A stretch of DNA of 64,000 nucleotides from an uncultured Bacilli bacterium (lineage in GTDB: Bacteria > Bacillota_I > Bacilli_A > RF39 > UBA660), in NCBI GenBank assembly GCA_934096275.1, contig CAKOLK010000003.1, positions 28,366 through 92,365 of the forward strand, written 5' to 3'. The notes under the pieces are model-generated. The model searched no databases. It saw nothing but the letters and a program-made list of their open reading frames with translations, and was not told the origin of the DNA. Below, piece by piece: positions 1-64,000 of the stretch. The position numbers and the translations under genes are program-made. Numbering within the stretch: the first letter of the stretch is position 1; each line of letters begins with the position of its first letter.

Positions 1-926
1 GAAACATTGGCTACCCATTATCAGGGTTTATAGACAAAGTAAAAGATAATGATATAATCGTAATGGAAACATCGTGTCAACAACTAGAAAATTTAAAAGA
101 GTTCAAACCAGATATTGCAGTAATGACTAATATCACTGAAGCACATATCGATTTTATGAAAACATATGAACACTATAAATATGTAAAAAGCAAACTATTA
201 CAAAATCAAAAAGAAAAAGACATTGCTATTTTAAATAATGAATCAGAAGACTTAAAAGAAGCAACAAAAGATGCTAAATCAACTAAAAAATACTTCTCAT
301 CAAAAAACATTATAAATGGATGCTATATAAAAGATAAACAAATATATTATTATGATGAAAAAATAATAGACCTAAAAGATATTAAATTACGTGGAATGCA
401 TAATTACGAAAACATTATGGCATCTATTATGGCAGTAAAAGAATTAAACGTCACAAACGAAGACATAAATAAGGTATTAACAACCTTCATGGGAGTAGAA
501 CACCGTCTAGAATATGTTAACACAGTTAATAATAGAACATTCTATAATGACACTGAAGCAACAAATATAAAATGTACTCAAATAGCACTTTCCTCATTTG
601 AAGAACCAACCATAATAATACTCGGAGGACTAGAAAGAGGACAAAACTTTAATGATTTACTACCATATATGAAAAATGTTAAAGCAATCCTAGCAATTGG
701 ACAATGTAGAAAAAGAGTAGTAGACTTTGCAAAAGAAAATAATAAAGAAGTATTTGAATACGAACATCTAAAAGATGCCACTTTAAAAGCCTATGAAATA
801 TCACAAGAACACGATGTAATATTACTTAGTCCTGCCAGTGCATCATGGGATCAATACAAACAGTGCGAAGATAGAGGAGCAGAATTTAAAAATATAGTCA
901 ATAACTTAATTGACAATTCAAAATAA
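1..926 (+). CDS. murD: UDP-N-acetylmuramoyl-L-alanine--D-glutamate ligase, C-terminal part (5' end lies outside the window)
   Basis: Frame 3 is open from position 3. Motifs GVEHRLE...IIILGGLERGQNF...ASWDQYKQCEDRG are typical of the MurD C-terminal domain. Confidence 0.8.
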   Translation, partial: NIGYPLSGFIDKVKDNDIIVMETSCQQLENLKEFKPDIAVMTNITEAHIDFMKTYEHYKYVKSKLLQNQKEKDIAILNNESEDLKEATKDAKSTKKYFSSKNIINGCYIKDKQIYYYDEKIIDLKDIKLRGMHNYENIMASIMAVKELNVTNEDINKVLTTFMGVEHRLEYVNTVNNRTFYNDTEATNIKCTQIALSSFEEPTIIILGGLERGQNFNDLLPYMKNVKAILAIGQCRKRVVDFAKENNKEVFEYEHLKDATLKAYEISQEHDVILLSPASASWDQYKQCEDRGAEFKNIVNNLIDNSK

Positions 927-966
927 ATATGTTAATTTAAAATAGAAAAGAAGGGAGAGGTAAAAT

Positions 967-1707
967 ATGCCAACTAATAACGAAGAAACAAAAGAAACTA
1001 AAAAACAAGCACCTAAAAAAACAACAAGTGCTAAAAAGACTACTAGCACAAAAACAACTACTACACCAAAGAAAACTACCACAACTAAAACAAGTACTGC
1101 TAAAAAAAGTACAACAACTAAAAAGACAACTACCAAAACTACAACAAAAAAAGATGAAACAGTAAAAAAACAAGCACCAAAAACTACTACTAAAACTTCA
1201 ACTAAAAAAACAACAAGTGCTAAAAAAACTACTACAGCACCTAAAAAAGAAGAAACAAAAAAAGAAACTCCAAAGAAAGAAAATATAAAACAAGAACCAA
1301 AAGAAGAAAAGAAAGACTTTGTTGAAGAAGCAATGGATGTAGTAGAAAACATTATGGATACTAAAGATACAACTAATAAATATAAAGAAGATGACATAGC
1401 TAAAAACACAGCAGTATCTATTATTGCATACCTTGGAATACTAAGTTTAATTCCATATTTCCTATGCAAAGATAGTAAGTTTGCAATGTTCAATGCTAAA
1501 CAAGGAGTAAACCTATTTATCCTTGAAGTAATATGTTCACTTCTAGCAAACATTATTAATCTATTCACTCCATGGTGGATAGCAAGAGCAATAATTTATG
1601 TTGTATACTTAATATTCGTTCTATTATCATTAATCGGAGTTATAAACGTATTAAATGGTAAAGCAAAAGAACTACCATATGTAAGTGCATTTAAATTTAT
1701 AAAATAG
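967..1707 (+). CDS. membrane protein with Thr/Lys-rich low-complexity N-terminal region and DUF4870-like C-terminal TM domain
   Basis: RBS gggagagg precedes the ATG. About 110 aa of (K/T)-rich repeats are followed by AYLGILSLIPYF...FNAKQGVNLFIL and two TM helices. Confidence 0.55.
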   Translation: MPTNNEETKETKKQAPKKTTSAKKTTSTKTTTTPKKTTTTKTSTAKKSTTTKKTTTKTTTKKDETVKKQAPKTTTKTSTKKTTSAKKTTTAPKKEETKKETPKKENIKQEPKEEKKDFVEEAMDVVENIMDTKDTTNKYKEDDIAKNTAVSIIAYLGILSLIPYFLCKDSKFAMFNAKQGVNLFILEVICSLLANIINLFTPWWIARAIIYVVYLIFVLLSLIGVINVLNGKAKELPYVSAFKFIK

Positions 1708-1742
1708 ACTTTGAGTAAAAAATTCAAAGTTTTTTTTATTTG
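1708..1742 (+). terminator. rho-independent terminator
   Basis: Hairpin actttgag-taaaaaat-tcaaagt followed by TTTTTTTT. Confidence 0.6.
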
Positions 1743-1800
1743 ATTGTATTAAAAAAAATAATATGGTACAATACTTATATAAATAATAAAGGGTGATACT

Positions 1801-4638
1801 ATGAATTTTATAAAAAATAATTATAAAAAAATAACTCCATTTATAATCATAATGTTAATAGCGATAATCTCATACTCAGTTACACAATCATCATACGCAC
1901 AAACAACCACAAAAACATTTACAAGACAAGAAATACAAGACATGATAGTATCCACTGCAACAAGTTATCTAAGAAATAATACATATTCAGACTACGATCA
2001 ACATGCAATGGATGCATCATCTACCTATAATGGGTCATCAATTACAACATTCAACTGGAGAGACTTTAATATAACACCAGAAATGGTAAGCAGAACTAAT
2101 AACTTTCATGATGACTGTAGTAGCTTCGTAGCACAAGTATTAATAAACTCAATAGATTATGACTTTTCAAATTACTATAACTATACATCAAATACATTCT
2201 ACTTATTTAAAAACTTTACTTACACACAGTCTAAGTCATCAAAAACGACATTTATCGAAGGCTATAAAAGAACAGGAAAAAGTATTTCAACATTCTTCTT
2301 CAATAAATTAGCAAACTCTATAGCAAACGTATCTAAAGGAACAGAATACAAAAACAATACTAATTTTGTAAACTATTACTATGAATTCACTGGAAGTGAA
2401 ACAACTTCTAAAAGAAACACTGTAATATCAAGTGTTAAACAAAGACTACAACCCGGAGACATTGTAGTATACAGACACACTTCATCATCAGGAAGTGCAA
2501 GCGGACACGTTATGATCTATGCCGGAGACTTCTACGACAACAATGGAACAAAAATGACTGGATTCATTCATTCAACAGGAAAAAGCTATGACTTTACAAC
2601 AGAAACACTAAATAGAGATAAATATGCAGTACAAACAGGTACAATGACTGTAAAAATAGATGATATAATAAACGATACCAAAACAACCTCATACATGATT
2701 CTAAGACCTATAAACTATTACTGTTCATCAAAAGATTCATGTAGTCTAACCGTACCAAACAATTCATTAGCAAGACCATCTATGAAAGATTTAAAAATAG
2801 AACAATACATATCCAAAGACAATAAAAATATATCTAAATACAATAGCGTCAATATTAATGATACACTTACATATAATTTAGATATAAAAAATATTAAAAT
2901 AAACCCAATAAAAAACATTACAATAACAGCATCAATACCAAGTAATACAACCTATGTTAGTTGTAATAACGATTGTAAATATAGTAACAATGAAATAACT
3001 TGGACACTAGGTAATAATAGTAATATAACAAACAATACATATAGTTATACAGTAAAAGTAAATAAAGAAAAAACAATTACTAATACAGGTTTTAAAATAA
3101 AAAATCCTGATAATACAATCCTTCAAATGAGTGAATTAAATACCAATATAAATCCAAGTATTAATAATGATCTAGATACTAATGTATTAACAAGTATAAT
3201 AAAACTATCCCAAGAATTAAATAAAAATGGATATCTAACATACGGAACAAGTACAAATGATAATACTTATAAAACAGACATTACTACTATAAATGAAAAT
3301 AATAAAATAACACTTTCATCAGTGGACTATATAAAGTTCTTATACTACAATGCTTATGGAATAGACTTAAGTACCATGACAAAAGATAATATAAAAACAT
3401 CACTATTTAATACTCAAAGCAGTCTATACTCTAGAAAAACTACTAATAGTGATGCTATATCACAAATGCTTGTACCAGGACTATATGGAGGAAGACTACT
3501 TAAAGGAAATGATAACAACGACCGTACAAGATTTATGGTACCAAGCGATCTTGAATTTGGAGACATAGTAACATTCTACACATCAAATGCAACTCTAATA
3601 AATATATATATATATCTAGGACAAGAAAATAACTATCCAACATTCTTAAGAATAGCAAGTGATAACACAATCACAAAACTAACTAACACATCAGCAGAAG
3701 ATTTATTCAATGCATTATATGCTAAAAATCTATTTGCAATATTTAGACCTACAAGATACTACGGAGTAACAATAACCCTACAAGACAATAATAAAAAAGA
3801 TCATATAACACTAGCTAAAAATACAACTTATAGAAATTTACCAATAATAGAAAAAAAATACACTGTAACATACGAATATAACACAACACCTGATAATGAA
3901 TGCAAAGATAAAGATGTAATTGATGATGTATTCGATGGCTGGTATAAAGACTCTACAAAAGTAGATGAAAAAACAACAATTACCGATCAAACAGCACATA
4001 CACTAACAGCAAAATATACAAATAAAGAAATAACATTACCAACTCCAACAAAACAAGGATTTAAGTTCCTAGGTTGGTATAAAGACTCAACATTACAAAA
4101 TAAAGCATCAGAAACTAATAAATACACACCTGAAAGTGATATAACACTATATGCTAAATGGGAAGAAGAACAACCGGACCCATCACCAGAACCAAATCCA
4201 AATCCTCCAAAAGAATTTGACATAACATCAGATGAATTCACTATAAAAGATGGTTATATCTACTTAAAAGAAAATAATAAAGAGTTTACAAGCTATATAA
4301 ATAAATTAAAATATGATAAATCATTTAACTATAACTTAAAACTATATGATAACAATAAAGAAATAACAAATAATATAGTATTTACAGGATCTAAACTAAA
4401 AGCAATAGACAATGACACAGTAATAAAAGAATATATAAACATTGTAAAAGGTGATGTTAATAAAACAGGAACAGTAACAATGGCCGACGTTATGAAACTA
4501 GTAGACTATCTATTTGATAACGACACGATGACTGAAGACTATAACCTAAAAGCAGGAGACGTCAATAATACTAACACAGTAACAATGGCCGATGTTATGA
4601 AACTAGTAGACTACATTCTAGAAGGAGGAGAACTATGA
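1801..4638 (+). CDS. secreted multidomain protein: NlpC/P60-like Cys/His hydrolase domain, Listeria-Bacteroides (Flg_new) repeats, C-terminal type-I dockerin
   Basis: Signal peptide MNFIKNNYKKITPFIIIMLIAIISYSVTQSSYA. DDCSSFVAQV with GHVMIYAGD gives a Cys/His pair. FDGWYKD...LTAKY and FKFLGWYKDS...LYAKW are Flg_new repeats. Two Ca-loop repeats GDVNKTGTVTMADVMKLVDY and GDVNNTNTVTMADVMKLVDY at the C-terminus. Confidence 0.6.
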   Translation: MNFIKNNYKKITPFIIIMLIAIISYSVTQSSYAQTTTKTFTRQEIQDMIVSTATSYLRNNTYSDYDQHAMDASSTYNGSSITTFNWRDFNITPEMVSRTNNFHDDCSSFVAQVLINSIDYDFSNYYNYTSNTFYLFKNFTYTQSKSSKTTFIEGYKRTGKSISTFFFNKLANSIANVSKGTEYKNNTNFVNYYYEFTGSETTSKRNTVISSVKQRLQPGDIVVYRHTSSSGSASGHVMIYAGDFYDNNGTKMTGFIHSTGKSYDFTTETLNRDKYAVQTGTMTVKIDDIINDTKTTSYMILRPINYYCSSKDSCSLTVPNNSLARPSMKDLKIEQYISKDNKNISKYNSVNINDTLTYNLDIKNIKINPIKNITITASIPSNTTYVSCNNDCKYSNNEITWTLGNNSNITNNTYSYTVKVNKEKTITNTGFKIKNPDNTILQMSELNTNINPSINNDLDTNVLTSIIKLSQELNKNGYLTYGTSTNDNTYKTDITTINENNKITLSSVDYIKFLYYNAYGIDLSTMTKDNIKTSLFNTQSSLYSRKTTNSDAISQMLVPGLYGGRLLKGNDNNDRTRFMVPSDLEFGDIVTFYTSNATLINIYIYLGQENNYPTFLRIASDNTITKLTNTSAEDLFNALYAKNLFAIFRPTRYYGVTITLQDNNKKDHITLAKNTTYRNLPIIEKKYTVTYEYNTTPDNECKDKDVIDDVFDGWYKDSTKVDEKTTITDQTAHTLTAKYTNKEITLPTPTKQGFKFLGWYKDSTLQNKASETNKYTPESDITLYAKWEEEQPDPSPEPNPNPPKEFDITSDEFTIKDGYIYLKENNKEFTSYINKLKYDKSFNYNLKLYDNNKEITNNIVFTGSKLKAIDNDTVIKEYINIVKGDVNKTGTVTMADVMKLVDYLFDNDTMTEDYNLKAGDVNNTNTVTMADVMKLVDYILEGGEL

Positions 4639-6560
4639 TAAAAAATATAAAATACCTACTATTTTTAGGACTATTTCTAATTCCATTAAATACAAATGCT
4701 GCATCAAGTAGTGTATCACTAAGCTGTCCATCAACTGCAAACCCAGGAAATACCATAAGTTGCAACATATCAATGAAAACAACCGGAGCAGTAGCAAATG
4801 GAATATCATTAAAATATGATTTCGCAAGTGGCTTATCATACGATAGCTTTACCCCATCATCATCATTTACACCACTAAAAAGTACTGCAACTGGCTTTGC
4901 GCTAAATGGTTCTGGTGGAGTACCATCATCAGTATCAATCGGAACTTTAAGAGTAAAAATATCAAACTCAGTTAACGGAGGTCAAAGTTATAAAGTAACA
5001 CTTAAATCAATTGACGTATCAACATATGATTCATCCACAAATAATTATGCCGATTTATATCCGAACGATGCAACAGCACAAATAAGAATAAAATCATCAA
5101 ACAACAATCTATCAAGCTTATCAGTATCAGGACATGAAATAAACTTCAATAAAAACACAACAACATATACATTAGAAACAACATCATCAAAAGTAACAGT
5201 AAGTGCAACAAAAGAAGACTCATATGCTACTATATCTGGTACAGGAACAAAAAGCTTATCATATGGACTAAACACAATCAAAGTAGTAGTAACATCAGAA
5301 ACAGGATCAAAGAAAACATACACAATAAACATAACAAGAAAAGATACTAGATCAGATGATGCAAAACTATCATCATTAACAGTAAGTAATGCTAATATAA
5401 ACTTTACACCTAATCAAACAATATATAATACATCAGTTGGATCAAGTATATCAAAAGTACAAATATCAGCTAAAACAAACAATGATAAAGCAACATTTAC
5501 AACAGGATATGGTCCAAGAACAGTAAACCTATCATATGGACAAAATACATTCAAACTAATAGTAAAAAGTGAAAAAGGTAACACTAGAACATATACAATA
5601 AATATAACGAGAAAAGATACTAGATCATCAAATAACAATCTATCAAGTTTATCAGTATCAGTAGGCAAAATAAACTTCAATAAAAACACAACAACATATA
5701 ACATAGACACTAAAAGTGATGTAACTAGTGCAACCATAAGTGCAACACTTGAAGATCAAAAATCAACATTTGTGAGTGGATACGCTCCAAGAACAGTATC
5801 ATTAAAAGAAGGATTCAACTCTTTCCAAATAAAAGTTAAAAATGAAAAAGGCACTATTAAAACATACACAATAAACATAACAAGAGAAGACGGAAAAAGT
5901 AGAAACAATAACCTAAAAGACTTAACACTTAGTACTGGTAATATAACATTTGATAAAAATAATTTAAATTATAACGTAACAGTAGAATATGAAATAGAAA
6001 AACTAACAATAAATGCAACTCCTGAAGACTCTAAAGCAAAAGTTACATATCAAAAAGAAAACACCCTAAAAGTTGGAGAAAACAAAATAACAATAACAGT
6101 CGAAGCAGAAAATAAAAGTACTAAAAACTATACAATAACAGTAACTAGAAAAGAAGAAGGAAAAAAACTATCAAACATAAGTAGTCTATCATCATTATAC
6201 ATTGATAACAAACAAATAACTCTAAATGAAAATCAAACAGAGTATACATACCAAACAACACAAACCGCAGCAAACGTAAAAGCAACACCTACAGATCCTA
6301 ATGCAAACATCACAGTAATAGGAAACAATAGTATAAAAGATGGTAGTATAATTCAAGTAATAGTAACAGCAGAAGACCAATCAACAACAATATATAAAAT
6401 AAAAATAGAAAAAAAAGAAGATAAAAACAATACTTTATTAATAATATTAATTCCAACTATAATAATAGTTATTGGTATAATAACATTTGCATTAATAACA
6501 AAAAATAAAAATAAAACAAGAGATATAGACGCAAATCTATTAAACTTAAATAGGAAATAG
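4635..6560 (+). CDS. membrane-anchored scaffold-like protein: putative cohesin domain, 5 cadherin-like beta-sandwich repeats, C-terminal TM anchor
   Basis: ATGA overlap with the upstream dockerin gene. Signal peptide present. The N-terminal domain carries ANGISLKYDFASGLSY, reminiscent of the cohesin IANCDFxxxYD motif. Five roughly 88-aa repeats read LSSLSVS...TYTINITRKDTRS (nt ~5094-6430). Hydrophobic C-terminus LLIILIPTIIIVIGIITFALI followed by KNKNK. Confidence 0.45.
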   Translation: MIKNIKYLLFLGLFLIPLNTNAASSSVSLSCPSTANPGNTISCNISMKTTGAVANGISLKYDFASGLSYDSFTPSSSFTPLKSTATGFALNGSGGVPSSVSIGTLRVKISNSVNGGQSYKVTLKSIDVSTYDSSTNNYADLYPNDATAQIRIKSSNNNLSSLSVSGHEINFNKNTTTYTLETTSSKVTVSATKEDSYATISGTGTKSLSYGLNTIKVVVTSETGSKKTYTINITRKDTRSDDAKLSSLTVSNANINFTPNQTIYNTSVGSSISKVQISAKTNNDKATFTTGYGPRTVNLSYGQNTFKLIVKSEKGNTRTYTINITRKDTRSSNNNLSSLSVSVGKINFNKNTTTYNIDTKSDVTSATISATLEDQKSTFVSGYAPRTVSLKEGFNSFQIKVKNEKGTIKTYTINITREDGKSRNNNLKDLTLSTGNITFDKNNLNYNVTVEYEIEKLTINATPEDSKAKVTYQKENTLKVGENKITITVEAENKSTKNYTITVTRKEEGKKLSNISSLSSLYIDNKQITLNENQTEYTYQTTQTAANVKATPTDPNANITVIGNNSIKDGSIIQVIVTAEDQSTTIYKIKIEKKEDKNNTLLIILIPTIIIVIGIITFALITKNKNKTRDIDANLLNLNRK

Positions 6561-6584
6561 TAAAAATTACTATTTCCTTTTTTT
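6549..6584 (+). terminator. rho-independent terminator
   Basis: Hairpin ggaaatagta-aaaa-ttactatttcc followed by TTTTTTT. Confidence 0.7.
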
Positions 6585-6633
6585 AAAAACTATTATATAA
6601 TGAATATAGACATAAGAGTAGGGTGGTTAAAAT

Positions 6634-7572
6634 ATGCAAAATTATATAGAACAATTAAAAATAAAATACAATTATGATGATAAAACAATAAATGCACTAA
6701 CTAAAGTCATACCCGCTCTAATAGACTATTATGGAATAGAATATGAAGATACAATTTTAAAAGCAATAAACGATACAGAAATAATATGTTGTAATTCCTA
6801 TCAAACAATTTCAAAAATAAAAGAAGAAAAAAAACTAACCACAAAAACAGGAAACACTCAATTAAAAGATATAGAGTCTGAAGGTGCATACCTTTCAAAT
6901 ATTAAAATAATTTATAACGAAATACAAAACAAATATGAAATAATAAAACAAAATAGAAAAATAGTAATATCACATACATACAACTTAGATTCACCAAAAG
7001 GACTTGAAGTATTAATACTAAATATATGTAGAACAATAAAAGCAGAAAACGAAGAATACACAGTAGACGGTAACACTTTAATTCAAAAAGAAGGCCTATC
7101 TGAAAGAACATATCAAATATCAATGGATGAAGAAAACATAAACTTAGACCTATCACATGAAACAAATATAGGTATTCATATAGGTTCCTTATTATATGAT
7201 ACAGAACAAATAGAATCAATCATTCTAAAAGACAAATATGACACTCATAAATACGATTATTTAAGACTAATAATAAAATACATAAAAGAAGTATTTGAAC
7301 TAAAAGAAACTCTAAATGAAGAAGAACTATTAAAAAATAATACTTTTAAAAACATATATCAAAACAAAAAACAATTCGAAGAACTATCAAATCAAATAGA
7401 TGAATGCTTAAATATAGAACACGAAATGGTAATATATGCCATGAATAGAGAAGAAAAAGATAAATTAGAACAAATACTAAAAGAAACATTCGAAGAAAAA
7501 ATGATCAAAGAATTAGTAATACTAAAAAAAGAATCAGACAAAATAAAAAGAGTTAAAACTCCTGAATACTAA
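6634..7572 (+). CDS. hypothetical protein
   Basis: Long ORF with RBS gggtgg; no family recognised. Confidence 0.4.
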   Translation: MQNYIEQLKIKYNYDDKTINALTKVIPALIDYYGIEYEDTILKAINDTEIICCNSYQTISKIKEEKKLTTKTGNTQLKDIESEGAYLSNIKIIYNEIQNKYEIIKQNRKIVISHTYNLDSPKGLEVLILNICRTIKAENEEYTVDGNTLIQKEGLSERTYQISMDEENINLDLSHETNIGIHIGSLLYDTEQIESIILKDKYDTHKYDYLRLIIKYIKEVFELKETLNEEELLKNNTFKNIYQNKKQFEELSNQIDECLNIEHEMVIYAMNREEKDKLEQILKETFEEKMIKELVILKKESDKIKRVKTPEY

Positions 7573-8441
7573 AATCAGGAATAAAACTCTTTTTTTGTGT
7601 ACCATCCTCTTGAACAAAACAATTCCTAATACCTAAATCATAAGCATAATCAATCATTCTATAATACCCATCATTAGATAAAACACGATTAAGTTCATCA
7701 AACTCTAACTCTCTAATCGGTGTATATTGATTCATTATACTAATAAAAACATCATCATGATACTTATTATACAAATAATCTATAATCTTAACAGAATCAT
7801 CATAACAACCAGGCAACATTAAATGCCTTACAACAACCCCTCTTTTTATAATACCATCATCATCAAAAACAGGACTACCAACTTGTCTATACATCTCCTC
7901 AATCGAAGAACTAGCATACTTAAAATAATCAGGACAACTAGAATACTTAACAGCAAGATCATTAGAATAATACTTAAGATCAGGTAAATAAACATCAACA
8001 ATACCATCAAGCATCTTAAGAGTAGATACATTCTCATAACTACTAGTATTATAAACAATAGGAATACTAAGACCCTTTTCCTTTGCAAGAAGAAGTCCTT
8101 CACGTATCAAAGGAACATAATGAGTCGGAGTAACCAAATTAATATTAAGAGCACCTTTATTTTGTAAGTCAATACAAATATCACTAAACTTAGAAACACT
8201 AATTTCTTTTCCAACACATTCACTACTAATCTCATAATTTTGACAAAAAACACATCTTAAATTACAATTACTAAAAAATATAGCACCACTACCAAAATCT
8301 CCAGATATAATAGGTTCCTCAAAAAAATGAAGATCAGCACGAGCTATTTTTAATTTATTATTTGCTTTACAAAAGCCAATACTATTATTACGATTAACAC
8401 CACATTCTCTTGGACATAACCTACAACATGAAAAATAATCC
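7553..8441 (-). CDS. radical SAM enzyme (PflA / AmmeMemoRadiSam-like activase)
   Basis: CNLRCVFCQN is a CxxxCxxC cluster near the N-terminus. Likely start at MDYFSCCRLC. Confidence 0.6.
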
Positions 8442-8519
8442 ATAATACCACCAAAAAATATTATAACAAAAATGAATAAAAATAACAAAAAAATATCACT
8501 ACATAAACAGGTGATAATA

Positions 8520-9290
8520 ATGAGTAAATATAAAGTAGATATAACAGGACTAAATACAAATAGTATTAAAGTCCTAACACAAGAAGAAATGGAAGAATTA
8601 TTTATAAAAATGAAACAAAATGATCAAAATGCAAGAGAAAAGTTAATACATGGTAATTTAAAACTAGTACTATCAATTCTAAAAAGATTCAATAAAAAAG
8701 ATGAAAACTTAGACGATCTCTTTCAAATTGGATGCATTGGACTAATAAAAGCAATAGATAATTTTGATTTGTCATATCAAGTAAAGTTTTCAACATATTG
8801 TGTTCCAATGGTAATGGGAGAAGTAAGGAGATACCTAAGAGATAACAATAGCATAAGAGTAAGCAGAAGTATAAAAGATACAGCTTATAAAATACTAAAA
8901 CTAAAAGATGAACTAACTATAAAAAATGGAAAAGAACCAACAGACGATGAATTAGCCAAATTATTAGAAATAGATAAAGCAGAACTAGCATTAGCACTAG
9001 ATTCATTAAGACAACCAGTAAGCCTATTTGAACCAATATACAATGATGGAGGAGACACTATCTATTTATTTGATCAAATTGAAGATAAAAAAAATAATAA
9101 CGACCTAGACATCCGATTAGCGGTCAATAAAGCAATAGAAAACCTAACTGAAAGAGAACAATACATAATAGATCAAAGATTCATGATAGGAAAAACCCAA
9201 ATGGAAATAGCACAAGAACTAGACATATCACAAGCACAAATATCTAGAATAGAAAAAACAGCACTACAAAGAATAAGAAAACAACTATAA
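8520..9290 (+). CDS. sigG: sporulation sigma factor SigG
   Basis: Near-collinear with B. subtilis SigG: MSKYKVDITGLNT..., GNLKLVLSI, DLFQIGCIGLIKAIDNFD, VSLFEPIYNDGGDTIY, GKTQMEIAQELDISQAQISRIEK. RBS aggtga precedes 8520. Confidence 0.85.
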   Translation: MSKYKVDITGLNTNSIKVLTQEEMEELFIKMKQNDQNAREKLIHGNLKLVLSILKRFNKKDENLDDLFQIGCIGLIKAIDNFDLSYQVKFSTYCVPMVMGEVRRYLRDNNSIRVSRSIKDTAYKILKLKDELTIKNGKEPTDDELAKLLEIDKAELALALDSLRQPVSLFEPIYNDGGDTIYLFDQIEDKKNNNDLDIRLAVNKAIENLTEREQYIIDQRFMIGKTQMEIAQELDISQAQISRIEKTALQRIRKQL

Positions 9291-9511
9291 CAATATTAGA
9301 CAATTTATAAACAAAATTAATGTATAAAAAAAACAAAAATAAGAACATATAAAAGTAAAATAAAATAAAAACATTGTCAAATACTTGTATAAAACTACTA
9401 AAAGTAGTATATTATATATAAAGAAACACGTTCCTTGAACGTCGACTTCTTGTTGATTTCTAAGTTGTGACGTTTCCCTATATCAGAGAGACGTCGCATT
9501 TATTATAACTA

Positions 9512-9598
9512 TTACTTAAAATATTTTAAGAAGATAATTAATAATAAAATAATAACTACAAATTGTAGCAAAATGACAAAGTCTTTTTTACTCATCAT
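9512..9598 (-). CDS. 28-aa hydrophobic small protein (possible type I toxin-like peptide)
   Basis: gaggtga RBS, 7-nt spacer, then ATGATG. Peptide MMSKKDFVILLQFVVIILLLIIFLKYFK. Absent from the ORF track because of its size. Confidence 0.3.
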   Translation of the reverse strand: MMSKKDFVILLQFVVIILLLIIFLKYFK

Positions 9599-9786
9599 AA
9601 TTATCACCTCATTTCTTAAAAAAAGATAATGAAGACGGCGCCCAAAGATACGTGCAATATAAATATAACAAATAAATGTTGTGTGTCAAGTTTATTGAGA
9701 GTAGAAAAATCTAACAAGAAATAGTACTTGAAAAAGTACTTTTTTTGTTATAGAATTAATATATAAGAAAATATGGAGGTAAAACT

Positions 9787-11482
9787 ATGAAAAACAAATA
9801 TTCGTATGGGGGGGGGGCGAAATACTTATAACCCTTTAAAAACTAAAGGAAGAAATAAAAAGATAACAACTATAATAATATTCCTAATACTAATAGTAGT
9901 TAGTATCTCTTTTGCTTTGTTTAATCCCAGTATTAATTTACTAGGAAGAAGAAATATAAAAATATCTAAATGTGAACTAGATATAAACTTTAAAGAAAGT
10001 GATGAGTTAATGCTAGTTAGTAAGTATCCTATATCTACAAGACAAGCCCTTGAAGGAGACTATAAACCTAAAACAGTTACTATAACTAATAATTCTACAT
10101 GTGATACAGCGTATTATAAATTAACTATAAAAGATTTAATAAACTCATCTATAAACAAAGATGTAATACAATATCATGTAGTAGATAAACAAAATACTAT
10201 GACGTATAAACTTGGAGATATTAATGGAGATGGAACAATAAAAATTTTTGATGTTACACTTATAAGGAGATATCAGAATGATACAGATAATTATTTTGGA
10301 TTACATTCAAATGCAAGATATGCTGCAGATTTAGATGGCAATGGCAAGATAAATGAAGAAGATGTTACATTACTTAGGCAATATATTTCGAATCCAAATG
10401 GTACTTTTCCCGCAGGCTCTCCACTTGAAGAAAAAACAACAACTAAAGAAATAATAGATGTAAACCCAGATACGTTCTTAATAGAAAATTCATTGGAAAA
10501 AGGACAAACACATGAATATGAAATAATGATGTGGATAAGTAATGTTGCAACAAATACAGATTTATACGTAAATGGAGATACAACAAAACCTATTGAATAT
10601 AAATATGCACTTAATATTGAAGCGTATGATGAAAAAAAGGAAGATGCTGAAATCGTTCCAATACTTAATATACCAGTAGGCACAAACGGTATTGAAAAAG
10701 TAACACATGAAATAGATGATACATTACAAGTAGATAGTAAGTTTGCAACAGAATATAGATATCGTGGAGGAGATTCAGTAGTAAATAACCGTGTAATATT
10801 TAATGATGAGACACGATGGAGAATCATCGGAGTAATACCGACTGAAGATACTTCTGGTAATGTAGAAAATAGAATAAAAATAATAAGAGATGAATCTATT
10901 GGAGAGTACGATTGGAATGAAGATGGTTTAAATGATTGGACAACTGCAACACTTAATACATATTTGAATAATGATTATTATAATACCTTAACAAGTGATG
11001 CTCAAAACATGATAGGAACAACAAAATATTATCTTGGTGGGTATGACTGGAGTGATGATACATTCACATTAGATATAATGTGGCGGTACGAAAGGAAAAA
11101 AGCAAATGATAATTTGGGTATATATTACTATGAAGGAAATCAAATAATGCAAAATGATGCCACTAAAAAGATAGCGCTAATGTATGCAAGTGATTATGGA
11201 TATGCAGCATCAAAAAAATGTTCAAAAGGGTTATTTTATTACAAGGAAGACGCTAATTGTATAACGACAAACAATTGGCTAGATAAATCGCAATATGAAT
11301 GGTTAATACCACAGGGGGTTGATACTAAATATGCATTCAATGTTAGTGATGGCGGTAATATAGAAATCGATGTTGTTAGTTACACTCATGCAGTTCGTCC
11401 AGTCCTAACACTCTCATCTAACGTAAAAATATCCGGAGGATCTGGCACAAGTTCTGACCCATACCAATTACAATTAAACTAA
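9787..11482 (+). CDS. phase-variable surface protein family member A (TM anchor, internal dockerin, conserved C-terminal domain); RBS-linked ATG currently out of frame
   Basis: ggaggtaaaactATG at 9787. G10 tract at 9808-9817. The long ORF is read from the internal ATG at 9806; 9 or 12 G would fuse the MKNKYSYGGG leader to it. Dockerin loops DINGDGTIKIFD and DLDGNGKINEED. Confidence 0.7.
9808..9817 (+). repeat. poly-G (G10) homopolymeric tract at the 5' end of the ORF, slipped-strand phase-variation site
   Basis: 10 consecutive G in a genome of about 27% GC, located between the RBS-linked ATG and the ORF body. Confidence 0.8.
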
Positions 11483-11589
11483 CTAATATGTAAAGCAACC
11501 TAGTATAATAGCGTAAAGAAAACCATTATAAATTGACAAACCACATCTTTTAATATAAAATTATATGTGATTTAAGGGATGTGATCTAA

Positions 11590-14109
11590 ATGAAAAAATA
11601 TGATAAAAAAGACTATATAAACCTAGCAATTTTAATCATATTTTTTTTAGTATTTATAACTATATTAATGCTATGTACAAAAAACTCAATATATGGTTCA
11701 AAACTAGACTATGCAGATCAACACTACATGATTCCCGAATACTTTAGAACTCTTTTCTACAATAGCAAACAACTATTTCCAAACTTTGCCCTTAACTTAG
11801 GAATGGGACAAAATATATACAACTTTTCATACTATGGACTACACAGTCCAATAATACTAATATCATACCTATTACCATTCATTAAAATGGCAACCTATAT
11901 ACAAATAATCTCTATCATCTGCATAATACTTGATATAATCCTATTCTATAGATACATATCAAACCACTATGAAAATAAAACAATAAGATTCATATCAACA
12001 TTCATACTACTTTGCTCAGCATCACTAATACTTCACTCACATAGACACATAATGTTTGTAAACTACATGCCATTTCTAATACTAGGATTCATATCAATAG
12101 ATAACTACTTTAATCAAAACAAAAAAACACTCCTTATGATAAGCATAACCTTAATAATACTAACAAGCTACTTCTTTAGCGTTCCAGCCTTAATAAGCCT
12201 AATACTATACGCAATATTTATCTACTTACAAAACAACAATTTCAAATTAAAAAACTTTATAACAACATTCTTAAAATTATCCATTTACTTTATAATACCA
12301 ATAATGATAAGCGCAATCCTCTTATTTCCGACCCTAACAGCAATTTTAAATAATAGACTAGACAATAACACTACAACATCACTAATAAATCTTATAACTC
12401 CAAACCTATCATTTGAATACCTATTATATAGTTGTTACTCACTTGGATTAACAAGTTCATTTATACTTGCACTTGCAAACGGTCTATTATCAAAACAAAA
12501 ACAGTACAAGTTCTTAAGCATAACATTCCTTTTACTTGGACTATTCCCAATATTTATCTACATCCTAAACGGAGGAATGTATATAAATGCTAAAGTCTTA
12601 ATACCAATGGTACCACTTGCAATAATACTTCTTTCAAAACTATTTAGTGATATCATAAATAAAAATATAAAACTAATTCCTTTACTAGTCCTAACAATAA
12701 TATTAAGCCTAATAGGAAGTATAAACTTTAACTTTGACAGAGTATACCTAATAGACATAACATTCCTATTACTTTGCTTAGTTCTAACAATAAAAAGAAA
12801 AAGCAACATAGTATACTTTATAATAATACTAATGTCAACAGTTAACTTAATAAGCGTAAATGTAATAGACAAACTAGAAACAAAAGATCAAATAAAAACC
12901 CAATATAATGAAAACATTAAAGATTTAATTAAAGAAAATACTAATCTAGAAAAAACCCACGTCGAAATAAAAGATAACATAAATGACACCAACAACATAA
13001 GAAACATAAATGAAATGAAAACTACTATGTACTCATCACTTACTAATAAATACTACAACAATTTCTACTGGAACGAAATAAATAATAACAATCCATATCG
13101 TAATTCAACAATAATAAGTGGAACAGATAATATTTTCTATAACATATATACAAATACAAAAAACTATATAACAACAAAAGAAGCCCCAATCGGGTACCAG
13201 TTAGTAAAACAACAACAAAACTATAAACTATATCAAAACCCTGATACATTTAAAACAATATATGCAAATACTAACTTAATGTCCTTAAATGAGTATAAAA
13301 AACTTTCTCATCCCAAAAGCACTGAAGCCTTGTTAAACTACACAATAGTAAATGATGATAATATAAAATCAAACTATAAAACAAATATAAAAGAAATAAA
13401 CTATAACGAAGAAAAAATACCATTTACAAAAAAAGATAATAAATACTCATTTAAACTAGATAAAAAAACAAACTATACCATTCCATTAGAAAAAAACTAT
13501 CAAAACAAAATCCTAATGATAAGCTTTGATATGAACTATTCACAAAAATGTTCAATCGGAGACACATACATAATAATAAATGGTGTAAAAAACACTCTAA
13601 CTTGCAAGAGTTGGAAATACCATAACCAAAACTATACATTTGATTATGTCTTATCAAGTGATAACATCAACTCACTAGATATAACAATATCAAAAGGAAA
13701 ATTCATAATAGAAAACATAAAAGTATATGAAATGGACTACAACGATTTAAAAAACATTAATAAAACACACGATAACTTAAATATAACAAGTATAAAAGAA
13801 AACCAAATAAACGGTACAATAAACGTAAAAGAAGACTCATACTTAAACATAAACATTCCATATGATAAAGGATTCGAAATATACATAGACAACATCAAAC
13901 AAGACTATGAATTAATAAACACAGCATTCATGGGAACAAAAATATCCAAAGGTTTCCATGAAGTAAAAATAATATACAATGCTCCAATGTTAAAACAATC
14001 AAAAATAATATCACTAATCGGAGCAATACTATTTATAATTATAACAATAATAGACAAAAGAAAGAAGGTTGAATATGAAAAAAGTATCAATGATAATACC
14101 ATGCTATAA
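11590..14109 (+). CDS. yfhO: YfhO-family GT-C membrane glycosyltransferase
   Basis: 839 aa. Roughly 430 aa of multi-TM N-terminus, an extracellular C-terminal domain and a final TM. Adjacent to GT2 and GtrA genes. Confidence 0.65.
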   Translation: MKKYDKKDYINLAILIIFFLVFITILMLCTKNSIYGSKLDYADQHYMIPEYFRTLFYNSKQLFPNFALNLGMGQNIYNFSYYGLHSPIILISYLLPFIKMATYIQIISIICIILDIILFYRYISNHYENKTIRFISTFILLCSASLILHSHRHIMFVNYMPFLILGFISIDNYFNQNKKTLLMISITLIILTSYFFSVPALISLILYAIFIYLQNNNFKLKNFITTFLKLSIYFIIPIMISAILLFPTLTAILNNRLDNNTTTSLINLITPNLSFEYLLYSCYSLGLTSSFILALANGLLSKQKQYKFLSITFLLLGLFPIFIYILNGGMYINAKVLIPMVPLAIILLSKLFSDIINKNIKLIPLLVLTIILSLIGSINFNFDRVYLIDITFLLLCLVLTIKRKSNIVYFIIILMSTVNLISVNVIDKLETKDQIKTQYNENIKDLIKENTNLEKTHVEIKDNINDTNNIRNINEMKTTMYSSLTNKYYNNFYWNEINNNNPYRNSTIISGTDNIFYNIYTNTKNYITTKEAPIGYQLVKQQQNYKLYQNPDTFKTIYANTNLMSLNEYKKLSHPKSTEALLNYTIVNDDNIKSNYKTNIKEINYNEEKIPFTKKDNKYSFKLDKKTNYTIPLEKNYQNKILMISFDMNYSQKCSIGDTYIIINGVKNTLTCKSWKYHNQNYTFDYVLSSDNINSLDITISKGKFIIENIKVYEMDYNDLKNINKTHDNLNITSIKENQINGTINVKEDSYLNINIPYDKGFEIYIDNIKQDYELINTAFMGTKISKGFHEVKIIYNAPMLKQSKIISLIGAILFIIITIIDKRKKVEYEKSINDNTML

Positions 14110-15025
14110 TGAAGAAGACAATGTAGAATTATTCTACAAAGAAGCAGTAAAAACATATAAAGAACAAAACTACAAACTGGAACTAGTATTCATTGACGAT
14201 GGTTCAAAAGACAATACTTTAAAAAAATTAAAAGAACTAACAAAAGAACAAGACTGTGAAATAAAAGTTCTATCATTCTCAAGAAACTTTGGAAAAGAAG
14301 CTGCAATTTATGCCGGATTAAACAACGTGACTGGAGACTACACTGTAATAATAGATGCTGATCTTCAACAACCACCAGAACTAACTATAAAAATGGCCAA
14401 CATTCTTGATGAAAACAAGTACGATTGCGTTTGTTACTACCAAGAAGAAAGAATAGAAAACAAACTATTATCAAAAATAAAAAACACTTTCTATAAAACA
14501 ATGAACAAAATGTCCGAAGTAGAACTAAAACAAGGTGCTAGTGACTTTAGAATGTTTAATAAAAAAGTAAAAAACTCTTTAATAGAAATAAAAGAATACT
14601 ACCGTTTCTCTAAAGGAATATTCTCATGGATAGGATATGATACTAAATACTTACCATACATTCCAAAACAAAGAAACTCAGGAACAACTAAATGGAGCTT
14701 CATAAAACTTTTAAAATACGGAATAAGTGGAATAATATCTTTTTCAACAATGCCATTAAAACTAGCAACATACTCAGGACTAACCCTTTCACTAGTAGCA
14801 TTCATATACTTATTCATCATAATAATTCAAAAACTATTCTTTGAAATATCAATACCAGGATACCCAACAGTAGTATCATGCATACTTTTAATCGGAGGAT
14901 TTCAACTATTTTGTATTGGTATCATCGGAGAATACCTAGGAAAAACATATATAGAAACAAAAAATAGGCCAATATATATAATAAAGGAAGAAATAACAAA
15001 TGATAAAACTAAAAAATCTATATAA
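14069..15025 (+). CDS. csbB: family-2 glycosyltransferase (CsbB/GtrB-like polyprenyl-phosphate sugar synthase)
   Basis: IIPCYNEE...DDGSKDNT...RNFGKEAA...DADLQQPPE with two C-terminal TM helices. Confidence 0.8.
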   Translation: MNMKKVSMIIPCYNEEDNVELFYKEAVKTYKEQNYKLELVFIDDGSKDNTLKKLKELTKEQDCEIKVLSFSRNFGKEAAIYAGLNNVTGDYTVIIDADLQQPPELTIKMANILDENKYDCVCYYQEERIENKLLSKIKNTFYKTMNKMSEVELKQGASDFRMFNKKVKNSLIEIKEYYRFSKGIFSWIGYDTKYLPYIPKQRNSGTTKWSFIKLLKYGISGIISFSTMPLKLATYSGLTLSLVAFIYLFIIIIQKLFFEISIPGYPTVVSCILLIGGFQLFCIGIIGEYLGKTYIETKNRPIYIIKEEITNDKTKKSI

Positions 15026-15422
15026 AAAATATAAAGAAATAATAAATTATCTAATAATCGGAGGTCTAACAACAGTAGTAAGCCTTGCAACATTCTACAT
15101 AGTAAGAATATTTTTTCTAACAAACGACACTCAACTAGATATACAAATATCAAACATAATATCATGGTTCTTCGCAGTACTATTTGCATTTATAACCAAT
15201 AAAAAATATGTATTTGAATCAAAAAAAGAAGGAAAAGAAAAACTAATAGAAATGATAAAATTCTATCTATCTAGAATTACAACTCTTTTAATAGATATGG
15301 CTACAATGTGGTTATTAACTGCACCATTAAACATAAATGATAAAATATCAAAAATAATAGTACAATTCATAATAGTAGTCCTAAACTACGTATTCAGTAA
15401 AATATTTGTATTTAATAAATAA
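15000..15422 (+). CDS. gtrA: GtrA-family flippase-like membrane protein
   Basis: 140 aa, 4 TM, motif IIGGLTTVVSLATFYI typical of GtrA. Confidence 0.7.
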   Translation: MIKLKNLYKKYKEIINYLIIGGLTTVVSLATFYIVRIFFLTNDTQLDIQISNIISWFFAVLFAFITNKKYVFESKKEGKEKLIEMIKFYLSRITTLLIDMATMWLLTAPLNINDKISKIIVQFIIVVLNYVFSKIFVFNK

Positions 15423-15452
15423 CATACTAAAAAATAGTATGTTTTTTTAATC
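15421..15452 (+). terminator. rho-independent terminator
   Basis: Hairpin acatacta-aaaaa-tagtatgt followed by TTTTTTT. Confidence 0.6.
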
Positions 15453-15481
15453 AAAAGAGTACAATTAAATAGGTGATATAA

Positions 15482-15706
15482 ATGCGATTATCAGAACTAC
15501 AACATAAAGACATAGTAAACTTAGATGGAAAAAAGATAGGAAACATTATAGATGTAAAACTAAATCAAGATGGAACCTTAATATCATTAGTAATAGAAAC
15601 ACAAAAAACTCTATTTAGAATCGGAGCCAAAGAAAACGAAGCAGAAATAAGTTGGGACAAAATCCAAAGAATAGGAGAAGACGTTATCTTAGTTAAGATT
15701 AATTAA
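15482..15706 (+). CDS. ylmC: PRC-barrel protein, YlmC/YmxH family (sporulation-associated)
   Basis: MRLSELQHKDIVNLDGKKIGNIIDV...; 74 aa. Confidence 0.75.
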   Translation: MRLSELQHKDIVNLDGKKIGNIIDVKLNQDGTLISLVIETQKTLFRIGAKENEAEISWDKIQRIGEDVILVKIN

Positions 15707-15754
15707 TGACATAAAAATAAAAATATGTTAAAATATAACATACAAGGTGGTAGT

Positions 15755-15886
15755 ATGAAAAAAAGACTAAGAAAAGCATTAAAAGAAACAGAAAAAATTA
15801 TAAATGATAAAAATAGAAAAGGATACAAAATAATTAAAGAACTATTTAAAGCATTAGAGGACAATAAAAAACACATAAAAAAATAA
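15755..15886 (+). CDS. small basic hypothetical protein (43 aa)
   Basis: aaggtgg RBS. Peptide MKKRLRKALKETEKIINDKNRKGYKIIKELFKALEDNKKHIKK. Followed by a bidirectional hairpin. Confidence 0.3.
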   Translation: MKKRLRKALKETEKIINDKNRKGYKIIKELFKALEDNKKHIKK

Positions 15887-15912
15887 AGATGATTAATCTA
15901 AATATCATCTAT

Positions 15913-16359
15913 TTATTTGAGTTTATAACCTAACTTTTCTAATTCTAATATAGCAATCGCAGATAACTCGTTTTTTGATAATTTACTAATATCAAAGAAA
16001 TCTGCACCAAGAGAATCATCATTTACTTCATTTACTTCTACTTCTTTTTTAATTTCGTTAGTATAACTTAAAACTTTAAAGAAAATACCAATATGATGAA
16101 CTTTTACAAAAACATCTTCCTTAACTTGCCAGTCGAAAAAGACAGAGTCAGCATCAAATAATTGGTAATCAATTACTTTAATACCAACTTCTTCCATTAA
16201 CTCTCTTTTTAAAGCATCTTCAGGCTTCTCACCAAACTCTATTGTCCCACCAGGTAAATCTAACTTTCCATTATATGGACCACCAAACTTCTTAATAAGT
16301 AAAACCTTATTGTCTTTAATAATCAATCCATAAGCTCCTAAATGTTTCATTTCTTTCAT
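15913..16359 (-). CDS. NUDIX hydrolase
   Basis: Nudix box GGTIEFGEKPEDALKRELMEEVGI. Confidence 0.85.
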   Translation of the reverse strand: MKEMKHLGAYGLIIKDNKVLLIKKFGGPYNGKLDLPGGTIEFGEKPEDALKRELMEEVGIKVIDYQLFDADSVFFDWQVKEDVFVKVHHIGIFFKVLSYTNEIKKEVEVNEVNDDSLGADFFDISKLSKNELSAIAILELEKLGYKLK

Positions 16360-16490
16360 TATTTATTCCCACTTTCTTATTTCTATTCAGTATAATTATA
16401 ACACACTTGGAGCGATTGATAATAAAATTAACATTATAATCTTAATTTACTTATTAAAACATATATGTTAAAATATAACTGGTGATTTAA

Positions 16491-16955
16491 ATGCAAAAAA
16501 AAATCTATATAACTTCATTTATACTAATGCTTATAGATTTATTAACAAAATATTTAGTATCAAACTATTTAACCTTTAAAGAAGTAATACCTAATTTCTT
16601 TTATATATATTTAACTCACAATAATGGGGCCGCATTTTCTATATTAAAAAACAATCAAATACTATTAATAATAATATCAATACTTGTATTATTTTATATA
16701 ATAAAATACATGATACCAAAAATAACAACAAATATAGAGTATATCTCAATATCAATGATAATCGGTGGAACACTAGGAAACCTATTTGATAGAGTATACC
16801 ATAACTATGTAATAGACTTCATAAGCCTAAACATATTTGGATACAACTTTCCAGTATTTAACTTAGCAGACATCTTAATAACATGCGGAGCAATAATCTT
16901 AATAATAATTCTAATAAGGAGTGATAAAAGTGCAAATAATCTCGGACAAAAGTAA
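16491..16955 (+). CDS. lspA: lipoprotein signal peptidase II
   Basis: NNGAAFSIL, FDRV, FNLADI. Confidence 0.85.
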   Translation: MQKKIYITSFILMLIDLLTKYLVSNYLTFKEVIPNFFYIYLTHNNGAAFSILKNNQILLIIISILVLFYIIKYMIPKITTNIEYISISMIIGGTLGNLFDRVYHNYVIDFISLNIFGYNFPVFNLADILITCGAIILIIILIRSDKSANNLGQK

Positions 16956-17817
16956 TATAAGAATAGATGCTTATTTATCTGAAGAAACAGAATACACAAG
17001 AAGTAAAATTCAAAAACTAATAAAAGATGAACAAATAACAGTAAATGATAAAAAGACAAACTCAAGTTACAAATTAAAAGAAAATGACACAATAAAAATC
17101 AATGAATTAGAAGAAGAAATAACGGATATCTTACCAGAAAAAATGGATTTAGATATAGTCTATGAAGATGAATACCTAGCAATAATAAATAAACAAAGTG
17201 GACTAGTAGTCCATCCAGCAGTAGGCAATCTAAATCATACCTTAGTAAATGGTCTTTTATATCATTTTAATGAAATAAGTAATAAAAATACAATAAGACC
17301 AGGAATAGTTCATAGATTAGATAAAGACACAAGTGGTCTTATGATCGTAGCTAAAAACGATCAAGTTCATGAAAAACTATCAAACATGATAAGAAAAAAA
17401 CAAGTAGAAAGAAAATACCTTGCACTAGTCTGGGGAGTAGTAAGACATGACAAAGGAACAATTGATGCTCCAATTGGAAGAGACATCAACAATAGACAAA
17501 AATATGCGGTAACAGAAATCAATAGTAAAGACTCGATAACACACTTTAAAGTAATTGAAAGATATAAAGAGGCAACTTTAATTGAATGTACTCTAGAAAC
17601 CGGTAGAACTCATCAAATAAGAGTACACTTATCATACATTGGACACCCAATAGTAAATGATGAAGTATACTGCAATAAAAAATTAATAAGTAAAGACTTT
17701 GGTCAAATGCTTCATTCAAAAAGTATAAAACTAATTCATCCAGTAACAAAACAAGAACTATACTATGAACAAGAACCACCAAAAAAATTTATAGAAATAA
17801 TAGAACAATTTAAATAA
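16921..17817 (+). CDS. rluD: RluA-family 23S rRNA pseudouridine synthase
   Basis: S4-like N-terminus; HRLDKDTSGLMIVAKN. Confidence 0.85.
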   Translation: MIKVQIISDKSNIRIDAYLSEETEYTRSKIQKLIKDEQITVNDKKTNSSYKLKENDTIKINELEEEITDILPEKMDLDIVYEDEYLAIINKQSGLVVHPAVGNLNHTLVNGLLYHFNEISNKNTIRPGIVHRLDKDTSGLMIVAKNDQVHEKLSNMIRKKQVERKYLALVWGVVRHDKGTIDAPIGRDINNRQKYAVTEINSKDSITHFKVIERYKEATLIECTLETGRTHQIRVHLSYIGHPIVNDEVYCNKKLISKDFGQMLHSKSIKLIHPVTKQELYYEQEPPKKFIEIIEQFK

Positions 17818-18279
17818 AAGACATTTATCTATTGGCAAAGGGGTCGAAGTGGTATTAATTAAAAACAAAATATAAGAAATGGAGTGTAACAAATAGATAT
17901 TTATAGAATAAAAATAGGTTTTCCGGGCCAATAAATAAATGTCTGATACCACTATAAACTATATCAAAAACCCTGTCAAATGACCAAATCAAAGATTTTA
18001 ACACCAAAAAACATACCAAAAATAAGATTTGCCCTAGGGCAATTTTTATTTTTTAAAGAATAAAACAAACATCCATTCATAAAAAACTAGACCAAATCTT
18101 AAAAATGAACAAATTAACAAAAAATGAAAAAAAATTACAACTCCTAAAATAAGACCATTTTCTTACCCCAAAAATGTCATCATAAAACACTAATTCATTA
18201 CAAAAAATATAACAATTACCTAGAAAAATATCATATTTTGTGTTATTATACTTATAGTAATTAGAAAGGAAGAGATAAA

Positions 18280-19458
18280 ATGAAAATATTATCAGTAAAC
18301 GCAGGAAGTTCATCATTAAAATTTCAAATGTATGAAATGCCTGAAGAAAAAGTACTTATTTCCGGAGTATTTGAACGTATAGGAATAGGAAATAGCTTCT
18401 ATACAATAAAACTAAACGGAGAAAAAATCAAAAAAGAAAGAGAAGTTTCTAATCATGAAGATGCAGTTAAAATCTTAACTGAAGAACTATTAGAAAACAA
18501 AGTAGTTTCATCACTTGATGAAATCGAAGCAATTGGACATAGAATGGTACATGGAGGAGACAAATACCAAACATCTACAATAATTGATGAAGATGTAATA
18601 AAAGCAACAGAAGAATTCCTTGATTTAGCACCAATTCATATTCCAGCAAACTTAACTGGAGTAAGAGCATTCCAAAAAATAATTCCAAATGCAACAGCAG
18701 TCGCAGTATTTGATACATCATTCCATCAAACACTACCAAAAGAAGCATACATCTATCCAGTACCATATGAATGGTATGAAAAATATGGAGTTAGAAAATA
18801 TGGTTTCCATGGTACAAGTCATAAATACGTTTCAATGAGAATGAATGAAATACTAGGAAGAACAGATACAAAAATAATTACATGCCATATCGGAAGTGGT
18901 GGTTCAATATCAGCAGTCCTAAATGGTAAATCAATTGATACATCATTAGGATTCACACCAAATGCTGGTATAGTAATGGGTACAAGAAGTGGAGATATAG
19001 ATGCTTCAATAATTCCATTCATCATGAAAAAAGAAAACCTAACAGTAACTGAAGTAGATAATATCTTAAATAAGAAAAGTGGACTACTTGGAATTAGTAA
19101 AAAATATAGTGATTCAAGAGACATTGAAGAAGGTATTAAAAATGGTGATGAACTATGCAAACTAGCTCAAGATATATATGTAAGAAGAATAGTAGAATAC
19201 ATTGCTAAATACTATGTATTACTTGGAGGATGCGATGCAATCGTTATGACCGCAGGAGTCGGAGAAAACTCAATTCCAACAAGAAAACAAATTCTAGATA
19301 AACTATCTGTACTAGGAGTCGAAGTAGACGAAGAAAGAAACAACATTCGAGGAGAAGAACAATTAATTACTAAAGACTCATCAAAAATACCAGTATGGGT
19401 AATCCCAACAGATGAAGAATTAATGCTCGCTAGAGATACATATGAACTAGCAAAATAG
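18280..19458 (+). CDS. ackA: acetate kinase
   Basis: MKILSVNAGSSSLKFQ plus a conserved C-terminus. Confidence 0.95.
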   Translation: MKILSVNAGSSSLKFQMYEMPEEKVLISGVFERIGIGNSFYTIKLNGEKIKKEREVSNHEDAVKILTEELLENKVVSSLDEIEAIGHRMVHGGDKYQTSTIIDEDVIKATEEFLDLAPIHIPANLTGVRAFQKIIPNATAVAVFDTSFHQTLPKEAYIYPVPYEWYEKYGVRKYGFHGTSHKYVSMRMNEILGRTDTKIITCHIGSGGSISAVLNGKSIDTSLGFTPNAGIVMGTRSGDIDASIIPFIMKKENLTVTEVDNILNKKSGLLGISKKYSDSRDIEEGIKNGDELCKLAQDIYVRRIVEYIAKYYVLLGGCDAIVMTAGVGENSIPTRKQILDKLSVLGVEVDEERNNIRGEEQLITKDSSKIPVWVIPTDEELMLARDTYELAK

Positions 19459-19471
19459 AAAGAATGATAAA

Positions 19472-20443
19472 ATGTATAAACAAATATTTAAAGAAATAAA
19501 AAAATATAATAATATTGTATTAGTAAGACACGTTGGAATAGATCCAGATGCAATGGCAAGTCAAACAGCCTTAAGAGACTCAATAAAGCTAACATTTCCT
19601 GAAAAAAACGTCTATGCAATTGGAAATGGTACAGTAAGATTTAACTACATGGGAAAACTAGATAAAAACATTGACTTTTCTACCATAAATAATATCTTAT
19701 TAATAGTTTTAGACACACCAGATATAAAAAGAGTAGACATGGGAGATCTTGAAAAATACGATTATAGTATAAAAATAGATCACCATCCATTTGTTAATAA
19801 GTTTTGCGATATAGAACTAATAAACGATAAAAAATCAAGCGCTTCAGAAATGGTATACGATTTAATTACAAATACAAAACTAAAACTAAACGAAGAAATA
19901 GCAAAAACACTATTCTGTGGAATAGTATCAGATACCAATAGATTCATGTTTTCTAACTCTAGTTCTGAAACATTTAAATGTATATCAAACATCCTAAAAG
20001 AATATCCATTCGACATAACAAAATTATATAAAGAAATATACAAAAGACCATTCTCTGAAATACAACTATTCGGACACATGATAAGCAATATGAAAATATC
20101 AGACTATGGAGTAGGATATGTTAAAATAGGAAGCCAAACACTTACTAAATACAATCTTGATACAGCATCATCAGGTAATTTAATAAACGATTTCAATAAC
20201 ATTGAAGAATTACTTGTATGGCTATGTGCAACCGAAGATATAAAAAATAGTTGCATAAGAGTATCAATCCGTTCTAACGGACCAGTCATAAATAAAGTAG
20301 CAGAAAAATATAATGGTGGTGGACATAACCTAGCATGCGGTGCTAGACTATCATCATTCGAAGACGTAGACCTATTAGTAAAAGACCTAGACTATGTCTG
20401 CAAAAAATATATAGAAAGTAGTGATATAGATGAAAATTACTAG
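19472..20443 (+). CDS. nrnA: DHH/DHHA1 phosphoesterase (NrnA-like nanoRNase/pAp phosphatase)
   Basis: N-terminal HVGIDPDAMAS and a C-terminal GGGH motif. Confidence 0.7.
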   Translation: MYKQIFKEIKKYNNIVLVRHVGIDPDAMASQTALRDSIKLTFPEKNVYAIGNGTVRFNYMGKLDKNIDFSTINNILLIVLDTPDIKRVDMGDLEKYDYSIKIDHHPFVNKFCDIELINDKKSSASEMVYDLITNTKLKLNEEIAKTLFCGIVSDTNRFMFSNSSSETFKCISNILKEYPFDITKLYKEIYKRPFSEIQLFGHMISNMKISDYGVGYVKIGSQTLTKYNLDTASSGNLINDFNNIEELLVWLCATEDIKNSCIRVSIRSNGPVINKVAEKYNGGGHNLACGARLSSFEDVDLLVKDLDYVCKKYIESSDIDENY

Positions 20444-21023
20444 TTGTGAATTCAAAATAAGTGCTGTTCGCCGTAGCCAATACCCCGAAGACAATCTACC
20501 AGAATTCATGCTTGTAGGAAGAAGCAACGTTGGTAAAAGTAGCTTTATCAACATGCTTGTTAATAACAAAAAAATGGCAAGAGTATCAAACACACCAGGA
20601 AAAACAAAAAATCTAAACTTCTTCTTAGTAAACAATGACTTCTTTTTAGTGGACGTTCCAGGATATGGATACGCAAGCGTTAGTAAAAAAGAACAAAGAA
20701 AATTTGGTCTTATGATCGAAGAATACCTAGAAAAAAGAGAAAACCTAAAAAGAACTTTCATGCTCGTAGACATAAGACATAAACCATCAAATGACGATGT
20801 TTTAATGTACAAGTTCTTAAAATATTACAACGTTCCAGTAACAATAATAGCTACTAAAATAGACAAACTACCTAAATCAAAACTTCCAAAAGCTGAAGAA
20901 TTAGTAATAAAAACACTCCAGTTAGAAAATACAGACAAATTAATTCTAATATCAAACACTACAAAACAAGGAAGAGATTTAGTATTAAATGAAATCGAAG
21001 ACCTAATATCAGAAACATTATAG
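20430..21023 (+). CDS. engB: ribosome biogenesis GTPase YihA/EngB
   Basis: GRSNVGKSSFIN; TPGKT. Confidence 0.9.
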   Translation: MKITSCEFKISAVRRSQYPEDNLPEFMLVGRSNVGKSSFINMLVNNKKMARVSNTPGKTKNLNFFLVNNDFFLVDVPGYGYASVSKKEQRKFGLMIEEYLEKRENLKRTFMLVDIRHKPSNDDVLMYKFLKYYNVPVTIIATKIDKLPKSKLPKAEELVIKTLQLENTDKLILISNTTKQGRDLVLNEIEDLISETL

Positions 21024-21055
21024 GTCTTTTTTCATACAATATTCTAGGTGTTTAT

Positions 21056-21520
21056 ATGAAAATAATTACTAATAAAGATGATTTAAATATAATTATCTAT
21101 AAAAATGAAATAGACTGTGATCTAAAACAAAAAGATCTATTAGAAAAATACATAAAAAAAATAATACTAAATATTAAAAGAAAAAGTATTATAAACATAA
21201 ATGGTTTCTATAAAATAAATGTATACCATAACGAAAAGTTTGGTATAATCTTAGACATATTAAAAGAAGACGAACTAGATTTCTTCAAAGACTTCTTAGA
21301 CTTTAAAGTAATAGTAAACTACAACAGTGATATTTACTTTTCATTCGATGATTACTTCATAATTAATAATAAAAACATATACTATAATGATAAGAAATAT
21401 TATATAAACATTAAAAATCTAAAACAAAAAGAAATATTAAAATTATCAGAGTTTGCAAAAATAATATATGGAGAACAACTCGAAGAAATCAAATCAAAAC
21501 TAAAACTTGTATTAGCGTAA
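21056..21520 (+). CDS. hypothetical protein
   Basis: ORF with no recognised family. Confidence 0.35.
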   Translation: MKIITNKDDLNIIIYKNEIDCDLKQKDLLEKYIKKIILNIKRKSIININGFYKINVYHNEKFGIILDILKEDELDFFKDFLDFKVIVNYNSDIYFSFDDYFIINNKNIYYNDKKYYINIKNLKQKEILKLSEFAKIIYGEQLEEIKSKLKLVLA

Positions 21521-21555
21521 TTTATATGTTATTATACTAAGAAAGAAGTGATAAT

Positions 21556-22260
21556 ATGTTTAAGTTTAATGAAGAAAAAATAAATAATTTAACAAGTGAA
21601 AAACTACAAAATAAAATGGAAACATTTAAAAATAAAATGGAAGAAACATTTGATAATAAAGATTTAAAATATATGAATGATAATCTAGAAACACTAAGAA
21701 TCTTTATATTAAAATCAAAACTATTTCAATATCCATATAAAGCAATGTATAACAATTTATCAAATGAATTAATGATTCTAGAAGAAGATGATACAATATA
21801 CCATGAACTATTACATCTATCATGTAATAATAGAAAAAGTAACAACACCATAAGAGGTTTTGCTCACTATACAAAAAAACAAAAAAACATCTTATCATTT
21901 GGTACTGGATTAGATGAAGTATATACTGAGATATTAGCAAACAGATTATTTAATAAAGAAATAAATGCAACAACTACAAAAACAGTAGAACTAGTATTAC
22001 TATTAGAACAATTAATAGATGATTTACCATCACTATATCTTAATTCAGACTTATATGAATTAGTTTTAGAACTAAGTAAATACACAAGTCTAAATGAATC
22101 ATTAGAGTTCATATACAACATTGATAGACTATATACATTAGAACAAAATATAAAAAATAATGATAAATACAATGAAATATATAGTAAAACACTATACTTC
22201 TTAAAACAATACCAATATAAAAGAAACTATCAAGAACAAAAGAAAAAAGTCCTAAAATAA
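21556..22260 (+). CDS. HExxH-motif hypothetical protein, tandem paralog 1
   Basis: IYHELLHLSCNN. Shares blocks with the next gene: FKNKMEETFD, YTEILANRLF, KTVELVLLLEQLIDDLPSLYLNSDLYELV, YNIDRLY. Confidence 0.5.
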   Translation: MFKFNEEKINNLTSEKLQNKMETFKNKMEETFDNKDLKYMNDNLETLRIFILKSKLFQYPYKAMYNNLSNELMILEEDDTIYHELLHLSCNNRKSNNTIRGFAHYTKKQKNILSFGTGLDEVYTEILANRLFNKEINATTTKTVELVLLLEQLIDDLPSLYLNSDLYELVLELSKYTSLNESLEFIYNIDRLYTLEQNIKNNDKYNEIYSKTLYFLKQYQYKRNYQEQKKKVLK

Positions 22261-22349
22261 AGGAATACTTTTGTTCTTTTTATATACATAAAACTTGTAA
22301 TAAAAATAATTATATGTTATTATATTGTGCAAACAGGGAGGGTATTCAT

Positions 22350-23144
22350 ATGCTTAAAAAAGATCAAGAAAAAATAAAATCACAAGAAGAAAAATTACAA
22401 GAACAATTAGAAATATATCAAAAAACATTAGAAGAAATTCTTGGGGGATCAATTCAATATGAGAATATAGACAAAAAAATAGAAATATTTAAGAATAAAA
22501 TGGAAGAAACTTTTGACAAAGAAGATTTGAAAAATATGAATGAAAATCTAAAAACATTAAAAATTCATATATGTAAACCATATTTATCAAAAATATTGCA
22601 ATATTTTACAAAAATGAAAGGATACTACTTACCAGAAGATAACACAATAGTACTTCTTGAAGAAGGCAATGTAATATATCATGAGTCATTACACTTATCA
22701 TGTAATACTGGAAAAAGTGAAAAAAACATTATTGGATTTGATCGCTATACAAACAAAGATAAAAAAATATTATTCTTTGGTAAAGGATTAAACGAAATAT
22801 ATACTGAAATACTAGCAAATAGATTATTTGATAAAGAAATAAAAATCATCACTAATAAAACAGTAGAACTAGTATTACAATTAGAACAATTAATAGATGA
22901 TTTACCATCTCTATACCTTAATTCAGATTTATATGAATTAGTTATAAAACTAAGTGAATATACAGACATAAATGAAGCACTTGATTTTGTATACAATATT
23001 GATAGATTATATGAAATAGAAACTAAAAAGAATGTTAAAAATCGTATCGAAAGATATGTTTCAGTATATCATAAAACACTACGTTTCTTAGTACAATGCC
23101 AATCTAAAAAAGAAAAACAAGAAAAGAAGAAAAAAACAAAATAA
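22350..23144 (+). CDS. HExxH-motif hypothetical protein, tandem paralog 2
   Basis: RBS gggaggg precedes MLKKDQEK. IYHESLHLSCN plus the same conserved blocks. Confidence 0.5.
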   Translation: MLKKDQEKIKSQEEKLQEQLEIYQKTLEEILGGSIQYENIDKKIEIFKNKMEETFDKEDLKNMNENLKTLKIHICKPYLSKILQYFTKMKGYYLPEDNTIVLLEEGNVIYHESLHLSCNTGKSEKNIIGFDRYTNKDKKILFFGKGLNEIYTEILANRLFDKEIKIITNKTVELVLQLEQLIDDLPSLYLNSDLYELVIKLSEYTDINEALDFVYNIDRLYEIETKKNVKNRIERYVSVYHKTLRFLVQCQSKKEKQEKKKKTK

Positions 23145-23165
23145 AAGAGCAATTTTGCTCTTTTT

Positions 23166-23564
23166 TTACTTAGTCTTTTTTAAAACTTTATCTTTCTTAG
23201 AAAAACATAAACAAGTATAAAGAATTAAAAATACAAAACCTACAAATACAATTTTAGAATAATAAAGCATATAAACATTGTAAACAACATCACTAAAATA
23301 ATGATTTGCTAAAAGATATACACTAGTAAGAAAAACTAAATATATAATAGGACATACAATCGAAGCCTTAAAATCTTTCTTAATAAATAAGATTGTTAAA
23401 CCAATACCACCAACAACTATTAGAATAATACAAGGTAATGCTAAAGTGAAAAGTTCACCGAAGTAGAAGAAACTATCAGCAGTTTTACAAGCAACATATT
23501 GCATAATAGTTGTTAAAACTAAACTAATATAAAACAAGATTAAATATACTTTTTTATTCATCAT
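23166..23564 (-). CDS. hypothetical multi-pass membrane protein
   Basis: Three to four TM helices; start MMNKKVY with RBS aaggatgg. Confidence 0.4.
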   Translation of the reverse strand: MMNKKVYLILFYISLVLTTIMQYVACKTADSFFYFGELFTLALPCIILIVVGGIGLTILFIKKDFKASIVCPIIYLVFLTSVYLLANHYFSDVVYNVYMLYYSKIVFVGFVFLILYTCLCFSKKDKVLKKTK

Positions 23565-24141
23565 ACTTAACACCATCCTTTGAAGATATCTCAATCAAAT
23601 TAGAAATTATTGCAAGAATAGAGCTTCTATTTAAGTTGTACTCATAGTAAATCATATTAGGTTCAGCAATATCTCTAAAAAACTTATCTTTTAAGTTAAT
23701 TTCATATCCAAAATAATTATTTTGCATTATTTCATCAAATTGAACAGAACCACCTAAAAATAATGATTTAAAATTATACTTTTCAATTACATCATCACTT
23801 AATTTACATGCATTCTTAGTATCAGCATAAAATGAAGTTAAAAATTTAATTTTTTCATCATCATTAAAACCTTGTTTAAAATAATCACTATACTTAACAT
23901 GCCCAGTAAAATTAGTTTTTTCATAATAAGAAATCAAATTATTAATCGAAGCAGTACAAGCATTCTTTTCCATAGTCGACAATTTTTGCTTATATGAAAT
24001 AAGTCTTTTATTAAACTCATCATTATCACTAATATAAAAACTGTCATTATAATTTAAACCATTATAAACAATAAGACCAATTACCCCTAAAACATAAAAT
24101 ACAAAAGCCCCCAATACCATTAATTTAACTTTTTCTTTCAA
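23554..24141 (-). CDS. hypothetical protein with N-terminal TM anchor
   Basis: ORF overlapping the downstream membrane gene; likely co-transcribed with it. Confidence 0.4.
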   Translation of the reverse strand: MKEKVKLMVLGAFVFYVLGVIGLIVYNGLNYNDSFYISDNDEFNKRLISYKQKLSTMEKNACTASINNLISYYEKTNFTGHVKYSDYFKQGFNDDEKIKFLTSFYADTKNACKLSDDVIEKYNFKSLFLGGSVQFDEIMQNNYFGYEINLKDKFFRDIAEPNMIYYEYNLNRSSILAIISNLIEISSKDGVKYDE

Positions 24142-24278
24142 AATAAACTCCTCCTATCATATAAATAATAACATAATAAAATTATTAAGTCATCACTTTA
24201 TGACAAAAAAACACATGTTTTATAGTTTTTTACATTTTTAAATGCTATAATAAATTAAGTATTAAGGAAGTGATATAA

Positions 24279-25553
24279 ATGGTTTTACCCGCAGATAGTT
24301 ACACAGTAATGAATAAAAGTTTAATAACAGATATAGATAAAAAAACACTAATAGATTTATACCAACCAATAATAGGCAATAAAGCAGTATCACTATACTT
24401 CACACTATTAAATGATTTAAATAAACAAGAAATAATATCAACACCAAATACCCATCATCATTTACTAAGTATTATGCAAATGTCTCTTGAAGAAATAGTA
24501 TCATCACGTGAAAAACTAGAAGCCATTGGACTACTTAGAACATATCTAAAAAAAGATAATATTAATAACTATGTTTATATACTATATTCACCATTACAAC
24601 CAAATGAATTCTTAAATCATCCAATACTAAACGTTGTTTTATACAATAACTTAGGAAAAAAAGAATATCAAAAAATATTAGAAACATATAAAACACCAAG
24701 AATAACTTTAAAAGACTACAAAGAAATATCATTAAAGTTTGATGAAGTATTCTCAAGTGTACCAGTATCTAATATAATACCAAATGAAGATATAATATCT
24801 AAAAATAAAACAGAAATAACATTTAAAAATGCAATAGATTTTGAACTATTAATATCTGGTATAAATAGTAATATGATAAATGAAAAGATATTCACAAAAG
24901 ATATAAGAGAACTAATTAATAATTTATCATTTATTTATAATATAGATGTACTAACTATGCAAAATCTAATTAAAACAAGTATTACTGAAAAAGGTACAAT
25001 AGATAAAGAAACTCTAAGAAAAAGTGCTAGAAACTTTTATCAATTTGAAAACAGTGGTAATCTTCCTACATTAATCTATTCAAAACAACCAGAACATTTA
25101 AAAAATCCAACTGGAGATGTATCTAATAAAGCCAAAATGATTTATACTTTTGAAAATACTAATCCATATCAATTTATAAAGAGTAAATATAAAGATGGAA
25201 AAGTAATAAAAAAAGATTTACTATTAATCGAAGAACTTTTAATAGATTTAAAACTAACCCCTGGAGTAGTTAATGTTTTACTTGACTATGTATTAAGAGT
25301 AAACAATAAAAAACTAAATAAAGCATATGTAGAAACAATTGCTAGTCATTGGAAAAGATTAGGTATAGAAACAGTAGAAGAAGCAATGAATATATGCATA
25401 AAAGAACATAAAAAGACTATTAAGAAAGTACCTAATACAAACACTAAAACAAAAGAATCAGTACCAGAATGGTTTAATGAACAAATAAATAAAGATGAAT
25501 TAAAAGAACAAGAAGAACAAGAATTAAAAGATTTATTAAAACAATACTCTTGA
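24279..25553 (+). CDS. replication initiation/membrane attachment protein (DnaB/DnaD-like, DnaD C-terminal domain)
   Basis: The C-terminal block LLIEELLIDLKLTPGVVNVLLDYVLRVNNKKLNKAYVETIASHWKRLGIETVEEA resembles a DnaD/DnaB_2 domain. Confidence 0.5.
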   Translation: MVLPADSYTVMNKSLITDIDKKTLIDLYQPIIGNKAVSLYFTLLNDLNKQEIISTPNTHHHLLSIMQMSLEEIVSSREKLEAIGLLRTYLKKDNINNYVYILYSPLQPNEFLNHPILNVVLYNNLGKKEYQKILETYKTPRITLKDYKEISLKFDEVFSSVPVSNIIPNEDIISKNKTEITFKNAIDFELLISGINSNMINEKIFTKDIRELINNLSFIYNIDVLTMQNLIKTSITEKGTIDKETLRKSARNFYQFENSGNLPTLIYSKQPEHLKNPTGDVSNKAKMIYTFENTNPYQFIKSKYKDGKVIKKDLLLIEELLIDLKLTPGVVNVLLDYVLRVNNKKLNKAYVETIASHWKRLGIETVEEAMNICIKEHKKTIKKVPNTNTKTKESVPEWFNEQINKDELKEQEEQELKDLLKQYS

Positions 25554-25608
25554 AAAACTTCCAGAAATAGTATAAAATTAACTTATAATAAACTATGGAG
25601 GCAAAACT

Positions 25609-27832
25609 ATGAAAAACAAATATTCGTATGGGGGGGGGGGAAAAAAATTCTAGTAAAATAAACCCTTTATTTAAAGATATAAAAGAATATAATAAATATC
25701 TATTATCATTAATAGGTATTTTTGTACTATTACTTTCAGGTATTATTTCTTATAATTATACAAATACTTCTTATGCAAAATGGAGTAGTAGTGTAGAATC
25801 TAAAAATATTATTAAATTGCATGTTAAATCTAATTTAGATGAAAGTGGGGCAAATGAACCTAAAATAACATCAAACATGATACCGGTATATTATGATGAA
25901 ACAAATAGTGTATGGAGAAAAGCAGACGTTAAAAATAGCAAAGAACAATACAAATGGTATGATTATAATAACAAGATGTGGGCAAATGCAATTACTACCT
26001 TTCCTTATGAAGAAAAAGTTACTGACACTATTAAAAAAAATATTAATGTAATGCCATATTCACTTACATCTGAGTCAAGTAATAATGCAAATACTGCGGT
26101 AAATTCACAATACAAAATGTCATTTACTACAACTAAAGCTAGTACCTTTTCTTTTGATTACAGTATGCTAAAAGGTACGAAAACATCAAAATTTCAAGTA
26201 ACAATAAACGGTACTACTGAAGTAAACAAAGACTTTTCAGGTAATTATAGTGATACTGTTTTTGGAGGAACTTATACCGACTCATTCTCTAAAAATCTTG
26301 AAGCAAATAAGAAATATACAGTTATCATAAATGCAGAAGTTACATCATCTAATGCAGGTGCAGATAATAGTATTACAGTGTCAAATATAAATTTAACTAA
26401 TGAATATACAAATTTTTCATATGAAAATAGTGGTTCAAAATTTACAGTGAATTATTATCTGAGCCATTCATATGCACTTGATCAAGTCACTGGTAAATAC
26501 GTATTAGATTTAATCAATACCTCGTCAGAATATTTGAAAGATAGTTATATATGTCCCAATACTACTTCAAATATTTGTGATGAAATATATAAAATAGTTG
26601 ATATAACTTATGGACACATGTGGTCTGCAGAGGTAACTGATGCAACAATAAATAGCTATGTATCATATACATCTAAAAATATAGAAAATGAATTCTCAAA
26701 AAAAGAAATTGGTGAAGAAATACCATTAGATAAAATAAGCACAATGTGGGTCTGGATACCAAGGTATACATATACTTATCTTAATACAAATACACCACAA
26801 GAAATAAGCATAAAGTTTGAAAAAGGAACATCAAGTAGTGGTACAATAAAATGCGTTGATAACGTAACATATACTGGTACAACTTCAGAAACATGTACTG
26901 ATACAACAAATTCATCATTAAAAACAGGAATTTCCACATATACGCATCCAGCATTTACATTTGGGGAAGATGAATTAACAGGAATATGGGTAGGCAAATT
27001 TACTAATAGTAGTTACATAATAAAAAAACCAGATGAAATAGTAGAAAATAATATAATAATAAAACCAAATGAAACATTTTTAAAATTAAGTGCATCAGAG
27101 GCGTTTAAAACAATAAGGACAATGGAAAAAACAAATAATATGTATAAGTTTAATCAAAAAAATGATACCATGTTTAATTGGAATGGGGAACTTTCATATG
27201 ATTCGAACAACATAGATACACACATGATGAAAAATATGGAATGGGGAGCAGTAGCATATTTTTCGCATTCTAAATATGGTAGATGTACAAATAGTATTTG
27301 TGAAGAAATAACAATTAATAATTGCACTGAAGCTATAACTGGTATTGGTGGTAATACAGTTGATGCAAACTACAGTTCATCAGCGTGTACAACCACTGAA
27401 AATAAATACAATGGTTCAAAAGGAAAAAAAGCAAGTACTACAGGAAATATATATGGAATATATGATATGAGTGGCAACGATACACTCGTAATGGGTAATG
27501 TAACCAGTTCATCAAATCAATTTCAACCATCAAAAGCAGGAAATTGGAATACAACAACATATCCTTTAGCAAAATACTATGATAATTATTCAAATGGAGG
27601 ATCAAGCGATACTTATCAACGTGGAAAATTAGGAGATGCAACAGTTGAAATGGCTCCAACACGAGCATCGAGTGATAATTGGTATTCAGATTATACTATT
27701 TTTCCATATTATACAGAATCATGGTTTATTCGAGGAGGAAGCTATGTTAGTGACAGTGATGCAGGTATTTTTGCATTTGAAAGTGGTAATGGTGATGACA
27801 AAACTTCTAGATCAATATTAGTTATAAAATAG
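25609..27832 (+). CDS. phase-variable surface protein family member B; RBS-linked ATG currently out of frame
   Basis: ggaggcaaaactATG at 25609. G11 tract at 25630-25640; 10 or 13 G would fuse the MKNKYSYGGG leader to the 734-aa ORF. A TM helix follows the leader. Confidence 0.7.
25630..25640 (+). repeat. poly-G (G11) phase-variation tract
   Basis: 11 consecutive G. Confidence 0.8.
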
Positions 27833-27903
27833 CCTTTTGCATAAAATAAATAATCATCTAAAAAATGGTTAAGTTTTTTAATAAAAACCCATAAAAAATA
27901 ACT

Positions 27904-27963
27904 TTTTCGTGCATTTTGTACGAAAAAACCAGTAAAAATGCGTACGTTTTGTACGAAAATTAC
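27904..27963. promoter_or_regulatory. two direct copies of the near-palindromic 13-mer TTTTGTACGAAAA, spaced 33 bp apart
   Basis: Copies at 27914-27926 and 27947-27959, each preceded by TGCG/TGCA. Confidence 0.4.
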
Positions 27964-28053
27964 TAAAAAAGCACTTTATATAAAACAATAAAAGACAAAA
28001 GTATCATCTAATTTACATTATGATGATACTTTTATTTTAAAATCTTCCAACTA

Positions 28054-28089
28054 TTATTGATAAAATATCTTATAAATGATAAAATATCT
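28054..28089 (+). promoter_or_regulatory. tandem direct repeat GATAAAATATCTTATA x2 immediately upstream of the ireB RBS
   Basis: Two 16-bp copies separated by 5 bp. Confidence 0.4.
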
Positions 28090-28116
28090 TATAGATATTT
28101 CTAAAGGAGTGATAGT

Positions 28117-28365
28117 ATGGAAGACAAGACTATGGTTTTTAATATTGACGATTTAAATAACTACATGGTCACTGAAACATTACTTAATGTAAAAAACAAT
28201 CTTGAAGAAAAAGGATACAAAGGAATAGACCAAATAGTAGGCTATCTTCTTACGGGAGATGAAACATATATTTCTAATTATAAAGATTCAAGAAAAAAAA
28301 TACAAAGTATAGAACGTGAAATAATCATAAAGACACTTGTTAAAAACTATCTAAGAGATTTATGA
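28117..28365 (+). CDS. ireB: IreB family regulatory phosphoprotein (UPF0297)
   Basis: GYLLTGDETYISNY, about 82 aa, followed by ruvX. Confidence 0.8.
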   Translation: MEDKTMVFNIDDLNNYMVTETLLNVKNNLEEKGYKGIDQIVGYLLTGDETYISNYKDSRKKIQSIEREIIIKTLVKNYLRDL

Positions 28366-28775
28366 GATATTTAGGACTAGACTTAGGCAAAAAATCATTA
28401 GGAATATCTTTATCAGATAAACTTGGTTTAATTGCATCATTTTATAAAAATATTAAAAGTGATGATGAAGAAGAGTTAATCGAAGAAATACTAAAAATAA
28501 TTGAAAAAGAACATGTTGATGAAATAGTACTAGGACTACCTAAAAACATGAATGGTTCCTTAGGATTTCGTTGCGATGAAACAATAGAGTTTAAAGAAAA
28601 ATTAGAACAAAAAACAAATAAAAAAGTTCATCTTGAAGACGAAAGACTAACTACTAAAGTAGCACAACAAGTACTAATAAATGCAGATGTGTCAAGAAAA
28701 AAAAGAAAAAAAGTAATTGATGGAGTATCCGCCGTAGTGATACTACAATCGTTTTTAGATAAGGGAGGAAAATAA
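28362..28775 (+). CDS. ruvX: YqgF/RuvX Holliday-junction resolvase-like pre-16S rRNA nuclease
   Basis: MRYLGLDLGKKSLGISLSD...GLPKNMNGS. Confidence 0.9.
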   Translation: MRYLGLDLGKKSLGISLSDKLGLIASFYKNIKSDDEEELIEEILKIIEKEHVDEIVLGLPKNMNGSLGFRCDETIEFKEKLEQKTNKKVHLEDERLTTKVAQQVLINADVSRKKRKKVIDGVSAVVILQSFLDKGGK

Positions 28776-28776
28776 T

Positions 28777-29076
28777 ATGGAAGAAAACAAAAATGAAGAA
28801 TTAAGAGAAGATATGTTTATAGGATTCAATGAAAAAGGAGAACAAAAAACATTTTACAAACTTTTAGAATTTGATTCAAATGAAACAGGTAAACACTATC
28901 TTGCTTACACTGACAACGAAACAGATGAAGAAGGAAACTTAAAAGCATATGGCTCAATAGTGATCGAAGAAGGAGATCATACAAAACTTGAACCAATTAC
29001 AACTGAAAAAGAATGGAAAGTAATTGAAATGGCTCTTAAAGTTTTACAAGAAGAAGTGACAGATAAAAATGAATAG
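28777..29076 (+). CDS. DUF1292 protein (YrzB-like)
   Basis: FYKLLEFD...HYLAY; conserved position after ruvX. Confidence 0.7.
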   Translation: MEENKNEELREDMFIGFNEKGEQKTFYKLLEFDSNETGKHYLAYTDNETDEEGNLKAYGSIVIEEGDHTKLEPITTEKEWKVIEMALKVLQEEVTDKNE

Positions 29077-30154
29077 TAAGAATAAAAAGAAAAAAGTAAA
29101 GTTTAAAAAAGGCTTCAAAATCGGAGTCTTAGTCTTTTTACTTGTAATAATCATATTATCAACTACTATATACTTATTAACACCAGTATCAAGTAGTACT
29201 AAAAAAGAAATAATAACAATTGAAAGTGGTACATCAACTAAAGAAATCGCAACAATTCTAAAAAATAAAAAGCTTATTAAAAGTAAAACATTCTTTACAA
29301 TATACTCTAAAATAAAAAAAGCAAATTACTATGCAGCATCATATGAAATAAGTCCTAATATGTCACTTAATGAAATTATAAATGAATTACAAACAAATGG
29401 CACTAATATCAATGAAGTTACAATAACTATAAAAGAAGGACAAAATATGAGACAAATTGCTAAACTAATATCAGAAAATACTAGTATTAAATATGATGAT
29501 ATAATTAAAAAAACAAAAGAAAAAAAATACTTAGATAAATTAATTGATAAATATTGGTTTATTGAAAAAGATATAAAAAATGATAATCTTTACTATAATC
29601 TTGAAGGATATCTATTCCCAGATACATACCAAATCGATAAAAAAGAAACCAATATTGAAAATGTTTTTGAAGTCCTATTAAATCAAATGGACCAAGTATT
29701 AAGTGAATATAAGAAAGATATTGAAAAATCTAACTACAGCATTCACAAACTACTTACATTAGCATCAGTTACACAAAGCGAAGGTTATAATGAAGACGAC
29801 TTTAAAAATATAGCAAGTGTTTTTTATAATAGAATGAAAGATGATATGCCTTTAGGTAGTTGTGTAACATCATACTATGGTGTTAAAAAAGAAATGACTG
29901 AAGCACTAACTAATTCAGACATTAATAATCAAAATGCCTACAACACACGCGGTAACAATCCAGCATTATTCCCAATTGGACCAATATCCGCTCCAGGTAA
30001 GAAAGCAATCGAAGCAGTAGTAAAACCAATTAAAACAAATTACTATTACTTTGTTTCAGACAAAAATCATAAATTATATTTTACAAAAACACTAAAAGAA
30101 CATGAGCAAACAATAAATAAATTAGAACAAGAAGGATTGTGGTTACAATGGTAG
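29069..30154 (+). CDS. mltG: endolytic murein transglycosylase MltG (YceG-like)
   Basis: N-terminal TM; conserved order after ruvX and DUF1292, followed by the O-methyltransferase and U32 peptidases. Confidence 0.8.
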   Translation: MNSKNKKKKVKFKKGFKIGVLVFLLVIIILSTTIYLLTPVSSSTKKEIITIESGTSTKEIATILKNKKLIKSKTFFTIYSKIKKANYYAASYEISPNMSLNEIINELQTNGTNINEVTITIKEGQNMRQIAKLISENTSIKYDDIIKKTKEKKYLDKLIDKYWFIEKDIKNDNLYYNLEGYLFPDTYQIDKKETNIENVFEVLLNQMDQVLSEYKKDIEKSNYSIHKLLTLASVTQSEGYNEDDFKNIASVFYNRMKDDMPLGSCVTSYYGVKKEMTEALTNSDINNQNAYNTRGNNPALFPIGPISAPGKKAIEAVVKPIKTNYYYFVSDKNHKLYFTKTLKEHEQTINKLEQEGLWLQW

Positions 30155-30747
30155 AAAAAACATACAATGAAATTAAAACAATAAAAGAGTACGCATTAGT
30201 AAATAAAGTACCAATTATGGTAGATGATAGCATTGACTTTATAATATCAAAAATACATCAAAAAAGAGTAAGAAAAGTACTTGAAATAGGTACTGCAATC
30301 GGATACTCTGCAATTATGATGGCACTATCATCACCAAATATTACAATAACATCAATAGAAAAAGACAAAGATAGATACCTTGAAGCAGTAAAAAATATTA
30401 AAAAGTTTAATCTTGAAGATAGGATAACTCTAATATATAACGACGCCCTTGAAGTATCACTAAAAGAAAAATACGATCTTATTTTAATTGATGCTGCTAA
30501 AAGTAAAAACCTAGATTTCTTCAACAAATTCGAAAAAAATCTAGAACCAAATGGAATAATAATAACAGATAACTTAAGCTTCCATGGCTACGTAGAACAA
30601 GAACCATCACAAATAAAAAATAGAAACATCAGAGCCTTAGTTAGAAAAATAAGAAACTACATAGACTTTTTAGAAAATAATCTTAAATATAAAACAACAT
30701 TCTATGAAATCGGAGATGGACTATCAGTTACAGAAAAAAGGATGTGA
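30139..30747 (+). CDS. class I SAM-dependent O-methyltransferase (YrrM-like)
   Basis: VLEIGTAIGYSAIMMA SAM-binding motif. Confidence 0.8.
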   Translation: MVTMVEKTYNEIKTIKEYALVNKVPIMVDDSIDFIISKIHQKRVRKVLEIGTAIGYSAIMMALSSPNITITSIEKDKDRYLEAVKNIKKFNLEDRITLIYNDALEVSLKEKYDLILIDAAKSKNLDFFNKFEKNLEPNGIIITDNLSFHGYVEQEPSQIKNRNIRALVRKIRNYIDFLENNLKYKTTFYEIGDGLSVTEKRM

Positions 30748-30753
30748 TGTAAT

Positions 30754-31578
30754 ATGAAACTATTAGTCATACCAACATCTATAAATATTAAAAAATATGA
30801 GAATGCCTCTGCATTCCTTTTTGGTTTAAAAGACTTCTCATACACAACACCTATATCTATAACATTAAAAGAATTAAAAAAAATAAAACAAAAAACCAAT
30901 AAAGAAATATTTGTAAAAATAGATAAAAACATCTTTAATAAAGATATAGAAAATTTAAAAAAAACTCTATTAGAGCTAGAAAAACTAAATATAAATGGAA
31001 TCTTCTTTTATGATTTATCAGTATTATCATTATCAAAAAAACTAAACTTAAAAACTCCATTAATATGGAATCAAAACTTTTTTGTAACCAATTATAAAAC
31101 TTGCAATCATTATGAAGCCCAAGGAGTCTATGGAGCAGTAACCTCATCTGAAATAACACTACAAGAAATCCTAGAAATAAGAAAAAATACTAACTTTAAA
31201 CTATTTGTTAATATATTTGGTTATCAAATGATGGCATTTTCTAAAAGAAAACTAATTACTAATTACTTTAAATACTTAAAAAAGAAAAACTACAAAAGAA
31301 ATAACTATATAATTGAAAAAGATAAAAAGTTCTTAATAAAAGAAACAAAAGAAGGAACAATGATCCTATCAGATAAAATATTAAATGGATTAAAATATAA
31401 GAATGAGTTAGAAAAATCTAAAATAGATTACTTAATATTAGATCAAACAATGATAAAAGATAAAGACTTTAAAAAAGTATTACAAGCTATAAAAAATAAT
31501 AAAGATATAGACAATATTATTCCCAATACAGATACTTTATTCCTAGATAAAAAAACAATATATAAGGTGAAAAGATGA
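30754..31578 (+). CDS. peptidase U32 family protein (YrrN-like)
   Basis: Position and size match yrrN upstream of the U32 peptidase yrrO. Confidence 0.5.
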   Translation: MKLLVIPTSINIKKYENASAFLFGLKDFSYTTPISITLKELKKIKQKTNKEIFVKIDKNIFNKDIENLKKTLLELEKLNINGIFFYDLSVLSLSKKLNLKTPLIWNQNFFVTNYKTCNHYEAQGVYGAVTSSEITLQEILEIRKNTNFKLFVNIFGYQMMAFSKRKLITNYFKYLKKKNYKRNNYIIEKDKKFLIKETKEGTMILSDKILNGLKYKNELEKSKIDYLILDQTMIKDKDFKKVLQAIKNNKDIDNIIPNTDTLFLDKKTIYKVKR

Positions 31579-32756
31579 AAAGAGTAGAACTACTTTCTCC
31601 AGCAGGAGACCTAGAAAAATTAAAAATTGCTTATCTTTATGGAGCAGATGCTTGCTACATCGGAGGACAAGAATTTAGCTTAAGAGCAAATGCTAATAAC
31701 TTTTCTCTTGAAGAGATAAAACAAGCAGTAGACTATGCCCATAAACTAAATAAAAAACTATATGTAACTACTAATATTGTTTTTCATAATGAAAACTTAA
31801 ATGGAATAATAGACTATCTAAAATATCTAGAAAAAATAAAAGTTGATGCAATAATCTTAAGTGATCCCTTATTAATAGACATAGTAAAAAAATATACACC
31901 AACCTTAAGAATACATATAAGTACTCAGGCTTGTACTACAAATGGTGAAACAGTAAACTACTTTAAAGAAATGGGAGTAGAACGTGTCGTTTTAGCAAGA
32001 GAAGTATCCAAAGAAGATATGAAAGAAATATATGATAAAACACATATGGATTTAGAAGTCTTCTTACACGGTGCAATGTGTACATGCTATTCTGGAAGAT
32101 GTGTTTTATCAAATTACTTTACCAATAGAGATTCCAATCGCGGAGGATGTGCCCAAGTATGTAGATTTGTCTTTGATTTAGATAAAAAAAGAAACACAAA
32201 ATACTCAATTGCAACCAAAGACTTAAATCTTTCAAGTAAAATTAAAGACCTAATAGAAACAGGAGTTGCATCTTTAAAAATCGAAGGAAGAATGCGTAGT
32301 ACCTATTACGTTGCAACAGTAATTAATAGTTATCGAAAACTAATTGATGCATATTATAATAATAACCTAACCAAAGATTTATTACACCATGAACAAAAAA
32401 TATTATCAAGAGTGGCCAATAGAGAATCAACTACTCAATACTTTGATCATCAAGCAGATTATAATGATCAATACTACATTGGAAGAGATGAAGTATCAAA
32501 CCAAGACTTTTTAGGAATAGTACTAGACTATGATAAAAAAACAAAATATGCAACCATTGAGCAAAGAAACTACTTTAAACCCAAACAAACTATTAATATA
32601 TTTGGACCCAATAACATAGATTTTGATATTAAAATAGATAAAATATATGATGAAGATTTTAATGAACTTGATGCCGCTAGACATCCTAGACAAATACTTA
32701 AAATAAAAGTTGATCAAGAACTAGAAAAAGACTCTATTTTACGCGTTAAGTTTTAG
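31575..32756 (+). CDS. peptidase U32 (YrrO/RlhA-like)
   Basis: MKRVELLSPAGDLEKLKIA, EGRMRS, CTCYSGRC. Confidence 0.85.
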   Translation: MKRVELLSPAGDLEKLKIAYLYGADACYIGGQEFSLRANANNFSLEEIKQAVDYAHKLNKKLYVTTNIVFHNENLNGIIDYLKYLEKIKVDAIILSDPLLIDIVKKYTPTLRIHISTQACTTNGETVNYFKEMGVERVVLAREVSKEDMKEIYDKTHMDLEVFLHGAMCTCYSGRCVLSNYFTNRDSNRGGCAQVCRFVFDLDKKRNTKYSIATKDLNLSSKIKDLIETGVASLKIEGRMRSTYYVATVINSYRKLIDAYYNNNLTKDLLHHEQKILSRVANRESTTQYFDHQADYNDQYYIGRDEVSNQDFLGIVLDYDKKTKYATIEQRNYFKPKQTINIFGPNNIDFDIKIDKIYDEDFNELDAARHPRQILKIKVDQELEKDSILRVKF

Positions 32757-32837
32757 AAAAGTACCCAAAAAACTTGACAAAATCCAAAAAAAATAGTATC
32801 CTTTTAGAGAACTTATTAATTTAGAGGTGAATTTAAA

Positions 32838-33311
32838 ATGAATAATAAAAAACCAATCCTTTTAACAAAAGAAGGATATGAAGAAATAAAAGAAGAATTA
32901 AACGATTTGATAAATGTTAAAAGACCTGCGAACATTGAAGCAATAAAAGAAGCAAGAGCACTTGGAGACCTTTCTGAAAATGCCGATTATGATGCTGCAA
33001 GAAATGAACAAGCTGAAATAGAAGCAAAAATTAAAAAATTAGAAACTATTTTAGAAAACGTTCAAATAATTGAATCAGTTAGTACTGATGAAGTAGGAGT
33101 AGGAACAACAGTAAAAATTGCCTATATTGACGATGAAGATGATGTTGATCAATACAAGATAGTTGGTTCTCAAGAAGCAGACCCATTTGAAAGCAAAATA
33201 TCAAATGAATCTCCAATTGCTAAAGCCCTAATGGGACACAAAGTCGGAGATATCGTTTCAGTAGAAAGTCCAAATGGAAGTTACGAAGTAAAAGTAATAG
33301 AAATTAACTAA
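32838..33311 (+). CDS. greA: transcription elongation factor GreA
   Basis: N-terminal coiled coil plus a C-terminal FKBP-like domain. Confidence 0.9.
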   Translation: MNNKKPILLTKEGYEEIKEELNDLINVKRPANIEAIKEARALGDLSENADYDAARNEQAEIEAKIKKLETILENVQIIESVSTDEVGVGTTVKIAYIDDEDDVDQYKIVGSQEADPFESKISNESPIAKALMGHKVGDIVSVESPNGSYEVKVIEIN

Positions 33312-33364
33312 AAACAGATGAAATTAATCTGTTTTTTTTGTATAATATTAAGTGGTGAAGCAGT

Positions 33365-35902
33365 ATGAAAAGATGTGAAGTAGATAAAAATAAACTTTCT
33401 CCAATGATGTTACAATATTTAAACATAAAAGAACAAAACGAAGATGCAATCATCTTTTTTAGACTTGGAGATTTTTATGAAATGTTTTTCGAAGACGCAG
33501 AATTAGTATCTCGTCTTTTAGAATTAACCTTAACAGGAAAAAATTGTGGTTTAGAACAAAGAGTACCAATGTGTGGTATACCATACCATGCTTATTTAGG
33601 ATACTTAGAAAAACTAGTTAGTTTAGGATATAAAGTAGCAATATGTGAACAATTAACACCACCTGATAAAAAAGGAGTAGTAGAGCGAGGAGTAGTGCAA
33701 ATAGTAACCAGAGGTACCCTTATGGACTCCTCTGCATTAGATGAGAAAACTAATAACTATATAGGAAGTATCTATGACTATAATCATTGCTATGCTATAA
33801 GCTATGCTGATATATCAACCGGAGTTATGTACTCAGTTCTAATAGACTATGATGAAGAAAAACTAATTAATGAAATAATAAGAATAGATATAAAAGAACT
33901 AATTGTAAATGATAAAATAAATCGTAAGATAATTAATACACTAAGAGAAAAATACAATATCTTAATAACTATAAGTAATAACTTTCTTGAAAATAAATAT
34001 GAACATACCTATGAAAACATTCAAGATATTAGAATTACAAACTCTATAAAACATTTACTATTCTATCTTCAAGAAATGAAAAAAGGAAACTTAAACCATC
34101 TTCAAAAAAGTATTATTATAGATAAAAATGATTCATTAGAAATAGATATCCATTCTAAAAGAAACCTTGAATTAGTAGAAACTCTAAGACTAAAAGAAAG
34201 AACATATTCACTTTTATGGATGCTTGATAAAACAAAAACAGCAATGGGATCTAGACTACTTAAAAAATGGATAGAAAGCCCTTTAGTAAATAGACAAAAA
34301 ATAGAAAAAAGATATGAACTAATATCAACACTACTTACAGAATTTATCCTAAAAGAAGAACTAAGAGACTTACTAAACAATGTCTATGACTTAGAAAGAC
34401 TATCAGGAAGAATAGCATATGGTAACTTAAATGCTAGAGACTTAATCCAATTAAAAAACTCAATCAAAACATTCCCAGAAATTAAAAAAATATTAAAAGA
34501 AATAAACTATGAAGATACATTTGATACTCTTGATGACTTAAAAGACTTACTAGAAAAATCAATAAATGAAGATGCACCAATAACCATAAAAGAAGGAAAT
34601 ATTATAAAACCAGGTTATAACGAAGAACTAGATAATCTAAAAAGTCTTTCAAGCGGAGGAAAAGATTTTATCCTAAAACTAGAACAACAAGAAAAAGAAC
34701 GTACAGGTATTAAAAACCTAAAAGTAGGATTTAATAAAGTATTTGGATACTACATCGAAGTATCTAAATCAAATATAGATCAAATAAAAGAAGAATATGG
34801 CTATGTAAGAAAACAAACTCTTACAACTGGAGAAAGATATATAACTAGAGAACTAAAAGAAAAAGAAGACATAATATTAAACTCTGAAGAAAAAAGTATA
34901 GCTATGGAATATAAACTATTCATAGAAATAAGAGATGAAGTAAGAAAATATATTACAAAAATACAACAAGCAGCAAAAGTAATAAGTGAAATAGATGTCT
35001 TAGTATCCCTTGCCAATGTCGCAGAACAAAATAACTTTACAAAACCAACCCTAACAGAACAAAGAAACGTTTATATAAAAGAAGCAAGACACCCAGTTGT
35101 CGAAGTAGTATCTAAAAAAGAATATGTTCCAAACGATATAATAATGGATGAAAAAACTAACATCCTCTTAATAACAGGACCTAACATGAGTGGTAAATCA
35201 ACTTATATGAGAATGTTTGCCATAATAGTAATAATGGCCCAAATAGGATCATTTGTACCTGCTAAAGAAGCAAAACTACCAATATTTGATAAAATATTTA
35301 CAAGAATCGGTGCAAGCGATGATCTAGTAAGTGGAGAATCAACATTCATGGTAGAAATGAAAGAAGCTAATAATGCTGTATCAAATGCCACAAAAAATAG
35401 TTTAATACTATTTGATGAACTAGGAAGAGGAACAGCAACATACGATGGAATGAGCCTTGCCCAAGCAATACTTGAATACATTCATGATCATGTAAAAGCA
35501 AAAACATTATTCTCAACCCATTACCATGAATTAACAACCCTTGATAAAAAACTAAGAAATCTAAAAAATATCCATGTAAGCGCTATCGAAGAACAAGGAT
35601 CAATAACATTCTTACATAAAATAAAACAAGGACCAGTTGATAAAAGTTATGGTATACACGTTGCATCATTAGTAAACCTTCCAGATGAAATAATAACAAG
35701 AGCAAAAGAAATACTAGATGTATATGAAAATAAAAAACCTAAAAAAGAAATATATGAACAAACAACATTAAACTTAGACTTTAATACCCAAGAAGAATCT
35801 AAAATAGAAAAAAGATTAAAAGAAATAAATCCTCTAGAAATAACCCCACTAGAAGCCTTAAACATTCTAGATGAATTAAAAAAAGAATTAAAAGAAAAGT
35901 AG
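33365..35902 (+). CDS. mutS: DNA mismatch repair protein MutS
   Basis: LGDFYEMFFEDA; Walker A GPNMSGKST. Confidence 0.95.
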   Translation: MKRCEVDKNKLSPMMLQYLNIKEQNEDAIIFFRLGDFYEMFFEDAELVSRLLELTLTGKNCGLEQRVPMCGIPYHAYLGYLEKLVSLGYKVAICEQLTPPDKKGVVERGVVQIVTRGTLMDSSALDEKTNNYIGSIYDYNHCYAISYADISTGVMYSVLIDYDEEKLINEIIRIDIKELIVNDKINRKIINTLREKYNILITISNNFLENKYEHTYENIQDIRITNSIKHLLFYLQEMKKGNLNHLQKSIIIDKNDSLEIDIHSKRNLELVETLRLKERTYSLLWMLDKTKTAMGSRLLKKWIESPLVNRQKIEKRYELISTLLTEFILKEELRDLLNNVYDLERLSGRIAYGNLNARDLIQLKNSIKTFPEIKKILKEINYEDTFDTLDDLKDLLEKSINEDAPITIKEGNIIKPGYNEELDNLKSLSSGGKDFILKLEQQEKERTGIKNLKVGFNKVFGYYIEVSKSNIDQIKEEYGYVRKQTLTTGERYITRELKEKEDIILNSEEKSIAMEYKLFIEIRDEVRKYITKIQQAAKVISEIDVLVSLANVAEQNNFTKPTLTEQRNVYIKEARHPVVEVVSKKEYVPNDIIMDEKTNILLITGPNMSGKSTYMRMFAIIVIMAQIGSFVPAKEAKLPIFDKIFTRIGASDDLVSGESTFMVEMKEANNAVSNATKNSLILFDELGRGTATYDGMSLAQAILEYIHDHVKAKTLFSTHYHELTTLDKKLRNLKNIHVSAIEEQGSITFLHKIKQGPVDKSYGIHVASLVNLPDEIITRAKEILDVYENKKPKKEIYEQTTLNLDFNTQEESKIEKRLKEINPLEITPLEALNILDELKKELKEK

Positions 35903-35910
35903 GTGATTAA

Positions 35911-36756
35911 ATGGGAACACTATACGTTGTAGCAACCCCAATAGGTAATTTAAATGACATGACTAAAAGAGCAATACAAACACTAAAAGACGTAGATATT
36001 ATTCTATGCGAAGACACAAGACATAGTCTAAAATTACTAAATCATTATGAAATAAAAAATAAATTAATTTCATACCATAAATTCAATGAAAAAGAAAGAA
36101 CACAAAGTATAATAAACTATCTAAAAGAAGATAAACAAATAGCAATAATAACAGATGCAGGAACACCATGTATATCAGATCCAGGATACATTCTAATTAA
36201 AGAAGCAAGACTAAATAATATAAACATTACCCCAATCGGAGGTATATCAGCATTAATAACAGCACTATCAATAAGTGGACTAAAATCTGATAACTTTACC
36301 TTCTATGGATTCTTTCCAAGAGAACAAAAAGATAAAAAAGAATTAATTAAAAACATAAAAGATAGTAATATAAATACTTTTATCTTTTATGAAAGCCCTA
36401 ATCGTATTATAAAGACACTAGAATACTTAAGAGAGGAATTAGAAGATATTAATATAAGTGTATCAAGTGACTTAACTAAATTACATGAAAAAAATTACTA
36501 TGGACAAATAGACAAAGTAATAAAAGAGTTAAAAGATAATGAAAATGCAACAAAAGGGGAATATACTTTTATAATAGAAACAAAAAACACTCCAAAAGAA
36601 GAAATAAATCTTTCAATCGAAGCTCAGTTAATAGATATAATAATAAAAAATAAAACCTCACTAAAAGAAGCAATAAATATTTTAAATGAAAAAACAAATT
36701 ATAAAAAGAAAGATATTTATAATGCCAGTTTAAATCTAAAAGATATAAAGTTTTAA
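35911..36756 (+). CDS. rsmI: 16S rRNA (cytidine1402-2'-O)-methyltransferase
   Basis: MGTLYVVATPIGNLNDMT...LCEDTRHS. Confidence 0.9.
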   Translation: MGTLYVVATPIGNLNDMTKRAIQTLKDVDIILCEDTRHSLKLLNHYEIKNKLISYHKFNEKERTQSIINYLKEDKQIAIITDAGTPCISDPGYILIKEARLNNINITPIGGISALITALSISGLKSDNFTFYGFFPREQKDKKELIKNIKDSNINTFIFYESPNRIIKTLEYLREELEDINISVSSDLTKLHEKNYYGQIDKVIKELKDNENATKGEYTFIIETKNTPKEEINLSIEAQLIDIIIKNKTSLKEAINILNEKTNYKKKDIYNASLNLKDIKF

Positions 36757-36856
36757 ATAAATCATTGAAAAACGCTCAAAAATATTGTATTATTAATTTA
36801 TAAGAATAATAGACAATATTTTTTAATTTTTGTCTAAAGATTAAGGAGGAAAAAAT

Positions 36857-38348
36857 ATGAACAAATATTCGATTGGGGGGGGGGCAAAAATTAACTAACC
36901 CTAATAGAAAGAAAGTGCTATTTATGATATCTTTATCATTATTTATGGTAGCAATATTATCTTTTGGGGCATACGCCTTATGGAATAGTGAACTACTTAC
37001 TGGTAATAATAGTATAACTACAGGACAAGTAAAGATGAGTTATACTGAATCAAATGAAATAGGAATGAATAATGCATTACCTATTAAAGATAGTGAGGGT
37101 AAGGTATTAACTAATTACTTTGATTTTAAAGTTCTTTCTTATATTAAAACAAGAGCAAATGATGATACACAAAGAAAACTAAATTATAACATAGTACTAG
37201 AACCATTAACAGTAGAAACACCTTTAAACGACAATGAGATAAAAGTGTATCTAACTATGGTGGAGAATGGAAATGAGACAGTAGTAGTTGAACCTACAAC
37301 AATTGATCAACTAAATAATAAAGTTTTAAGTTCTAAAGAAGAAATATTTTCAAATAATAAAGCAGAAGTAGTAACAAGTTATAGACTTAGAGCTTGGATT
37401 GATGAGAGTGTAGATACAACTAAACTTAATGAAAAGAAATATAGTTATAGATTTAGAGTAAATATTAATAATGAAGCTGCACCAGTAAAAGAAGATCATG
37501 CACTTACTTTTGCTAAATCTAAAGTTGGAACAGATGGATTAGAACAAATAACTCATACAATAGATAATACATTACAAGTAGATAGTAAGTTTGCAACAGA
37601 ATATAGATATCGTGGAGGAGATTCAGTAGTAAAAAATTATGTAACATTCAATAATGAAACATGGAGAATAATTGGAGTAATACCTACTGAAGATACAGAT
37701 GGTAATGTGGAAAATCGAATTAAGATAATAAGAGATGCATCTATAGGAAATATGGAATGGAATACTACAGAAGATACAACAACTAGTTCATATAATAACT
37801 GGGTAACAGGAACATTAAATACATACTTAAATAATGATTATTATAATACATTAACAAGTGATGCAAAATACATGATAGGGACAGCAAAATATTATCTTGG
37901 GGGATACAATACTTCACAAATAACAACTGATGTAATGTGGCAATATGAAAGAAAAAATGAAGCAAATAGAACAGGTTACTATTATGGAACAAACCCAATA
38001 ATGTTAAATGATACAAGTAAAAAGATAGCAATAATGTATGCAAGTGATTATGGATATGCAGCATCAAAAGAATGTACAAGTAACTTATTTGATTATGATG
38101 ATACAAGTTGTAAAACAACAAATAACTGGCTAGATAAGAGTGAAACTACATGGTTACTTGCACAATATTCTGATAGCCACGAACACGCATTTTATATAGA
38201 TAGGGGAGAGTACGTTGCTCTGCCTAGTTCTAATGGATATGTATATGGTGATATTTACGCAGTGCAACCTGTCCTAACTTTATCATCCAATGTAAAAATA
38301 TCAAGTGGCTCAGGTACAAGTTCTGACCCATACAAATTAAGCCTATAA
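36857..38348 (+). CDS. phase-variable surface protein family member C; RBS-linked ATG currently out of frame
   Basis: aaggaggaaaaaatATG at 36857. G10 tract at 36875-36884; 9 or 12 G would fuse the MNKYSIGGG leader to the 491-aa ORF. C-terminal domain is homologous to member A. Confidence 0.7.
36875..36884 (+). repeat. poly-G (G10) phase-variation tract
   Basis: 10 consecutive G. Confidence 0.8.
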
Positions 38349-38438
38349 GGACTCCAAGTCCTTTTTATTTTATAAACTTTTCCTTTACTTTCCCCTAAAA
38401 AAGTGGTATAATAAGCCTCAATTAACGGGGGTAGTAAA

Positions 38439-38933
38439 ATGAATAATAAAATATCAGGATATATAATACAAATGCTTTTTACAATAATCATACTAATAAC
38501 ATCAACATTCATCTGGATAGAAAATCAAGATAAAAAAATAGATTTTATAACACTAGATAACAAAATCTACATTGAAGAATTATCAAATCCAATTACCTTA
38601 TCAAATGTTTATCCTACAAAAGATGAAGATGGTATTAAAGAACAAGGATATACTTTTCAAGTAATAAATAACTCAAATAAAGAAGAAGTAACATTCTATT
38701 TACAAAACACTCTAGAAGAACAAGAAAACAGTCTAAACTATAAATACATAAGATACCAAGTAACTAAAAACAACAAAGTAATAGTAAAACCCACTAATAT
38801 AAAAGAAAATGGTATTCTATTTACTGATGATAATACTAATGAAAGTACATACGAAATAAAAATGTGGATAGACTATAACTCAGACAACAATGTATATGGT
38901 AAAAACTTTTCAACAAAATTAGCGCTTTTATAG
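38439..38933 (+). CDS. membrane-anchored short paralog of the N-terminal domain of family members A/C
   Basis: TM helix followed by a beta-rich domain ending STYEIKMWIDYNSDNN (compare HEYEIMMWISNVATN in A). Confidence 0.4.
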   Translation: MNNKISGYIIQMLFTIIILITSTFIWIENQDKKIDFITLDNKIYIEELSNPITLSNVYPTKDEDGIKEQGYTFQVINNSNKEEVTFYLQNTLEEQENSLNYKYIRYQVTKNNKVIVKPTNIKENGILFTDDNTNESTYEIKMWIDYNSDNNVYGKNFSTKLALL

Positions 38934-38977
38934 TGCTATTTTTTTTATTTTGATTTATAATTTAATTAGGTGGTAAC

Positions 38978-39895
38978 ATGCAAGAAACAAAACAAATATT
39001 TAATAAAAACAAATACAATAACGAAGTACTAAGAAAAAACTACATCACTGCATTAAAAGATAAAAAAGTATTAGAACTAAGAAAAAGAATAAATGCAAGT
39101 GATGAAACACTAGAAAAACACGTTCCTAATCTAATAGATTCAGCAATTCAGTTTGATAACTGCCTAAATTGCAAAGGACTACAAAACTGTAAAAACGAAA
39201 TACAAGGATACTGCTATTACCCAAAAGAAGAAAACAATACTATAACTTTCTCATACGTAGCATGTAAATATAAAAACAATGAACTAAAAAAAGACAAATA
39301 TAAAGAAAACATTGACTTATATAACGTTCCAACATCAATAAAAAATGCTTGTATGAAAGATTTATATACAGATGATAAATCACGTATTGAACCAATAAAA
39401 TACATTAATAATTATTACAATACATATAATACCAATAGACAAAAAGGACTATACCTATATGGAAACTTTGGAAGTGGAAAAACATATATAATCGCAGCAC
39501 TTCTAAATGAATTTGCTAAAAAAGATATAAAATCTGCGATTATATACTTTCCAGAATTTCTAAGAACCTTAAAAGAATCATTCTCAAACGATGAAAATAT
39601 ATCATACAGTGAAAAATATGAATACATAAAAAAAATACCAATTCTTTTAATTGACGACATCGGAGCAGAAAATGTAACATCATGGGGAAGAGACGAAATA
39701 CTAGGAACAATACTTCAATACCGTATGGATGAAAACCTTCCAACATTCTTTACCTCAAACCTATCACTCGAAGAACTAGAAACACATCTTAGCAATACCA
39801 ATAAAACAATTGACAAAGTAAAAGCAAGAAGAATAATTGAAAGAATAAAATACTTATCAACAGAAATGAAAATGATCGGAGTAAATCGTCGATGA
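38978..39895 (+). CDS. dnaI: primosomal helicase loader DnaI
   Basis: N-terminal Cys-rich zinc module; AAA+ GNFGSGKTYI; LLIDDIGAE. Confidence 0.8.
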   Translation: MQETKQIFNKNKYNNEVLRKNYITALKDKKVLELRKRINASDETLEKHVPNLIDSAIQFDNCLNCKGLQNCKNEIQGYCYYPKEENNTITFSYVACKYKNNELKKDKYKENIDLYNVPTSIKNACMKDLYTDDKSRIEPIKYINNYYNTYNTNRQKGLYLYGNFGSGKTYIIAALLNEFAKKDIKSAIIYFPEFLRTLKESFSNDENISYSEKYEYIKKIPILLIDDIGAENVTSWGRDEILGTILQYRMDENLPTFFTSNLSLEELETHLSNTNKTIDKVKARRIIERIKYLSTEMKMIGVNRR

Positions 39896-41730
39896 AAAAC
39901 GTACTAGGTAAATACAAAAAACTAACAGAATCAAAATCATTAAAATGCTATAAAGAAAAACTAAATATAAAAGATGATATAACTCTATATGAACACTTAA
40001 TGCAACTACTAAGAAATATAATAAACTATGTATCTGATGATATAATAAAAGAAAAAGCATACTTTGGAATCTATAAACTATTAAGCTATCTAGATGAAAC
40101 AGTAGAAAATATAAATGCCAAAGACCAAATAAATACTATAAACATCTATTATCTTATGGAAGAGACCATATCAAAAATAAAAGCAATAGATAAATCAAAA
40201 AGAAACTCAAACGAAAAAATAGTAATTTATAAAGAAATAGCAAATAGACTAGAAAACCTAGAACTAAATATTGACTATAATAAAGAAAATATTAATAAAA
40301 CAAGTCTTAATAACTATAACATCATAAGACACTTATTAATAGAAATAAAAGATCTAACAAGTAGTGAAAAGATAATAAGAGAAAATGGTTATTTAATTAA
40401 TGCCTATAATAATGAAAACGATAATATTATAAACACATTAGTAGAGCAATACATAAAAGAACTAATTAATTATATGGATCAAGATATAAACTATAATCTA
40501 TGCTATTATGAAGCAGTAATAAGTACTATATTTGAAAACAAAAAAATAAGAATAGATAAACAAATAATAAAACAAAATATTAATAAATGTCTTTTACTAC
40601 TCGAAGAATATAAAGACATAGGACACAGAAAAAGAATAAAAATGTTTAAGTGGATTAATCACTTAATAAACATTTTAGACGATAGAAACTATAAACCTGG
40701 TATGAGTACTATAAATAATTTATATAATATAAATACATCATTTGAATATGCCATAAGAGAAGAAGGAAAACTATACCATCAATTAAAACAAGATAAATAC
40801 ACAAACCCAAACACCCAAGACTTTATTCTTTCAATAGATGATGTTGATAATTATAATAGAGATGATGCCTTCTCTATATCAAAAGAAAATGATAAATATA
40901 AATTAAAAATATATATTTCAGATCCAAATAGTCTATATGAAATGAACACATTAACTATGCAAGAAGCAAGAAAAAGATCACAAAGCATATACTTACCTGA
41001 TAAAACATTAGAAATGTTTCCAGAACAAACAATAAAAAACTTCCTATCATTAGATGCAGGTAAAAGACGCCTTGCTAGAATATATAACTATACATTATCA
41101 GAAACCGGAGAAGTACTAGACTTCAAAATAGAAAAAAGACCCATAATAGTAAAAAGAAATCTATCATACCAAGGAGTAAATGACTCATTATATAAACAAA
41201 GTGAAATAACAAAAACAATAAATATGTTAAAAGAATTAAAAGACATAATATCAAATAATTATAACGCACCAGAAGAAATAAATAGTGAAAGCTTAATCGA
41301 AGTACTAATGATGTTTAATAATATAAACGTTGCTAAATACTTCAAAGAACATAATCTACCATTACCATATAGATACTTTGAATATAAAAAAAATAATAAC
41401 TTTGAGCACTTTGATCAAACAGATGAAAATACTAAAAAAATAATAAAAATAATTAAATCAATAAATAATACAGCATACTTTTCATCTAAACCAATGCACC
41501 ATGATGCATTAAAAACAGATCATTATTGCTATAGCACATCTCCCAACAGAAGATATGCAGATATCTTAGTAAACGAATGCCAAGATAAATTATATTTTGA
41601 TAAGTTAACAGACAAACAGTACTATGCATTTGAAGAATATCTAAATAAAGAAATAAACTATTTAAATCAAAAAAACCTCCAATTAGCAGAGTACTACAAA
41701 AGATATGCAAAAACTTTAAGTAATAAGTAA
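39892..41730 (+). CDS. RNB-domain exoribonuclease (RNase II/R family)
   Basis: DDVDNYNRDDAFSISKE...LKIYISDPNS...SIYLPDKTLEMFPE and HYCYSTSPNRRYADILVNE. Confidence 0.65.
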   Translation: MKNVLGKYKKLTESKSLKCYKEKLNIKDDITLYEHLMQLLRNIINYVSDDIIKEKAYFGIYKLLSYLDETVENINAKDQINTINIYYLMEETISKIKAIDKSKRNSNEKIVIYKEIANRLENLELNIDYNKENINKTSLNNYNIIRHLLIEIKDLTSSEKIIRENGYLINAYNNENDNIINTLVEQYIKELINYMDQDINYNLCYYEAVISTIFENKKIRIDKQIIKQNINKCLLLLEEYKDIGHRKRIKMFKWINHLINILDDRNYKPGMSTINNLYNINTSFEYAIREEGKLYHQLKQDKYTNPNTQDFILSIDDVDNYNRDDAFSISKENDKYKLKIYISDPNSLYEMNTLTMQEARKRSQSIYLPDKTLEMFPEQTIKNFLSLDAGKRRLARIYNYTLSETGEVLDFKIEKRPIIVKRNLSYQGVNDSLYKQSEITKTINMLKELKDIISNNYNAPEEINSESLIEVLMMFNNINVAKYFKEHNLPLPYRYFEYKKNNNFEHFDQTDENTKKIIKIIKSINNTAYFSSKPMHHDALKTDHYCYSTSPNRRYADILVNECQDKLYFDKLTDKQYYAFEEYLNKEINYLNQKNLQLAEYYKRYAKTLSNK

Positions 41731-41770
41731 AACAAAAAAATCTAATGATTAATATTCATTGGATTTTTTA

Positions 41771-41817
41771 TTGACAATTGCACTGAAAAAATGTTATAAT
41801 TTCAGTGCAATTGTCAA
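41771..41817 (+). promoter_or_regulatory. sigma-A promoter (TTGACA, 18-bp spacer, TG-TATAAT) enclosed by a perfect 18-bp inverted repeat (putative AbiEi operator)
   Basis: TTGACAATTGCACTGAAA ... TTTCAGTGCAATTGTCAA are exact reverse complements. Confidence 0.7.
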
Positions 41818-41823
41818 GGAGGT

Positions 41824-42621
41824 ATGACTATGAAAACTGAAAAGGTAACATTTAAAATTAATTCAGAAATAATTGAAAACTATGTAAATACAATTAATTC
41901 CTTAAAAACACCAATGAATCAAATTAAGAAACTGATAAATAAAAAACACAAACAATATGAGTCAATAACAAAGATGAATGAAGAAATCCAAACATATTCT
42001 AAATCCTATCCCAATGATAAAACAACAATATTCATTGATGCAATTATTCAAATAATGAATGCCAATAATGGAATGCTATCAACAAGAATGATAGAGCCAC
42101 TTGATATAAATAGACAATATCTTTCAATAATGAAAAAAAACAACATGATTGATAACGTATCAAGAGGAATATATTGCTCCACAGATTCATATGAAGATAG
42201 CTATTTTGCACTTCAACAAAAATATAAAAAAATAATTTTTTCTCACATGAATGCACTATATTTTTATGGGTTAACTGAAGAGTTCCCAGATAGCTATACA
42301 ATAACCGTACCGCAAAGATATCATGCGGATAAGATCAATGAAAAATGCAGAGTTTTTTATGTTTCAGATGAAATATATGAACTAGGATTAACCGAAGTAG
42401 AAACACCATACGGAAATAAAGTAAGAACTTATGATAAAGAAAGGTGTATATGTGATATCATAAGATCAAAAAGACGGATGGACTATGAACAAGTAGAAAA
42501 GAGTATAAAAAAGTATTTGGAAAGTAAAGATAAAAATGTAGTTAAACTATATGAATATGCCAAAAAAATGAAAATAGAAGAAAAAGTAATGAAACAACTT
42601 GAGGAAATAAACTATGAATAA
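41824..42621 (+). CDS. abiEi: AbiEi-family type IV antitoxin / transcriptional regulator
   Basis: Family-level match to AbiEi; overlaps the AbiEii gene. Confidence 0.6.
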   Translation: MTMKTEKVTFKINSEIIENYVNTINSLKTPMNQIKKLINKKHKQYESITKMNEEIQTYSKSYPNDKTTIFIDAIIQIMNANNGMLSTRMIEPLDINRQYLSIMKKNNMIDNVSRGIYCSTDSYEDSYFALQQKYKKIIFSHMNALYFYGLTEEFPDSYTITVPQRYHADKINEKCRVFYVSDEIYELGLTEVETPYGNKVRTYDKERCICDIIRSKRRMDYEQVEKSIKKYLESKDKNVVKLYEYAKKMKIEEKVMKQLEEINYE

Positions 42622-43456
42622 TAATGCACAATCTATAAAAGATAAACTAAAAACTATAGCAAAGCAAAGAAATGTTGATTTTAATTTAGTAATGAGATTT
42701 TATATGTATGATAGATTTATGGAAAGACTAGTAACCAGTAAATATAAAAATAACTTTATACTAAAAGGTGGATTTTATCTGAGCAAACTATTTGGCATAG
42801 ATAACAGAAACACAATAGATATAGACACAGCGATTCAAAACACAGAACTTGATAAAGAAAATATAAAAAATATAATAAATGAAATATTAAATATAGATAC
42901 AAATGATAATGTTATTTTCTCATTAGAAGAAATAACCCCAATTCGTGAGGAAGATGAATATGGTGGATTAAGAGTTACAGTCATTTTTAAATTGGATAAC
43001 ATAAAGGACAAATTTCATATTGATATAGCAACTGGAGATCCAATATATCCCGGACCAAAATATTATAATTATCAAACACTCATTAATAATAAAGAATATG
43101 AAGTTCTAACATACAGTATTGAAACTATTTTAGCAGAAAAAATAGAAACAATACTAAGTAAACTAGAAAAAAGTAGTAGAATGAAAGATTATTATGATAT
43201 CTATATGATATACAAGTTTGAGTTTGAAAGAATAAATAAAAATAATTTAAAAATAGCAATAGAAAAAACATTTAAAAAAAGAGACTTCAATCAAAATCCA
43301 ATAAAAAATATAGAAATAATCAAAAGTAGTGAAATATTAAAAATAAAATGGAAGAGTTACACTTTAAAAAATAAATATGCAAAAAACATTGATTTTAACG
43401 AAACAATAAAATGTTTAGAACAATTTATAAAAATAATAGACATTGTAACAACATAA
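42614..43456 (+). CDS. abiEii: AbiEii nucleotidyltransferase toxin (DUF1814)
   Basis: FILKGGFYLSKLFGIDNRNTIDIDTA motif. Confidence 0.75.
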   Translation: MNNNAQSIKDKLKTIAKQRNVDFNLVMRFYMYDRFMERLVTSKYKNNFILKGGFYLSKLFGIDNRNTIDIDTAIQNTELDKENIKNIINEILNIDTNDNVIFSLEEITPIREEDEYGGLRVTVIFKLDNIKDKFHIDIATGDPIYPGPKYYNYQTLINNKEYEVLTYSIETILAEKIETILSKLEKSSRMKDYYDIYMIYKFEFERINKNNLKIAIEKTFKKRDFNQNPIKNIEIIKSSEILKIKWKSYTLKNKYAKNIDFNETIKCLEQFIKIIDIVTT

Positions 43457-43519
43457 CAACACGAATAACATAAAATATATTGACCAAGCACCATTGATAT
43501 GATAAAATAAATCTATAAA

Positions 43520-43715
43520 AGTTTTGATAAGGACACGATTTATATTAAGTTATCAAAGAGAGTTAGTATTTGGTGAAAACTAATATAACAAAATATAAAT
43601 TACTACCTTTAAACTGCTCTAGAAATAGAAACCGGATAACTCCGTTATAGTTTTAAGTTATAAGGTAGGATGGTACCGCGTTTAAACGCTCCTTAATAAA
43701 AGGAGTGTTTTTTTA
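43520..43715 (+). promoter_or_regulatory. T-box riboswitch leader, threonine-specific (ACU specifier)
   Basis: Promoter TTGACC-17-TAAAAT at 43480-43508. Stem I AGAGAG; specifier loop GGUGAAAACUAA. T-box sequence GGATGGTACCGCG at 43668-43680. Terminator cgctcctt-aataa-aaggagtg followed by T7. Confidence 0.75.
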
Positions 43716-43741
43716 TTTAAACTTTGTACTGGGGGTATAAT

Positions 43742-44263
43742 ATGAAAATAAAAAACTTAAAAGTAAATGAAACATATTTCTTTACAATAAATGGTTTCTT
43801 ACAAAGATACTATGGATTCAAAAAAAATATGTTTCAAAACCTAACACACTCTGACTTAGATGTGTTATTACCAGATATCAAAAAAACCAAACAAGAAGAA
43901 ATAACTGAAGAAAATATTAAAAAAGGAAAAATAATCCTTGTAAAAGATGTAAAACATAAAATTATAGCATACGATAATCCGTTACTATTAGATGAAAACA
44001 ACTATGTATTACAAACCGATAATTCAAATGTTGAAGTAATCTTTTTAGACGATACAATTGATGACTATTGTGATGTTACTGAAGAAGATTTACCATTTAT
44101 GAGTGATAATCAATTAGAACAAGCACTTGCATACTTTAAATTACATAACAATCATAAAATGATAAGACTAATCATAACGGAATTTCGTTTTAGACCAAAA
44201 AAGGGTTGTAAAAGAAGAAAACTAGAAAAACAAATAAAAGAGGAAAAAATGGAGGTAGATTAA
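43742..44263 (+). CDS. hypothetical protein co-transcribed with thrS
   Basis: ORF lying between the T-box terminator and thrS. Confidence 0.4.
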   Translation: MKIKNLKVNETYFFTINGFLQRYYGFKKNMFQNLTHSDLDVLLPDIKKTKQEEITEENIKKGKIILVKDVKHKIIAYDNPLLLDENNYVLQTDNSNVEVIFLDDTIDDYCDVTEEDLPFMSDNQLEQALAYFKLHNNHKMIRLIITEFRFRPKKGCKRRKLEKQIKEEKMEVD

Positions 44264-44264
44264 A

Positions 44265-46034
44265 ATGCAAAATATAAAAGAAAATGAAAATCTAAATACT
44301 TTAAACCATAGTTGTGCTCACTTATTAGCACACGCTGTAAAACATCTTTATCCTGAAGCTAAGTTCTTTGTAGGACCAGTAATCGAAGAAGGATTCTATT
44401 ACGACATCGATCTAGGAGACAAAACTCTAACTGAAGAAGATCTTCCTAAAATAGAAAAAGAAATGAAAAAAATATCAAAAGACAACAAACTAATAAAAAG
44501 AATAGAACTAACAAAACAAGAAGCACTTGATATGTTCAAAGATGATATGTATAAAATAGACCTAATTAATAGAATGGATGAAAAAGAAATAATATCAGCA
44601 TATCAACAAGGAGACTTCATCGACTTATGCCGTGGTCCTCATATGACCTCTACTAAACAAATGAAATACTTCAAACTATTAAAAGTAAGTGGGGCATATT
44701 GGAAAGGGGACTCTAAAAACAAAATGCTTCAAAGAATATATGGTATATGCTTTGAAACAGAAGAAGAACTAAACGAACACTTACAAGCACTACAAGACGC
44801 TAAAGAAAGAGACCATCGTAAAATAGGAAAAGATCTTAACATATTCATGTTCTCTGAATTAGTAGGAAAAGGATTACCAATGTGGTTACCAAATGGATTC
44901 ATAATAAGAAAAGAACTAAGTGACTACATAACAGAAAAAGAACTAAAACTAGGATACAAACACGTAATGACACCATCACTTGGTAATGTTGACCTATACA
45001 AAACAAGTGGCCACTGGGCACACTATAAAGACGATATGTTTCCAGCAATGGAACTAGACAATGAATCATATGTTCTAAGACCAATGAACTGTCCACATCA
45101 CATGATGATTTATAAAAACTTTCTACACTCATACCGTGATCTACCACTTCGTTTAGCAGAAATAGCTAATGACTTTAGATACGAAGCAAGTGGAGCATGC
45201 TGTGGAATAGAAAGAGCAAGAGCATTTACACAAAATGATTCTCACATCTTCTGTACACAAGATCAAATAGGACAAGAAGTACAAGGAGTAATAGACTTAA
45301 TACTAGATGTATACAAAGACTTTAACTTTAAAGAATATAGTTTTAGACTATCACTAAGAGATAAAAATAACAAAGAAAAATACTTTGGTAACGATGAACT
45401 ATGGGAAAAAAGTGAAAATGCCCTAAGAAAAATCCTAAAAGAATCAAAAGCTAAATACTATGAAGCCGAAGGAGAAGCAGCATTCTATGGACCAAAAATA
45501 GATGTCCAAGTAAAAAGCGCAATAGGACACGACGTAACCCTTTCAACAGTACAATTAGACTATCAACTACCAGAAAGATTTGAACTTGAATACGTAGCAG
45601 AAGACGGTACAAAGAAAAGACCAGTAGTAATTCATCGTGCCATACTAGGATCACTTGATAGATTTACAGCATTCTTACTTGAAGAAACAAAAGGTGCTTT
45701 ACCACTTTGGCTATCTCCAGTTCAAGTAAACATTATTCCAGTAAATAATGAATACCATTTAGAATACGCAAAACAAATACAAAAACTTCTAAATGAAAAT
45801 AACATAAGATGTGAACTAGATTCTCGTGATGAAAAACTATCATACAAAATGAGAGAATCACAAACTAAAAAAATACCAGTAACACTAATACTTGGAGATA
45901 AAGAAAGAGATAACAACCAAATAAGCTTAAGAAGATTCCAATCAAAAGAAACAACAACAAAAGATAAAGAAGACTTTATAAATGAAATAACAAAAGAAAT
46001 AAAAGAAAAAATATATAGACCATCAAACAACTGA
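44265..46034 (+). CDS. thrS: threonyl-tRNA synthetase (lacks the N-terminal TGS domain)
   Basis: Class II aaRS motifs; CAHLLAHAV editing-domain start. Confidence 0.95.
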   Translation: MQNIKENENLNTLNHSCAHLLAHAVKHLYPEAKFFVGPVIEEGFYYDIDLGDKTLTEEDLPKIEKEMKKISKDNKLIKRIELTKQEALDMFKDDMYKIDLINRMDEKEIISAYQQGDFIDLCRGPHMTSTKQMKYFKLLKVSGAYWKGDSKNKMLQRIYGICFETEEELNEHLQALQDAKERDHRKIGKDLNIFMFSELVGKGLPMWLPNGFIIRKELSDYITEKELKLGYKHVMTPSLGNVDLYKTSGHWAHYKDDMFPAMELDNESYVLRPMNCPHHMMIYKNFLHSYRDLPLRLAEIANDFRYEASGACCGIERARAFTQNDSHIFCTQDQIGQEVQGVIDLILDVYKDFNFKEYSFRLSLRDKNNKEKYFGNDELWEKSENALRKILKESKAKYYEAEGEAAFYGPKIDVQVKSAIGHDVTLSTVQLDYQLPERFELEYVAEDGTKKRPVVIHRAILGSLDRFTAFLLEETKGALPLWLSPVQVNIIPVNNEYHLEYAKQIQKLLNENNIRCELDSRDEKLSYKMRESQTKKIPVTLILGDKERDNNQISLRRFQSKETTTKDKEDFINEITKEIKEKIYRPSNN

Positions 46035-46056
46035 TGGTCTTTTAAAGGGAGAAAAC

Positions 46057-46920
46057 ATGATACAAGAATTTGATTTACATACACATACAATAAACTCAGA
46101 TGGAGAATACACTACTAAACAATTAGTACAAAAAATAAAAGATTCCAATATAAAAACATTTGCAATATCAGACCATGACAGCATACAAAGCATAAATGAT
46201 ATAAAAAACCTAGACCTAAAAGGACTAAACTATATAAAAGCAATAGAAATATCATCAATCCTAGATGGTGAATATAAGATGCACATTCTAGGATATAACA
46301 TAGATGAAGAAAATGAACAACTATTAGAAATAATAAACAATCTAAAACAAAAAAGAATTAAAAGAATATACGACATAAAAGATAGTTTAAAAGAACAATA
46401 TAATGTAATACTAAAAGATGAAGAAATAGAAAATGTAATAAGAGAACATAACATACCAGGAAGAGTCCATATCGCAAAACTATTAGTAAAAAACAACTAC
46501 ACAAAAACAGTACCTGAAGCATTTGAAAAATATTTAGATGATATAAAAACAACAATCATCGCTAGAGAAGATGCAGCAAAAGTAATAAAAGCAATAAAAG
46601 AATCAGGTGGAATAGCCATATGGGCACACCCTAAAAAAACCGAAAAACAACATAATATAAATATGGAAGAAATATTACCTAATCTAATATCACAAGGACT
46701 TGAGGGTATCGAAGTATATAATAGCCTACATACATATGAAGAATCACAAAGATACCTGGAAATAGCTAAAAAATATAATATATTAACAAGCGGAGGAAGC
46801 GATTACCATGGTCCTGTTGCAAAGCCAAATGTTCTACTAGGAAAAATCTACAAAGACAATGAAAACTATAAAATATCAATAGAACAAATAACACTATTAA
46901 AAAAACTAAATATAAAATAA
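46057..46920 (+). CDS. PHP-domain metal-dependent phosphoesterase
   Basis: LHTHT...SDG...ISDHD. Confidence 0.75.
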   Translation: MIQEFDLHTHTINSDGEYTTKQLVQKIKDSNIKTFAISDHDSIQSINDIKNLDLKGLNYIKAIEISSILDGEYKMHILGYNIDEENEQLLEIINNLKQKRIKRIYDIKDSLKEQYNVILKDEEIENVIREHNIPGRVHIAKLLVKNNYTKTVPEAFEKYLDDIKTTIIAREDAAKVIKAIKESGGIAIWAHPKKTEKQHNINMEEILPNLISQGLEGIEVYNSLHTYEESQRYLEIAKKYNILTSGGSDYHGPVAKPNVLLGKIYKDNENYKISIEQITLLKKLNIK

Positions 46921-46934
46921 AAAGAGCAAAAGCT

Positions 46935-48797
46935 CTAAAAGATAAGATTTAGTAAATTACTAAGTATAAAACAACAAACAATACCCACTAAAGTAGGAAT
47001 GATAATAGAGATAATTGTCCACAAAAGACTATTTGTCTCTTTTTTAATAGTAACAATAGTGGTACCACATGGAAAATGAAACATTGTAAAAAAGATAAAA
47101 CATAAAGCAGTAACAATAGTCCAACCATTAGAAATAAGTATATCCCTTAACTCATTAAGACTAGTATAACCAGTAATATTACCTTTACATAAATAAGCCA
47201 TTATAATAATAGGAATAACAATCTCATTCGCCGGAAGACCAAGTATAAAAGCAAGAACGATAACCCCATCTAAACCAATAAAACTACCAAATGGTTCTAA
47301 AAAATTAGAACAAATACTAAGAATACTAATTCCTCCTATATAAACATTAGAACAAATCCAAATAATGATACCCGCAGGAATAGACACACAAATCGCCCTA
47401 ATTAGTACAAACAAAGTCCTATCTATAACAGATCTAACAATAGTCTTTAAAACCTCAGGCCTTCTATATGGAGGCATTTCAATCACAAAAGTAGAATCCT
47501 TACTCTTTAAAATAGTACAAGATAATATCTTAGAAACAATAAATGTCATAATAACAGAAATTACTATAAAAACTAAGAGCATTAAAGAAGAAACCAAAGA
47601 ATTAACAAACCTATTACCAATACCATAAGTAATAAAAATACTAATCATCGCAATAAGAGTAGGAAACCTTCCATTACAAGGACTAAAACAATTAGTAATA
47701 ATAGCAATAAGTCTTTGCTTCTTCTCTTTAATAATTCTACAACCCATAACACCACAAGCATTACATCCATATCCCATACACATAGTAAGAACTTGTCTAC
47801 CTTGACTACCACATTTATTAAATGACTTATCTAAATTAAAAGCAATTCTAGGAAGATAACCAGAATCTTCTAATAAAGAAAATAATGGAAAAAATATAGC
47901 CATCGGAGGTAACATAACAGATACTACCCAAAATACAGTTTTAAAAATACCATTAATAATAAAATCAATAATAGTTTCATTGAGACCAATAAAGTTAAGA
48001 AAACTATTAAAACAAGACAAAATATAAAATAAAAACTTACTAAGATAATCTGATATGTAATTAGCGCCAATAATAGTAATCCAAAGAATAATACCAAGAA
48101 GTAAAAGCATTATTAAAATACCATATCTTCTAGAAGTAACCACCTTATCAATCTTTAAAGTAATAGGATCATAACAATTATTACTAACACAAGCATTATA
48201 AATATCTTTTGCAAGAGAATAAGTACCAATTATTTCTCTTTTTTTATTACCAGTAAAACTGATAATAAAATCTTTTAACTTCTTAATACCAATCTTCTTT
48301 CTAGCACTAATAGGTATAACAGGAACTCCTAAAAATACCTCTAACTTATCATAATCAATTACTATTCCATTTCTTTGTGCTTCATCAATCAAATTAACAC
48401 ATACTATAACATTATCAACTTTAGTAACAGTATCAAGAACTAAATTAATACCCTTAAGTAAAGAAGTTCCATCAATAACAACAATAACTATATCACAAGT
48501 ATTATTAAGTAAAAAATCACTTGCAATTACTTCCTCCTTTGAATAACCTCTAAGAGAATAAGTACCAGGTAAATCAACAACATTATAAACATTACTTTTA
48601 TATTTAAAAACTCCACAAGCACTACCAACAGTCTTACCAGGCCAATTACCAGTATGTTGATTAAGACCAGTAAGTAAATTAAACAAAGTACTTTTACCAA
48701 CATTAGGATTACCTAAAAGAGCAATAGATAACTTATCATCAATTAAACTATCAAAATCATTAGACTTAAAACCTCTAGAAAGTCCCATCACCATCAT
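46935..48797 (-). CDS. feoB: ferrous iron transporter FeoB
   Basis: G-domain LGNPNVGKSTLFN plus a polytopic membrane domain. Confidence 0.9.
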   Translation of the reverse strand: MMVMGLSRGFKSNDFDSLIDDKLSIALLGNPNVGKSTLFNLLTGLNQHTGNWPGKTVGSACGVFKYKSNVYNVVDLPGTYSLRGYSKEEVIASDFLLNNTCDIVIVVIDGTSLLKGINLVLDTVTKVDNVIVCVNLIDEAQRNGIVIDYDKLEVFLGVPVIPISARKKIGIKKLKDFIISFTGNKKREIIGTYSLAKDIYNACVSNNCYDPITLKIDKVVTSRRYGILIMLLLLGIILWITIIGANYISDYLSKFLFYILSCFNSFLNFIGLNETIIDFIINGIFKTVFWVVSVMLPPMAIFFPLFSLLEDSGYLPRIAFNLDKSFNKCGSQGRQVLTMCMGYGCNACGVMGCRIIKEKKQRLIAIITNCFSPCNGRFPTLIAMISIFITYGIGNRFVNSLVSSLMLLVFIVISVIMTFIVSKILSCTILKSKDSTFVIEMPPYRRPEVLKTIVRSVIDRTLFVLIRAICVSIPAGIIIWICSNVYIGGISILSICSNFLEPFGSFIGLDGVIVLAFILGLPANEIVIPIIIMAYLCKGNITGYTSLNELRDILISNGWTIVTALCFIFFTMFHFPCGTTIVTIKKETNSLLWTIISIIIPTLVGIVCCFILSNLLNLIF

Positions 48798-49026
48798 CCT
48801 TTAAAACAATAATATTATCACAATCACTTTTTCTAATAGCAATAATACTATTATCAACTAAAAAAGCAATAGGATCACCAAGCATAGCATAATACAAACA
48901 AACAATTTCATTACCAGATCTAATACCAAGACTCTCTAAATACCTCTTACTATCACTATTAATATTATTTTTATACACAATAACCTTATCTGAAGGAGCA
49001 ATTTCACTTAATTTAATCTTCATCAT
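48775..49026 (-). CDS. feoA: FeoA
   Basis: MMKIKLSEIAPSDKVIV...LESLGIRSGNEIV; RBS aggagag. Confidence 0.75.
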   Translation of the reverse strand: MMKIKLSEIAPSDKVIVYKNNINSDSKRYLESLGIRSGNEIVCLYYAMLGDPIAFLVDNSIIAIRKSDCDNIIVLKDDGDGTF

Positions 49027-49129
49027 AATAAACTCTCCTAATATAATATATGTAAAATAAAAATAAGTGCAATCTCTTGAAAAGAAAACGAACTTATTAT
49101 ATAATTTAAATATGATAAAGGAGATAATT

Positions 49130-49567
49130 ATGAAAGTAAACATTAAAAAATTAAATGAGAAAGCAAAGTTACCAACTTATGGTACTGAATATTCAGCAGG
49201 AGCGGATCTTTATGCATGTATTGATGATGCTATGGAAATAGAAGCTCATGAAACAAAATTAATACCAACTGGATTATCACTTGAAATACCAGAAAACTAT
49301 GCCGGATTAATTTATGCAAGAAGCGGATTAGCATCAAAAAAAGGTCTTGCACCAGCAAATAAAGTTGGAGTAATAGACTCAGACTATCGTGGTGAAGTAA
49401 TGGTTGCATTACATAATCATACAAATGAATCTAAACAAATTGAGACATTTGAAAGAATAGCACAACTAGTAATAACACCATTTTTAAAAGTTGAATTCAA
49501 TGAAACAGATAAACTAAACGAAACAGTTCGTGGTGAAGGCGGATTTGGTTCAACAGGTACAAAATAA
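49130..49567 (+). CDS. dut: dUTP diphosphatase
   Basis: KLPTYGTEYSAGADLYA...RSGLA...GVIDSDYRGE. Confidence 0.9.
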   Translation: MKVNIKKLNEKAKLPTYGTEYSAGADLYACIDDAMEIEAHETKLIPTGLSLEIPENYAGLIYARSGLASKKGLAPANKVGVIDSDYRGEVMVALHNHTNESKQIETFERIAQLVITPFLKVEFNETDKLNETVRGEGGFGSTGTK

Positions 49568-49570
49568 AAG

Positions 49571-49627
49571 AGTTATCGGGCACTTTTAACGAAGTCCAGG
49601 AAGTGCCCGATAACTTTATTTTTATGT
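49571..49627 (+). terminator. rho-independent terminator
   Basis: Hairpin gttatcgggcactt...aagtgcccgataac followed by a T-run. Confidence 0.75.
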
Positions 49628-49764
49628 AAACTAAATATAAAAAATAATAAGAGATCCTATGAAATAGCATATGAAGATAATACTACAAAAAAATATGATA
49701 TTATAAATGTATCAACCCTAAATAAAGCCTAGTGCTTTATTTTTTTACACAAAAAAAGCAATAA

Positions 49765-50316
49765 CTAAATTGCTCTATATTTATCAGCATCCTTATAAGG
49801 ATTTTTTGGATCAATACGATCTATAAAAAGTATACCATTCAAATGATCTATTTCATGTTGAAAAGCAATAGCTAGTTCTTCTCTTGCTCTAACTTTTATC
49901 TTGTTACCATCCATATCATATCCAGTAACAGTAACTCTTGCATGTCGTGGTATAATACCATTAACTTCACGATTAACAGATAAACATCCTTCACCTTCTT
50001 CAACATATATCATTTCCTCTGAAGAACTAACAATCTTAGGGTTAATAATAATATAAGTCTTAAAAGTTTCTTTTATATCTTGTTCATGGACCACTACAAA
50101 ATACCTTTTATCAATACCAAGTTGAATCGCAGCCATACCCATACCAGGTCTTAAATTGTACTTTTTAGCAAGTTTATCAATTTGACTATTAGTAAGATAC
50201 TCAATCATAAGATCAATATTTTTTCTATCCTCATCACTAAGAGGAAAACTAACTTCCTTACTAACATTTCTGAGTATTTTATTACTCTCATCAACTATAT
50301 CTTTATTTTTTAACAT
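49765..50316 (-). CDS. def: peptide deformylase
   Basis: GxGxAAxQ, EGCLS and HEIDHLNG motifs. Confidence 0.9.
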   Translation of the reverse strand: MLKNKDIVDESNKILRNVSKEVSFPLSDEDRKNIDLMIEYLTNSQIDKLAKKYNLRPGMGMAAIQLGIDKRYFVVVHEQDIKETFKTYIIINPKIVSSSEEMIYVEEGEGCLSVNREVNGIIPRHARVTVTGYDMDGNKIKVRAREELAIAFQHEIDHLNGILFIDRIDPKNPYKDADKYRAI

Positions 50317-50386
50317 ACTACCACCTCAAAAGTACCTACATTATAGCACAAAAAAAGGAAATAGTAAACTACTTCCTAATTTTATA

Positions 50387-50551
50387 TTAATTCCATGCTC
50401 TAGCACCAAGTATAATTATTAATAAAATAAATAAAACTAAGATAATAGCATAATTATTTCCATAACCTGTAGCATATCCATAGTTAGTTGGCATTTGATT
50501 GCAACAACTTCCTGTATTCCCATATCCATAGGAATTACCATAATAATACAT
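50387..50551 (-). CDS. YjcZ-family tiny sporulation-associated membrane protein (54 aa)
   Basis: ggagg RBS. Gly/Tyr-rich N-terminus followed by AIILVLFILLIIILGA. Absent from the ORF track. Confidence 0.5.
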   Translation of the reverse strand: MYYYGNSYGYGNTGSCCNQMPTNYGYATGYGNNYAIILVLFILLIIILGARAWN

Positions 50552-50682
50552 AAGCATCCTCCTTTAACTATCTATTATAGTTTATTATACATAAGCAATT
50601 TGTGTTATTATAAAAACACAATTTCATAAAATATTTGCAAAAATAATACTATGATGTTATTATTATAATGAGGTAATAATAT

Positions 50683-51804
50683 ATGATAAAAAAAATAGAT
50701 AAACAACTATTAATTTTAACAATAATACTATTTTCAGTAGGACTAGTAATGATATATTCTGCATCAAACGTAACAGCATTCATGGTAAACGAAACAACTC
50801 CATGGAGATACTTCATAAGAGAAATAATTTTCATGATCGCAGGCCTATTTGGAGCCATGATACTCTTAATGACACCATTTAAAAAATACTATAGATGGTC
50901 ATTGTTCTTTACATTAATATTTACAGGACTAATATTTTGCTTAGTAGTCTGGGGAACAGTAACAAATGGTGCTACCAACTGGATTGGATATAAAGGGTTA
51001 GGTATTCAACCAAGTGAATTCGTAAAAATAACAAGTATTCCTTTATTTGCATTATACTATGAAAAAAATAAAAAATATCAAGATAACAAAATAAGAATGA
51101 TAACACCTTTGATACTAGGTATGATAATAACAATACTAATAATTGCTCAAAAAGATTGGGGAACTGCAGTTATCTATGCATCAATTGTAATATTTATGTT
51201 CTTCTTCTCGAATGCTTCAAAAAAAATAAAAGTAGATATTTTAAAAAAAGGATTAGTCTTATTAGTATTTGGTATTCTTTTATTAGCATTTGCGGGTGAT
51301 AAAGTACTCGGAGACAAAATCGCAAGATTTAACTTTAATGCTCCATGTGATAGATATCTAACAGATGGAAACCAATTATGCAATGGATTCATTGCTATGA
51401 ATGGGGGAGGACTATTTGGAAAAGGACTAGGTAACAGTACTCAAAAATACCTATATCTGCCAGAACCATACACTGATTTTATATTTGCAATATTTGTTGA
51501 AGAACTAGGACTAGTCGGAGCAGTAGGATTATTCCTCCTTTACTTACTATTAATTGTCAGAATAGTAGTCATAGGTAAAAAGTCAAACAAAGAATCATAC
51601 ACACTAATGTGTTATACAATAGCATTTTATATATTTATTCATATTGCAGTAAACTTAGGGGGAGTACTTGGAATTATTCCAATGACGGGGGTAACACTAC
51701 CATTCTTAAGCTATGGAGGAAGTATATGTATATCAATAATTGCAGCACTCACAATAGTTCAAAAAGTTGCAATAGAAACTAAAAGAAGTGTAAACAAAGT
51801 GTAA
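50683..51804 (+). CDS. ftsW: FtsW/RodA/SpoVE family peptidoglycan polymerase
   Basis: Ten TM helices; IYSAS; SEFVKI. Confidence 0.85.
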   Translation: MIKKIDKQLLILTIILFSVGLVMIYSASNVTAFMVNETTPWRYFIREIIFMIAGLFGAMILLMTPFKKYYRWSLFFTLIFTGLIFCLVVWGTVTNGATNWIGYKGLGIQPSEFVKITSIPLFALYYEKNKKYQDNKIRMITPLILGMIITILIIAQKDWGTAVIYASIVIFMFFFSNASKKIKVDILKKGLVLLVFGILLLAFAGDKVLGDKIARFNFNAPCDRYLTDGNQLCNGFIAMNGGGLFGKGLGNSTQKYLYLPEPYTDFIFAIFVEELGLVGAVGLFLLYLLLIVRIVVIGKKSNKESYTLMCYTIAFYIFIHIAVNLGGVLGIIPMTGVTLPFLSYGGSICISIIAALTIVQKVAIETKRSVNKV

Positions 51805-51875
51805 ACTTTTAATAAAAACAAAGGAACTTTTAATTTTTCATAATTCTATATATATGAACACATAAGGAGGAATTT

Positions 51876-52589
51876 ATGGAAAGATTAAAAGATTTTTTTT
51901 ATGATAATAAAACTATAATTATCATAACCATATCATTAGTACTAATAATACTAACAAACACATTACAATACTATTACTTTAAAAATAGTATAAAAGAAGA
52001 ACCATCAAACGATATTTCATTAAAAAACCATCAAGAACAAGAGCAAGAATACATCTATATTGATATTCGGGGAGAGATAAAAAAACCTGGAGTATACAAA
52101 ATATCAAAAGATAAAAGAGTAATAGATGCAATCGAAATAGCTAAAGGACTAACAAATAACGCAGACACATCAGTAAACAACTTAAGCATGCAACTAAAAG
52201 ATGAAATGGTAATAATAATCTACAGTAAACAAGAAGTAAAAAACTTTATTAAAACAAAAGAAAAAGAACAACTAAAAGAAGAAAACTGTTCTAAAGAACA
52301 AAATAATATTAAAAATGATTCTTGCATTACTCAAGATAAAAAAGAAAACAAAACTACCATTAAAACACAAGAAGACAAAAAAGAAGGAACTAAAACATCA
52401 TCAATCATAAACATAAATACTGCATCCCTTGAAGAATTAACAACCCTAAAAGGAATAGGAAGTAAAAAAGCACAAAAAATAATTGAATACAGAACTAAAT
52501 CACCATTTAAAACCAAAGAACAAATAATGGAAGTATCAGGAATCGGAGAATCACTATATAACAAAATAAAGGATAATATAACAACATGA
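51876..52589 (+). CDS. comEA: competence protein ComEA (helix-hairpin-helix DNA-binding)
   Basis: INTASLEELTTLKGIGSKKAQKIIEYR. Confidence 0.85.
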   Translation: MERLKDFFYDNKTIIIITISLVLIILTNTLQYYYFKNSIKEEPSNDISLKNHQEQEQEYIYIDIRGEIKKPGVYKISKDKRVIDAIEIAKGLTNNADTSVNNLSMQLKDEMVIIIYSKQEVKNFIKTKEKEQLKEENCSKEQNNIKNDSCITQDKKENKTTIKTQEDKKEGTKTSSIININTASLEELTTLKGIGSKKAQKIIEYRTKSPFKTKEQIMEVSGIGESLYNKIKDNITT

Positions 52590-54652
52590 AACTATTACAA
52601 AAAGATTTTACATATTATATACTTTTAATAATAACAATAATCATATTTCTAATATCAATAAACATAACCAAAGAATCTACATACAAACAAATAAAAAATG
52701 AACAATTCAAAATAATAGAAAAAACTAAAAAAGACTATGGAATAAAACTAATTCTAAAGGGAAGAGAAAAAGTATTGGCATACCTCTACATAGATAAAGA
52801 TAAAATAGATAACGAATATAATAAATATGATCTTGGAGATATAATAACTATAACAGCACAAGAAAAAGAAATAAAACAAAAAACATTAGATAATACATTT
52901 GACTATAAAAAATATCTAAATAATCAAAAGATATATAAAGTAATAGAAATAACTGATATAAAAATAAACACTAAAAACAAAAATATTTTCTACAAAATAA
53001 AAAATAAAATAATAAAAAGACAAGAAAAGATACCAAAATCAAAACCCTATATAAACAGTCTAATTCTAGGAAACAATTCCTACTTAGACGAAGATATAAT
53101 AACATCATATAGAAAAAGTGGAATAAGTCATTTATTTGCTATATCAGGAACACATATAAACATTCTACTAATTATACTATATAATATCTTAAAAAAACTA
53201 AAACTAAAAGAAAATAAAATAAGTATAATAACAATACTATTTCTAATATACTATATGTTTCTAACAAACTTTTCCATGTCAGTACTAAGAGCATCAATAT
53301 TTACAATTCTAATAATTATAAATAAACTATTAAAACTAAATATAAAAAACAAAAATCTATTAATATTAACACTCTTCATAATAACATTAAATAATCCCAA
53401 AAACATATTAAATATTGGACTACAATTCTCAGTTTTAATAACATACTATCTAATAACATATAACAAACTAATAAATAATAAAAAAACATACCTTAAGAAG
53501 ACACTAATCATATCATATATATCCACTCTGGTGTCGCTACCAATCCTAGTTAATAGTTTTTACCAAATAAATACTTTATCAGTAATATACAACCTTTTCT
53601 TTGTACCATACGTATCATTTGTTTTATTACCATTTACTTTAATAACATATATTTTTCCACCATTTGATAATATATTAAAAATCTTAATAGACATAAATGA
53701 AAACTTATCACTATTAGTAAGTAATATAAACATATCAAACATAATAATTAAAAAATTATCAATACCACTTATAATAATTTACTATATACTAATAACAATA
53801 AACTTTAGAAAAATTGAGAATAATAATAAGTTTAATATAATAATTATAATGTTTATAATACTTCTTAGCCTAAGAACTGTAAGTGGTAATCAAATTACAT
53901 TTATAGATGTAGATCAAGGAGATAGTACCTTAATTACTATAAATAATAAAACAATTCTAATAGATACCGGAGGAAATATAAATTATAAAAATAAAGAATA
54001 TAAATACCAAATATCAAAAAATAAAATATTACCATATATGAAATCAATTGGCATAAAAAGAGTTGACTATTTAATATTAACTCATGGTGATCAAGATCAC
54101 ATGAAAGAATCAATTTATTTAGTAGAAAACTTCAAAATAAAAAAAGTTATATTTAACTGTGGGCCATATAATGAGTTAGAACAAGAACTAATAAAAATAT
54201 TAAATAAAAAAAGTATTAAATATTATAAATGTATAAAAAATATAGACATAGGTAATTATAAGTTAGAGTTTTTAAATACTAAGATATACAATAATGAAAA
54301 TGACAACAGTAGTGTTATCTATCTAAATTGTAACAATAAGAAGTTTTTATTCATGGCAGATGCATCACAAGAAAGAGAAAAAGATATATTGGATAAATAC
54401 AATATAAAAGATATAGATGTTTTAAAAGTAGGGCATCATGGTTCTAGAACAAGTTCTAATAAAGAGTTTATAGATAAAGTAAAACCAAAATACTCAATTA
54501 TTAGTGTTGGAAAAAATAACAGATATGGTCATCCAAATAAAGAAGTATTAAATACTTTAGATAATTCAAAAATATATAGAACAGACGAGGATGGAAGTAT
54601 TACATTTAAAATTACAAACAACAAGTTAAAAATTAAGACCTGTTGCAGATAG
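52586..54652 (+). CDS. comEC: DNA internalization competence protein ComEC/Rec2
   Basis: Competence membrane domain plus a C-terminal metallo-beta-lactamase (LTHGDQDH). Confidence 0.85.
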   Translation: MKLLQKDFTYYILLIITIIIFLISINITKESTYKQIKNEQFKIIEKTKKDYGIKLILKGREKVLAYLYIDKDKIDNEYNKYDLGDIITITAQEKEIKQKTLDNTFDYKKYLNNQKIYKVIEITDIKINTKNKNIFYKIKNKIIKRQEKIPKSKPYINSLILGNNSYLDEDIITSYRKSGISHLFAISGTHINILLIILYNILKKLKLKENKISIITILFLIYYMFLTNFSMSVLRASIFTILIIINKLLKLNIKNKNLLILTLFIITLNNPKNILNIGLQFSVLITYYLITYNKLINNKKTYLKKTLIISYISTLVSLPILVNSFYQINTLSVIYNLFFVPYVSFVLLPFTLITYIFPPFDNILKILIDINENLSLLVSNINISNIIIKKLSIPLIIIYYILITINFRKIENNNKFNIIIIMFIILLSLRTVSGNQITFIDVDQGDSTLITINNKTILIDTGGNINYKNKEYKYQISKNKILPYMKSIGIKRVDYLILTHGDQDHMKESIYLVENFKIKKVIFNCGPYNELEQELIKILNKKSIKYYKCIKNIDIGNYKLEFLNTKIYNNENDNSSVIYLNCNNKKFLFMADASQEREKDILDKYNIKDIDVLKVGHHGSRTSSNKEFIDKVKPKYSIISVGKNNRYGHPNKEVLNTLDNSKIYRTDEDGSITFKITNNKLKIKTCCR

Positions 54653-54668
54653 AAAGGAAGATGATAAA

Positions 54669-55565
54669 ATGAATGAAATAGATAAGACATACCTACAAAT
54701 TGAAAATAAAGTATTAAATCACGAAGTATATCAAAATGTAAAAGATTATTCCAAAGCAAAAGAAAAGATAAAAACATATTTAGAAGTTGGAAGTCTACTT
54801 AACGGTGTAGATACCAAATACGGGAAGAATGTAATAAAAGATTATTCTAAAAGACTAACAATTAAATTCGGTAAGAAATATTCAACATCATTATTATATA
54901 AAATCAAACAATTTTATATAATAATAGAAAAAGTCCCGACAATGTCGGGAAAATTAACATGGAGCCATTGATATGAAATGTTATCTTTTGATGACGTAAA
55001 TAAAATAGTATATTATGTAAATCAATGTGAAATTTATAATTTAGATGTCAGAGAATTAAGAAATAGAATAAAGTCTAATGAATATGAAAGATTACCCATA
55101 GATGTAAGAAATAAATTAAAAAGTAGAAATGAAATAAAAATAATAGACTTTGTTAAAAACCCTATTCATATTAGAAATAATGATAAAAAAGAAATTATAT
55201 CTGAAAAAATACTACAAAAGTTAATACTTGAGGATATACCAGCATTTTTAAAAGAATTAGGTAATGGCTTCACTTTTATTGATAATGAATATAAAATTAA
55301 ATTAGATGATAGATATAATTATATAGATTTGCTTCTATATAATATTAGGTATAAGTGTTATGTAGTAGTAGAATTAAAAGTAACAGAACTAAAAAAAGAA
55401 CATACAGGTCAAATTATGACTTACATGAATTACATCAATAAAAATATAAAAACACTAGAAGAAAATGGAACAGTAGGTATTATTATTTGCAAACAAGATA
55501 ATGAGTATGTAATTAGATATTGTTCTGATGATAGGATAATTGCTAGAGAATATGAACTTATATGA
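54669..55565 (+). pseudogene. YhcG/DUF1016-family PD-(D/E)XK nuclease gene interrupted by an in-frame TGA (54969-54971)
   Basis: ORFs 54669-54971 and 54978-55565 are in the same frame and together align end-to-end with the intact paralog at 55904. TGA replaces the TTT (Phe) of the ...SWSHF... block. Confidence 0.6.
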
Positions 55566-55740
55566 TACGATAGTTAATAATATCTTAATTTAATCTTATA
55601 ATCATCAAATGGTAGAGTTATTTTTGCATAAAAAAATATAAGAACATCGACATATACCAATTTATTTGTATTTACGATAATGAAAAATCAAAATATGAGT
55701 TCTTATATAAAAGTAAATAAAATCAGAGTATCCAATAATA

Positions 55741-55890
55741 CCGACAGGCAAGAATAATAGATATAATCATCCAAACGAAGAGACATTAAATAATTTAGAA
55801 AAATCTAAGATATATAGAACAGATCAAGATGGAAGTATTACATTTAAAACTAGAAATAACAAGTTAAAAATTAAGACTTGTTGCAGGTAG
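55741..55890 (+). repeat. untranslatable copy of the last ~150 bp of comEC (about 85% identical to 54517-54652) heading cassette 2
   Basis: Direct alignment: aataatagatataatcatccaaa...aagttaaaaattaagacttgttgcaggtag. Confidence 0.8.
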
Positions 55891-55903
55891 AAAGGAGTAA
55901 AAT

Positions 55904-56785
55904 ATGAATTATTATAATGAAATAAAGAATGTGCTAGTAAACAACGAAGTAAACAGAACAATAAAAAATTATTCAATTAATAAAAGTAATTTAAATGCTT
56001 ACTATAATGTTGGAAAATTATTGTTAGATGCAGGAAACAAATATGGAGAAAGCATTATTAAAGAGTATTCATTAAGATTAACTAAAGAATTGGGTTCAGG
56101 ATATAGTCAAAGAAACTTAAGAAATATGAGACAATTTTATAAAGTATCTCAAAAATGGCAGACGCTGTCTGCCAAATTAAGTTGGAGTCATTTTTGTGAA
56201 ATTATTTGGTTTGATGATGACAAGTTTCAATATTATGTCAAAATCACTGAATTAAATAATTTATCAATCAGACAGCTAAGAGAAAAAATAAAATCTAATG
56301 AATATGAAAGAGTACCGAAAAAGACTAAAAATAAGTTGATAAATCAAGATAAATCTAGTGCAGTAGACTTTGTGAAAAATCCAATTTTGATTAGAAACAG
56401 CAATAGATATAATATATTTTCAGAAAAAATATTACAAAAACTAATTTTAGAAGACATTGAAAACTTCCTAGATGAATTAGGAAATGGCTTTACATTTATT
56501 AAAAGTGAATATCCTATTAGATTAGATGATAGATATAATTATATAGATTTGCTTCTATATAATATCAAATATAAATGCTATGTAGTAATAGAATTAAAAA
56601 TCACTGAACTAAAAAAAGAACACACGGGTCAAATTATGACTTATATGAATTATATTGATAAAAACATTAGAACACTAGAGGAAAATGAAACAGTAGGTAT
56701 TATCATTTGCAAACAAGATAATGAGTATGTTATAAAATATTGCTCTGATGATAGAATAATAGCTAGAAAATATGAACTTATATGA
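55904..56785 (+). CDS. YhcG/DUF1016-family PD-(D/E)XK nuclease
   Basis: C-terminal nuclease core ...DLLLYNIKYKCYVVIELKITELKKEHTGQ... (D..ELK) and an N-terminal DUF1016-like region. Confidence 0.65.
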   Translation: MNYYNEIKNVLVNNEVNRTIKNYSINKSNLNAYYNVGKLLLDAGNKYGESIIKEYSLRLTKELGSGYSQRNLRNMRQFYKVSQKWQTLSAKLSWSHFCEIIWFDDDKFQYYVKITELNNLSIRQLREKIKSNEYERVPKKTKNKLINQDKSSAVDFVKNPILIRNSNRYNIFSEKILQKLILEDIENFLDELGNGFTFIKSEYPIRLDDRYNYIDLLLYNIKYKCYVVIELKITELKKEHTGQIMTYMNYIDKNIRTLEENETVGIIICKQDNEYVIKYCSDDRIIARKYELI

Positions 56786-56922
56786 TACGATAATTAATAA
56801 TATTTTAATTCAAATAACTAATTTAATCTTATAATCATCAAATAGTAGAGTTATTTTCGAATAAAAAAATATAAGAACATCGACATATATCAATTTATTT
56901 ATATTACGATAATGAAAAACCA

Positions 56923-57122
56923 AAACTAGTAAAGAGTTTATAGATAAAATAAAGCCAAAATATTCAATCATTAGTGTTGGAAAAAATAACAGATATAATC
57001 ATCCAAATAAAGAAGTATTAAATACTTTAGATAATTCAAAAATGTATAGAACAGATCAAGATGGAAGTATTATGTTTAAAATAAAAAATAATAAATTAAA
57101 AATAGAGACTTGCAGTCCATAG
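56923..57122 (+). repeat. untranslatable copy of the last ~200 bp of comEC (about 88% identical to 54471-54652) heading cassette 3
   Basis: aaagagtttatagataaaataaagccaaaatattcaatcattagtgttgg... through tag. Also shares the following RBS and the first 12 nt (atgaatgaaata) with the comEC-proximal gene. Confidence 0.8.
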
Positions 57123-57138
57123 AAAGGAAGATGATAAA

Positions 57139-57972
57139 ATGAATGAAATAAAAGAATATACAAAAAAAGTTTTCGAAGATATTAAACATATTGATAATAA
57201 TGGTGATGAGTATTGGTATGCTAGAGAATTACAAAATATATTAGAATATACACAATGGAGAAGATTTGAAAATGTCATTAATAAAGCAAAAATTGCATGT
57301 AAGAACTCAAACATTAAGATTGATGACCATTTTGCCAACGTCGGCAAAATGGTTGATATAGGTTCAAATACCAAAAGAATAACTAAAGATTATAGACTAA
57401 CAAGATATGCATGCTATCTAATTGCACAAAATGGTGATTCCAGAAAAGAAGTAATAGCACTTGCTCAAACTTACTTTGCCATTCAAACAAGAAAACAAGA
57501 GCTTTCTGATAAAGAATACAATAAACTTAGTGAAGATGAAAAAAGATTATATCGGAGAAACCAAGTAAAAAGCGGTAATTATAACTTGAACAAAACAGCA
57601 GTTAAAAGTGGAGTAAAAGATTTAGCTAGGTTTCATAATACTGGATATAAAGGACTTTATAATGGAAAAACAGCAGATGATATTTTTAAAAGAAAAAAGC
57701 TCAGATATAGAGAAGATATACTAGATAACATGGGTAGTGAAGAACTCGCAGATAACATATTTAGAATTGCTCAAACTGATGCTAAACTAAAAAGAGATAG
57801 TGTAGATAATGAGTATACTGCAAATTCAGTTCACTATGAAATTAGTAGAATAGTAAGAAATGCAATTAAAGAAGCAGGTGGTACAATGCCAGAAGAACTA
57901 CCAACACCATACAAAAGTTTAAAAGAATTAGAAAAAGAAAATAAAAAATTAGAGATAAAAAATCTAGATTAA
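57139..57972 (+). CDS. dinD: DinD-like DNA-damage-inducible protein (Bro-N-like N-terminus)
   Basis: LTRYACYLIAQNGD, AQTYFAIQTRKQEL, HNTGYKGLY and GGTMPEELPTP blocks resemble E. coli DinD as I remember it. Confidence 0.6.
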   Translation: MNEIKEYTKKVFEDIKHIDNNGDEYWYARELQNILEYTQWRRFENVINKAKIACKNSNIKIDDHFANVGKMVDIGSNTKRITKDYRLTRYACYLIAQNGDSRKEVIALAQTYFAIQTRKQELSDKEYNKLSEDEKRLYRRNQVKSGNYNLNKTAVKSGVKDLARFHNTGYKGLYNGKTADDIFKRKKLRYREDILDNMGSEELADNIFRIAQTDAKLKRDSVDNEYTANSVHYEISRIVRNAIKEAGGTMPEELPTPYKSLKELEKENKKLEIKNLD

Positions 57973-58312
57973 TACAATAAACATACTACAAAAACTGATA
58001 AAATAATTATAATATTTCAGACCATTTTTTGAGTTCAATAATATAATCACAACATGTAACAATTTCAAAAAATAAAAAACTAAGAATTATTTAAAAAAGC
58101 TTATAAATAAATATAAATCAAATAAGAATAAAACTAAATAAAACTGCATATACTAAACATGTAGCACATAAAAACTAAATACATAAAATATATTATAAAG
58201 GGAGAACGCTAATCGCTAGCCCTTTAGCGTTTATATAGATCAAAGAGCTTAAATGCTCTTTTTATTTACTTACTAATAATTAAGTGATAAAATTATATCA
58301 AGGAGTGATAAC

Positions 58313-58624
58313 GTGGACGATAAAAGATTCAAAATGATTGATGAAGAGTTTATTTGTAAAAATTGCAACACCATAGTTAAACCACTAGGATACACTGCAA
58401 GAGATCATTGTCCTAAATGTTTATACTCAATTCACATAGACAACAACCCTGGTGATAGAAAATGCACCTGTCAAGGATTCTTAAAACCAATCGGAGTGGA
58501 AAAACATAAAGATACATATAAAATAATATATAAATGTGAAAAATGTAAAGAAATTAAAAAAAATATATGTGCAAAAGATGATAACATGGATGAAATAATA
58601 AGACTAAGTGTTATAAATGATTAA
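58313..58624 (+). CDS. RNHCP-domain zinc-ribbon protein
   Basis: CKNC...ARDHCPKCLYS...C.C pattern. Confidence 0.55.
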   Translation: MDDKRFKMIDEEFICKNCNTIVKPLGYTARDHCPKCLYSIHIDNNPGDRKCTCQGFLKPIGVEKHKDTYKIIYKCEKCKEIKKNICAKDDNMDEIIRLSVIND

Positions 58625-58633
58625 GGAGTTAAA

Positions 58634-59827
58634 ATGAAAAAAGTAGTAAAAAGAATTATATTATTATTTATAGTAATACTATTATTACAATTAATAGCAA
58701 ATATATTTAAAAAAGAACATGATATAAACTATGAATTAAACTATAACGATCAAAACTATAAAATACATGAAATATATAAAGATGATAGATATAACTTTGA
58801 AATAAATATTGATAACAATTACTTTGTATTAGATACAGATAACCTATATCATAAAAAGAAAAAGGTAATAGATAAAATATACTATTATGACACTGAAGAT
58901 ATAAAATGTATCTACACACCACTAGAAAACACTGATATAATCTGTCTAGAAAACTCTACATTAAAATCCTACTACGAATCATCTAAACACATTAAATCAT
59001 TTGTAAAAGAATTAAAACAACTAGGATACACAAACCCTTCATGGGACATAAAAGACTCAAAAATAAAAACAATAGACCAAGTCGAAGTCTATCAAGATAA
59101 TATAAGTGATAATACATATATTTATTTATATAAATACAATGGATTCTTTAAAATAACTAATAAAGATTTAAGTAAAATAAATACATTTAACAATGATACA
59201 TATCTAAACACACTTGGAGTTCAAGTAGATAAATATTATGTAATACCAAACTATGATGATAAACATGATTTTAAAGAAATATATGTTTATAACATGAAAA
59301 ATGATAAAAAGAAAACAATTAAATTAAAGAATAAAATATCAACAGATTCATACATAAATGGAGTAGTGGATAAAAAAATATATCTAACAGATAAAGACAA
59401 TTTAATTCAATATAGAATAGATCCTAAAAAAAGAAAAGTTGAAGAAGTAGGTAACACTAATGATGGTGGACTAACATATCAAAACAATGAGTTTAAATCT
59501 ATAAACATGTATGAATTTAGAAAAACAGAAATAAAATATGAACAAGATTATACTGATATAATATCTGATTATCAATATATAAATAAAGTAAATAATAATT
59601 ACTATTACCTTAAGAATGATACATTTTATAAGTATAATTCCACATTTGGTGTAACACAAGTCTTATTTAAAAGTGAAGCATCAAACATTGTAATGAATAA
59701 TGAAGATATATACTTTGTAAAAGATAATAAACTATATCTATATGATGGATACTTAAGAGAAATATTAAAATATGATGAGTTATCATTCAATAGTACCAAT
59801 AGATATGCAGTATACAAAAAATCATAA
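58634..59827 (+). CDS. hypothetical N-terminally anchored protein (Asn/Tyr/Lys-rich)
   Basis: ORF with N-terminal TM helix. Confidence 0.4.
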   Translation: MKKVVKRIILLFIVILLLQLIANIFKKEHDINYELNYNDQNYKIHEIYKDDRYNFEINIDNNYFVLDTDNLYHKKKKVIDKIYYYDTEDIKCIYTPLENTDIICLENSTLKSYYESSKHIKSFVKELKQLGYTNPSWDIKDSKIKTIDQVEVYQDNISDNTYIYLYKYNGFFKITNKDLSKINTFNNDTYLNTLGVQVDKYYVIPNYDDKHDFKEIYVYNMKNDKKKTIKLKNKISTDSYINGVVDKKIYLTDKDNLIQYRIDPKKRKVEEVGNTNDGGLTYQNNEFKSINMYEFRKTEIKYEQDYTDIISDYQYINKVNNNYYYLKNDTFYKYNSTFGVTQVLFKSEASNIVMNNEDIYFVKDNKLYLYDGYLREILKYDELSFNSTNRYAVYKKS

Positions 59828-59836
59828 GGAGGAATT

Positions 59837-59992
59837 ATGCCATTAAGAGATGAAAATACTAAAATAAGAAGTATTGATGATGAATTAAAAAGATTAACTG
59901 AAGAATTAGGACTAGTAATAGATATTCCTGATATACCTGATGTAAAAGAAGATAAATCTAAAAAAGATGAAGAAAAAGAAGACAAAGAGTAA
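59837..59992 (+). CDS. small acidic hypothetical protein (51 aa)
   Basis: Strong RBS ataaggagg. Hairpin plus T-run terminator follows. Confidence 0.4.
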   Translation: MPLRDENTKIRSIDDELKRLTEELGLVIDIPDIPDVKEDKSKKDEEKEDKE

Positions 59993-60032
59993 AATAAAAC
60001 TCTTTTTTTCATACAATTAACTGAGGTGAAAT

Positions 60033-60482
60033 ATGGAAGAATACACAGTAAAAGAAAATGATACCATATTTTCTATATCAAACTTATATGGCATACCCCC
60101 AATAGAAATAATAAGAACTAACAATTTAAAAGAACCATACAACATATTAAAAGGCCAAGTATTAGATGTTCCTACAACTACATATAATATATATGATAGA
60201 TATGTAGTAACAAATAAAGATACATTATATAGTATTGCTAAAAATGCAAATACCACAACTGATATAATCGAAGCAATAAATGGATTAGAAAAAAATGAAT
60301 ACATCTATGTAGGACAAACTCTTTTAATACCCAAGAAAGATATAAAGATATACATAACTAAAGAAGGGGATACTTTAGATGACGTATCAGACTACTTAAA
60401 AGTAGGAGTCCTAGACGTAGTTTATAGCAATAATAATATATTTTTATTACCTGATCAATTGATAACATATCGAAAAGTTTGA
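60033..60482 (+). CDS. LysM-domain protein (three LysM repeats)
   Basis: YTVKENDTIFSIS, YVVTNKDTLYSIA, YITKEGDTLDDVS. Confidence 0.8.
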   Translation: MEEYTVKENDTIFSISNLYGIPPIEIIRTNNLKEPYNILKGQVLDVPTTTYNIYDRYVVTNKDTLYSIAKNANTTTDIIEAINGLEKNEYIYVGQTLLIPKKDIKIYITKEGDTLDDVSDYLKVGVLDVVYSNNNIFLLPDQLITYRKV

Positions 60483-60513
60483 TTTTTTAACAAGAATATG
60501 TTATAATTATTTT

Positions 60514-61123
60514 CAACAAATGGCACATTATTCTAGTCAATAATTTATTACGAAGGTGGGGCTAAAAATCCACTAAAGAGCACATCGATGAAGTCCTTGG
60601 TGTTTGCTTTATACGCCCAGTTTGGGGTGGATGCTGAGGGTTAAGAATTTATGGGCGACTATAATGGCATATAGCAACCGACCCATTTATTCGTGGAGAC
60701 TTATTATTGTGAGAAGCCTATACAGATAAACTTGACGGACTTTTTACGAAATAAGTAAGAACCTATTATGTGGCGAAAGTTATGAATAGAGTAGCTTGGC
60801 TTGAGTGGTTATTTGGGATTATGGATAAGTTTTTTGTTACATGGCCAGTGATAAATAATTTGGTAACCATATGAAACTATAATTGCAAAAGAGCATAGTA
60901 ATAATAATTATTGTCGGGGAAAACCCCTAGAGTGACATCTCATAGGATTGCAGTGCGTACTAAGTGGTAATCAAGTCGTAGATATGGTGACATACTACTA
61001 TTTCTTTTAAAAGGGAACTGCTACACTGGTAACGGTAAGTAAGAAATAGGGAAATCCAACTTGACCTAAGACGTAAAGTTAACTATGACATAGCCATTCT
61101 TTAAGACCTTTGGGTCTTTTTTT
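60514..61123 (+). ncRNA. candidate large (~610 nt) structured non-coding RNA with own promoter and terminator, unclassified
   Basis: TTGATT, 17-bp spacer, TG-TATAAT at 60479-60507. No ORF of 60 aa or more on either strand across 720 bp. GC is 40-47% in sampled 60-nt stretches versus about 27% genome-wide. GGGG-AAAA-CCCC hairpin at 60916-60927. Terminator aagacc-tttg-ggtctt plus T7 at 61103-61123. Confidence 0.45.
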
Positions 61124-61202
61124 GTTCGAAAGAAAAAGTGTTAGGTAAGAATTTTCATAGTAACAAAATATGTGTTATAATAAAAACTAATTCAGTTAGG
61201 AG

Positions 61203-61937
61203 ATGATAGATTTGAAGACATATATTGTATTAGATGAATCAGGAGCAATGCATCTAAAAAATGAAAGATACTTTGTAATCGGAGGATTCATTACTAAAGA
61301 ATTGCATAAAGTTATTTCATCTCACAAAAAAACAGAAAAAGTAGTAAAACATATAAAAAACATACCTATTGATAAGAAAGTAGAATTAAAATCATATCGA
61401 ATTACTGATAGACAACAGGCATTATTCTTAAATGAACTATATTCATTGGAAAGTGTAGTACCAATAGCAATAATAATTGACAAAGAAAATTTAAAAAAGT
61501 TTAATGCATCTGAAAATGTTGCATATAATTTTTTTGTAAAAACATTGTTGAATTACTTATTCAAATGTAACATTTCTATCATGCAAACTGATCATATTGA
61601 GTTAAGATTAGATAATAGAAATGTTTCAGTAAAAGCATTAAAAGATTTAGAAACATTTCTTCAATGGGAATTTGATTTTATGAACTTAGATGTAGAAGTA
61701 AAATATTTAGATTCAAAAGATAATCGAGATATTCAAATGGCTGATTACATTGCAAATCTAGTATGGAAAAAATATAATTTACCTAATGAGAACCTATCAA
61801 AAAGAATTACTCAATATAACAAAATCTATACTTCGAAGTTTCCGTTTAAATCATTTGGTAATAATCCAAGTTTAAGAAAAGTCGAAGAAAATTGCAAAAA
61901 TTCAAAAACAAATCAAGAAACTATTGCAAATCCATAA
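61203..61937 (+). CDS. DUF3800-family protein
   Basis: N-terminal YIVLDESG (the DES motif of DUF3800). Own TG-TATAAT promoter at 61171-61180 and terminator at 62040-62070. Confidence 0.6.
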   Translation: MIDLKTYIVLDESGAMHLKNERYFVIGGFITKELHKVISSHKKTEKVVKHIKNIPIDKKVELKSYRITDRQQALFLNELYSLESVVPIAIIIDKENLKKFNASENVAYNFFVKTLLNYLFKCNISIMQTDHIELRLDNRNVSVKALKDLETFLQWEFDFMNLDVEVKYLDSKDNRDIQMADYIANLVWKKYNLPNENLSKRITQYNKIYTSKFPFKSFGNNPSLRKVEENCKNSKTNQETIANP

Positions 61938-62118
61938 AAAAATGGTATAATACTACCAGAAGACCTTTAAGGCTCATCGAACCAAGTGTTTCGTACACAA
62001 TGTTCTAATCGTATGTTAAGTACGAGATTCCTTAGGCAGAAAAGTAATCCATTAGGGTTACTTTTTCTTTTTAATTATGTTATACTCAAATTACTAATAA
62101 AAAAAAGGAAGAGATTAA

Positions 62119-62649
62119 ATGAAACAAAAACAAAAAGTAGATAAAAAGTGGATACTAATAATAACATCAATTGCTTTTACTATATCATTATTACTATCTT
62201 TAATATCAGAACTTATAATACCTAACGTATTCATCATAATAAGTATTATTTTAGTACTAGTATTCGTATTACTAGGAATAATCTTTGATATAATCGGAGT
62301 AGCAGTATCAACAAGTGATGATAAATCATTTCACAGCATGGCATCACAAAAAGTAATGGGTTCAAAAACTGCAATCAACTTTATAAAAAATAAAGAAAAA
62401 GTATCATCATTCTGTAATGATGTAATCGGAGATATATGTGGGGTAGTAAGTGGTAGCTGTGGACTTTCAATAGCCATAAAACTATCTAATATGCTAAACA
62501 TAAATCCAGTACTAACAACAATCTTAATAACAAGTACAATATCTGCTTTAACAATCGGAGGAAAAGCAATAGGAAAAACATACGCACTAACAAAAAACAA
62601 CCAAATAGTATATAAAACTGCTAAAATAATGAATATTTTCTCAAAATAA
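62119..62649 (+). CDS. 4-TM small membrane protein
   Basis: 176 aa with four predicted TM helices. Confidence 0.45.
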   Translation: MKQKQKVDKKWILIITSIAFTISLLLSLISELIIPNVFIIISIILVLVFVLLGIIFDIIGVAVSTSDDKSFHSMASQKVMGSKTAINFIKNKEKVSSFCNDVIGDICGVVSGSCGLSIAIKLSNMLNINPVLTTILITSTISALTIGGKAIGKTYALTKNNQIVYKTAKIMNIFSK

Positions 62650-62723
62650 CCACAAAAAACCAATATAAACTAGATTTTTTCTTAATTTTTTGGTATAATC
62701 TTAACCAGTCAAAGGGGTGATAC

Positions 62724-64000
62724 AATGATGCCAACAGTATGTATAGTAGGAAGACCAAATGTTGGTAAGTCCACACTATTTAATAAATTAGTAGGTAAAA
62801 AAATATCAATAATCGAAGACACACCAGGAGTCACAAGAGACAGAATCTATGGAGAAGTAAACTATCGTGGATATAACTTCAATCTAATAGACACCGGAGG
62901 AATAGATGTTTCAAAAGAACTATTCAATGATGAAATAAAAGTTCAAGTAGAAATCGGAGTAATTGAAGCAGAAAAAATAATATTTGTAGTAGACGCTAAA
63001 GAAGGATTAACTGCAAATGATCTTGAAGTAAGAGACTTACTTAGAAAATCAGGTAAAGAAGTAATTGTTGCTATAAATAAAGTAGACAATAAAGAAGCAG
63101 AAAAACATCTATATGACTTCTATGAACTTGGTTTTGATAAATACATAGAAATAAGTGGTGAACACAACAAAGGAATTGCTGATCTTTTAGATGAAATAGT
63201 AATAGACTTTAAACAAAAAGAAAAAGAAGAAACAGATATTACTAAAATCTGTGTTATAGGAAGACCAAACGTTGGGAAAAGTAGTCTAGTAAATGCTTTA
63301 TTAAATGAAGAAAGAGTAATAGTTAGTAATGTAGCAGGAACAACAAGAGATGCAATAGATATAGACTTTAAATACGATAAAGAAGACTACATCTTAATAG
63401 ACACCGCAGGAATGAGAAAAAAAGGAAAAGTATTCGAAGCAATTGAAAAATATAGTCTTCTTAGAAGTATGCGTGCAATAGATCGTGCTGATATTTGTCT
63501 ACTTGTTATAAATAGAGAAGAAGGAATCATTGAACACGATAAACACATCGCAGGATATGCAATAGAAAAAGGAAAAGGAATAATAATCGTTGTAAATAAA
63601 TGGGACACAGTAGAAGAAAAAGATAAAGACATAAAAAACTTTACCAAAGAACTACGTGAAGAATTCAAATTCATTCCATATGCACCAATAGTATTCCTAT
63701 CTGCACTAACTAAAAAAAGAATACATACTCTAATGCCTGAAGTAAAAAAAGTAAAACAAAACATAATAAAAGAAATAAAAACAAGTACTTTAAACAACAT
63801 TATTCAAGAAGCATATCAACTAAACCCAGCACCATCATACAAAGGAAAAAGATTAAAGATATATTATGTTTATCAAACAGGAACTAAACCACCTAAGTTT
63901 ACATTTAATGTAAATGATAAAGGACTAGTACATTTCTCATACGAACGCTACATAGAAAATAAAATAAGAGAAAACTTTGACTTTGAAGGAACACCAATAC
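62724..64000 (+). CDS. der: ribosome-associated GTPase Der/EngA (3' end lies outside the window)
   Basis: Tandem G-domains: VGRPNVGKSTLFN and IGRPNVGKSSLVN. Not in the ORF track because it runs off the window. Confidence 0.95.

Follow-up and report, generated by a model that had tools for sequence, protein, structure and literature searches.

In Ruminococcus flavefaciens, scaffoldins carry multiple cohesins and are anchored by a sortase-mediated route. The dockerin proteins of this species include LRR, peptidase and NlpC/P60-like cargo (PMC2930009, PMC3573020), with an NlpC/P60-like X-dockerin protein among them (PMC3573020), and cohesin-dockerin pairing outside cellulose degradation is known from the R. 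bromii amylosome (PMC4611034). Work on Ruminococcus has also described structure-only cohesin families and transmembrane-anchored single cohesins, and reported several R. callidus cohesins solved by crystallography (PMC13463774). In Cellulosilyticum lentocellum a co-transcribed one-cohesin/one-dockerin pair, ClcC/ClcD, was shown to form a heterodimer (PMC13487519).

Here we describe two overlapping genes from a window (the whole stretch of DNA that was analysed) of 64,000 nucleotides, which belongs to an uncultured gut bacterium of low GC content. Most likely, the hydrolase encoded by the first gene is plugged non-covalently onto the cell surface, by predicted docking to a cohesin in the product of the second gene that is hidden from standard annotation. 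We consider it probable that the pair constitutes a self-contained operon with coupled translation, whose role is to display a protein non-covalently on the surface through a putative cohesin-dockerin contact between the two products.

1801..4638, + strand: cargo gene (open reading frame), a 945-aa secreted multidomain protein with a dockerin at its C-terminus
1801..1899, + strand: cargo signal peptide, aa 1-33, ...SSYA/Q (by eye from the translation)
1903..2760, + strand: NlpC/P60-type papain-fold cysteine hydrolase domain, aa 35-320, with Cys106, His236 and His257
2842..3087, + strand: DUF11/CLIPPER beta-sandwich domain, aa 348-429 (PF01345 at 31.4 bits; cutoff 24.6)
3868..4170, + strand: two Listeria-Bacteroides (Flg_new) repeats, about aa 690-790 with approximate boundaries (PF09479, 49.3 bits, and TIGR02543)
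4237..4446, + strand: small beta module ahead of the dockerin, aa 813-882, ...TGSKLK...EYINIVKG
4447..4620, + strand: dockerin, aa 883-940, two Ca-loop/helix repeats (PF00404, motifs and fold)
4623..4638, + strand: coupling junction, with AGGAGG (4623-4628), ATG at 4635 and stop TGA at 4636-4638 (sequence read directly)
4635..6560, + strand: anchor gene (open reading frame), a 641-aa type-I membrane protein with signal peptide, cohesin-like tip, stalk and transmembrane helix
4635..4700, + strand: anchor signal peptide, aa 1-22, MIKNIKYLLFLGLFLIPLNTNA/AS (...NTNA/AS; by eye)
4701..5108, + strand: cohesin-like domain, aa 23-158 (about 136 aa), with Cys31/Cys43 (fold and profile)
5109..6434, + strand: five cadherin-like beta-sandwich repeats, presumed stalk, aa 159-600 (PF12733, 152 bits, five stretches)
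6432..6557, + strand: C-terminal transmembrane helix (aa 600-622, TLLIILIPTIIIVIGIITFALIT) and basic cytoplasmic tail (KNKNKTRD...)
6552..6585, + strand: terminator-like hairpin, 12-bp stem and T-run, ending the two-gene operon
9806..11482, + strand: 'protein A', a 558-aa surface protein, phase-variable through a poly-G tract, with DUF6273 and a dockerin insertion (nt 10211-10387)

As in ClcC/ClcD, the genes are adjacent, one with a single putative cohesin and the other encoding an enzyme with a single C-terminal dockerin. Unlike that pair, the window genes overlap, their cargo is an NlpC/P60 hydrolase, and the cohesin-like domain goes unrecognised by Pfam and is borne by a cadherin-like stalk plus a transmembrane helix, whereas ClcC combines a Pfam-recognisable cohesin with CBM3 and X2, lacks a membrane anchor and has a GH5 cellulase as its partner (PMC13487519). 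The Ruminococcus families are alike in that their jelly-roll cohesins were missed by sequence methods and detected by AlphaFold, some in single-cohesin proteins with a transmembrane helix (PMC13463774). That work concerns Clostridia with many dockerin-CAZymes and mentions neither Bacilli nor cadherin-like stalks, whereas the cargo of the window family is mostly non-CAZyme, its contigs have 25-33% GC (those of the window lineage being labelled uncultured Bacilli) and its cohesin-like domain has an invariant Cys pair. Unlike the R. flavefaciens system, the family has one cohesin-like domain per protein and a transmembrane helix, and LPXTG is absent from every member. The cohesins of C. perfringens, A. 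fulgidus and R. bromii are recognisable by sequence and occur on glycoside hydrolases or toxins, or as free proteins; none of these modules has been described with a cadherin-like stalk and a transmembrane anchor.

The overlapping gene pair reported in the initial annotation was recovered. The cargo and anchor open reading frames share ATGA at 4635-4638, and the AGGAGG lies within the last dockerin codons, 6 nt ahead of the ATG at 4635, suggesting translational coupling and thus co-production of both proteins. The anchor architecture (signal peptide, N-terminal beta domain, five cadherin-like repeats and C-terminal membrane anchor) was present as annotated, as was the ANGISLKYDFASGLSY stretch of the N-terminal domain. 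The cadherin-like repeats begin at aa 159, 245, 336, 427 and 518, and the transmembrane helix, whose hydropathy peaks at 3.05 across 19 aa, is followed by a K/R-rich tail. Anchor orthologues of 98% identity occur in Hadza gut metagenome contigs and a Bacilli MAG.

A cohesin fold was confidently predicted for the N-terminal domain of the anchor. When an AlphaFold model of aa 23-158 (pLDDT 94.3, pTM 0.87) was compared with the PDB by Foldseek, cohesins took ranks 1-13 and 15-21, 20 of the top 21 (E 3.4e-7 to 6e-5, TM 0.60-0.73). These matches span types I-III and non-cellulosomal cohesins (C. perfringens GH84C 2w1n/2jh2 and A. fulgidus 2xdh among them); the best were R. flavefaciens ScaB, ScaE and ScaC cohesins, at TM up to 0.73 and identity of only 13-19%. 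Rank 14 was a CLIPPER/DUF11 domain (9ifr), and integrin beta-sandwiches (thigh/calf) appeared further down, so the jelly-roll fold by itself is not unique to cohesins. By profile, the resemblance to solved cohesins was weak but consistent. With a profile of 13 family sequences, cohesins were three of the top four PDB matches, all sub-threshold, and 9ifr was matched at E 0.95. With 40 sequences they were the top seven (E 0.012-0.24), CLIPPER was gone from the match list, and the best matches were R. flavefaciens ScaB type-III cohesins and those of ScaE/ScaC anchoring (5m2s, 5n5p, 5aoz, 2zf9, 4uyp), with ScaB at E 0.012-0.019 and collinear over about 100 residues; PDB 10uv ('Cohesin domain number 2') was matched at E 0.023. 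No Pfam or NCBIfam model matched the domain. The PF00963 search suggested at the outset failed in hmmscan for the window anchor and all 113 relatives scanned, even at lenient thresholds, so that by Pfam standards the domain is not a cohesin, and HHalign against a shallow CipA type-I cohesin profile gave no signal. Cys31 and Cys43, invariant in the family, may form a disulfide.

Pfam matches in the cargo open reading frame were Flg_new, DUF11 and Dockerin_1. For the hydrolase domain, PF00877 is on record in cargo homologues, one of them 95% identical, and in an alignment of homologues the Cys and His236 are invariant (49/49) and His257 is present in 46 of 49; in this domain the window protein itself reached only CHAP (Pfam, E 0.019) and 3h41 NLP/P60 (E 1.4). 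The homologue records and the conserved Cys-His-His triad mark the cargo, on sequence grounds, as an NlpC/P60-type cysteine hydrolase, in agreement with its initial description. Judged by its family, its substrate would be peptidoglycan-type peptide bonds, either in the wall of the producing cell or in other cells.

The C-terminal dockerin of the cargo contains two motifs (DVNKTGTVTMAD from nt 4453 and DVNNTNTVTMAD from nt 4558) in repeats that are 18/22 identical to one another, which fits a dual binding mode. In an AlphaFold model of the C-terminus the dockerin reached pLDDT 84-93, and the top 24 PDB matches were all dockerins (rmsd 1.3-2.9 A); the Dockerin_1 (PF00404) score, 24.3 bits, was marginal, the cutoff being 22.9. 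The duplicated dockerin first annotated as canonical stands in its motifs and fold but is only near-canonical, having Thr at position 5 of both Ca loops and Asn instead of Gly at position 6 of repeat 2. The preceding beta module, for which AlphaFold predicts strands at pLDDT 63-78, is conserved ahead of the dockerin on unrelated cargo proteins adjoining anchor genes in other species.

Conserved gene adjacency with swappable cargo gave the strongest evidence for the predicted pairing of cohesin anchor and dockerin cargo. In all eight anchor loci compared, representing about five distinct genomic contexts, the anchor gene directly adjoins dockerin-protein genes, and the cargo varies (NlpC/P60, LRR, papain-like protease or unknown). 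In the window lineage the anchor gene follows an NlpC/P60-Flg_new-dockerin gene with an overlap of 4-16 nt, cargo orthologues occupying the same position in related contigs. Locus P0047 has a 1047-aa LRR-dockerin gene 23 nt downstream of the anchor, and in P0023 a 411-aa dockerin gene overlaps upstream and a 1273-aa LRR-dockerin gene lies downstream. Upstream of the anchor are LRR-dockerin genes in P0117 and P0036 (in the latter adjacent, with a GH43-Big_3-dockerin gene just upstream of it), a Peptidase_C1-lectin-dockerin gene in P0044 and an unknown-dockerin gene in P0029. Across the six fully annotated loci, all eight dockerin genes among about 75 neighbours are contiguous with the anchor, and the anchor-adjacent dockerins form one subtype, D-V-[NT]-x-[DT]-G-x-[IV]-x-M-[ASN]-D-[VLI]-[MVI]-K. 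Among 154 anchor-family members, 63 have a C-terminal transmembrane helix and 16 a C-terminal dockerin, never both; Dockerin_1 was matched by 20 of the 100 members scanned, and one gene cluster (L018) has the order anchor/adaptor/anchor. By analogy, the two forms would mirror anchoring and adaptor scaffoldins.

In the mechanism we propose, Sec would export both proteins, and the C-terminal helix would keep the 641-aa anchor in the membrane. Its five cadherin-like domains would make up a stalk with the length needed to span the peptidoglycan, and the tip of this stalk would present the single divergent cohesin module. The secreted 945-aa hydrolase, which also bears the CLIPPER and Flg_new adhesin-type domains, would bind this module through its C-terminal dockerin, presumably Ca-dependently as in other cohesin-dockerin pairs, and so be held at the cell surface. 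As a prediction, such a display system outside a cellulolytic setting, proposed in the initial annotation, is well supported by fold, profile, adjacency and the cargo triad. Cohesins or dockerins encoded elsewhere in the genome might nevertheless be the real partners.

It seems improbable that the N-terminal domain is instead a generic beta-sandwich (CLIPPER/DUF11-like or Ig-like) that serves as the adhesin tip of a cadherin-like fibril and binds no dockerin, in which case the dockerin proteins would bind another partner and adjacency would be mere co-regulation of surface proteins. The unmatched Pfam cohesin model, CLIPPER at fold rank 14 with integrin thigh/calf domains after it, the 9ifr match of the small profile and the DUF11/CLIPPER domain in the cargo itself all point that way, but cohesins dominate the fold matches and fill the top of the deeper profile, from which CLIPPER is missing. 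Nor does co-regulation predict dockerin adjacency across differing contexts with unrelated cargo, and the members in which a C-terminal dockerin replaces the transmembrane helix have an adaptor-scaffoldin architecture. Genomes in which no cohesin is recognisable commonly encode dockerin-like modules, and a stabilising or wall-polymer-binding role is suspected for many dockerins of non-cellulosomal genomes. The cargo dockerin might likewise be an orphan Ca-binding module without a cohesin partner, acting for example in protein stabilisation or cell-wall polymer binding, with an unrelated role for the anchor; this would accord with the marginal Pfam score and the non-canonical Thr at loop position 5. 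We give it very little chance, as the dockerin fold is confidently predicted, unrelated cargo proteins share one dockerin subtype and its beta module precisely where anchor-family genes lie, and coupled translation implies that cargo and anchor are produced together.

Protein A was correctly annotated as carrying a second dockerin: its motifs are present (DINGDGTIKIFD at 10217 and DLDGNGKINEED at 10328) and Dockerin_1 scores 48.9 bits, with DUF6273 also matched. No further dockerin motif pair was found in any frame of the window beyond those of the cargo and protein A. This strong Pfam match, the 3.2 kb that separate protein A from the anchor gene, the presence of two dockerins and one cohesin-like domain in the window, and a poly-G tract at the start of the open reading frame whose length varies between strains are the points in favour of the anchor cohesin also docking protein A, the poly-G switch altering display on a constant anchor. 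We regard this as unlikely. The repeats of protein A (…TIKIFDVTLIRRY / …KINEEDVTLLRQY) deviate where all anchor-adjacent dockerins are conserved (…TMADVMKLVDY), its dockerin is an insertion of about 80 aa that is missing from the orthologue in L001, a strain whose anchor is 98% identical, and the two further poly-G paralogues in the window are without a dockerin. Because of the different dockerin subtype and the absence from the L001 orthologue, the claim that the anchor cohesin has a second ligand in protein A is unsupported. Its phase variability, on the other hand, was borne out: a G10 tract at 9808-9817 opens the open reading frame, a more favourable start codon, ATG 9787, which has GGAGG 7 nt ahead of it, lies one base out of frame, and a related strain has G9 in place of the G10 of the window.

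The overlapping gene pair proposed to encode a dockerin protein and a cohesin-like anchor was present as described. These two open reading frames and that of a further dockerin protein are:

1801..4638, (+) strand: 945-aa protein with a C-terminal dockerin (the cargo)
4635..6560, (+) strand: 641-aa protein with an N-terminal cohesin-like domain (the anchor)
9806..11482, (+) strand: 558-aa protein with an internal dockerin (protein A)

Cargo and anchor reading frames have the four bases ATGA in common, which bears out the stop/start overlap of the initial annotation. An AGGAGG sequence (4623–4628), contributed by the E-G-G codons at the end of the dockerin, lies 6 nt ahead of ATG 4635, and a 12-bp hairpin with a T-run (6552–6585) follows the anchor stop. 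A weak hairpin with T8 was seen by eye at ~1709–1737, after the gene preceding 1801. Inspection by eye upstream of 1801 gave no convincing -35/-10 pair and no confident promoter call, and a promoter scan of this AT-rich DNA (25–30% GC across the whole window) found 36 sites, with 37.5 expected.

Three features previously assigned to the anchor were confirmed: a signal peptide (…NTNA/AS, clear by eye and by hydropathy), a C-terminal membrane anchor (transmembrane helix at aa 600–622, then KNKNKTRD, by the same means) and five cadherin-like repeats, matched by Pfam PF12733 as five stretches in tandem (152.3 bits). No Pfam or NCBIfam model covers the cohesin-like domain (aa 23–158). Searching with the cohesin profile PF00963, a check that the initial annotation had proposed, came back empty for the anchor (E ≤ 1), for 13 isolated homologous domains (E ≤ 10; a Pfam scan of these gave noise only) and for 100 full-length relatives (E ≤ 0.01). 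Structure prediction, also proposed there, returned a cohesin fold. The AlphaFold model, for which the alignment of the 13 homologous domains was the input, has a pLDDT of 94.3 and a pTM of 0.87; it is all-beta with the strand order expected for a cohesin jelly-roll, and the predicted nine-stranded beta-sandwich can be superposed on solved cohesins.

When the model was compared with the PDB by Foldseek, ranks 1–13 and 15–21 were cohesins (E 3.4e-7 to 6e-5, TM 0.60–0.73), including C. acetobutylicum CohA2, A. cellulolyticus ScaC, R. flavefaciens ScaB and ScaE, and cohesins of A. fulgidus and C. perfringens. Among these top 21 the sole non-cohesin, at rank 14, was a CLIPPER domain. A CLIPPER/DUF11 identity for the N-terminal domain is the less likely reading, with this one fold match against 20 cohesins and its loss when a deeper profile was used. 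Profile comparisons of sequence suggest a weak kinship to cohesins. A single-sequence phmmer search of the PDB had a cohesin as its top match, but at E 0.55; with the 13-sequence profile, three of the top four matches were cohesins, and their best E value moved from 0.19 to 0.012 with a 40-sequence HMM of the same family. The latter, run against 177,635 PDB sequences, had cohesins as all of its top seven matches, at E values of only 0.012–0.24, led by R. flavefaciens ScaB cohesins (E 0.012–0.019) that were collinear over ~100 residues. HHalign of the family profile with the CipA type-I cohesin, alone or as a shallow five-sequence alignment, gave no signal (probability <1%); that alignment, whose seed was 97% identical to the UniRef CipA entry, held database proteins only, two of them partly frameshifted metagenome fragments. 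We conclude that aa 23–158 belongs to what is predicted to be a deeply divergent cohesin-fold family, closest to ruminococcal type-III-like cohesins. Its signature is a Cys-Pro…Cys pair (Cys31/Cys43, window 4725–4763), invariant in 100/100 and in 40/40 members; a Cys31-Cys43 disulfide is plausible. To our knowledge, an invariant Cys pair is not a feature of canonical cohesins.

The family is large and carries no public name other than 'hypothetical protein'. Searching 1.84 billion representatives exhaustively with the profile gave 495 clusters (counted at 50% identity) at E ≤ 1e-3 and, at E ≤ 1e-10, 221; the anchor protein alone, run against a genome collection, brought up only four close relatives. 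The cohesin-like domain nearly always stands directly behind the signal peptide. Cadherin-like repeats (PF12733) occur in 79 and a Pfam dockerin in 20 of 100 scanned members. When we scanned 154 members for motifs and hydropathy, 63 proved to end in a transmembrane helix and 16 in a two-repeat dockerin, none had both, and the rest were largely fragments; no LPXTG was found in the same 154. Such a division into anchors and adaptors follows the logic of scaffoldin systems. Contigs of the window's own lineage come from Hadza gut metagenomes and bear the label 'uncultured Bacilli bacterium'. One anchor copy, 87% identical, lies on a contig of 26.4% GC deposited as 'uncultured Muribaculaceae bacterium' (CAZVVV010000011.1), which is probably mis-binned because its GC and gene content match those of Bacilli MAGs.

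The duplicated dockerin claimed for the cargo was found as a motif pair at nt 4453 and 4558 (aa 885 and 920), and a six-frame scan of the 64 kb gave exactly four paired dockerin-type Ca-loop motifs (4453, 4558, 10217 and 10328). Pfam Dockerin_1 (PF00404) scores the cargo at 24.3 bits, marginally over the cutoff of 22.9, and position 5 of the Ca loop is a non-canonical Thr. A model of the C-terminus predicts a three-helix dockerin fold with two repeats of ~22 residues, in each of which a helix follows a 12-residue Ca loop; the dockerin (pLDDT 84–93) runs loop-helix, short helix, loop-helix, with helices at 84–96, 103–109 and 119–131, and its top 24 PDB matches were all dockerins. The two repeats are identical at 18/22 positions; near-identical repeats give a symmetry associated with dual-mode binding (cf. 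the titles of PDB entries 2vn5 and 2vn6). Elsewhere in the cargo, Pfam recognizes Flg_new (49.3 bits) and DUF11/CLIPPER (31.4 bits). The cargo taken alone gave CHAP at a sub-threshold E of 0.019 and 3h41 at E 1.4; PF00877 (NLPC_P60) is on record for many homologues, including one that is 95% identical (P0301). Across 49 aligned homologous N-terminal domains, Cys106 (DCSSF) and His236 (GHVMIY) were present in all 49 and His257 in 46, providing the cargo with a putative catalytic Cys, His and third polar residue as judged from the alignment.

The strongest evidence for the cohesin reading is the gene neighborhoods of the anchors. A dockerin gene directly adjoins the anchor gene in 8/8 anchor loci examined, and in the six fully annotated loci all eight dockerin genes among ~75 neighbors are contiguous with the anchor. 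GC is 25–33% in all anchor loci.

Dockerin genes adjoining anchor genes, by anchor lineage (related contigs in brackets; Doc, dockerin).
Window lineage and the 57%-identical P0013 lineage (L001, L012): NlpC/P60-Flg_new-Doc upstream, overlapping the anchor gene; context MurD … sigma factor
P0047 (L010): 1047-aa LRR-Doc gene 23 nt downstream; context rplM-rpsI … parAB
P0023 (L013): 411-aa Doc gene overlapping upstream, and 1273-aa LRR-Doc gene downstream
P0036 (L014): 1244-aa LRR-Doc adjoining upstream, GH43-Big_3-Doc just beyond it, upstream; beside conjugation genes
P0044 (L015): 818-aa Peptidase_C1-lectin-Doc gene overlapping the anchor gene; context polA … hisS
P0117 (L016): LRR and dockerin upstream; unannotated, truncated gene, translated here
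P0029 (L017): unknown domain and dockerin upstream; unannotated, truncated gene, translated here

The cargo domains are unrelated despite a common dockerin subtype, D-V-[NT]-x-[DT]-G-x-[IV]-x-M-[ASN]-D-[VLI]-[MVI]-K…, and, ahead of it, a small beta module that is likewise conserved (…TGSK…EY.I.V.GD). As a separate observation, cargo dockerins encoded upstream of the anchor gene, in the window (4617–4634) and in L012–L015, end in …(E/N/I)GG(E/D/N/S)…, and their GGAGG-type codons also serve the overlapping anchor gene as its Shine-Dalgarno sequence; dockerins encoded downstream of the anchor have other ends (…NGKF, …IGSN). On another related contig (L018, 2366–6069; also L019) three genes form a miniature scaffoldin gene cluster:

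286-aa cohesin-like transmembrane anchor
554-aa adaptor with a cohesin-like domain, cadherin-like repeats and a dockerin
394-aa transmembrane protein with the same Cys-pair N-terminus, missed by the HMM of the 13-domain alignment

The initial annotation had also called protein A phase-variable and suggested it as a further ligand of this cohesin. The first label was upheld: a G10 tract (9808–9817) starts the reading frame, and the ATG at 9787, which has a GGAGG, misses this frame by one base at G10 and matches it at G9. Tract length differs between strains, being G9 in L008 and G10 in L001, L002 and L005; a 5′ coding tract that would set the frame and varies in this way points to homopolymer phase variation. 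We also observed a near-identical 5′ leader in three genes of the window, GGAGG-N7-ATGAA(A)AACAAATATTCG(T)ATG/TTG followed by poly-G:

9806..11482: leader 9775–9830, G10 at 9808
25628..27832: leader 25597–25650, G11 at 25630
36873..38348: leader 36845–36900, G10 at 36875

Each of the three reading frames is shifted by exactly one base from the ATG proximal to the ribosome-binding site, and by sequence the three genes look like paralogues that encode surface proteins with homopolymer phase variation. No dockerin was found in the other two by motif and Pfam scan. In protein A, Pfam finds Dockerin_1 (48.9 bits) and DUF6273 (26.4 bits). Its shared display on this cohesin did not hold up: the dockerin repeats differ from the conserved cargo subtype, and the whole dockerin, an insertion of ~80 aa (aa 131–206, window 10196–10423), is missing from the 469-aa orthologue (L001:13168–14574) of a strain with a 98%-identical anchor. 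That protein A is a ligand of this cohesin is accordingly doubtful. Since the insertion is module-sized, and the N-terminal flank is 83% and the C-terminal flank 50% identical to that orthologue, protein A appears to be a surface protein that diversifies rapidly and is polymorphic for a dockerin indel.

Overall, the core reading of a dockerin protein paired with a cohesin-like anchor was sustained for predicted fold and genomic context, and the coupling of the two genes was seen in the sequence. MurD, FtsW/RodA and MltG/YceG are encoded in the window, and the organism therefore has peptidoglycan. We propose that both proteins would be made together and exported via Sec, with the C-terminal helix retaining the anchor in the membrane. 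The five beta-sandwich domains would act as a stalk projecting the cohesin past the wall, and the dockerin would then capture the hydrolase, whose substrate may be peptidoglycan, at the stalk tip. A cellulosome, which would need a scaffoldin bearing several cohesins, plant-cell-wall CAZymes with dockerins and a CBM, was rejected here, with a single cohesin-like domain in the window, a cysteine hydrolase as cargo and no GH or CBM among the window ORFs scanned; a GH43-dockerin neighbor occurs in some relatives only. A more encompassing display reading, which we offer tentatively and think improbable as a whole, is that cell-walled, low-GC uncultured gut Bacilli use this unnamed, Pfam/NCBIfam-invisible family, with its cadherin-like stalks, membrane anchors and dockerin-bearing adaptors, as a general plug-and-play display that fills the role of sortase/SLH anchoring elsewhere and takes interchangeable cargo (peptidoglycan-type hydrolase, LRR adhesins, papain-like protease, GH43), and that in this strain a poly-G antigen gained a dockerin, so that stochastic switching alters display on a constant anchor.

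Of the high-affinity protein 'plug and socket' devices of bacteria, cohesin-dockerin pairing is the best understood; it has mostly been seen in fiber-degrading Clostridia. Its non-cellulosomal use is established, for example in the R. bromii amylosome (PMC4611034), and the non-cellulosomal cohesins of C. perfringens and A. fulgidus were among the fold matches of the anchor domain. In C. lentocellum a minimal co-transcribed pair of one cohesin and one dockerin was shown to form a complex (PMC13487519), R. flavefaciens has dockerin proteins that carry LRR, peptidase and NlpC/P60-like modules (PMC2930009; PMC3573020), and in a 2026 Ruminococcus study AlphaFold uncovered sequence-invisible cohesin families, some of them single cohesins anchored by a transmembrane helix (PMC13463774). 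The present system differs from these in its uncultured low-GC Bacilli host, cadherin-like stalk and invariant Cys pair, in a one-cohesin anchor matched gene-by-gene with mostly non-CAZyme cargo, and in the size of its unnamed family. A literature search found no description of this cohesin-like family, which is absence of evidence only, as subscription journals were mostly outside its scope. The feature is real, and we regard it as a solid, testable extension: it takes cohesin-dockerin biology to a new lineage and a new architecture but introduces no new principle. The locus suggests that a divergent cohesin family missed by Pfam and NCBIfam lets uncultured human-gut Bacilli display non-CAZyme proteins (a cell-wall-type hydrolase, LRR adhesins and a protease) by a different anchoring route, a cadherin-like stalk with a transmembrane helix. 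Should binding be confirmed, ~500 clusters of 'hypothetical proteins' would gain an annotation, structure-based finding of hidden cohesins would reach beyond Ruminococcus, protein engineering would gain new orthogonal cohesin-dockerin pairs, and surface enzymes and adhesins of these unculturable gut bacteria would be identified.

Two other features of the window were recorded. A full-length OLE (ornate large extremophilic) RNA, a known RNA class, lies at 60504–61113 on the (+) strand (Rfam RF01071, 398 bits) in this human-gut Bacilli MAG. An AbiEii toxin, a type IV toxin-antitoxin nucleotidyltransferase, is encoded at 42614–43456 (PF08843, 149 bits), and the unannotated 265-aa ORF just upstream of it (41824–42621) may encode the cognate AbiEi antitoxin.

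Follow-up and report, generated by a model that had tools for sequence, protein, structure and literature searches.

Locus B of the window (by which we mean the whole 64-kb stretch of DNA that was analysed, 27% GC) holds a long open reading frame that is preceded, in another frame, by a short leader and an unbroken run of 11 guanines. It sits between a DnaB_2-domain gene upstream and IreB/RuvX/YceG downstream, and its parts, numbered by their position in the window, are these:

25550 to 25578, + strand: promoter-like site, TTGAAA, 17-nt spacer, TAAAAT (a consensus match only)
25597 to 25601, + strand: Shine–Dalgarno sequence (SD) GGAGG, with the same spacing at locus A (9775–9779) and locus C (36845–36849)
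25609 to 25629, + strand: leader ATG AAA AAC AAA TAT TCG TAT (MKNKYSY), from the SD-served first start codon, ATG#1
25609 to 25653, + strand: frame-0 short ORF of the present (OFF) state, MKNKYSYGGGGKKF and a stop, 14 codons
25630 to 25640, + strand: G11 homopolymeric tract, a candidate slippage-prone switch, one G too many for the long-ORF frame
25641 to 25647, + strand: A7 run adjoining the G tract, also variable in length (G11A7 in the window, G10A6 in L021)
25628 to 27832, + strand: long ORF, 734 aa from a second start codon, ATG#2, shifted by +1 from the frame of ATG#1
25552 to 27879, + strand: whole locus B cassette, from the promoter to ~47 nt beyond the stop codon; L045, L046 and L047 lack it

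The promoter-like site has the joint top score, 10 of 12, in a scan of 25300–28200, and its −35 hexamer shares bases with the stop codon of the DnaB_2-domain gene; the layout TTGAAA-17-TAnnAT is found also 5′ of locus A (9728–9756) and of locus C (36765–36793). The first-pass annotation of this DNA had described a 28-nt leader plus G11 and had taken the ATG of the 734-aa ORF as the start of the protein. The G11 is there, but the leader is 27 nt long, because the first G of the tract is also the last base of the 28-mer. The start codon has to be moved as well: translation starts further upstream, at the ATG at 25609, and locus B as sequenced is therefore OFF. At G10A7 the long ORF would be joined in frame to ATG#1.

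The locus B protein is predicted to have a cytoplasmic tail, one transmembrane (TM) helix (aa 18–45) and a beta-rich ectodomain (pLDDT 74). Searches of Pfam, NCBIfam and PDB gave no sequence match, and fold comparison gave a weak CBM35-like match. An FGE-sulfatase-like reading of a motif (GIYDMSGN...RGGSY) in the C terminus found no support in family searches and was set aside.

One Module at Three Loci

Two other genes of the window carry the same 5′ arrangement:

9787 to 9817, + strand: locus A leader (ATG#1 at 9787) and G10 (9808–9817), OFF; G9 would be in frame
9806 to 11482, + strand: locus A long ORF, 558 aa, with TM anchor, dockerin type I and DUF6273
9791 to 9937, + strand: 147-nt patch of difference between the window and L044, with 10 substitutions and a G10/G11 indel, gene-conversion-like
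36796 to 36901, + strand: locus C module (5′ UTR to tail, with SD, leader and tract between); the L045 orthologue has a plain start (MDNNKKKIL...) in its stead
36857 to 36884, + strand: locus C leader (ATG AAC AAA TAT TCG ATT) and G10, OFF; G9 would be in frame
36873 to 38348, + strand: locus C long ORF, TTG start, 491 aa

That loci A and B share a leader had been seen on first reading, and the 28-mer AAAACTATGAAAAACAAATATTCGTATG does have exactly two + strand matches in the window, at 9781–9808 and 25603–25630, against a chance expectation of zero (100 shuffles). The exact identity in fact runs to 37 nt (9781–9817 = 25603–25639), and 5′ of it, beyond one T/C mismatch, the next 8 bases are again identical (TATGGAGG). 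The two proteins (558 and 734 aa) are as dissimilar as had been claimed, with a best BLASTP E of 0.95. Locus C, a third copy of the module, had been missed: its ATG at 36857 is followed by AACAAATATTCGATT and by G10 at 36875–36884, and over the C-terminal 320 aa its protein and that of locus A share 58% identity.

At all three loci GGAGG stands 7 nt 5′ of ATG#1, and the ATG#1 frame (frame 0) stops after 13–14 codons; at locus A it ends after 14, as MKNKYSYGGGAKYL and a stop. ATG#2 of loci A and B is nothing other than the junction of TAT with the G tract, offset by +1 from the frame of the leader ATG. Since the long ORF and ATG#1 differ in frame by +1 in all three, A, B and C are each OFF by one G. 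A SipW/TasA-type signal peptide, as a reading of the ...SYA(x)(W/F) motif past the TM helix, likewise found no support in family searches and was set aside.

How exceptional are such runs in this DNA? Within the window, G or C runs of at least 6 occur at loci A, B and C only; the G runs comprise 22 of G4, 8 of G5, none of G6–9, two of G10 and one of G11, and C runs reach 5 at most. The number of G8 windows expected is 0.03, and GGG makes up 4.5% of the glycine codons of the window's ORFs. A homopolymer contingency locus is one whose G or C run is ~7–8 or more, far above background, and G11, G10 and G10 are of this kind; a change of one unit either way shifts the frame, and the wrong frames stop early. 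The tract starts at codon 8 from the SD-served ATG, and in essentially every locus of the family the wrong-frame stops come 5–9 codons past the tract start.

The Module Across Strains

The first-pass annotation had proposed searching relatives for the leader with its poly-G. Such a search yields 34 further leader-plus-G-tract sites, drawn from several metagenomes and from three related MAGs of the gut. Among L001–L031 the conservation of AACAAATATTCG holds partly by construction, since AACAAATATTCG was the search pattern; the protein-based matches and a scan based on G runs are independent of it. Every one of the 37 G runs of at least 7 in the window and the fetched loci lies at a family leader. 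The G9 alleles, nine in number, all keep the frame of ATG#1; those with G10 (n = 24) and G11 (n = 4) do not, yet nearly all of them retain an intact long ORF. The lengths are those called in the consensus of metagenome assemblies built from short reads, with coverage of 4–12x in some, and poly-G is error-prone. The in-frame alleles of other strains begin MKNKYSYGGGQ.... Database proteins of both cargo classes, from many independent assemblies, start either with leader plus GGG(G) or with MGGG; the MGGG starts are those of a gene caller forced to ATG#2, and they mirror the tract states.

The module is conserved independently of its cargo, as had been proposed from A and B, now across 3 window genes, 34 further sites and several body classes. 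No fewer than three classes of N-terminal body and two unrelated classes of C terminus carry it, combined as in a mosaic, so that what had been called cargo is itself modular, with N-terminal anchor and C-terminal domain shuffled separately. Homologues without leader and tract also exist in all three N-terminal body classes. Some members read the leader DNA in another frame, KTNIR(I/M)GGG rather than KNKYSYGGG, which suggests conservation at the level of DNA and not of peptide. The pattern of leader plus G7 had no match in viral contigs, and a phage origin of the module, left without such a match, was set aside.

The first-pass view would have fallen had the leader been confined to its two loci and invariant between strains. 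At the B site alone, tracts of G9, G10(A6) and G11(A7) occur, as do interrupted ones. The window has G11A7. In L021 the allele is G10A6 (OFF), and in L034 it is G9 (ON), giving a protein of 739 aa that starts MKNKYSYGGGQ and is 95% identical to B. In a sister lineage (11 assemblies) the tract is interrupted, as GGAGGAGGG, AGAGGAGGG, GGAGGGGGG or GGAGGATGG, and is always in frame, with 738 aa in most. To judge by their sequence, interrupted in-frame tracts such as GGAGGAGGG are locked ON. From the in-frame alleles at the B site it follows that the leader ATG is the real start and that Gly3 is the ON frame. At both the B and the A sites, then, tract length is polymorphic between strains and the rest of the ORF is intact.

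Whole genes and parts of genes come and go as well. L045, L046 and L047 are without the B gene, their DnaB_2 gene leading directly into the IreB intergenic region, and L045 from 9491 to 9519 matches the window from 25551 to 27880. At locus A, to which our comparison with a near-identical strain (ERZ28615129; L044) is confined, positions 1–21482 of the window differ from that strain at only 11 places, and all 11 fall within 9791–9937, that is, within the locus A leader, tract and N-terminal coding tail. The probability that at least 8 of 11 differences should fall in a fixed 121-nt window is 1.6e-16. Assembly cross-talk between paralogous 5′ ends could alternatively have produced this 147-nt patch. 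Together with the mosaic fusions, the module-less orthologue of locus C and the presence or absence of the B cassette, the patch fits the first-pass suggestion that the module may have spread by recombination.

A Proposed Switch

What does such an arrangement do? We consider it probable that A, B and C belong to a multi-locus, homopolymer-driven, phase-variable family of surface proteins whose 5′ switch module recombines. The module would run from a sigma-70-type promoter through a short 5′ UTR, GGAGG, the ATG and 6–7 leader codons (M-K-N-K-Y-S-Y) to a tract of 9–12 G read as Gly3–4, and thence through a short basic tail to the TM helix. Translation would always start at the SD-served ATG. Slipped-strand mispairing at replication would alter the length of the G run by one, and at locus B the neighboring A run may change its length too. 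The full protein would be made at a length that keeps the frame, which is G10A7 at locus B and G9 for most of the family; one or two extra Gs would bring a stop 4–6 codons past the tract and turn the gene OFF, which is the state that all three loci would have as sequenced, A and C with G10 and B with G11A7.

Such switching would presumably be reversible and of high frequency. If each tract varies independently, the population would therefore display changing subsets of the proteins, as phase variation or bet-hedging, and module and cargo domains would also be reshuffled between loci through recombination or gene conversion. That the products are exposed at the surface is suggested by the predicted TM helix and by domain matches, and the switching may be of adaptive value.

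Other Readings of the Tract

Could G10 itself be the working state? On that reading, which we hold to be unlikely, ATG#1 opens an upstream ORF of 13–14 residues, and the long ORF is reached through ATG#2 or TTG, by re-initiation or by +1 slippage, ribosomal or transcriptional, so that tract length tunes expression to high, low or off. G10 is, after all, the most frequent length (24 of 37 tracts); homologues of locus A include 24 with MGGG starts and 12 with leader plus GGG; and both main leader variants form a TATG or ATTG start that is in the long-ORF frame at G10. Streptococcus gallolyticus Pil1 supplies a documented Firmicute precedent, in which a leader peptide with repeats controls the operon downstream of it in an attenuation-like manner (PMC3894217). 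Against this, the SD lies 26 nt from ATG#2 and a nearer SD-like sequence is absent, ribosomes initiated at ATG#1 would pass over ATG#2, and leader variants such as ...YSTGGG and ...HSYEGGG would form no canonical start. Leader and body make one continuous frame in the interrupted alleles of the sister lineage, in the G9 alleles and in an inferred four-glycine (G12) allele, and a mode at G10 is seen also in ordinary C. jejuni poly-G contingency loci. Past the short ORF there is neither a terminator nor significant RNA structure.

Folding of 25586–25700 gave z = −0.23 against shuffles, and no Rfam family was found at the loci; without structure or an Rfam match, an RNA switch is unlikely. Programmed frameshifting or slippage would leave all orthologues out of frame, and G9 and interrupted in-frame orthologues exist; folding found no stimulatory RNA structure for frameshifting at locus B. 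Leaky slippage on the G run may occur.

It is very improbable, in our estimate, that the frame breaks are errors of homopolymer length in sequencing or assembly and that the genes are truly in frame and constitutive. A systematic miscall could explain why the same +1 G offset appears at all three window loci, several source contigs have low coverage, and contigs frequently break beside the tract (L005, L009, L021, L029). Yet G9, G10 and G11 occur at different loci inside single assemblies (CAKOQD, CAKOJO), both in-frame and out-of-frame protein starts come from independent assemblies, and the non-slippery interrupted alleles occur solely in the in-frame register. The tract is, moreover, an extreme outlier of composition, and a run of 9–12 G here would be intrinsically unstable even if some of the calls were wrong.

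Last, and hardly credible, is the idea that these are decaying pseudogenes of an expanded family with ordinary inactivating frameshifts: out-of-frame copies do dominate (27 of 36 family loci), L010 is further truncated and L030 is a leader-like remnant only, but in nearly every complete out-of-frame copy tract length is the sole lesion in an otherwise intact ORF of 340–730 codons, the lesion is always at the same site, and a single orthologue can be in frame in one strain and out of frame in a close one.

Comparison with Known Switches

Neisseria PilC has a poly-G run in its signal-peptide region. The mycoplasmas, which are phylogenetic relatives within the Bacilli in the broad sense, have variable surface protein families (Vlp of M. 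hyorhinis, and Vaa of M. hominis and P78 of M. fermentans with their poly-A frameshift switches) in which the 5′ region, comprising the promoter and an N-terminal membrane-targeting sequence, is highly conserved, the external domains diverge, and the length of a homopolymer sets the switch. The Vlp run is a poly-A in the promoter spacer; here, by contrast, a poly-G lies in the coding region, outside the −35/−10 spacer. Vlp and Vsp are lipoproteins, whereas none of the A, B and C proteins has a lipobox cysteine past the TM helix.

Campylobacter jejuni is not known to have mismatch repair and would differ in this from the present genome, where MutS is encoded (33365–35902 in the window; Pfam MutS I–V were found on the L045 orthologue). 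The two are alike in having, in a low-GC gut organism where such runs are otherwise absent, G homopolymers of 8–12 inside reading frames at many independent loci per genome. In C. jejuni the counts are 257 for G8, 214 for G9, 431 for G10, 77 for G11 and 9 for G12, with poly-G switching quoted at ~1e-3 per division (PMC4965091); the family's tracts, 9–11 long with their mode at G10, fall inside that measured hypermutable range. For strain NCTC11168 the number of tracts of at least 7 is 29 (PMC4965091). The C. jejuni tracts stand at varied positions in unrelated genes, mostly for glycan-modifying enzymes, whereas the family here reuses one leader-plus-tract module at the extreme 5′ end of paralogous, mosaic genes.

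The Opa proteins of Neisseria offer a further comparison. About 11 opa genes lie round the chromosome, each switching stochastically (PMC3745409), and inter-locus recombination yields mosaic alleles (PMC13183285). Opa, a family of surface proteins, and the present family of putative surface proteins are both multi-locus, with a repeat tract inside the N-terminal leader coding region, where a change of length therefore shifts the frame. The Opa repeats are CTCTT pentamers rather than a homopolymer, and the proteins are Gram-negative outer-membrane beta-barrels rather than single-pass, TM-anchored Bacilli proteins with unrelated domains. A, B and C had no match to Opa or other OMP Pfam families and show no sequence relationship to them; the likeness is one of mechanism only.

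In Pil1, a Firmicute surface structure is under the control of the number of repeats in a short leader peptide encoded 5′ of the structural genes (PMC3894217); that leader peptide is a separate ORF and works through a transcription terminator, by attenuation. Here, unlike Pil1, the leader is the N terminus of the protein itself, as the in-frame and locked alleles indicate, and no terminator or structure lies past it.

Discussion

The mechanism that we propose is a textbook one and not new; the family and its host lineage appear to be undescribed. A bolder idea, which we offer tentatively and would not ourselves bet on, is that the 5′ module of 100–150 nt is a portable, plug-in contingency cassette that short-patch recombination installs in surface-protein genes, exchanges among them and removes again, whether the genes are orthologous or otherwise unrelated. 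The module-less orthologue of locus C, the leaderless homologues, the module-confined patch and the alternate-frame leaders are all compatible with it. If it were true, phase variability would be a transferable property within a lineage of gut commensals.

Repeat-driven phase variation is known mainly from pathogens with small genomes, such as Neisseria, Haemophilus, Campylobacter, Helicobacter and Mycoplasma, and gut commensals, as far as documented, switch mostly by invertible promoters. In the present case an uncultured lineage of Bacilli that is common in human gut metagenomes, those of the Hadza included, has 3–10 or more surface-protein genes, putatively switchable independently of one another, all built on one reusable poly-G module. 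For such genes the standard MGGG... annotation is wrong, and the length of the tract in a metagenome can reveal the state of expression. Immune or phage pressure is probably answered in this lineage by variation of the surface, and the family offers a natural system in which to see how a switch module spreads among genes.

The shared leader and its tract

How much do loci A and B have in common, and are they alone? Exactly two copies of the 28-mer AAAACTATGAAAAACAAATATTCGTATG lie in the window, where shuffled sequences predict none, so that the leader of B is indeed identical to that of A, as the first-pass annotation had claimed. The exact identity extends over 37 nt; upstream comes one mismatch, then TATGGAGG, and similarity fades on both sides. 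Both loci are real, and the 558-aa and 734-aa ORFs that follow are present and encode unrelated products (best E = 0.95), but the pair was incomplete, because there is a third copy at locus C.

9781-9808, locus A: 28-mer, running into G10 (9808-9817)
25603-25630, locus B: 28-mer, running into G11 (25630-25640), then A7 (25641-25647)
36857-36884, locus C: third copy, ATG AAC AAA TAT TCG ATT, then G10
Each of A, B and C: promoter-like site TTGAAA-17-TAnnAT (consensus match)
Each of A, B and C: GGAGG, 7 nt 5' of the ATG
Each of A, B and C: leader of six or seven codons, then the G run

In this window of 27% GC, the only runs of at least six G or C are these three tracts. Given a G-run spectrum with a gap (22 G4 and eight G5, none at 6-9, then G10, G10 and G11) and the rarity of GGG, which makes up just 4.5% of glycine codons, the tracts are a distinct, non-random class. 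At locus B (25641-25647, + strand), the C that usually follows the tract (G9 CAAAAT) is lost, leaving a composite G11A7, two adjacent slippery runs that are both strain-variable (G10A6 in L021, a related contig).

The frame that opens at the Shine-Dalgarno (SD)-served ATG ends after 13-14 codons at all three loci (MKNKYSYGGGGKKF, MKNKYSYGGGAKYL and MNKYSIGGGAKIN, each followed by a stop). The long ORFs lie in the +1 frame, each put out of register by one extra G, and their only "starts" are 26 nt away from the SD, at an ATG or TTG made from TAT+G or ATT+G.

A palindrome, AGTACTT-GAAA-AAGTACT (9723-9746, + strand), encloses the -35 TTGAAA of the family promoter and is followed by a T7 run; it is conserved upstream of many paralogues (L002, L011, L019, L024, L025, L027 and L028). 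Locus B, whose -35 runs into the stop codon of the DnaB_2-domain gene, lacks it. The palindrome may weakly terminate transcription arriving from upstream, or a regulator may use it as an operator.

The product of B is predicted to have a TM helix (aa 18-45) between a short tail and a beta-rich ectodomain; family searches returned no annotation for it, and the fold search gave only a weak CBM35-like match. The product of A carries a dockerin and DUF6273, and the C-terminal 320 residues of C are 58% identical to those of A.

Tract states among relatives

The first-pass annotation had proposed a search of the genome and relatives with leader plus poly-G. Three MAGs from Hadza gut samples, labelled "uncultured Bacilli bacterium", have the leader + G7 pattern at 19 sites (10, 6 and 3 per MAG), and gut metagenome contigs have it at 13, with varying tract lengths; viral contigs gave no match. 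In the window and the related loci examined for G runs, all 37 G runs of at least seven stand at a family leader (G9, 9; G10, 24; G11, 4). All G9 alleles join the SD-served ATG and the long ORF in one frame (GGG GGG GGG CAA AAT...), G10 alleles place the long ORF in +1, and G11 alleles in +2, compensated cases excepted. Each assembly has zero to three in-frame members.

Synteny identifies the orthologous B site: the DnaB_2-domain gene precedes it, and IreB/RuvX/DUF1292/YceG follow. L021 (flank 93-97% identical) has G10A6 against G11A7 in the window, both out of frame and in differing frames, and L034 has G9 and a 739-aa protein from MKNKYSYGGGQ, 95% identical to B. In a sister lineage (11 assemblies; protein 90% identical), the tracts are GGAGGAGGG, AGAGGAGGG, GGAGGGGGG or GGAGGATGG, always in frame and mostly giving 738 aa; these interrupted tracts are apparently non-slippery, "locked ON" versions. 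In-frame alleles at this site show the upstream ATG to be the probable true start, with Gly3 as the in-frame register, and the differences among alleles show what appears to be variation in tract length between close strains.

Probable movement of the module

That the module is independent of its cargo, and may have recombined, had also been suggested, and several observations support this. At the B site, the entire cassette (window 25552-27879) is missing from strains L045-L047, and the MAG CAKOJO (L017) has the same 5' end on another body. The first 66 residues of B recur (83-91% identity) on ~345-aa paralogues with A/C-type C-termini; L018 joins a counterpart of the N-terminal 209 residues of C to a B-type C-terminus; and L003 and L031, 94% identical to B over its residues 2-122, differ from it in promoter and leader type and have diverged at the C-terminus. 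Database homologues of each N-terminal class occur both with and without leader and tract. In L045, the orthologue of locus C (87.6% identical in the body) has the same promoter, and a plain start (MDNNKKKIL...) where the window has 36796-36901.

L044, a 104.5-kb scaffold (ERZ28615129), differs from window 1-21482 at only 11 positions, all within 9791-9937: its leader is ATGACAAACAATAATTCGTAT against ATGAAAAACAAATATTCGTAT, its tract G11 against G10 and the codon after it CAA against CGA, with six more substitutions where the tail and TM helix are encoded. The probability of at least 8 of 11 differences falling within a fixed 121-nt window is 1.6e-16. The patch looks like a short conversion from a paralogue, and a donor-like leader is present in L002; it may also be assembly cross-talk between paralogues. 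Because some members read the leader DNA in another frame, as KTNIR(I/M)GGG, the leader seems to be kept as DNA, by descent or conversion, and not through selection for its peptide.

Other features of the window

Two more large predicted surface proteins, without poly-G, are encoded at 1801-4638 and 4635-6560 (+ strand): a 945-aa protein with Listeria-Bacteroides repeats, DUF11 and a C-terminal dockerin, and a 641-aa protein with five cadherin-like beta-sandwich domains. No cohesin partner for the dockerins of the 945-aa protein and locus A was seen within the window. In the related strain of L023 (ERZ857629 NODE-11492), a locus A-like member (leader, G10, tail QNTYNPLKSKGRN...) lies directly 3' of the cadherin-like gene, at a place corresponding to just downstream of window 6567. 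An unrelated 312-aa ORF stands there in the window; where family members lie on the chromosome thus varies between strains.

21556-22260 and 22314-23144 (+): tandem paralogues, 60% identity, no assigned function; their junction (around 22282-22473) has a poor alignment, or none, with the related strains L021 and L045, which suggests another variable spot
~15716-16439: sequence including a minus-strand NUDIX gene, where L045/L046 (562-1135) have a RelB/ParE toxin-antitoxin pair between PRC-domain and signal peptidase II genes; evidently another small strain-variable island
54669-54971 (100 aa) and 54978-55565 (195 aa) (+): jointly match the 293-aa ORF 55904-56785 (43% and 73% identity); to all appearance a split or frameshifted duplicate of the neighbouring gene
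60504-61113 (+): match to the whole of the OLE (ornate large extremophilic) RNA model (RF01071, 398 bits, model positions 1-616 of 616); the ORFs 61203-61937 and 62119-62649, which follow it, may encode protein partners of the RNA

Discussion

What, then, does the tract do? The evidence best fits slipped-strand mispairing at the G run (in the case of locus B, also at the adjoining A run): a change in length would bring the gene body into or out of register with the SD-served ATG, and each gene would switch ON or OFF independently of the others. As sequenced, A, B and C would all be OFF, and B would be ON at G10A7. We infer the rate of switching, its reversibility and the surface exposure of the products.

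The tract may instead tune expression, G10 alleles being expressed from the overlapping ATG/TTG or via slippage on the G run, and the predominance of G10 is a hint in that direction; the SD spacing and the locked in-frame alleles speak against it, and no downstream structure was found. A switch at the RNA level is unlikely. Homopolymer miscalls may lie behind the lengths of individual alleles, but they would leave unexplained the mixed lengths within assemblies and the interrupted alleles, which are without exception in frame. ORF bodies that are nearly always intact 3' of the tracts are at odds with simple pseudogenisation.

Slipped-strand switching of this kind is already well known, and the family would be a further case of it. 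Neisseria Opa and PilC and the poly-G contingency genes of Campylobacter work alike, and Mycoplasma Vlp-type families similarly join a conserved 5' block to variable ectodomains; the likeness is one of mechanism or layout only, and the family belongs to none of these protein families. Its tract lengths and their distribution match the experimentally hypermutable poly-G tracts of C. jejuni (G8, 257; G9, 214; G10, 431; G11, 77; G12, 9), which switch at ~1e-3 per division (PMC4965091). Our literature search found no published description of the family or its lineage, and its most interesting aspect is a switch cassette that is modular and, apparently, transferable.

Follow-up and report, generated by a model that had tools for sequence, protein, structure and literature searches.

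The window, as the whole 64-kb stretch of DNA analysed is called here, comes from an uncultured gut bacterium and contains a putative transcription unit on the plus strand whose first gene is comEA (positions 51876–52589; Pfam HHH_3 and SLBB domains), a gene syntenic in all related loci. It is followed by an intact resident comEC (52586–54652, plus strand), which specifies a 688-residue protein with the Competence and Lactamase_B domains (Pfam PF03772, 171 bits, and PF00753, 71 bits). The HGDQDH-coding core of its metallo-β-lactamase domain was placed at 54083–54103 (plus strand) by regular expression and alignment; the long comEC remnants of other species begin at this point, and in the window no repeat does so. 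Downstream of comEC lie three plus-strand cassettes with a regular period of ∼1.23 kb. The resident comEC 3′ module (H1, 54456–54680), which served as the reference copy of repeat family D1, comprises codons ∼624–688, the TAG stop (54650–54652), a ribosome-binding site overlapping that stop, and the first 12 nt of the next gene, yhcG1 (54669–55565). A non-coding spacer (flank 1, 55566–55700) separates the yhcG1 stop from a displaced comEC 3′ module (H2, 55701–55903), an in-frame C-terminal coding remnant with a TAG stop (55888–55890) and a type B ribosome-binding site. Then come yhcG2 (55904–56785), the spacer running from its stop (flank 2, 56786–56925), a second displaced module (H3, 56926–57150) and dinD (57139–57972). 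H3 retains codons ∼624–688 in frame, encodes the C-terminus KIETCSP, and bears a TAG stop (57120–57122), a ribosome-binding site and the first 12 nt of dinD; its last 18 residues are identical to the ComEC terminus of locus L006. Homology among strains picks up again at ∼58041–58070, ahead of two terminator-like hairpins (58214–58261), the sole plus-strand ones between comEC and the next conserved gene. The latter encodes an RNHCP-domain protein (58313–58624, plus strand; Pfam PF12647), lies outside the cassettes, and is 94–97% identical in all strains of the species.

A preliminary description of this DNA had reported that the comEC end recurs at two downstream sites, and a repeat search and blastn bore this out: comEC positions 54456–54680 matched 56926–57150 (H3) in a 228-nt alignment of 88.6% identity (E = 2e-81 in a search of the whole window), and 54509–54658 matched 55747–55896 (H2) with 84.7% identity over 150 nt (E = 6e-44). 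Alignment extended a more diverged comEC homology of H2 upstream to ∼55700, and no comEC 3′-end copy other than H1, H2 and H3 was found by blastn in the 64-kb window. The 12 nt said to be shared by the starts of the following genes (atgaatgaaata) do accompany copies 1 and 3, but in copy 2 the shared ribosome-binding site is followed by a different spacer and a different start (ATGAATTATTATAATGAAATAAAG). The common 3′ flank of the two yhcG units was likewise recovered, 55586–55693 and 56819–56925 being 93.5% identical (93.5–94% for flank 1 against the latter interval). Flank 1 showed no significant fold in a structure check and, by blastn, its sequence is confined to the window's species; the segment formed by flank 2, H3 and the start of dinD is 93% conserved in L050, whose yhcG allele differs. 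The array is not an assembly artefact, because L037 and L038, assembled independently from other samples, show the same three-unit arrangement.

Pfam and NCBIfam searches agreed with the earlier assignment of one cargo gene to each unit (a nonsense-mutated YhcG-like gene, an intact one, and dinD). The product of yhcG1 resembles YhcG/DUF1016 PD-(D/E)XK nucleases, its DUF1016_N and YhcG_C matches being spread over two ORF halves (PADLOC PDC-S02). The gene is inactivated by a TGA at 54969–54971, which reads TGG in sister strains, and intact equivalents of 297–298 aa occur in L001, L002 and L037; TGA is a true stop in this genome, where it closes 12 of the 61 long ORFs. The 293-aa product of yhcG2 is intact (PF17761, 91.8 bits; PF06250, 122 bits; PDC-S02, E = 1e-66) and 84–89% identical to its homologues in other species. 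DinD, the DNA damage-inducible protein D, carries a Bro-N domain (NF008573, 353.5 bits with a cutoff of 242; PDC-S13, E = 6e-102) and shows 80–91% identity to the comEC-adjacent DinD of other species. PADLOC lists PDC-S02 and PDC-S13 as phage-defence candidates, and the cargo genes, which match them, probably act in defence or in the control of incoming DNA. GC-rich hairpins lie within yhcG1 (TCCCGACAATGTCGGGA, 54934–54950, covarying across yhcG homologues) and yhcG2 (TGGCAGACGCTGTCTGCCA, 56156–56174, identical to the hairpin of Escherichia coli yhcG), and a palindrome with an 11-bp stem lies within dinD (ACCATTTTGCCAACGTCGGCAAAATGGT, 57326–57353).

With no plus-strand terminator between comEC and 58214–58261, the cargo of the window is probably co-transcribed with comEA-comEC. 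One might suppose that its position reflects function, i.e. that defence or RecA-modulating genes were selected into the comE operon for expression only during competence, the repeats being incidental scars. The overlap of the ribosome-binding site with the comEC stop would fit, as would the narrow range of cargo types (the first gene is nearly always yhcG or dinD) and the reported ability of E. coli DinD to modulate RecA filaments (Uranga et al. 2011, as cited in PMC8989531). However, co-transcription is not general, because in the long-module species described below a terminator-like hairpin closes each cassette ahead of the next module, and the conserved pool of modules and their junction element would be left unexplained. 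We consider this account unlikely as the primary explanation, although it is compatible with the one preferred below and does not exclude it.

The preliminary description had made presence/absence polymorphism among related genomes the touchstone of its proposal, and such polymorphism was found. The number of cassettes downstream of comEC ranges from zero to three among related strains and species: within the window's own species there is one in L024, two in L001 and L050, and three in L002, L037, L038 and the window, and a second species has one (L063) or three (L064/L065). Since this is so, a gene-swapping hotspot at the comEC end, previously undescribed, is real. The window's species holds at least four yhcG and at least three dinD alleles. 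The resident comEC of different strains is 94–99% identical up to the repeat boundary, exactly where identity drops to 77–87%; this point is the start of H1. The displaced modules match the resident ends of sister strains, H2 being 95% identical over 46 codons to that of L024 and 93% to that of L002, and H3 95% identical to that of L050. The three modules differ from one another mostly by synonymous changes (dN/dS 0.11–0.15; 0.15 for H2 against H1 and 0.13–0.15 for H3 against H1), and the displaced copies diverged under purifying selection (dN/dS about 0.13). The modules are alternative functional comEC termini. They also recombine with one another, deleting cassettes, generating hybrid modules and swapping the resident terminus: L001 corresponds to the window minus cassette 2, its single module being a hybrid in which a crossover within the repeat has joined H2 sequence (5′) to H3 sequence (3′), and mosaic modules are seen when L050 and L004 are compared with the window (72%, then 90–94%, then 78%) or the L063 resident end with the second remnant of L064 (87/72/92%). 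Remnants have decayed in some strains (L057, L060, L035 and the third remnant of L063–65), as expected if they are relics.

The same comparisons bear on a possible origin of the array in which a segment made up of the comEC 3′-end and yhcG was duplicated locally in tandem and then diverged in place, with no mobility involved. The regular period, the flank common to both yhcG units and the evident unequal crossing-over between modules speak in its favour. Against it, the YhcG pair within one array is 53–63% identical (63% for yhcG1 versus yhcG2), whereas yhcG2 reaches 84–89% with genes of other species; the third unit carries an unrelated gene; the modules, with their mostly synonymous differences, match the resident ends of other strains; and in several species the resident 3′-end is itself foreign. 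The synonymous-change and cargo-identity comparisons already contradict simple tandem duplication, an option raised in the preliminary description, and we regard it as highly improbable.

The same architecture, with comEC remnants of ∼580 bp, recurs in gut Bacilli of at least seven further species. The HGDxDH-coding motif marks the exact start of these remnants, and it is preceded by a conserved 30-nt junction element that is not part of comEC; the starting nucleotide, before the CATGG of the motif, is the same in at least eight lineages, and strains diverge from the first bases past CATGG. More than 100 distinct remnant ORFs of 196 aa were collected, all of them beginning MHKRMSPHGD. The junction element contains a conserved CGTATG-N6-CGTATG direct repeat, and its conservation is 0.81, versus 0.65 at the third codon positions of the adjacent module. 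Unrelated accessory genes also occur between the fixed boundaries. The right-hand neighbours vary with the species (RNHCP, cmpB-like, pcrA, lexA, an HD-domain gene, rpsO or holA), so the anchor is comEC itself. Modules and remnants form one pool, about 80–90% identical across species, and the cargo is 80–91% identical, against 33–50% for the N-terminal parts of ComEC and 42–56% for FtsW/ComEA; units and modules have thus crossed species boundaries. In L032, the resident 3′-end is foreign, being 88–92% identical to L006, while upstream of residue 501 the identity is just 38–39%; a comEC remnant of 62% identity lies behind the cargo and is probably the native comEC end. Together with the strain polymorphism, the identity drops at the boundary and the 95% matches to sister strains, this case supports the earlier suggestion that insertions followed one another at the comEC 3′-end, each bringing in a comEC terminus and displacing the one before.

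These results are consistent with the idea, to which we assign a probability of about 55%, that the comEC 3′-end anchors a cassette hotspot that has no integrase and resembles a minimal mobile element (MME). A unit would consist of a comEC 3′ module (∼200 bp here, ∼580 bp elsewhere), a ribosome-binding site, one candidate defence gene (for a YhcG-like PD-(D/E)XK protein or DinD, sometimes with a small accessory gene added) and a spacer. On entry, the incoming module would become the working end of comEC and the former end, now silent but still in frame, would be shifted downstream; units would stack up as entries recur. Entry may proceed by RecA-type homologous recombination of incoming DNA, the left arm being the comEC body or a module and the right arm the displaced module behind the cargo; since this right arm is portable, a unit could insert whatever gene lies downstream. 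Alternatively, a circle excised between two modules might integrate by a single crossover. Natural transformation would be a likely route because the anchor is a competence gene; in these uncultured organisms it is only putative, and the disruption of comEC in L058 and L060 counts against it. Other observations sit less easily with this hotspot. A first entry into a naive species, as in L032, would need recombination at ∼70% identity, a poor RecA substrate; pure homologous recombination does not explain the conservation of the 30-nt element or the accessory genes between fixed boundaries; and a YhcG2-type gene, 88% identical, adjoins nfo in L039 with no comEC module.

The main rival, which we hold possible but distinctly less probable, is that the cassettes are site-specific elements mobilised in cis, like CIMEs or SCC elements without a recombinase, on which a tyrosine or serine recombinase acts in trans. 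Such an enzyme would join a circular cassette to comEC at its HGDxDH-coding core (or, in the window's species, at a site near the GHHGS-coding region), the module being the gene-restoring part of attP and the 30-nt element a site arm. The boundary conserved to the nucleotide, the element with its direct repeat, the uniform start of the remnant ORFs, the divergence that sets in right after CATGG and the unrelated accessory genes would all follow, and tandem accretion with a restored target 3′-end is typical of site-specific islands. Yet a constant boundary is equally predicted by one ancestral junction inherited via the right-hand homology arm. The boundary differs in the window's species, and, as L005 shows, internal deletion can turn long remnants into short modules. 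The repeats are 200–580 bp long and mosaic, and in one observed deletion the crossover fell within them. In the six species for which gene calls were available, no recombinase Pfam family was found among the genes called within 5–10 kb of an array; the 64-kb window has no Xer-like gene, and the junction element, comEC remnants and the cargo were all absent from the viral and satellite contigs.

It was also proposed in the preliminary description that the cargo nucleases mobilise the unit as free-standing homing endonucleases. The YhcG-like protein would then cleave comEC alleles that lack a cassette; with a cassette-bearing copy as the repair template, the nuclease gene would be brought in along with a co-converted comEC 3′ stretch. 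The YhcG_C PD-(D/E)XK domain with its D...ExK motif and the foreign tracts of variable length in the 3′ part of comEC beside the cassette agree with this, and the native end could in principle stay behind if repair were one-ended and completed by end joining. Homing, however, replaces its target, and here the target is duplicated. Cassettes with dinD, which lacks a nuclease domain, have the same architecture and spread; two different yhcG genes are stacked in arrays; yhcG is often inactivated by nonsense mutation (window), truncation (L002, L065, L007) or internal deletion (L003); and the family is widespread away from comEC, as in E. coli yhcG and the nfo neighbour of L039. The proposal is thus unsupported, and we judge it very unlikely.

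The hotspot shares features with several known systems. In the composite SCC islands at the rlmH/orfX 3′-end of staphylococci and in the CIME/ICE accretion of streptococci, the att cores measure ∼15–30 bp and the recombinases are Ccr and Int. As there, insertion at a 3′-end leaves a conserved gene active, many units have no recombinase of their own, and tandem units build up with direct repeats of target 3′-end origin between them. Unlike there, the comEC repeats are coding modules of 200–580 bp that recombine internally, the units are single-gene and about 1.2–2 kb long, and no recombinase was found near the arrays. Integron arrays also stack single-gene promoterless cassettes promoter-proximally behind a fixed platform, but the comEC arrays lack both intI and a folded site of the attC type (no significant structure was seen in the flank), and their repeats are gene fragments. 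In polymorphic toxin loci (cdiA-CT/cdiI, rhs, mafB), the variable C-terminus of the toxin is swapped and the partner gene encodes an immunity protein. As in orphan C-terminal toxin cassettes, an array of silent 3′ pieces of the upstream gene, with small genes associated, lies downstream of it, and recombination with the expressed gene swaps the C-terminus; at comEC, however, the part swapped is the end of a conserved enzymatic domain, and the variable payload resides in a separate gene. MafB C-terminal cassettes are mentioned in PMC3082526. The comEC gene of streptococci is likewise a target of horizontally acquired DNA, a genomic island inserted in it having been reported (Del Grosso et al. 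2002, as listed in PMC12378983); such insertions disrupt comEC and abolish competence, whereas the cassettes described here rebuild an intact comEC reading frame.

A further likeness is to the MMEs of Neisseria, as defined in the quotation given in PMC3082526 (Saunders and Snyder 2002; Snyder et al. 2007). In both cases different whole-gene cassettes without mobility genes occupy one chromosomal site across strains, exchange is ascribed to homologous recombination in conserved flanks, and the hosts carry a DNA-uptake apparatus. MMEs so defined are flanked by two conserved genes and take each other's place, whereas the comEC cassettes stack in tandem, and the 30-nt junction element has no counterpart in that definition. 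Unlike an MME, each comEC cassette brings a copy of the 3′-end of the left-flank gene as its own right-hand homology, so that the comEC site is tied neither to a particular downstream gene nor to one species.

The window genome (GC content 26.6%) uses the standard genetic code. In it, comEA (51876-52589, + strand) is followed by comEC (52586-54652, + strand), which specifies a 688-aa protein with Competence and Lactamase_B domains; three units follow. A repeat search and blastn showed comEC positions 54456-54680 to be repeated at 56926-57150 (88.6% identity, E = 2e-81), and positions 54509-54658 at 55747-55896 (84.7%, E = 6e-44), with no further copies of this module in the 64-kb window. The resident module is termed H1 (54456..54680), and the displaced copies H2 (55701..55903) and H3 (56926..57150). 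The first cargo, yhcG1, is a YhcG/DUF1016 pseudogene bearing a TGA at 54969-54971, where sister strains have TGG; genetic code 4 (TGA = Trp) was ruled out as an explanation since TGA ends 12 of the 61 long ORFs. The second cargo is an intact YhcG-like gene (yhcG2), and the third is dinD, whose product matched the NCBIfam equivalog NF008573 over residues 3-274 (353.5 bits, cutoff 242) as well as Pfam Bro-N. The spacers 3′ of the two yhcG genes are 93.5-94% identical to each other. The same three-unit array was found in two independent assemblies of the window's species (L037 and L038; handles L001-L066 denote the loci and genomes compared with the window). The repeated comEC 3′ ends that the preliminary description saw separating three cargo units are therefore real; the first 12 nt of the following gene, which it counted as part of every repeat, belong to copies 1 and 3 but not to copy 2.

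Exact-protein look-ups of the window ComEC and of protein P0001 returned no record. An Rfam search of the array with permissive thresholds gave no match, the sole match being an S15 leader near rpsO in L064, a locus of another species. When both strands of the 135-140-nt flank of the yhcG units were folded, no structure exceeded that of shuffled controls (z-scores 0.2 to 1.1), and an attC-like site or terminator in this flank was rejected on these grounds. Towards its 3′ end, the RNHCP gene contains a 24-nt stretch, AAGATGATAACATGGATGAAATAA (58575-58598), that sister strains retain and that agrees in 22 of its 24 nt with the end of the comEC module (54658-54681, the spacer after the ribosome-binding site plus the start codon region; blastn within the window, E = 0.001); the match may be due to chance or represent an old junction. 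A feature unrelated to the array is a 56-aa ORF between def and ftsW (50387-50557, - strand), rich in Gly and Tyr and ending in a hydrophobic tail; its counterpart in L042, a locus of another species, has a weak YjcZ_2 Pfam match.

Matches to PF17761 (91.8 bits, cutoff 32.8) and PF06250 (122 bits, cutoff 32.5) place yhcG2 in the YhcG/DUF1016 PD-(D/E)XK family, and the D...ExK motif (IDLLLY...VVIELK) was seen in both window yhcG genes. The YhcG-like proteins matched PADLOC PDC-S02 (E = 1e-66 to 4e-123), and DinD matched PDC-S13 (E = 6e-102) and a type I specificity-subunit fusion model; the cargo consists of candidate, unvalidated defence genes. E. coli DinD is cited as a RecA filament modulator (Uranga et al. 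2011, cited in PMC8989531). Since a ribosome-binding site overlaps the comEC stop codon, and the first terminator-like hairpins on the + strand occur at 58214-58261, the window cargo is likely co-transcribed with comEA-comEC. In the species with long modules, a terminator-like hairpin closes each unit.

The cargo genes also contain internal hairpins. All comEC-adjacent yhcG genes carry a covarying, GC-rich hairpin of 7-8 bp at the same codons, just before an LxWSH motif (54934-54950 and 56156-56174 in the window; same codon position in L005, L006, L007, L018, L020, L028, L032 and L050). The stems differ, with compensatory changes at 7 of 8 pairs, and 90% of cells are paired, compared with ≤42% when the register is slid. 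On the minus strand a T-run (T5-6) follows, and the hairpin looks like an antisense intrinsic terminator. The E. coli K-12 yhcG gene (L055, 7828-8955) has an identical hairpin core, TGGCAGACGCTGTCTGCCA, which points to a family-wide nucleic-acid element. In dinD genes, including that of E. coli (L056, 4761-5585), an 11-13-bp palindrome is present at the D(D)HF...KMV codons, its stem sequence varying by allele (57326-57353 in the window; also L001, L024, L005, L042 and L050). Only four strong GC-containing perfect hairpins exist in the 64-kb window, three of which are those in the three cargo genes.

Scanning species-representative genomes led to metagenome-assembled genomes of uncultured gut Bacilli from Hadza, Nepal, rabbit and ruminant samples; a metagenome scan gave only 8 loci. 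Strains of the window's species share ComEC residues 1-623 at 94-98% identity and have the same RNHCP gene downstream. Between these lies comEC-dinD in L024, comEC-yhcG1-module-dinD in L001 and L053, the same layout with a different yhcG allele in L050 and L051, and a yhcG2-like gene ahead of dinD in L054; L002 has yhcG1 followed by a yhcG2 cut short at codon 120 and by a different dinD allele, L003 a further distinct yhcG with an internal deletion, and the window, L037 and L038 three units. Within one species the site thus holds from 1 to 3 cassettes, and yhcG and dinD each occur there as several alleles; the invariant arrangement that would have told against the preliminary description was not what the strains revealed. 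A second species has one cassette in L063 and three in L064 and L065. Cargo inactivation is recurrent, as seen in the yhcG1 nonsense mutation of the window (54969-54971), a dinD nonsense mutation in L001 (~13400), the yhcG2 truncation in L002 (13627-13639), the yhcG internal deletion in L003 (5782-6070) and a yhcG fragment in L065 (2905-3303), which suggests costly or dispensable genes under fluctuating selection. L024 additionally has, between dinD and the RNHCP gene, an ADP-ribosylglycohydrolase gene that brings its own upstream region (1931-2695), so the right edge of the array is also a variable spot.

Cargo-centred look-ups revealed the same architecture in other species, and it is present in at least 8 lineages of uncultured human-gut Bacilli. 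Here the displaced comEC 3′ end behind the cargo is a long remnant (~580 bp, ~196 aa). The layouts are comEC-yhcG-orf123-remnant (196 aa) in L032-36; comEC-dinD-orf215-pcrA in L042-49; comEC-yhcG-orf315-remnant, then lexA, in L057-59; comEC-dinD-orf169-remnant in L060-62; comEC-dinD-WDGH-decayed remnant, then rpsO, in L063; three units with a 196-211-aa remnant behind each in L064 and L065; and comEC-dinD-orf106-remnant-orf98-holA in L066. Decayed remnants occur in L005 and L008, and a yhcG gene between comEC and the next gene is present in L020 but absent from L012. On the left, comEC is conserved throughout; on the right, the neighbour is constant within a species (RNHCP here) and different in every species, which makes comEC the constant anchor, and the displaced comEC module seems to stand in for a second conserved flank. 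In L008 the cargo behind comEC is different (12128-13389): pieces of a decayed remnant, which over 25 residues is 100% identical to the resident ComEC of L032, enclose genes for a 191-aa Peptidase_C39-like protein and for a 150-aa protein with internal repeats.

Across species, YhcG2-type proteins are 84-89% and DinD proteins 80-91% identical; for the ComEC N-terminal parts the values are 33-50%, and for FtsW/ComEA 42-56%. The two yhcG genes of one array are only 53-63% identical. Since cargo is closer across species than the yhcG pair within an array, local tandem duplication followed by divergence, one of the origins put forward in the preliminary description, is excluded; arrays instead accumulate different alleles. 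The remnants and resident C-terminal parts of cassette-bearing species form one pool at ~80-90% identity. The ComEC proteins of L032 and L006 are 38-39% identical up to residue 500 and thereafter 88/75/92%, and the L032 remnant, only 62-64% identical to anything else, is probably a displaced native end. Cargo was also found away from comEC: in L039-L041 an endonuclease IV (nfo-like) gene and its terminator are followed by a yhcG gene (808-1701) whose product is 88% identical to that of yhcG2, and comEC sequence is absent from the vicinity, so the cargo is not strictly comEC-bound. The preliminary description had further proposed that the cargo nuclease mobilises its unit in the manner of a homing endonuclease. 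The YhcG proteins belong to a nuclease family, but dinD units, which lack a nuclease domain, have the same architecture, the comEC target is duplicated rather than replaced, yhcG is frequently inactivated and a close homologue adjoins nfo; homing is thus unlikely.

Footprints of recombination were found in the modules themselves. L001 is colinear with the window until mid-H2 and again from mid-H3, and has a single, hybrid module made of H2 and H3; a crossover between the direct repeats that removes cassette 2 gives this product, as does the converse insertion. In L002, yhcG2 is fused to a module via a 13-nt microhomology, ATTAAATAATTTA. The first ~1600 nt of resident comEC are 93-100% identical among strains; in L002, L003 and L024 identity then drops at the left edge of the repeat (77-87% from nt ~1860 onward), and in L050 and L004 it runs at 72% over nt 1601-1800, then 90-94%, then 78%. 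At 95% identity in each case, H2 matches the resident end of L024 and H3 that of L050; the final 18 residues of H3 are the same as those of the L006 ComEC, which is ~49% identical elsewhere. With pairwise dN/dS values of 0.11-0.15 (dS 0.7-1.2, 46 codons), H1-H3 are former or alternative comEC termini rather than decaying duplicates. The window comEC is intact and its 3′ end is swapped among strains, as would result from integration into the end of this conserved gene that restores the reading frame. Modules are shown to recombine, and units to be gained, lost and exchanged within and between species.

The boundary of the long remnants is constant. In at least 8 lineages, every one starts exactly at CAYGGNGAY, which encodes the HGDxDH motif of the metallo-beta-lactamase domain and corresponds to residue 500 of the window ComEC (54083). 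Directly 5′ of each lies a ~30-nt non-comEC element, (T)AAATTCGTATGCATAAACGTATGTCACCA, with a CGTATG-N6-CGTATG direct repeat (L008 12735-12764; L032 7341-7370; L057 6903-6932; L060 6481-6510; L063 6257-6286; L064 2304-2333 and 4390-4419; L065 2293-2322). Its mean pairwise identity is 0.81, against 0.65 for third codon positions of the adjacent module and 0.37 farther upstream. The element may belong to a recombination site or have a regulatory role; a search by eye for a sigma-70-like or cin-box-like promoter was unconvincing. Resident comEC genes of L063-65 are 98.6-99.3% identical 5′ of the core, and identity falls to 78-83% immediately past CATGG. The protein database holds >100 distinct clusters of 196-aa ORFs beginning MHKRMSPHGD(Y/F)DHM; a selected stand-alone gene was rejected, as these ORFs intermix with resident termini and are broken in several strains. 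In the window's species the boundary differs from the HGDxDH boundary, and a profile of the 30-nt junction plus core (nhmmer) found no match in the window flanks. The decayed remnant of L005, matched by the same profile (nhmmer E = 1e-10), shows that internal deletion can turn a long remnant into a short module.

Homologous recombination is the simplest sufficient model for these observations, to which we assign a probability of roughly 0.55. A donor comEC-[module-cargo-junction]-module would meet a recipient comEC-module; the comEC bodies would pair on the left, and the donor displaced module would pair with the recipient resident module on the right. The bracketed segment would then enter exactly at the module boundary, carrying the donor junction along. 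Alternatively, a circle excised between two modules might integrate via a single crossover. Such recombination would explain why the boundary is constant, why mosaics occur, why units stack in tandem and why it does not matter which genes lie downstream, and the L001 hybrid and the mosaic modules are its footprints. It leaves three things unexplained: why the 30-nt element is conserved to such an extra degree, how a unit first enters a species with a native end of only ~70% identity, and how unrelated accessory genes got in between fixed boundaries. For these three reasons a recombinase acting in trans on site-specific cassettes, to which the left boundary at CATGG with its junction element would also be suited, stays a serious rival, if a less probable one: the repeats are long, mosaic and internally recombining, the window's species has another boundary, and no recombinase Pfam family appeared within 5-10 kb of the arrays in the precomputed Pfam lists and called genes of six species. 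An Xer-like gene after comEC in L012 and L020 was considered as the array recombinase and rejected, as tblastn with its product matched only loci of its own lineage and nothing in the window; it was treated as a housekeeping neighbour. Scans of viral contigs for the junction element plus core, the comEC remnant and YhcG2 gave no match, and thus no evidence for a phage or satellite vehicle.

The locus illustrates how single genes may move, stack and be archived in bacterial chromosomes with no visible mobility enzyme. A cassette would import a working end of its target gene, and the displaced copy would later provide homology for the next genome, whatever lies downstream. ComEC being the channel for transforming DNA, the anchor would tie the spread of candidate anti-phage genes (PDC-S02, PDC-S13) to natural transformation as a proposed route. 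Transformation is otherwise discussed mainly as a means of removing mobile DNA. A bolder and tentative proposal is that these units form a new class of integrase-less cassettes parasitising comEC, which would bring a catalytic-domain end, enter at the invariant HGDxDH-coding motif via the 30-nt element, and spread candidate defence genes across gut Bacilli species via the transformation pathway. Such cassettes would find a homology target in every cell capable of DNA uptake while host competence stays intact. The chimeric ComEC proteins constitute natural domain-swap experiments. In two cassette-bearing loci comEC itself is seemingly disrupted, being split into 60-aa and 508-aa ORFs in L058 (2986-4988) and represented in L060 (2922-5000) by a 593-aa ORF that a 300-nt gap separates from dinD; competence may not always be maintained in cassette carriers.

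The literature consulted on comEC insertion sites and on DUF1016/YhcG does not describe this arrangement. Known mobile elements in comEC disrupt the gene, according to PMC12378983, whereas the present cassettes rebuild it. Free-standing homing endonuclease genes do not duplicate their target, unlike what is seen here for the comEC 3′ end, and the integron traits of an integrase and an attC-like fold are absent, with no Rfam match in the array. Orphan C-terminal cassettes of polymorphic toxins represent a related arrangement. Recombinase-less SCC/CIME units are alike in stacking at the 3′ end of a conserved gene, and integration there with the reading frame restored is shared with SCC/CIME-like site-specific elements, although the dedicated recombinase of the latter has no counterpart in cis here. 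Conceptually, the minimal mobile element of Neisseria, as defined in PMC3082526, comes closest: in both cases different whole-gene cassettes occupy one site in different strains, with no transposase, integrase or other mobility gene nearby (gene lists of six species, and tblastn of the window with an Xer-like protein). A minimal mobile element is bounded by two conserved genes; here the left one, comEC, is always conserved and the right neighbour is conserved within a species, with the displaced comEC module seemingly in place of the second flank.

What the first reader, a model, noticed from the sequence alone, without database searches (positions are those of the whole stretch)
60479..61180. 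About 610-nt GC-enriched ORF-free transcription unit upstream of a DUF3800 gene: candidate large structured ncRNA
A 720-bp stretch has no ORF of 60 aa or more on either strand. Its GC content is 40–47% in sampled 60-nt stretches, against about 27% for the window. It is bracketed by a TTGATT-17-TGnTATAAT promoter and an intrinsic terminator. It contains G-C-rich hairpins such as GGGG-AAAA-CCCC. The DUF3800 gene that follows has its own promoter. DUF3800 genes are the named neighbours of several structured-RNA motifs (DUF3800-I to -X) from comparative genomics, but those motifs are short. A ~600-nt RNA here could be a member or relative of the large ornate RNA classes (ROOL, GOLLD, OLE-like) or an unrecognised one. 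I could not match tmRNA or RNase P hallmarks.
Basis: partly seen in the sequence, partly recalled or inferred. Interest (0 to 1): 0.8.

Follow-up and report, generated by a model that had tools for sequence, protein, structure and literature searches.

The report
OLE RNA gene, already known
The 610-nt ORF-free, GC-enriched unit is a full-length copy of the well-known OLE (ornate, large, extremophilic) RNA of an uncultured human-gut Bacilli bacterium, so it is ordinary. The DUF3800 gene beside it is a strain-variable 1-kb insertion, carrying its own small RNA, that has landed between the OLE gene and its usual partner gene oapA.

Summary
Window 60483-61202 has no ORF of 60 aa or more, is the most GC-rich 610-nt stretch of the window, and is bracketed by a promoter and an intrinsic terminator. 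Its identity is settled: Rfam RF01071 (OLE RNA) matches 60504-61113 end to end at 398 bits (threshold 50, E 1.7e-113). 138 of 159 consensus pairs form, the clade shows covariation, and the OapB-binding P13 hairpin and the dimer-loop GGCC palindrome are present. In nine related loci OLE sits 20-60 nt upstream of a 176-aa membrane-protein gene (probable oapA, here 62119-62649). Only the window and two close relatives carry about 977 bp (61124-62100) in between. That insert holds an RNase-H2-like DUF3800 gene and a separately promoted, terminated, covarying sRNA of about 115 nt. The sRNA is a sub-threshold relative of Rfam DUF3800-I. Elsewhere the same cassette usually lies just downstream of tRNA genes. 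Verdict: a known RNA class with low interest. The cassette's apparent preference for the 3' flank of stable-RNA genes is a modest side lead.

The parts
60479..60507 (+). Promoter of the ole gene: TTGATT, 17 nt, TG-n-TATAAT (extended -10). The inferred transcription start is about 60514-60516.
   Evidence: Consensus scan. TTG and TATAAT are invariant or nearly so, and in register, in 11 related loci whose flanks diverge. The start site is inferred, not measured.
60504..61113 (+). OLE RNA (ornate, large, extremophilic RNA), full-length type.
   Evidence: Rfam RF01071: 398.2 bits against threshold 50, E 1.7e-113, model 1-616/616, not truncated, and the only family reaching its threshold in the 64 kb. 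138 of 159 consensus pairs are canonical or G-U, 7 are gapped (the P11 hairpin is missing) and 14 are non-pairs. Covariation in 10 clade members: 42 pairs changed on both sides, against 15.7 +/- 2.9 in shuffles and 7-14 in slid controls.
60843..60846 (+). GGCC palindrome in the loop of the long P9 arm (L9.3), the loop that forms a dimer kissing-loop bridge in the cryo-EM structure.
   Evidence: Read directly from the sequence. GGCC is kept in all 10 aligned OLEs. Its role comes from PMC12286853; it was not tested here.
60978..60998 (+). P13 hairpin, the OapB-binding site: GUAG-A(bulge)-UAUG-GUGA-CAUA-CUAC.
   Evidence: Sequence. A GNRA tetraloop plus a one-nucleotide bulge are the features required for OapB binding (PMC7936274).
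61103..61123 (+). Intrinsic terminator of ole: AAGACC-TTTG-GGTCTT followed by a T-run.
   Evidence: Terminator scan. It is retained in relatives that lack the cassette.
61124..62100 (+). Strain-variable inserted cassette of about 977 bp, not part of the OLE system. It holds the DUF3800 gene and a small RNA.
   Evidence: Absent from L002, L003, L005 and L007, and from L033-L036; L006 keeps only a remnant of its 3' end. Present in the window, L004 and L008.
61203..61937 (+). DUF3800 protein gene (244 aa) with an RNase H2-like fold. Its promoter-like element lies at 61152-61181.
61958..62075 (+). Small structured RNA of about 115 nt ('RNA2'), DUF3800-I-like. Its own promoter is at 61924-61951 (TGGTATAAT at 61943-61951) and its terminator at 62039-62066 plus a T-run.
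   Evidence: Rfam DUF3800-I scores 28.9 bits, below the threshold of 44.2; a divergent homolog, L031, scores 41.4. It is conserved directly 3' of DUF3800 genes in more than 25 loci. Covariation: 95.4% of cells paired, 18 pairs changed on both sides against 6.1 in shuffles and 3-8 in slid controls. TGnTATAAT is conserved 7-8 nt before an invariant AGAAGACC.
62119..62649 (+). Probable oapA (OLE-associated protein A): a 176-aa membrane protein.
   Evidence: It lies directly downstream of OLE (20-60 nt) in nine related loci. It has a weak CNNM/DUF21 match (PF01595, E 2.2e-4, below threshold), as documented for OapA (PMC11332333). It has hydrophobic segments and lysine-rich loops. It was not aligned to a characterised OapA.

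Best explanation
Window 60504-61113 (+) is the gene for OLE RNA, a known ncRNA class of about 600 nt found in Bacillota. The host is an uncultured Bacilli bacterium from human gut metagenomes. The RNA is transcribed on its own from a conserved extended -10 promoter (60479-60507) and ends at an intrinsic terminator (61103-61123). By homology with the characterised Halalkalibacterium halodurans system, the RNA folds into its multi-domain structure and dimerises. It is held at the membrane by OapA, which is probably the 176-aa protein at 62119-62649. It also binds OapB through the P13 GNRA hairpin and OapC through a kink-turn beside P5. The resulting ribonucleoprotein helps cells cope with cold, short-chain alcohols, excess Mg2+ and poor carbon sources. 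Shown here: family identity, structure conservation, the promoter and terminator signals, and synteny with the oapA-like gene. Inferred only: expression, protein binding, membrane localisation and physiological role in this organism. The adjacent DUF3800 gene is not functionally tied to this RNA. It belongs to a 977-bp accessory cassette (an RNase-H2-like protein plus its own small RNA) inserted between ole and oapA in this strain group.
For: Rfam RF01071 matches at 398.2 bits, E 1.7e-113, over the full model, and is the only family reaching its threshold in the window. 138 of 159 consensus pairs form. Across 10 clade OLEs the Rfam structure is 88% paired, with 42 doubly changed pairs against 15.7 in shuffles and 7-14 in slid controls. 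The P13 GUGA loop with bulge and the L9.3 GGCC palindrome are present. The promoter is conserved in 11 loci and there is a terminator. OLE is also found at 376-405 bits in L002-L007 and by nhmmer in L008 and L033-L036. In each locus it sits between a LysM-protein gene and the same membrane-protein gene. That gene has the weak CNNM homology reported for OapA. Record titles name Bacilli or Mycoplasmatota-like gut MAGs, which fits the Bacillota distribution of OLE.
Against: There are no expression data, so the transcript ends are inferred. The P11 hairpin of the Rfam model is missing and the outer P12 helix is weakened. The thermodynamic z-score is only -2.6. ole and oapA are separated here by two terminators and about 1 kb, unlike the usual adjacency, so coordinated expression could be altered. 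The OapA assignment rests on synteny and a sub-threshold Pfam match. OapB and OapC genes were not looked for.
Confidence: 0.97

Rival explanations
1. It is an unrecognised class of large structured RNA, or a relative of ROOL, GOLLD, RNase P, tmRNA or a group I/II intron.
For: Only its size and ORF-free, GC-enriched character.
Against: The scan of all 4227 Rfam families returns OLE alone, end to end, at 398 bits. No other family reaches threshold.
Confidence: 0.01
2. It is the RNA partner or 5' leader of the DUF3800 gene, as the DUF3800-I to -XI motifs would suggest.
For: It lies immediately upstream of a DUF3800 gene. DUF3800 genes are known neighbours of structured RNAs (PMC5737381).
Against: A terminator and a separate promoter lie between them. 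The DUF3800 gene is missing from nine related loci that keep OLE. More than 25 loci with homologous DUF3800 genes have no OLE but do keep the small downstream RNA.
Confidence: 0.01
3. It is a decayed protein-coding gene.
For: It is an unusually long non-coding gap.
Against: No ORF longer than 41 aa. The conservation pattern is that of base-paired helices with compensatory changes. The covariance-model E-value is 1.7e-113.
Confidence: 0.005
4. It is an OLE gene on its way to loss: the cassette uncoupled it from oapA, so the RNP is no longer properly made in this strain.
For: The cassette places two terminators and 977 bp between ole and oapA. OLE has been lost or reduced in many lineages (PMC11332333), and a related locus (L034) has lost P7.
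Against: The OLE sequence, promoter and terminator are intact and 94-96% identical to cassette-free relatives. An extended -10-like TGTTATACT precedes oapA in the window, as TGTTATAAT does in cassette-free alleles. oapA is intact.
Confidence: 0.05

Closest known systems
OLE RNA, full-length type (Rfam RF01071; Puerta-Fernandez 2006; Fernando & Breaker 2024, PMC11332333)
   Same: It matches the model end to end. The conserved sequence blocks are present, along with the P2, P5-P10 and P12-P15 helices, the P13 GNRA hairpin with its bulge, the GGCC loop palindrome, a Bacillota host, and an oapA-like gene downstream.
   Different: The P11 hairpin is absent and the outer P12 helix is weak. The RNA is AT-rich (36% GC). 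oapA lies 1 kb away rather than adjacent, because of an insertion.
OLE variants 1 and 2 (TANB77 and RF39 gut lineages; PMC11332333)
   Same: The host is an uncultured, low-GC gut bacterium. A related locus (L034) lacks P7, as reduced variants do.
   Different: The window copy keeps P7, P8, the long P9 arm and the OapB site, so it is not a reduced variant.
ROOL and GOLLD RNAs (the other large ornate bacterial RNAs)
   Same: Large, highly structured ncRNAs that form homo-oligomers and whose biochemical function is unknown.
   Different: No sequence or structure match. ROOL and GOLLD are associated with phages and tRNA islands and form nanocages, whereas OLE is chromosomal, linked to oapA and forms a dimer (PMC12286853).
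DUF3800-I RNA motif (Rfam RF02969; Weinberg 2017, PMC5737381), for the small RNA at 61958-62075
   Same: It lies next to a DUF3800 gene and ends in an intrinsic terminator. It has the same order of helices: an outer stem, an inner stem and two hairpins. It has UAA-containing conserved loops. DUF3800-I is the best Rfam hit, over the full model.
   Different: It scores 28.9 bits, below the threshold of 44.2, and homologs reach at most 41.4. The first inner hairpin is enlarged. The model's 5' hairpin corresponds here to a conserved promoter, not a conserved stem.

Membership tests
OLE RNA (RF01071) | Score above the curated gathering threshold of the covariance model, over the full length | tested here: met
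   398.2 bits against 50, model 1-616/616, E 1.7e-113.
OLE RNA (RF01071) | The conserved multi-helix secondary structure is maintained, with compensatory changes among relatives | tested here: met
   138 of 159 consensus pairs form. In 10 clade members 88% of cells pair, and 42 pairs change on both sides against 15.7 +/- 2.9 in shuffles and 7-14 in slid controls. The P11 hairpin is missing.
OLE RNA (RF01071) | [quoted passage not shown] | tested here: met
   GUAG-A-UAUG-GUGA-CAUA-CUAC at 60978-60998. The criteria come from PMC7936274. Binding itself was not tested.
OLE RNA (RF01071) | oapA is the usual immediate downstream neighbour | tested here: met
   It is adjacent (20-60 nt) in nine related loci. 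In the window the same gene lies 1 kb downstream, behind an inserted cassette. The neighbour rule comes from PMC12265935.
OLE RNA (RF01071) | Host in Bacillota, typically an anaerobe or extremophile | tested here: met
   The closest records are 'uncultured Bacilli bacterium' MAGs from Hadza gut metagenomes. The family's distribution is given in PMC11332333.
OLE RNA (RF01071) | Expressed as an RNA of about 600 nt that localises to the membrane in an RNP with OapA, OapB and OapC | not testable with these tools
   Only the conserved promoter and terminator support expression.
OapA (OLE-associated protein A), for ORF 62119-62649 | Small multi-pass membrane protein encoded next to ole, weakly homologous to the CNNM/DUF21 transmembrane domain | tested here: met
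   Synteny in nine loci. PF01595 E 2.2e-4, 21.4 bits, below the cut-off of 28.4. Many homologs carry a precomputed PF01595 hit. Hydrophobic segments span residues 10-67 and 102-120, and the loops are lysine-rich. The OapA-CNNM link is from PMC11332333.
OapA (OLE-associated protein A), for ORF 62119-62649 | Sequence homology to an experimentally characterised OapA (H. halodurans, or C. botulinum CLB_RS09010) | not tested
NCBIfam has no model that hits this protein.
DUF3800-I RNA (RF02969), for 61958-62075 | Score above the Rfam gathering threshold | tested here: not met
   28.9 bits against 44.2. None of 15 homologous loci reached threshold. The best is L031 at 41.4 bits, E 0.0011.
DUF3800-I RNA (RF02969), for 61958-62075 | Adjacent to a DUF3800 gene, followed by a Rho-independent terminator, with a conserved multi-stem core | tested here: met
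   It lies directly 3' of DUF3800 genes in more than 25 loci. There is a terminator. The structure is 95.4% paired with 18 doubly changed pairs. The family description is in PMC5737381.

The most novel reading that the evidence does not exclude
The roughly 1-kb DUF3800 cassette (an RNase-H2-like protein plus its own promoter-to-terminator small RNA) may be a self-contained mobile or selfish module that preferentially settles just downstream of stable-RNA genes. In 7 of 10 distinct site types it follows such a gene on the same strand: six tRNA species (Leu-CAA, Leu-TAG, Arg-CCG, Arg-TCT, Lys-TTT, Thr-GGT) at 18-203 nt, usually right after its terminator, and OLE in this window. It is present or absent among genomes more than 94% identical at this locus. 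One relative (L006) keeps only a remnant of the cassette's 3' end, fused at a 9-nt repeat (AAGACCTTT, 61103-61111 and 61960-61968). If this is an active targeting mechanism, it would give the so far functionless DUF3800/RNA pairs a testable biology.
Probability: 0.3. Interest if true: 0.5.

Novelty: already known. Interest (0 to 1): 0.15.

Why it matters
For the finding itself, little: it is one more instance of a catalogued RNA class that any Rfam-based annotation would label. It does show that a reader without tools can spot OLE from composition and transcription signals alone. Two small points may interest specialists. First, this gut Bacilli clade carries a full-length OLE with an intact OapB site, while a related locus has lost P7. 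Second, the ole-oapA spacer is a polymorphic insertion site. Natural strains with ole and oapA either adjacent or split by 1 kb and two terminators could be used to ask whether co-transcription matters. The DUF3800/small-RNA cassette sitting behind tRNA genes and OLE is a lead on a protein-RNA pair whose function is unknown.

Tried and rejected
(1) A permissive Rfam scan of 61100-62200 gave only a sub-threshold DUF3800-I hit plus chance snoRNA and miRNA matches, and nothing else near the DUF3800 gene.
(2) PADLOC has no defence-system model matching the DUF3800 protein, the oapA candidate or the two upstream proteins. PHROGs gives only a family of unknown function. NCBIfam names neither the DUF3800 protein nor the OapA candidate.
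(3) I looked for the AAGACC/GGTCTT motif upstream of the cassette in other loci as a possible target site. It is found only at the OLE locus, apart from one chance hit inside a tRNA, so it is not a general target sequence.
(4) I looked for an integrase or a larger island around the cassette. The flanks are housekeeping genes (RuvAB, PcrA, MutL, ScpAB), except in one context that has a serine recombinase and a Mob_Pre-like gene.
(5) Thermodynamic folding alone is weak evidence (z -2.6), so it was not relied on.
(6) The Weinberg 2017 supplement with comments on DUF3800-I is not held.
(7) The first hairpin of the Rfam DUF3800-I model is not supported here. The TGnTATAAT is conserved as sequence, but its would-be pairing partner is not, so I read it as a promoter.
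(8) The second GC-rich region of the window (44.6-45.6 kb) is simply the threonyl-tRNA synthetase gene.

Full report
OBSERVATION. The stretch between the LysM-protein gene (60033-60482) and the DUF3800 gene (61203-61937) is 720 bp. It has no ORF longer than 41 aa on either strand. It is the longest genuine ORF-free stretch in the 64 kb. Its GC content is 36.4% over 60504-61113, against 26.6% for the window. The two highest of 1268 sliding 610-nt windows lie here (profile). The promoter TTGATT-17-TGnTATAAT (60479-60507), the terminator AAGACC-TTTG-GGTCTT plus T-run (61103-61123), the GGGGAAAACCCC hairpin (60916-60927) and a separate TG-TATAAT element before the DUF3800 gene are all present. Promoter-like hits as such are no commoner than in shuffled sequence. 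However, this one keeps TTG and TATAAT in register in all 11 related loci even where the flanks have diverged.

IDENTITY. A scan of the whole window against all 4227 Rfam families at curated thresholds returns a single hit. It is RF01071, OLE RNA, at 60504-61113 (+), with 398.2 bits (threshold 50), E 1.7e-113, model positions 1-616 of 616, not truncated. The long conserved blocks of the family are all there: GCACAUCGAUGAAGU, GCCCAG, CGUGGAGAC, ACUAAGUGGUAAUC, UUUAAAAGGGAAC and GGGAAAUCC...GACCUAAG. Of the 159 consensus base pairs, 138 form canonical or G-U pairs in the window copy, 7 are gapped and 14 do not pair. The gapped ones are mainly the short P11 hairpin, which the whole clade lacks.

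I mapped the Rfam structure onto an alignment of ten OLEs from this clade, which range from about 80% to 97% identity. 88% of cells pair. 42 pairs show changes on both sides, against 15.7 +/- 2.9 in column shuffles and 7-14 when partners are slid by 1-3 columns.

The P13 hairpin is GUAG-A-UAUG-GUGA-CAUA-CUAC (60978-60998). It has the GNRA tetraloop and single-nucleotide bulge that OapB binding requires (PMC7936274). The loop of the long P9 arm keeps the GGCC palindrome (60843-60846) that the cryo-EM study links to a dimer kissing-loop bridge (PMC12286853). P7, P8 and the long P9 arm are present, so this is the 'full-length' type. It is not the reduced variant 1 or 2 described for some gut lineages (PMC11332333). 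Thermodynamic folding alone is only mildly better than shuffles (z -2.6), and I give it little weight.

SURROUNDINGS AND RELATIVES. The exact 176-aa protein encoded at 62119-62649 occurs in Hadza human-gut metagenome assemblies. The closest genome records are 'uncultured Bacilli bacterium' MAGs, with more distant ones labelled Bacilli or Mycoplasma. Six genome loci (L002-L007) all carry a full-length OLE at 376-405 bits. Four more distant metagenome loci (L033-L036, 63-70% identity in the 176-aa protein) also have OLE.

The gene order is conserved: RNHCP protein, a protein of about 390 aa, LysM protein, OLE, the 176-aa membrane protein, (a small gene), Der GTPase, SpoVIF, RuvAB. In nine of these loci OLE ends 20-60 nt before the membrane-protein gene.

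That protein has hydrophobic segments, lysine-rich loops and a basic tail. It gives a weak, sub-threshold match to the CNNM/DUF21 transmembrane domain (E 2.2e-4), and many homologs have that domain precomputed. This is exactly the relationship reported for OapA (PMC11332333). oapA is also the commonest immediate downstream neighbour of ole (PMC12265935). I therefore call it probable oapA. I could not align it to a characterised OapA.

THE DUF3800 GENE IS AN INSERTION. BLASTN and a multiple alignment show that window 61124 to about 62100 (977 bp) is absent from L002, L003, L005 and L007, and also from L033-L036. It is present only in the window, L004 and L008. The left junction falls immediately after the T-run of the OLE terminator (61123|61124).

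A third allele (L006) lacks the DUF3800 gene but retains the outer stem and terminator of the small downstream RNA. The remnant is joined to OLE at AAGACCTTT, a 9-mer that occurs both in the OLE terminator (61103-61111) and at the 5' end of the small RNA (61960-68). L004 also has an extra lipoprotein gene between the LysM gene and OLE. The flanks of ole are therefore a hotspot for gene gain and loss in this lineage.

The 180-bp gap after the gene is not empty. It gives a sub-threshold Rfam DUF3800-I hit over the full model (28.9 bits, threshold 44.2). The same element is found by nhmmer directly 3' of homologous DUF3800 genes (62-79% identity) in more than 25 other loci, none of which has OLE or oapA nearby. 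A TGnTATAAT element is conserved 7-8 nt upstream of an invariant AGAAGACCUUUAAGG, and every copy ends in a terminator. It is therefore an independent sRNA gene of about 115 nt.

A structure consisting of an outer stem, an inner stem, two hairpins and the terminator is 95.4% paired. It has 18 doubly changed pairs, against 6.1 in shuffles and 3-8 in slid controls. I derived this structure from these same sequences, which inflates the contrast somewhat. The most divergent copy (L031) scores 41.4 bits on DUF3800-I. I therefore read the element as a divergent, sub-threshold relative of that motif, not a certified member. No defence-system model matches the protein.

WHERE THE CASSETTE SITS ELSEWHERE. 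In most other loci the cassette lies 18-203 nt downstream of a tRNA gene on the same strand, usually just past that gene's terminator. The tRNAs are Leu-CAA, Leu-TAG, Arg-CCG, Arg-TCT, Lys-TTT and Thr-GGT. Counting OLE, 7 of 10 distinct site types follow a stable-RNA gene. The flanking genes are housekeeping genes, with no integrase nearby. The one exception is a context next to a serine recombinase and a Mob_Pre-like gene. This placement is far from random, but I have an empty-site comparison only for the OLE locus. Whether it reflects active targeting therefore remains open.

MECHANISM. For the RNA in the finding, the best-supported account is the known one. OLE RNA is made as a stand-alone transcript and folds and dimerises. 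OapA recruits it to the membrane. It binds OapB at P13 and OapC at a kink-turn next to P5. The RNP supports adaptation to cold, alcohols, Mg2+ and carbon-source stress. The family assignment, the binding-site sequences and the synteny are shown here. Everything about activity in this organism is inferred. The cassette leaves OLE, its promoter and its terminator intact. An extended -10-like element precedes oapA both with and without the cassette. I therefore expect the OLE system to remain functional, and give about 5% to the alternative that it is being lost.

COMPARISON AND NOVELTY. All testable defining features of OLE RNA are met; see the membership table. The only deviations are the missing P11 hairpin and the interrupted adjacency to oapA. 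OLE has already been surveyed across GTDB, with 2,822 Bacillota hits including gut lineages, so this is an already known feature. Its use of the DUF3800 neighbourhood as a clue was mistaken, because the DUF3800-associated RNA is the small one on the other side of that gene.

SCORES. Interest is 0.15 and novelty is 'already known'. The most novel reading not excluded concerns the cassette, not the finding. It may be a small RNase-H-like/sRNA module that homes to the 3' flank of stable-RNA genes (probability about 0.3, interest if true about 0.5).

Noticed in passing
window 61924-62075: A second, small ncRNA gene lies directly after the DUF3800 gene. It is about 115 nt, with a conserved TGnTATAAT promoter and its own terminator. 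It is a sub-threshold DUF3800-I relative (28.9 bits against 44.2), is conserved next to DUF3800 genes in more than 25 loci, and shows clear covariation.
   Followed up: yes
window 61124-62100; L002 5946-6000; L006 4009-4104: There are three alleles of the ole-oapA spacer among genomes more than 90% identical: a short spacer, the full 977-bp DUF3800 cassette, and a remnant that keeps only the small RNA's outer stem and terminator. The 9-mer AAGACCTTT is shared by the OLE terminator (61103-61111) and the small RNA's 5' end (61960-61968), and it marks the L006 junction.
   Followed up: partly
L012, L014-L019, L021, L023, L040, L043, L046 (about 18-203 nt upstream of the DUF3800 start): Homologous DUF3800 plus small-RNA cassettes usually sit just downstream of a tRNA gene and its terminator on the same strand. 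Six different tRNA species are involved. The flanks are housekeeping genes and no integrase is nearby. One other context (L009-L011, L037-L039) lies beside a serine recombinase and a Mob_Pre-like gene.
   Followed up: partly
L004 3289-4359: One close relative has an extra 356-aa predicted lipoprotein gene inserted between the LysM gene and the OLE promoter. The window lacks it, so both flanks of ole vary between strains.
   Followed up: no
L034 2428-2957 (alignment A4 columns 201-251): A related gut lineage has an OLE copy that lacks the whole P7 arm. It resembles the reduced OLE variants described in the literature, whereas the window copy is full length.
   Followed up: no
window 9787-9830: A run of 10 G (9808-9817) lies at the very start of a 558-aa ORF in a 27% GC genome. 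The ATG with a good GGAGG ribosome-binding site (9787) is out of frame with the long ORF and stops at 9829, while the in-frame ATG (9806) has no nearby RBS. This looks like a slipped-strand phase-variation switch, or a sequencing error in the homopolymer.
   Followed up: no
window 9291-9786: This is the second-longest ORF-free stretch of the window (about 500 bp), lying after a sigma-factor-like gene. No Rfam family reaches its threshold there. It contains some GC-rich inverted repeats.
   Followed up: no
window 1-64000: Apart from OLE, no Rfam family reaches its threshold anywhere in the 64 kb: no tRNA, no riboswitch, and no T-box, not even upstream of thrS (44265-46034).
   Followed up: no
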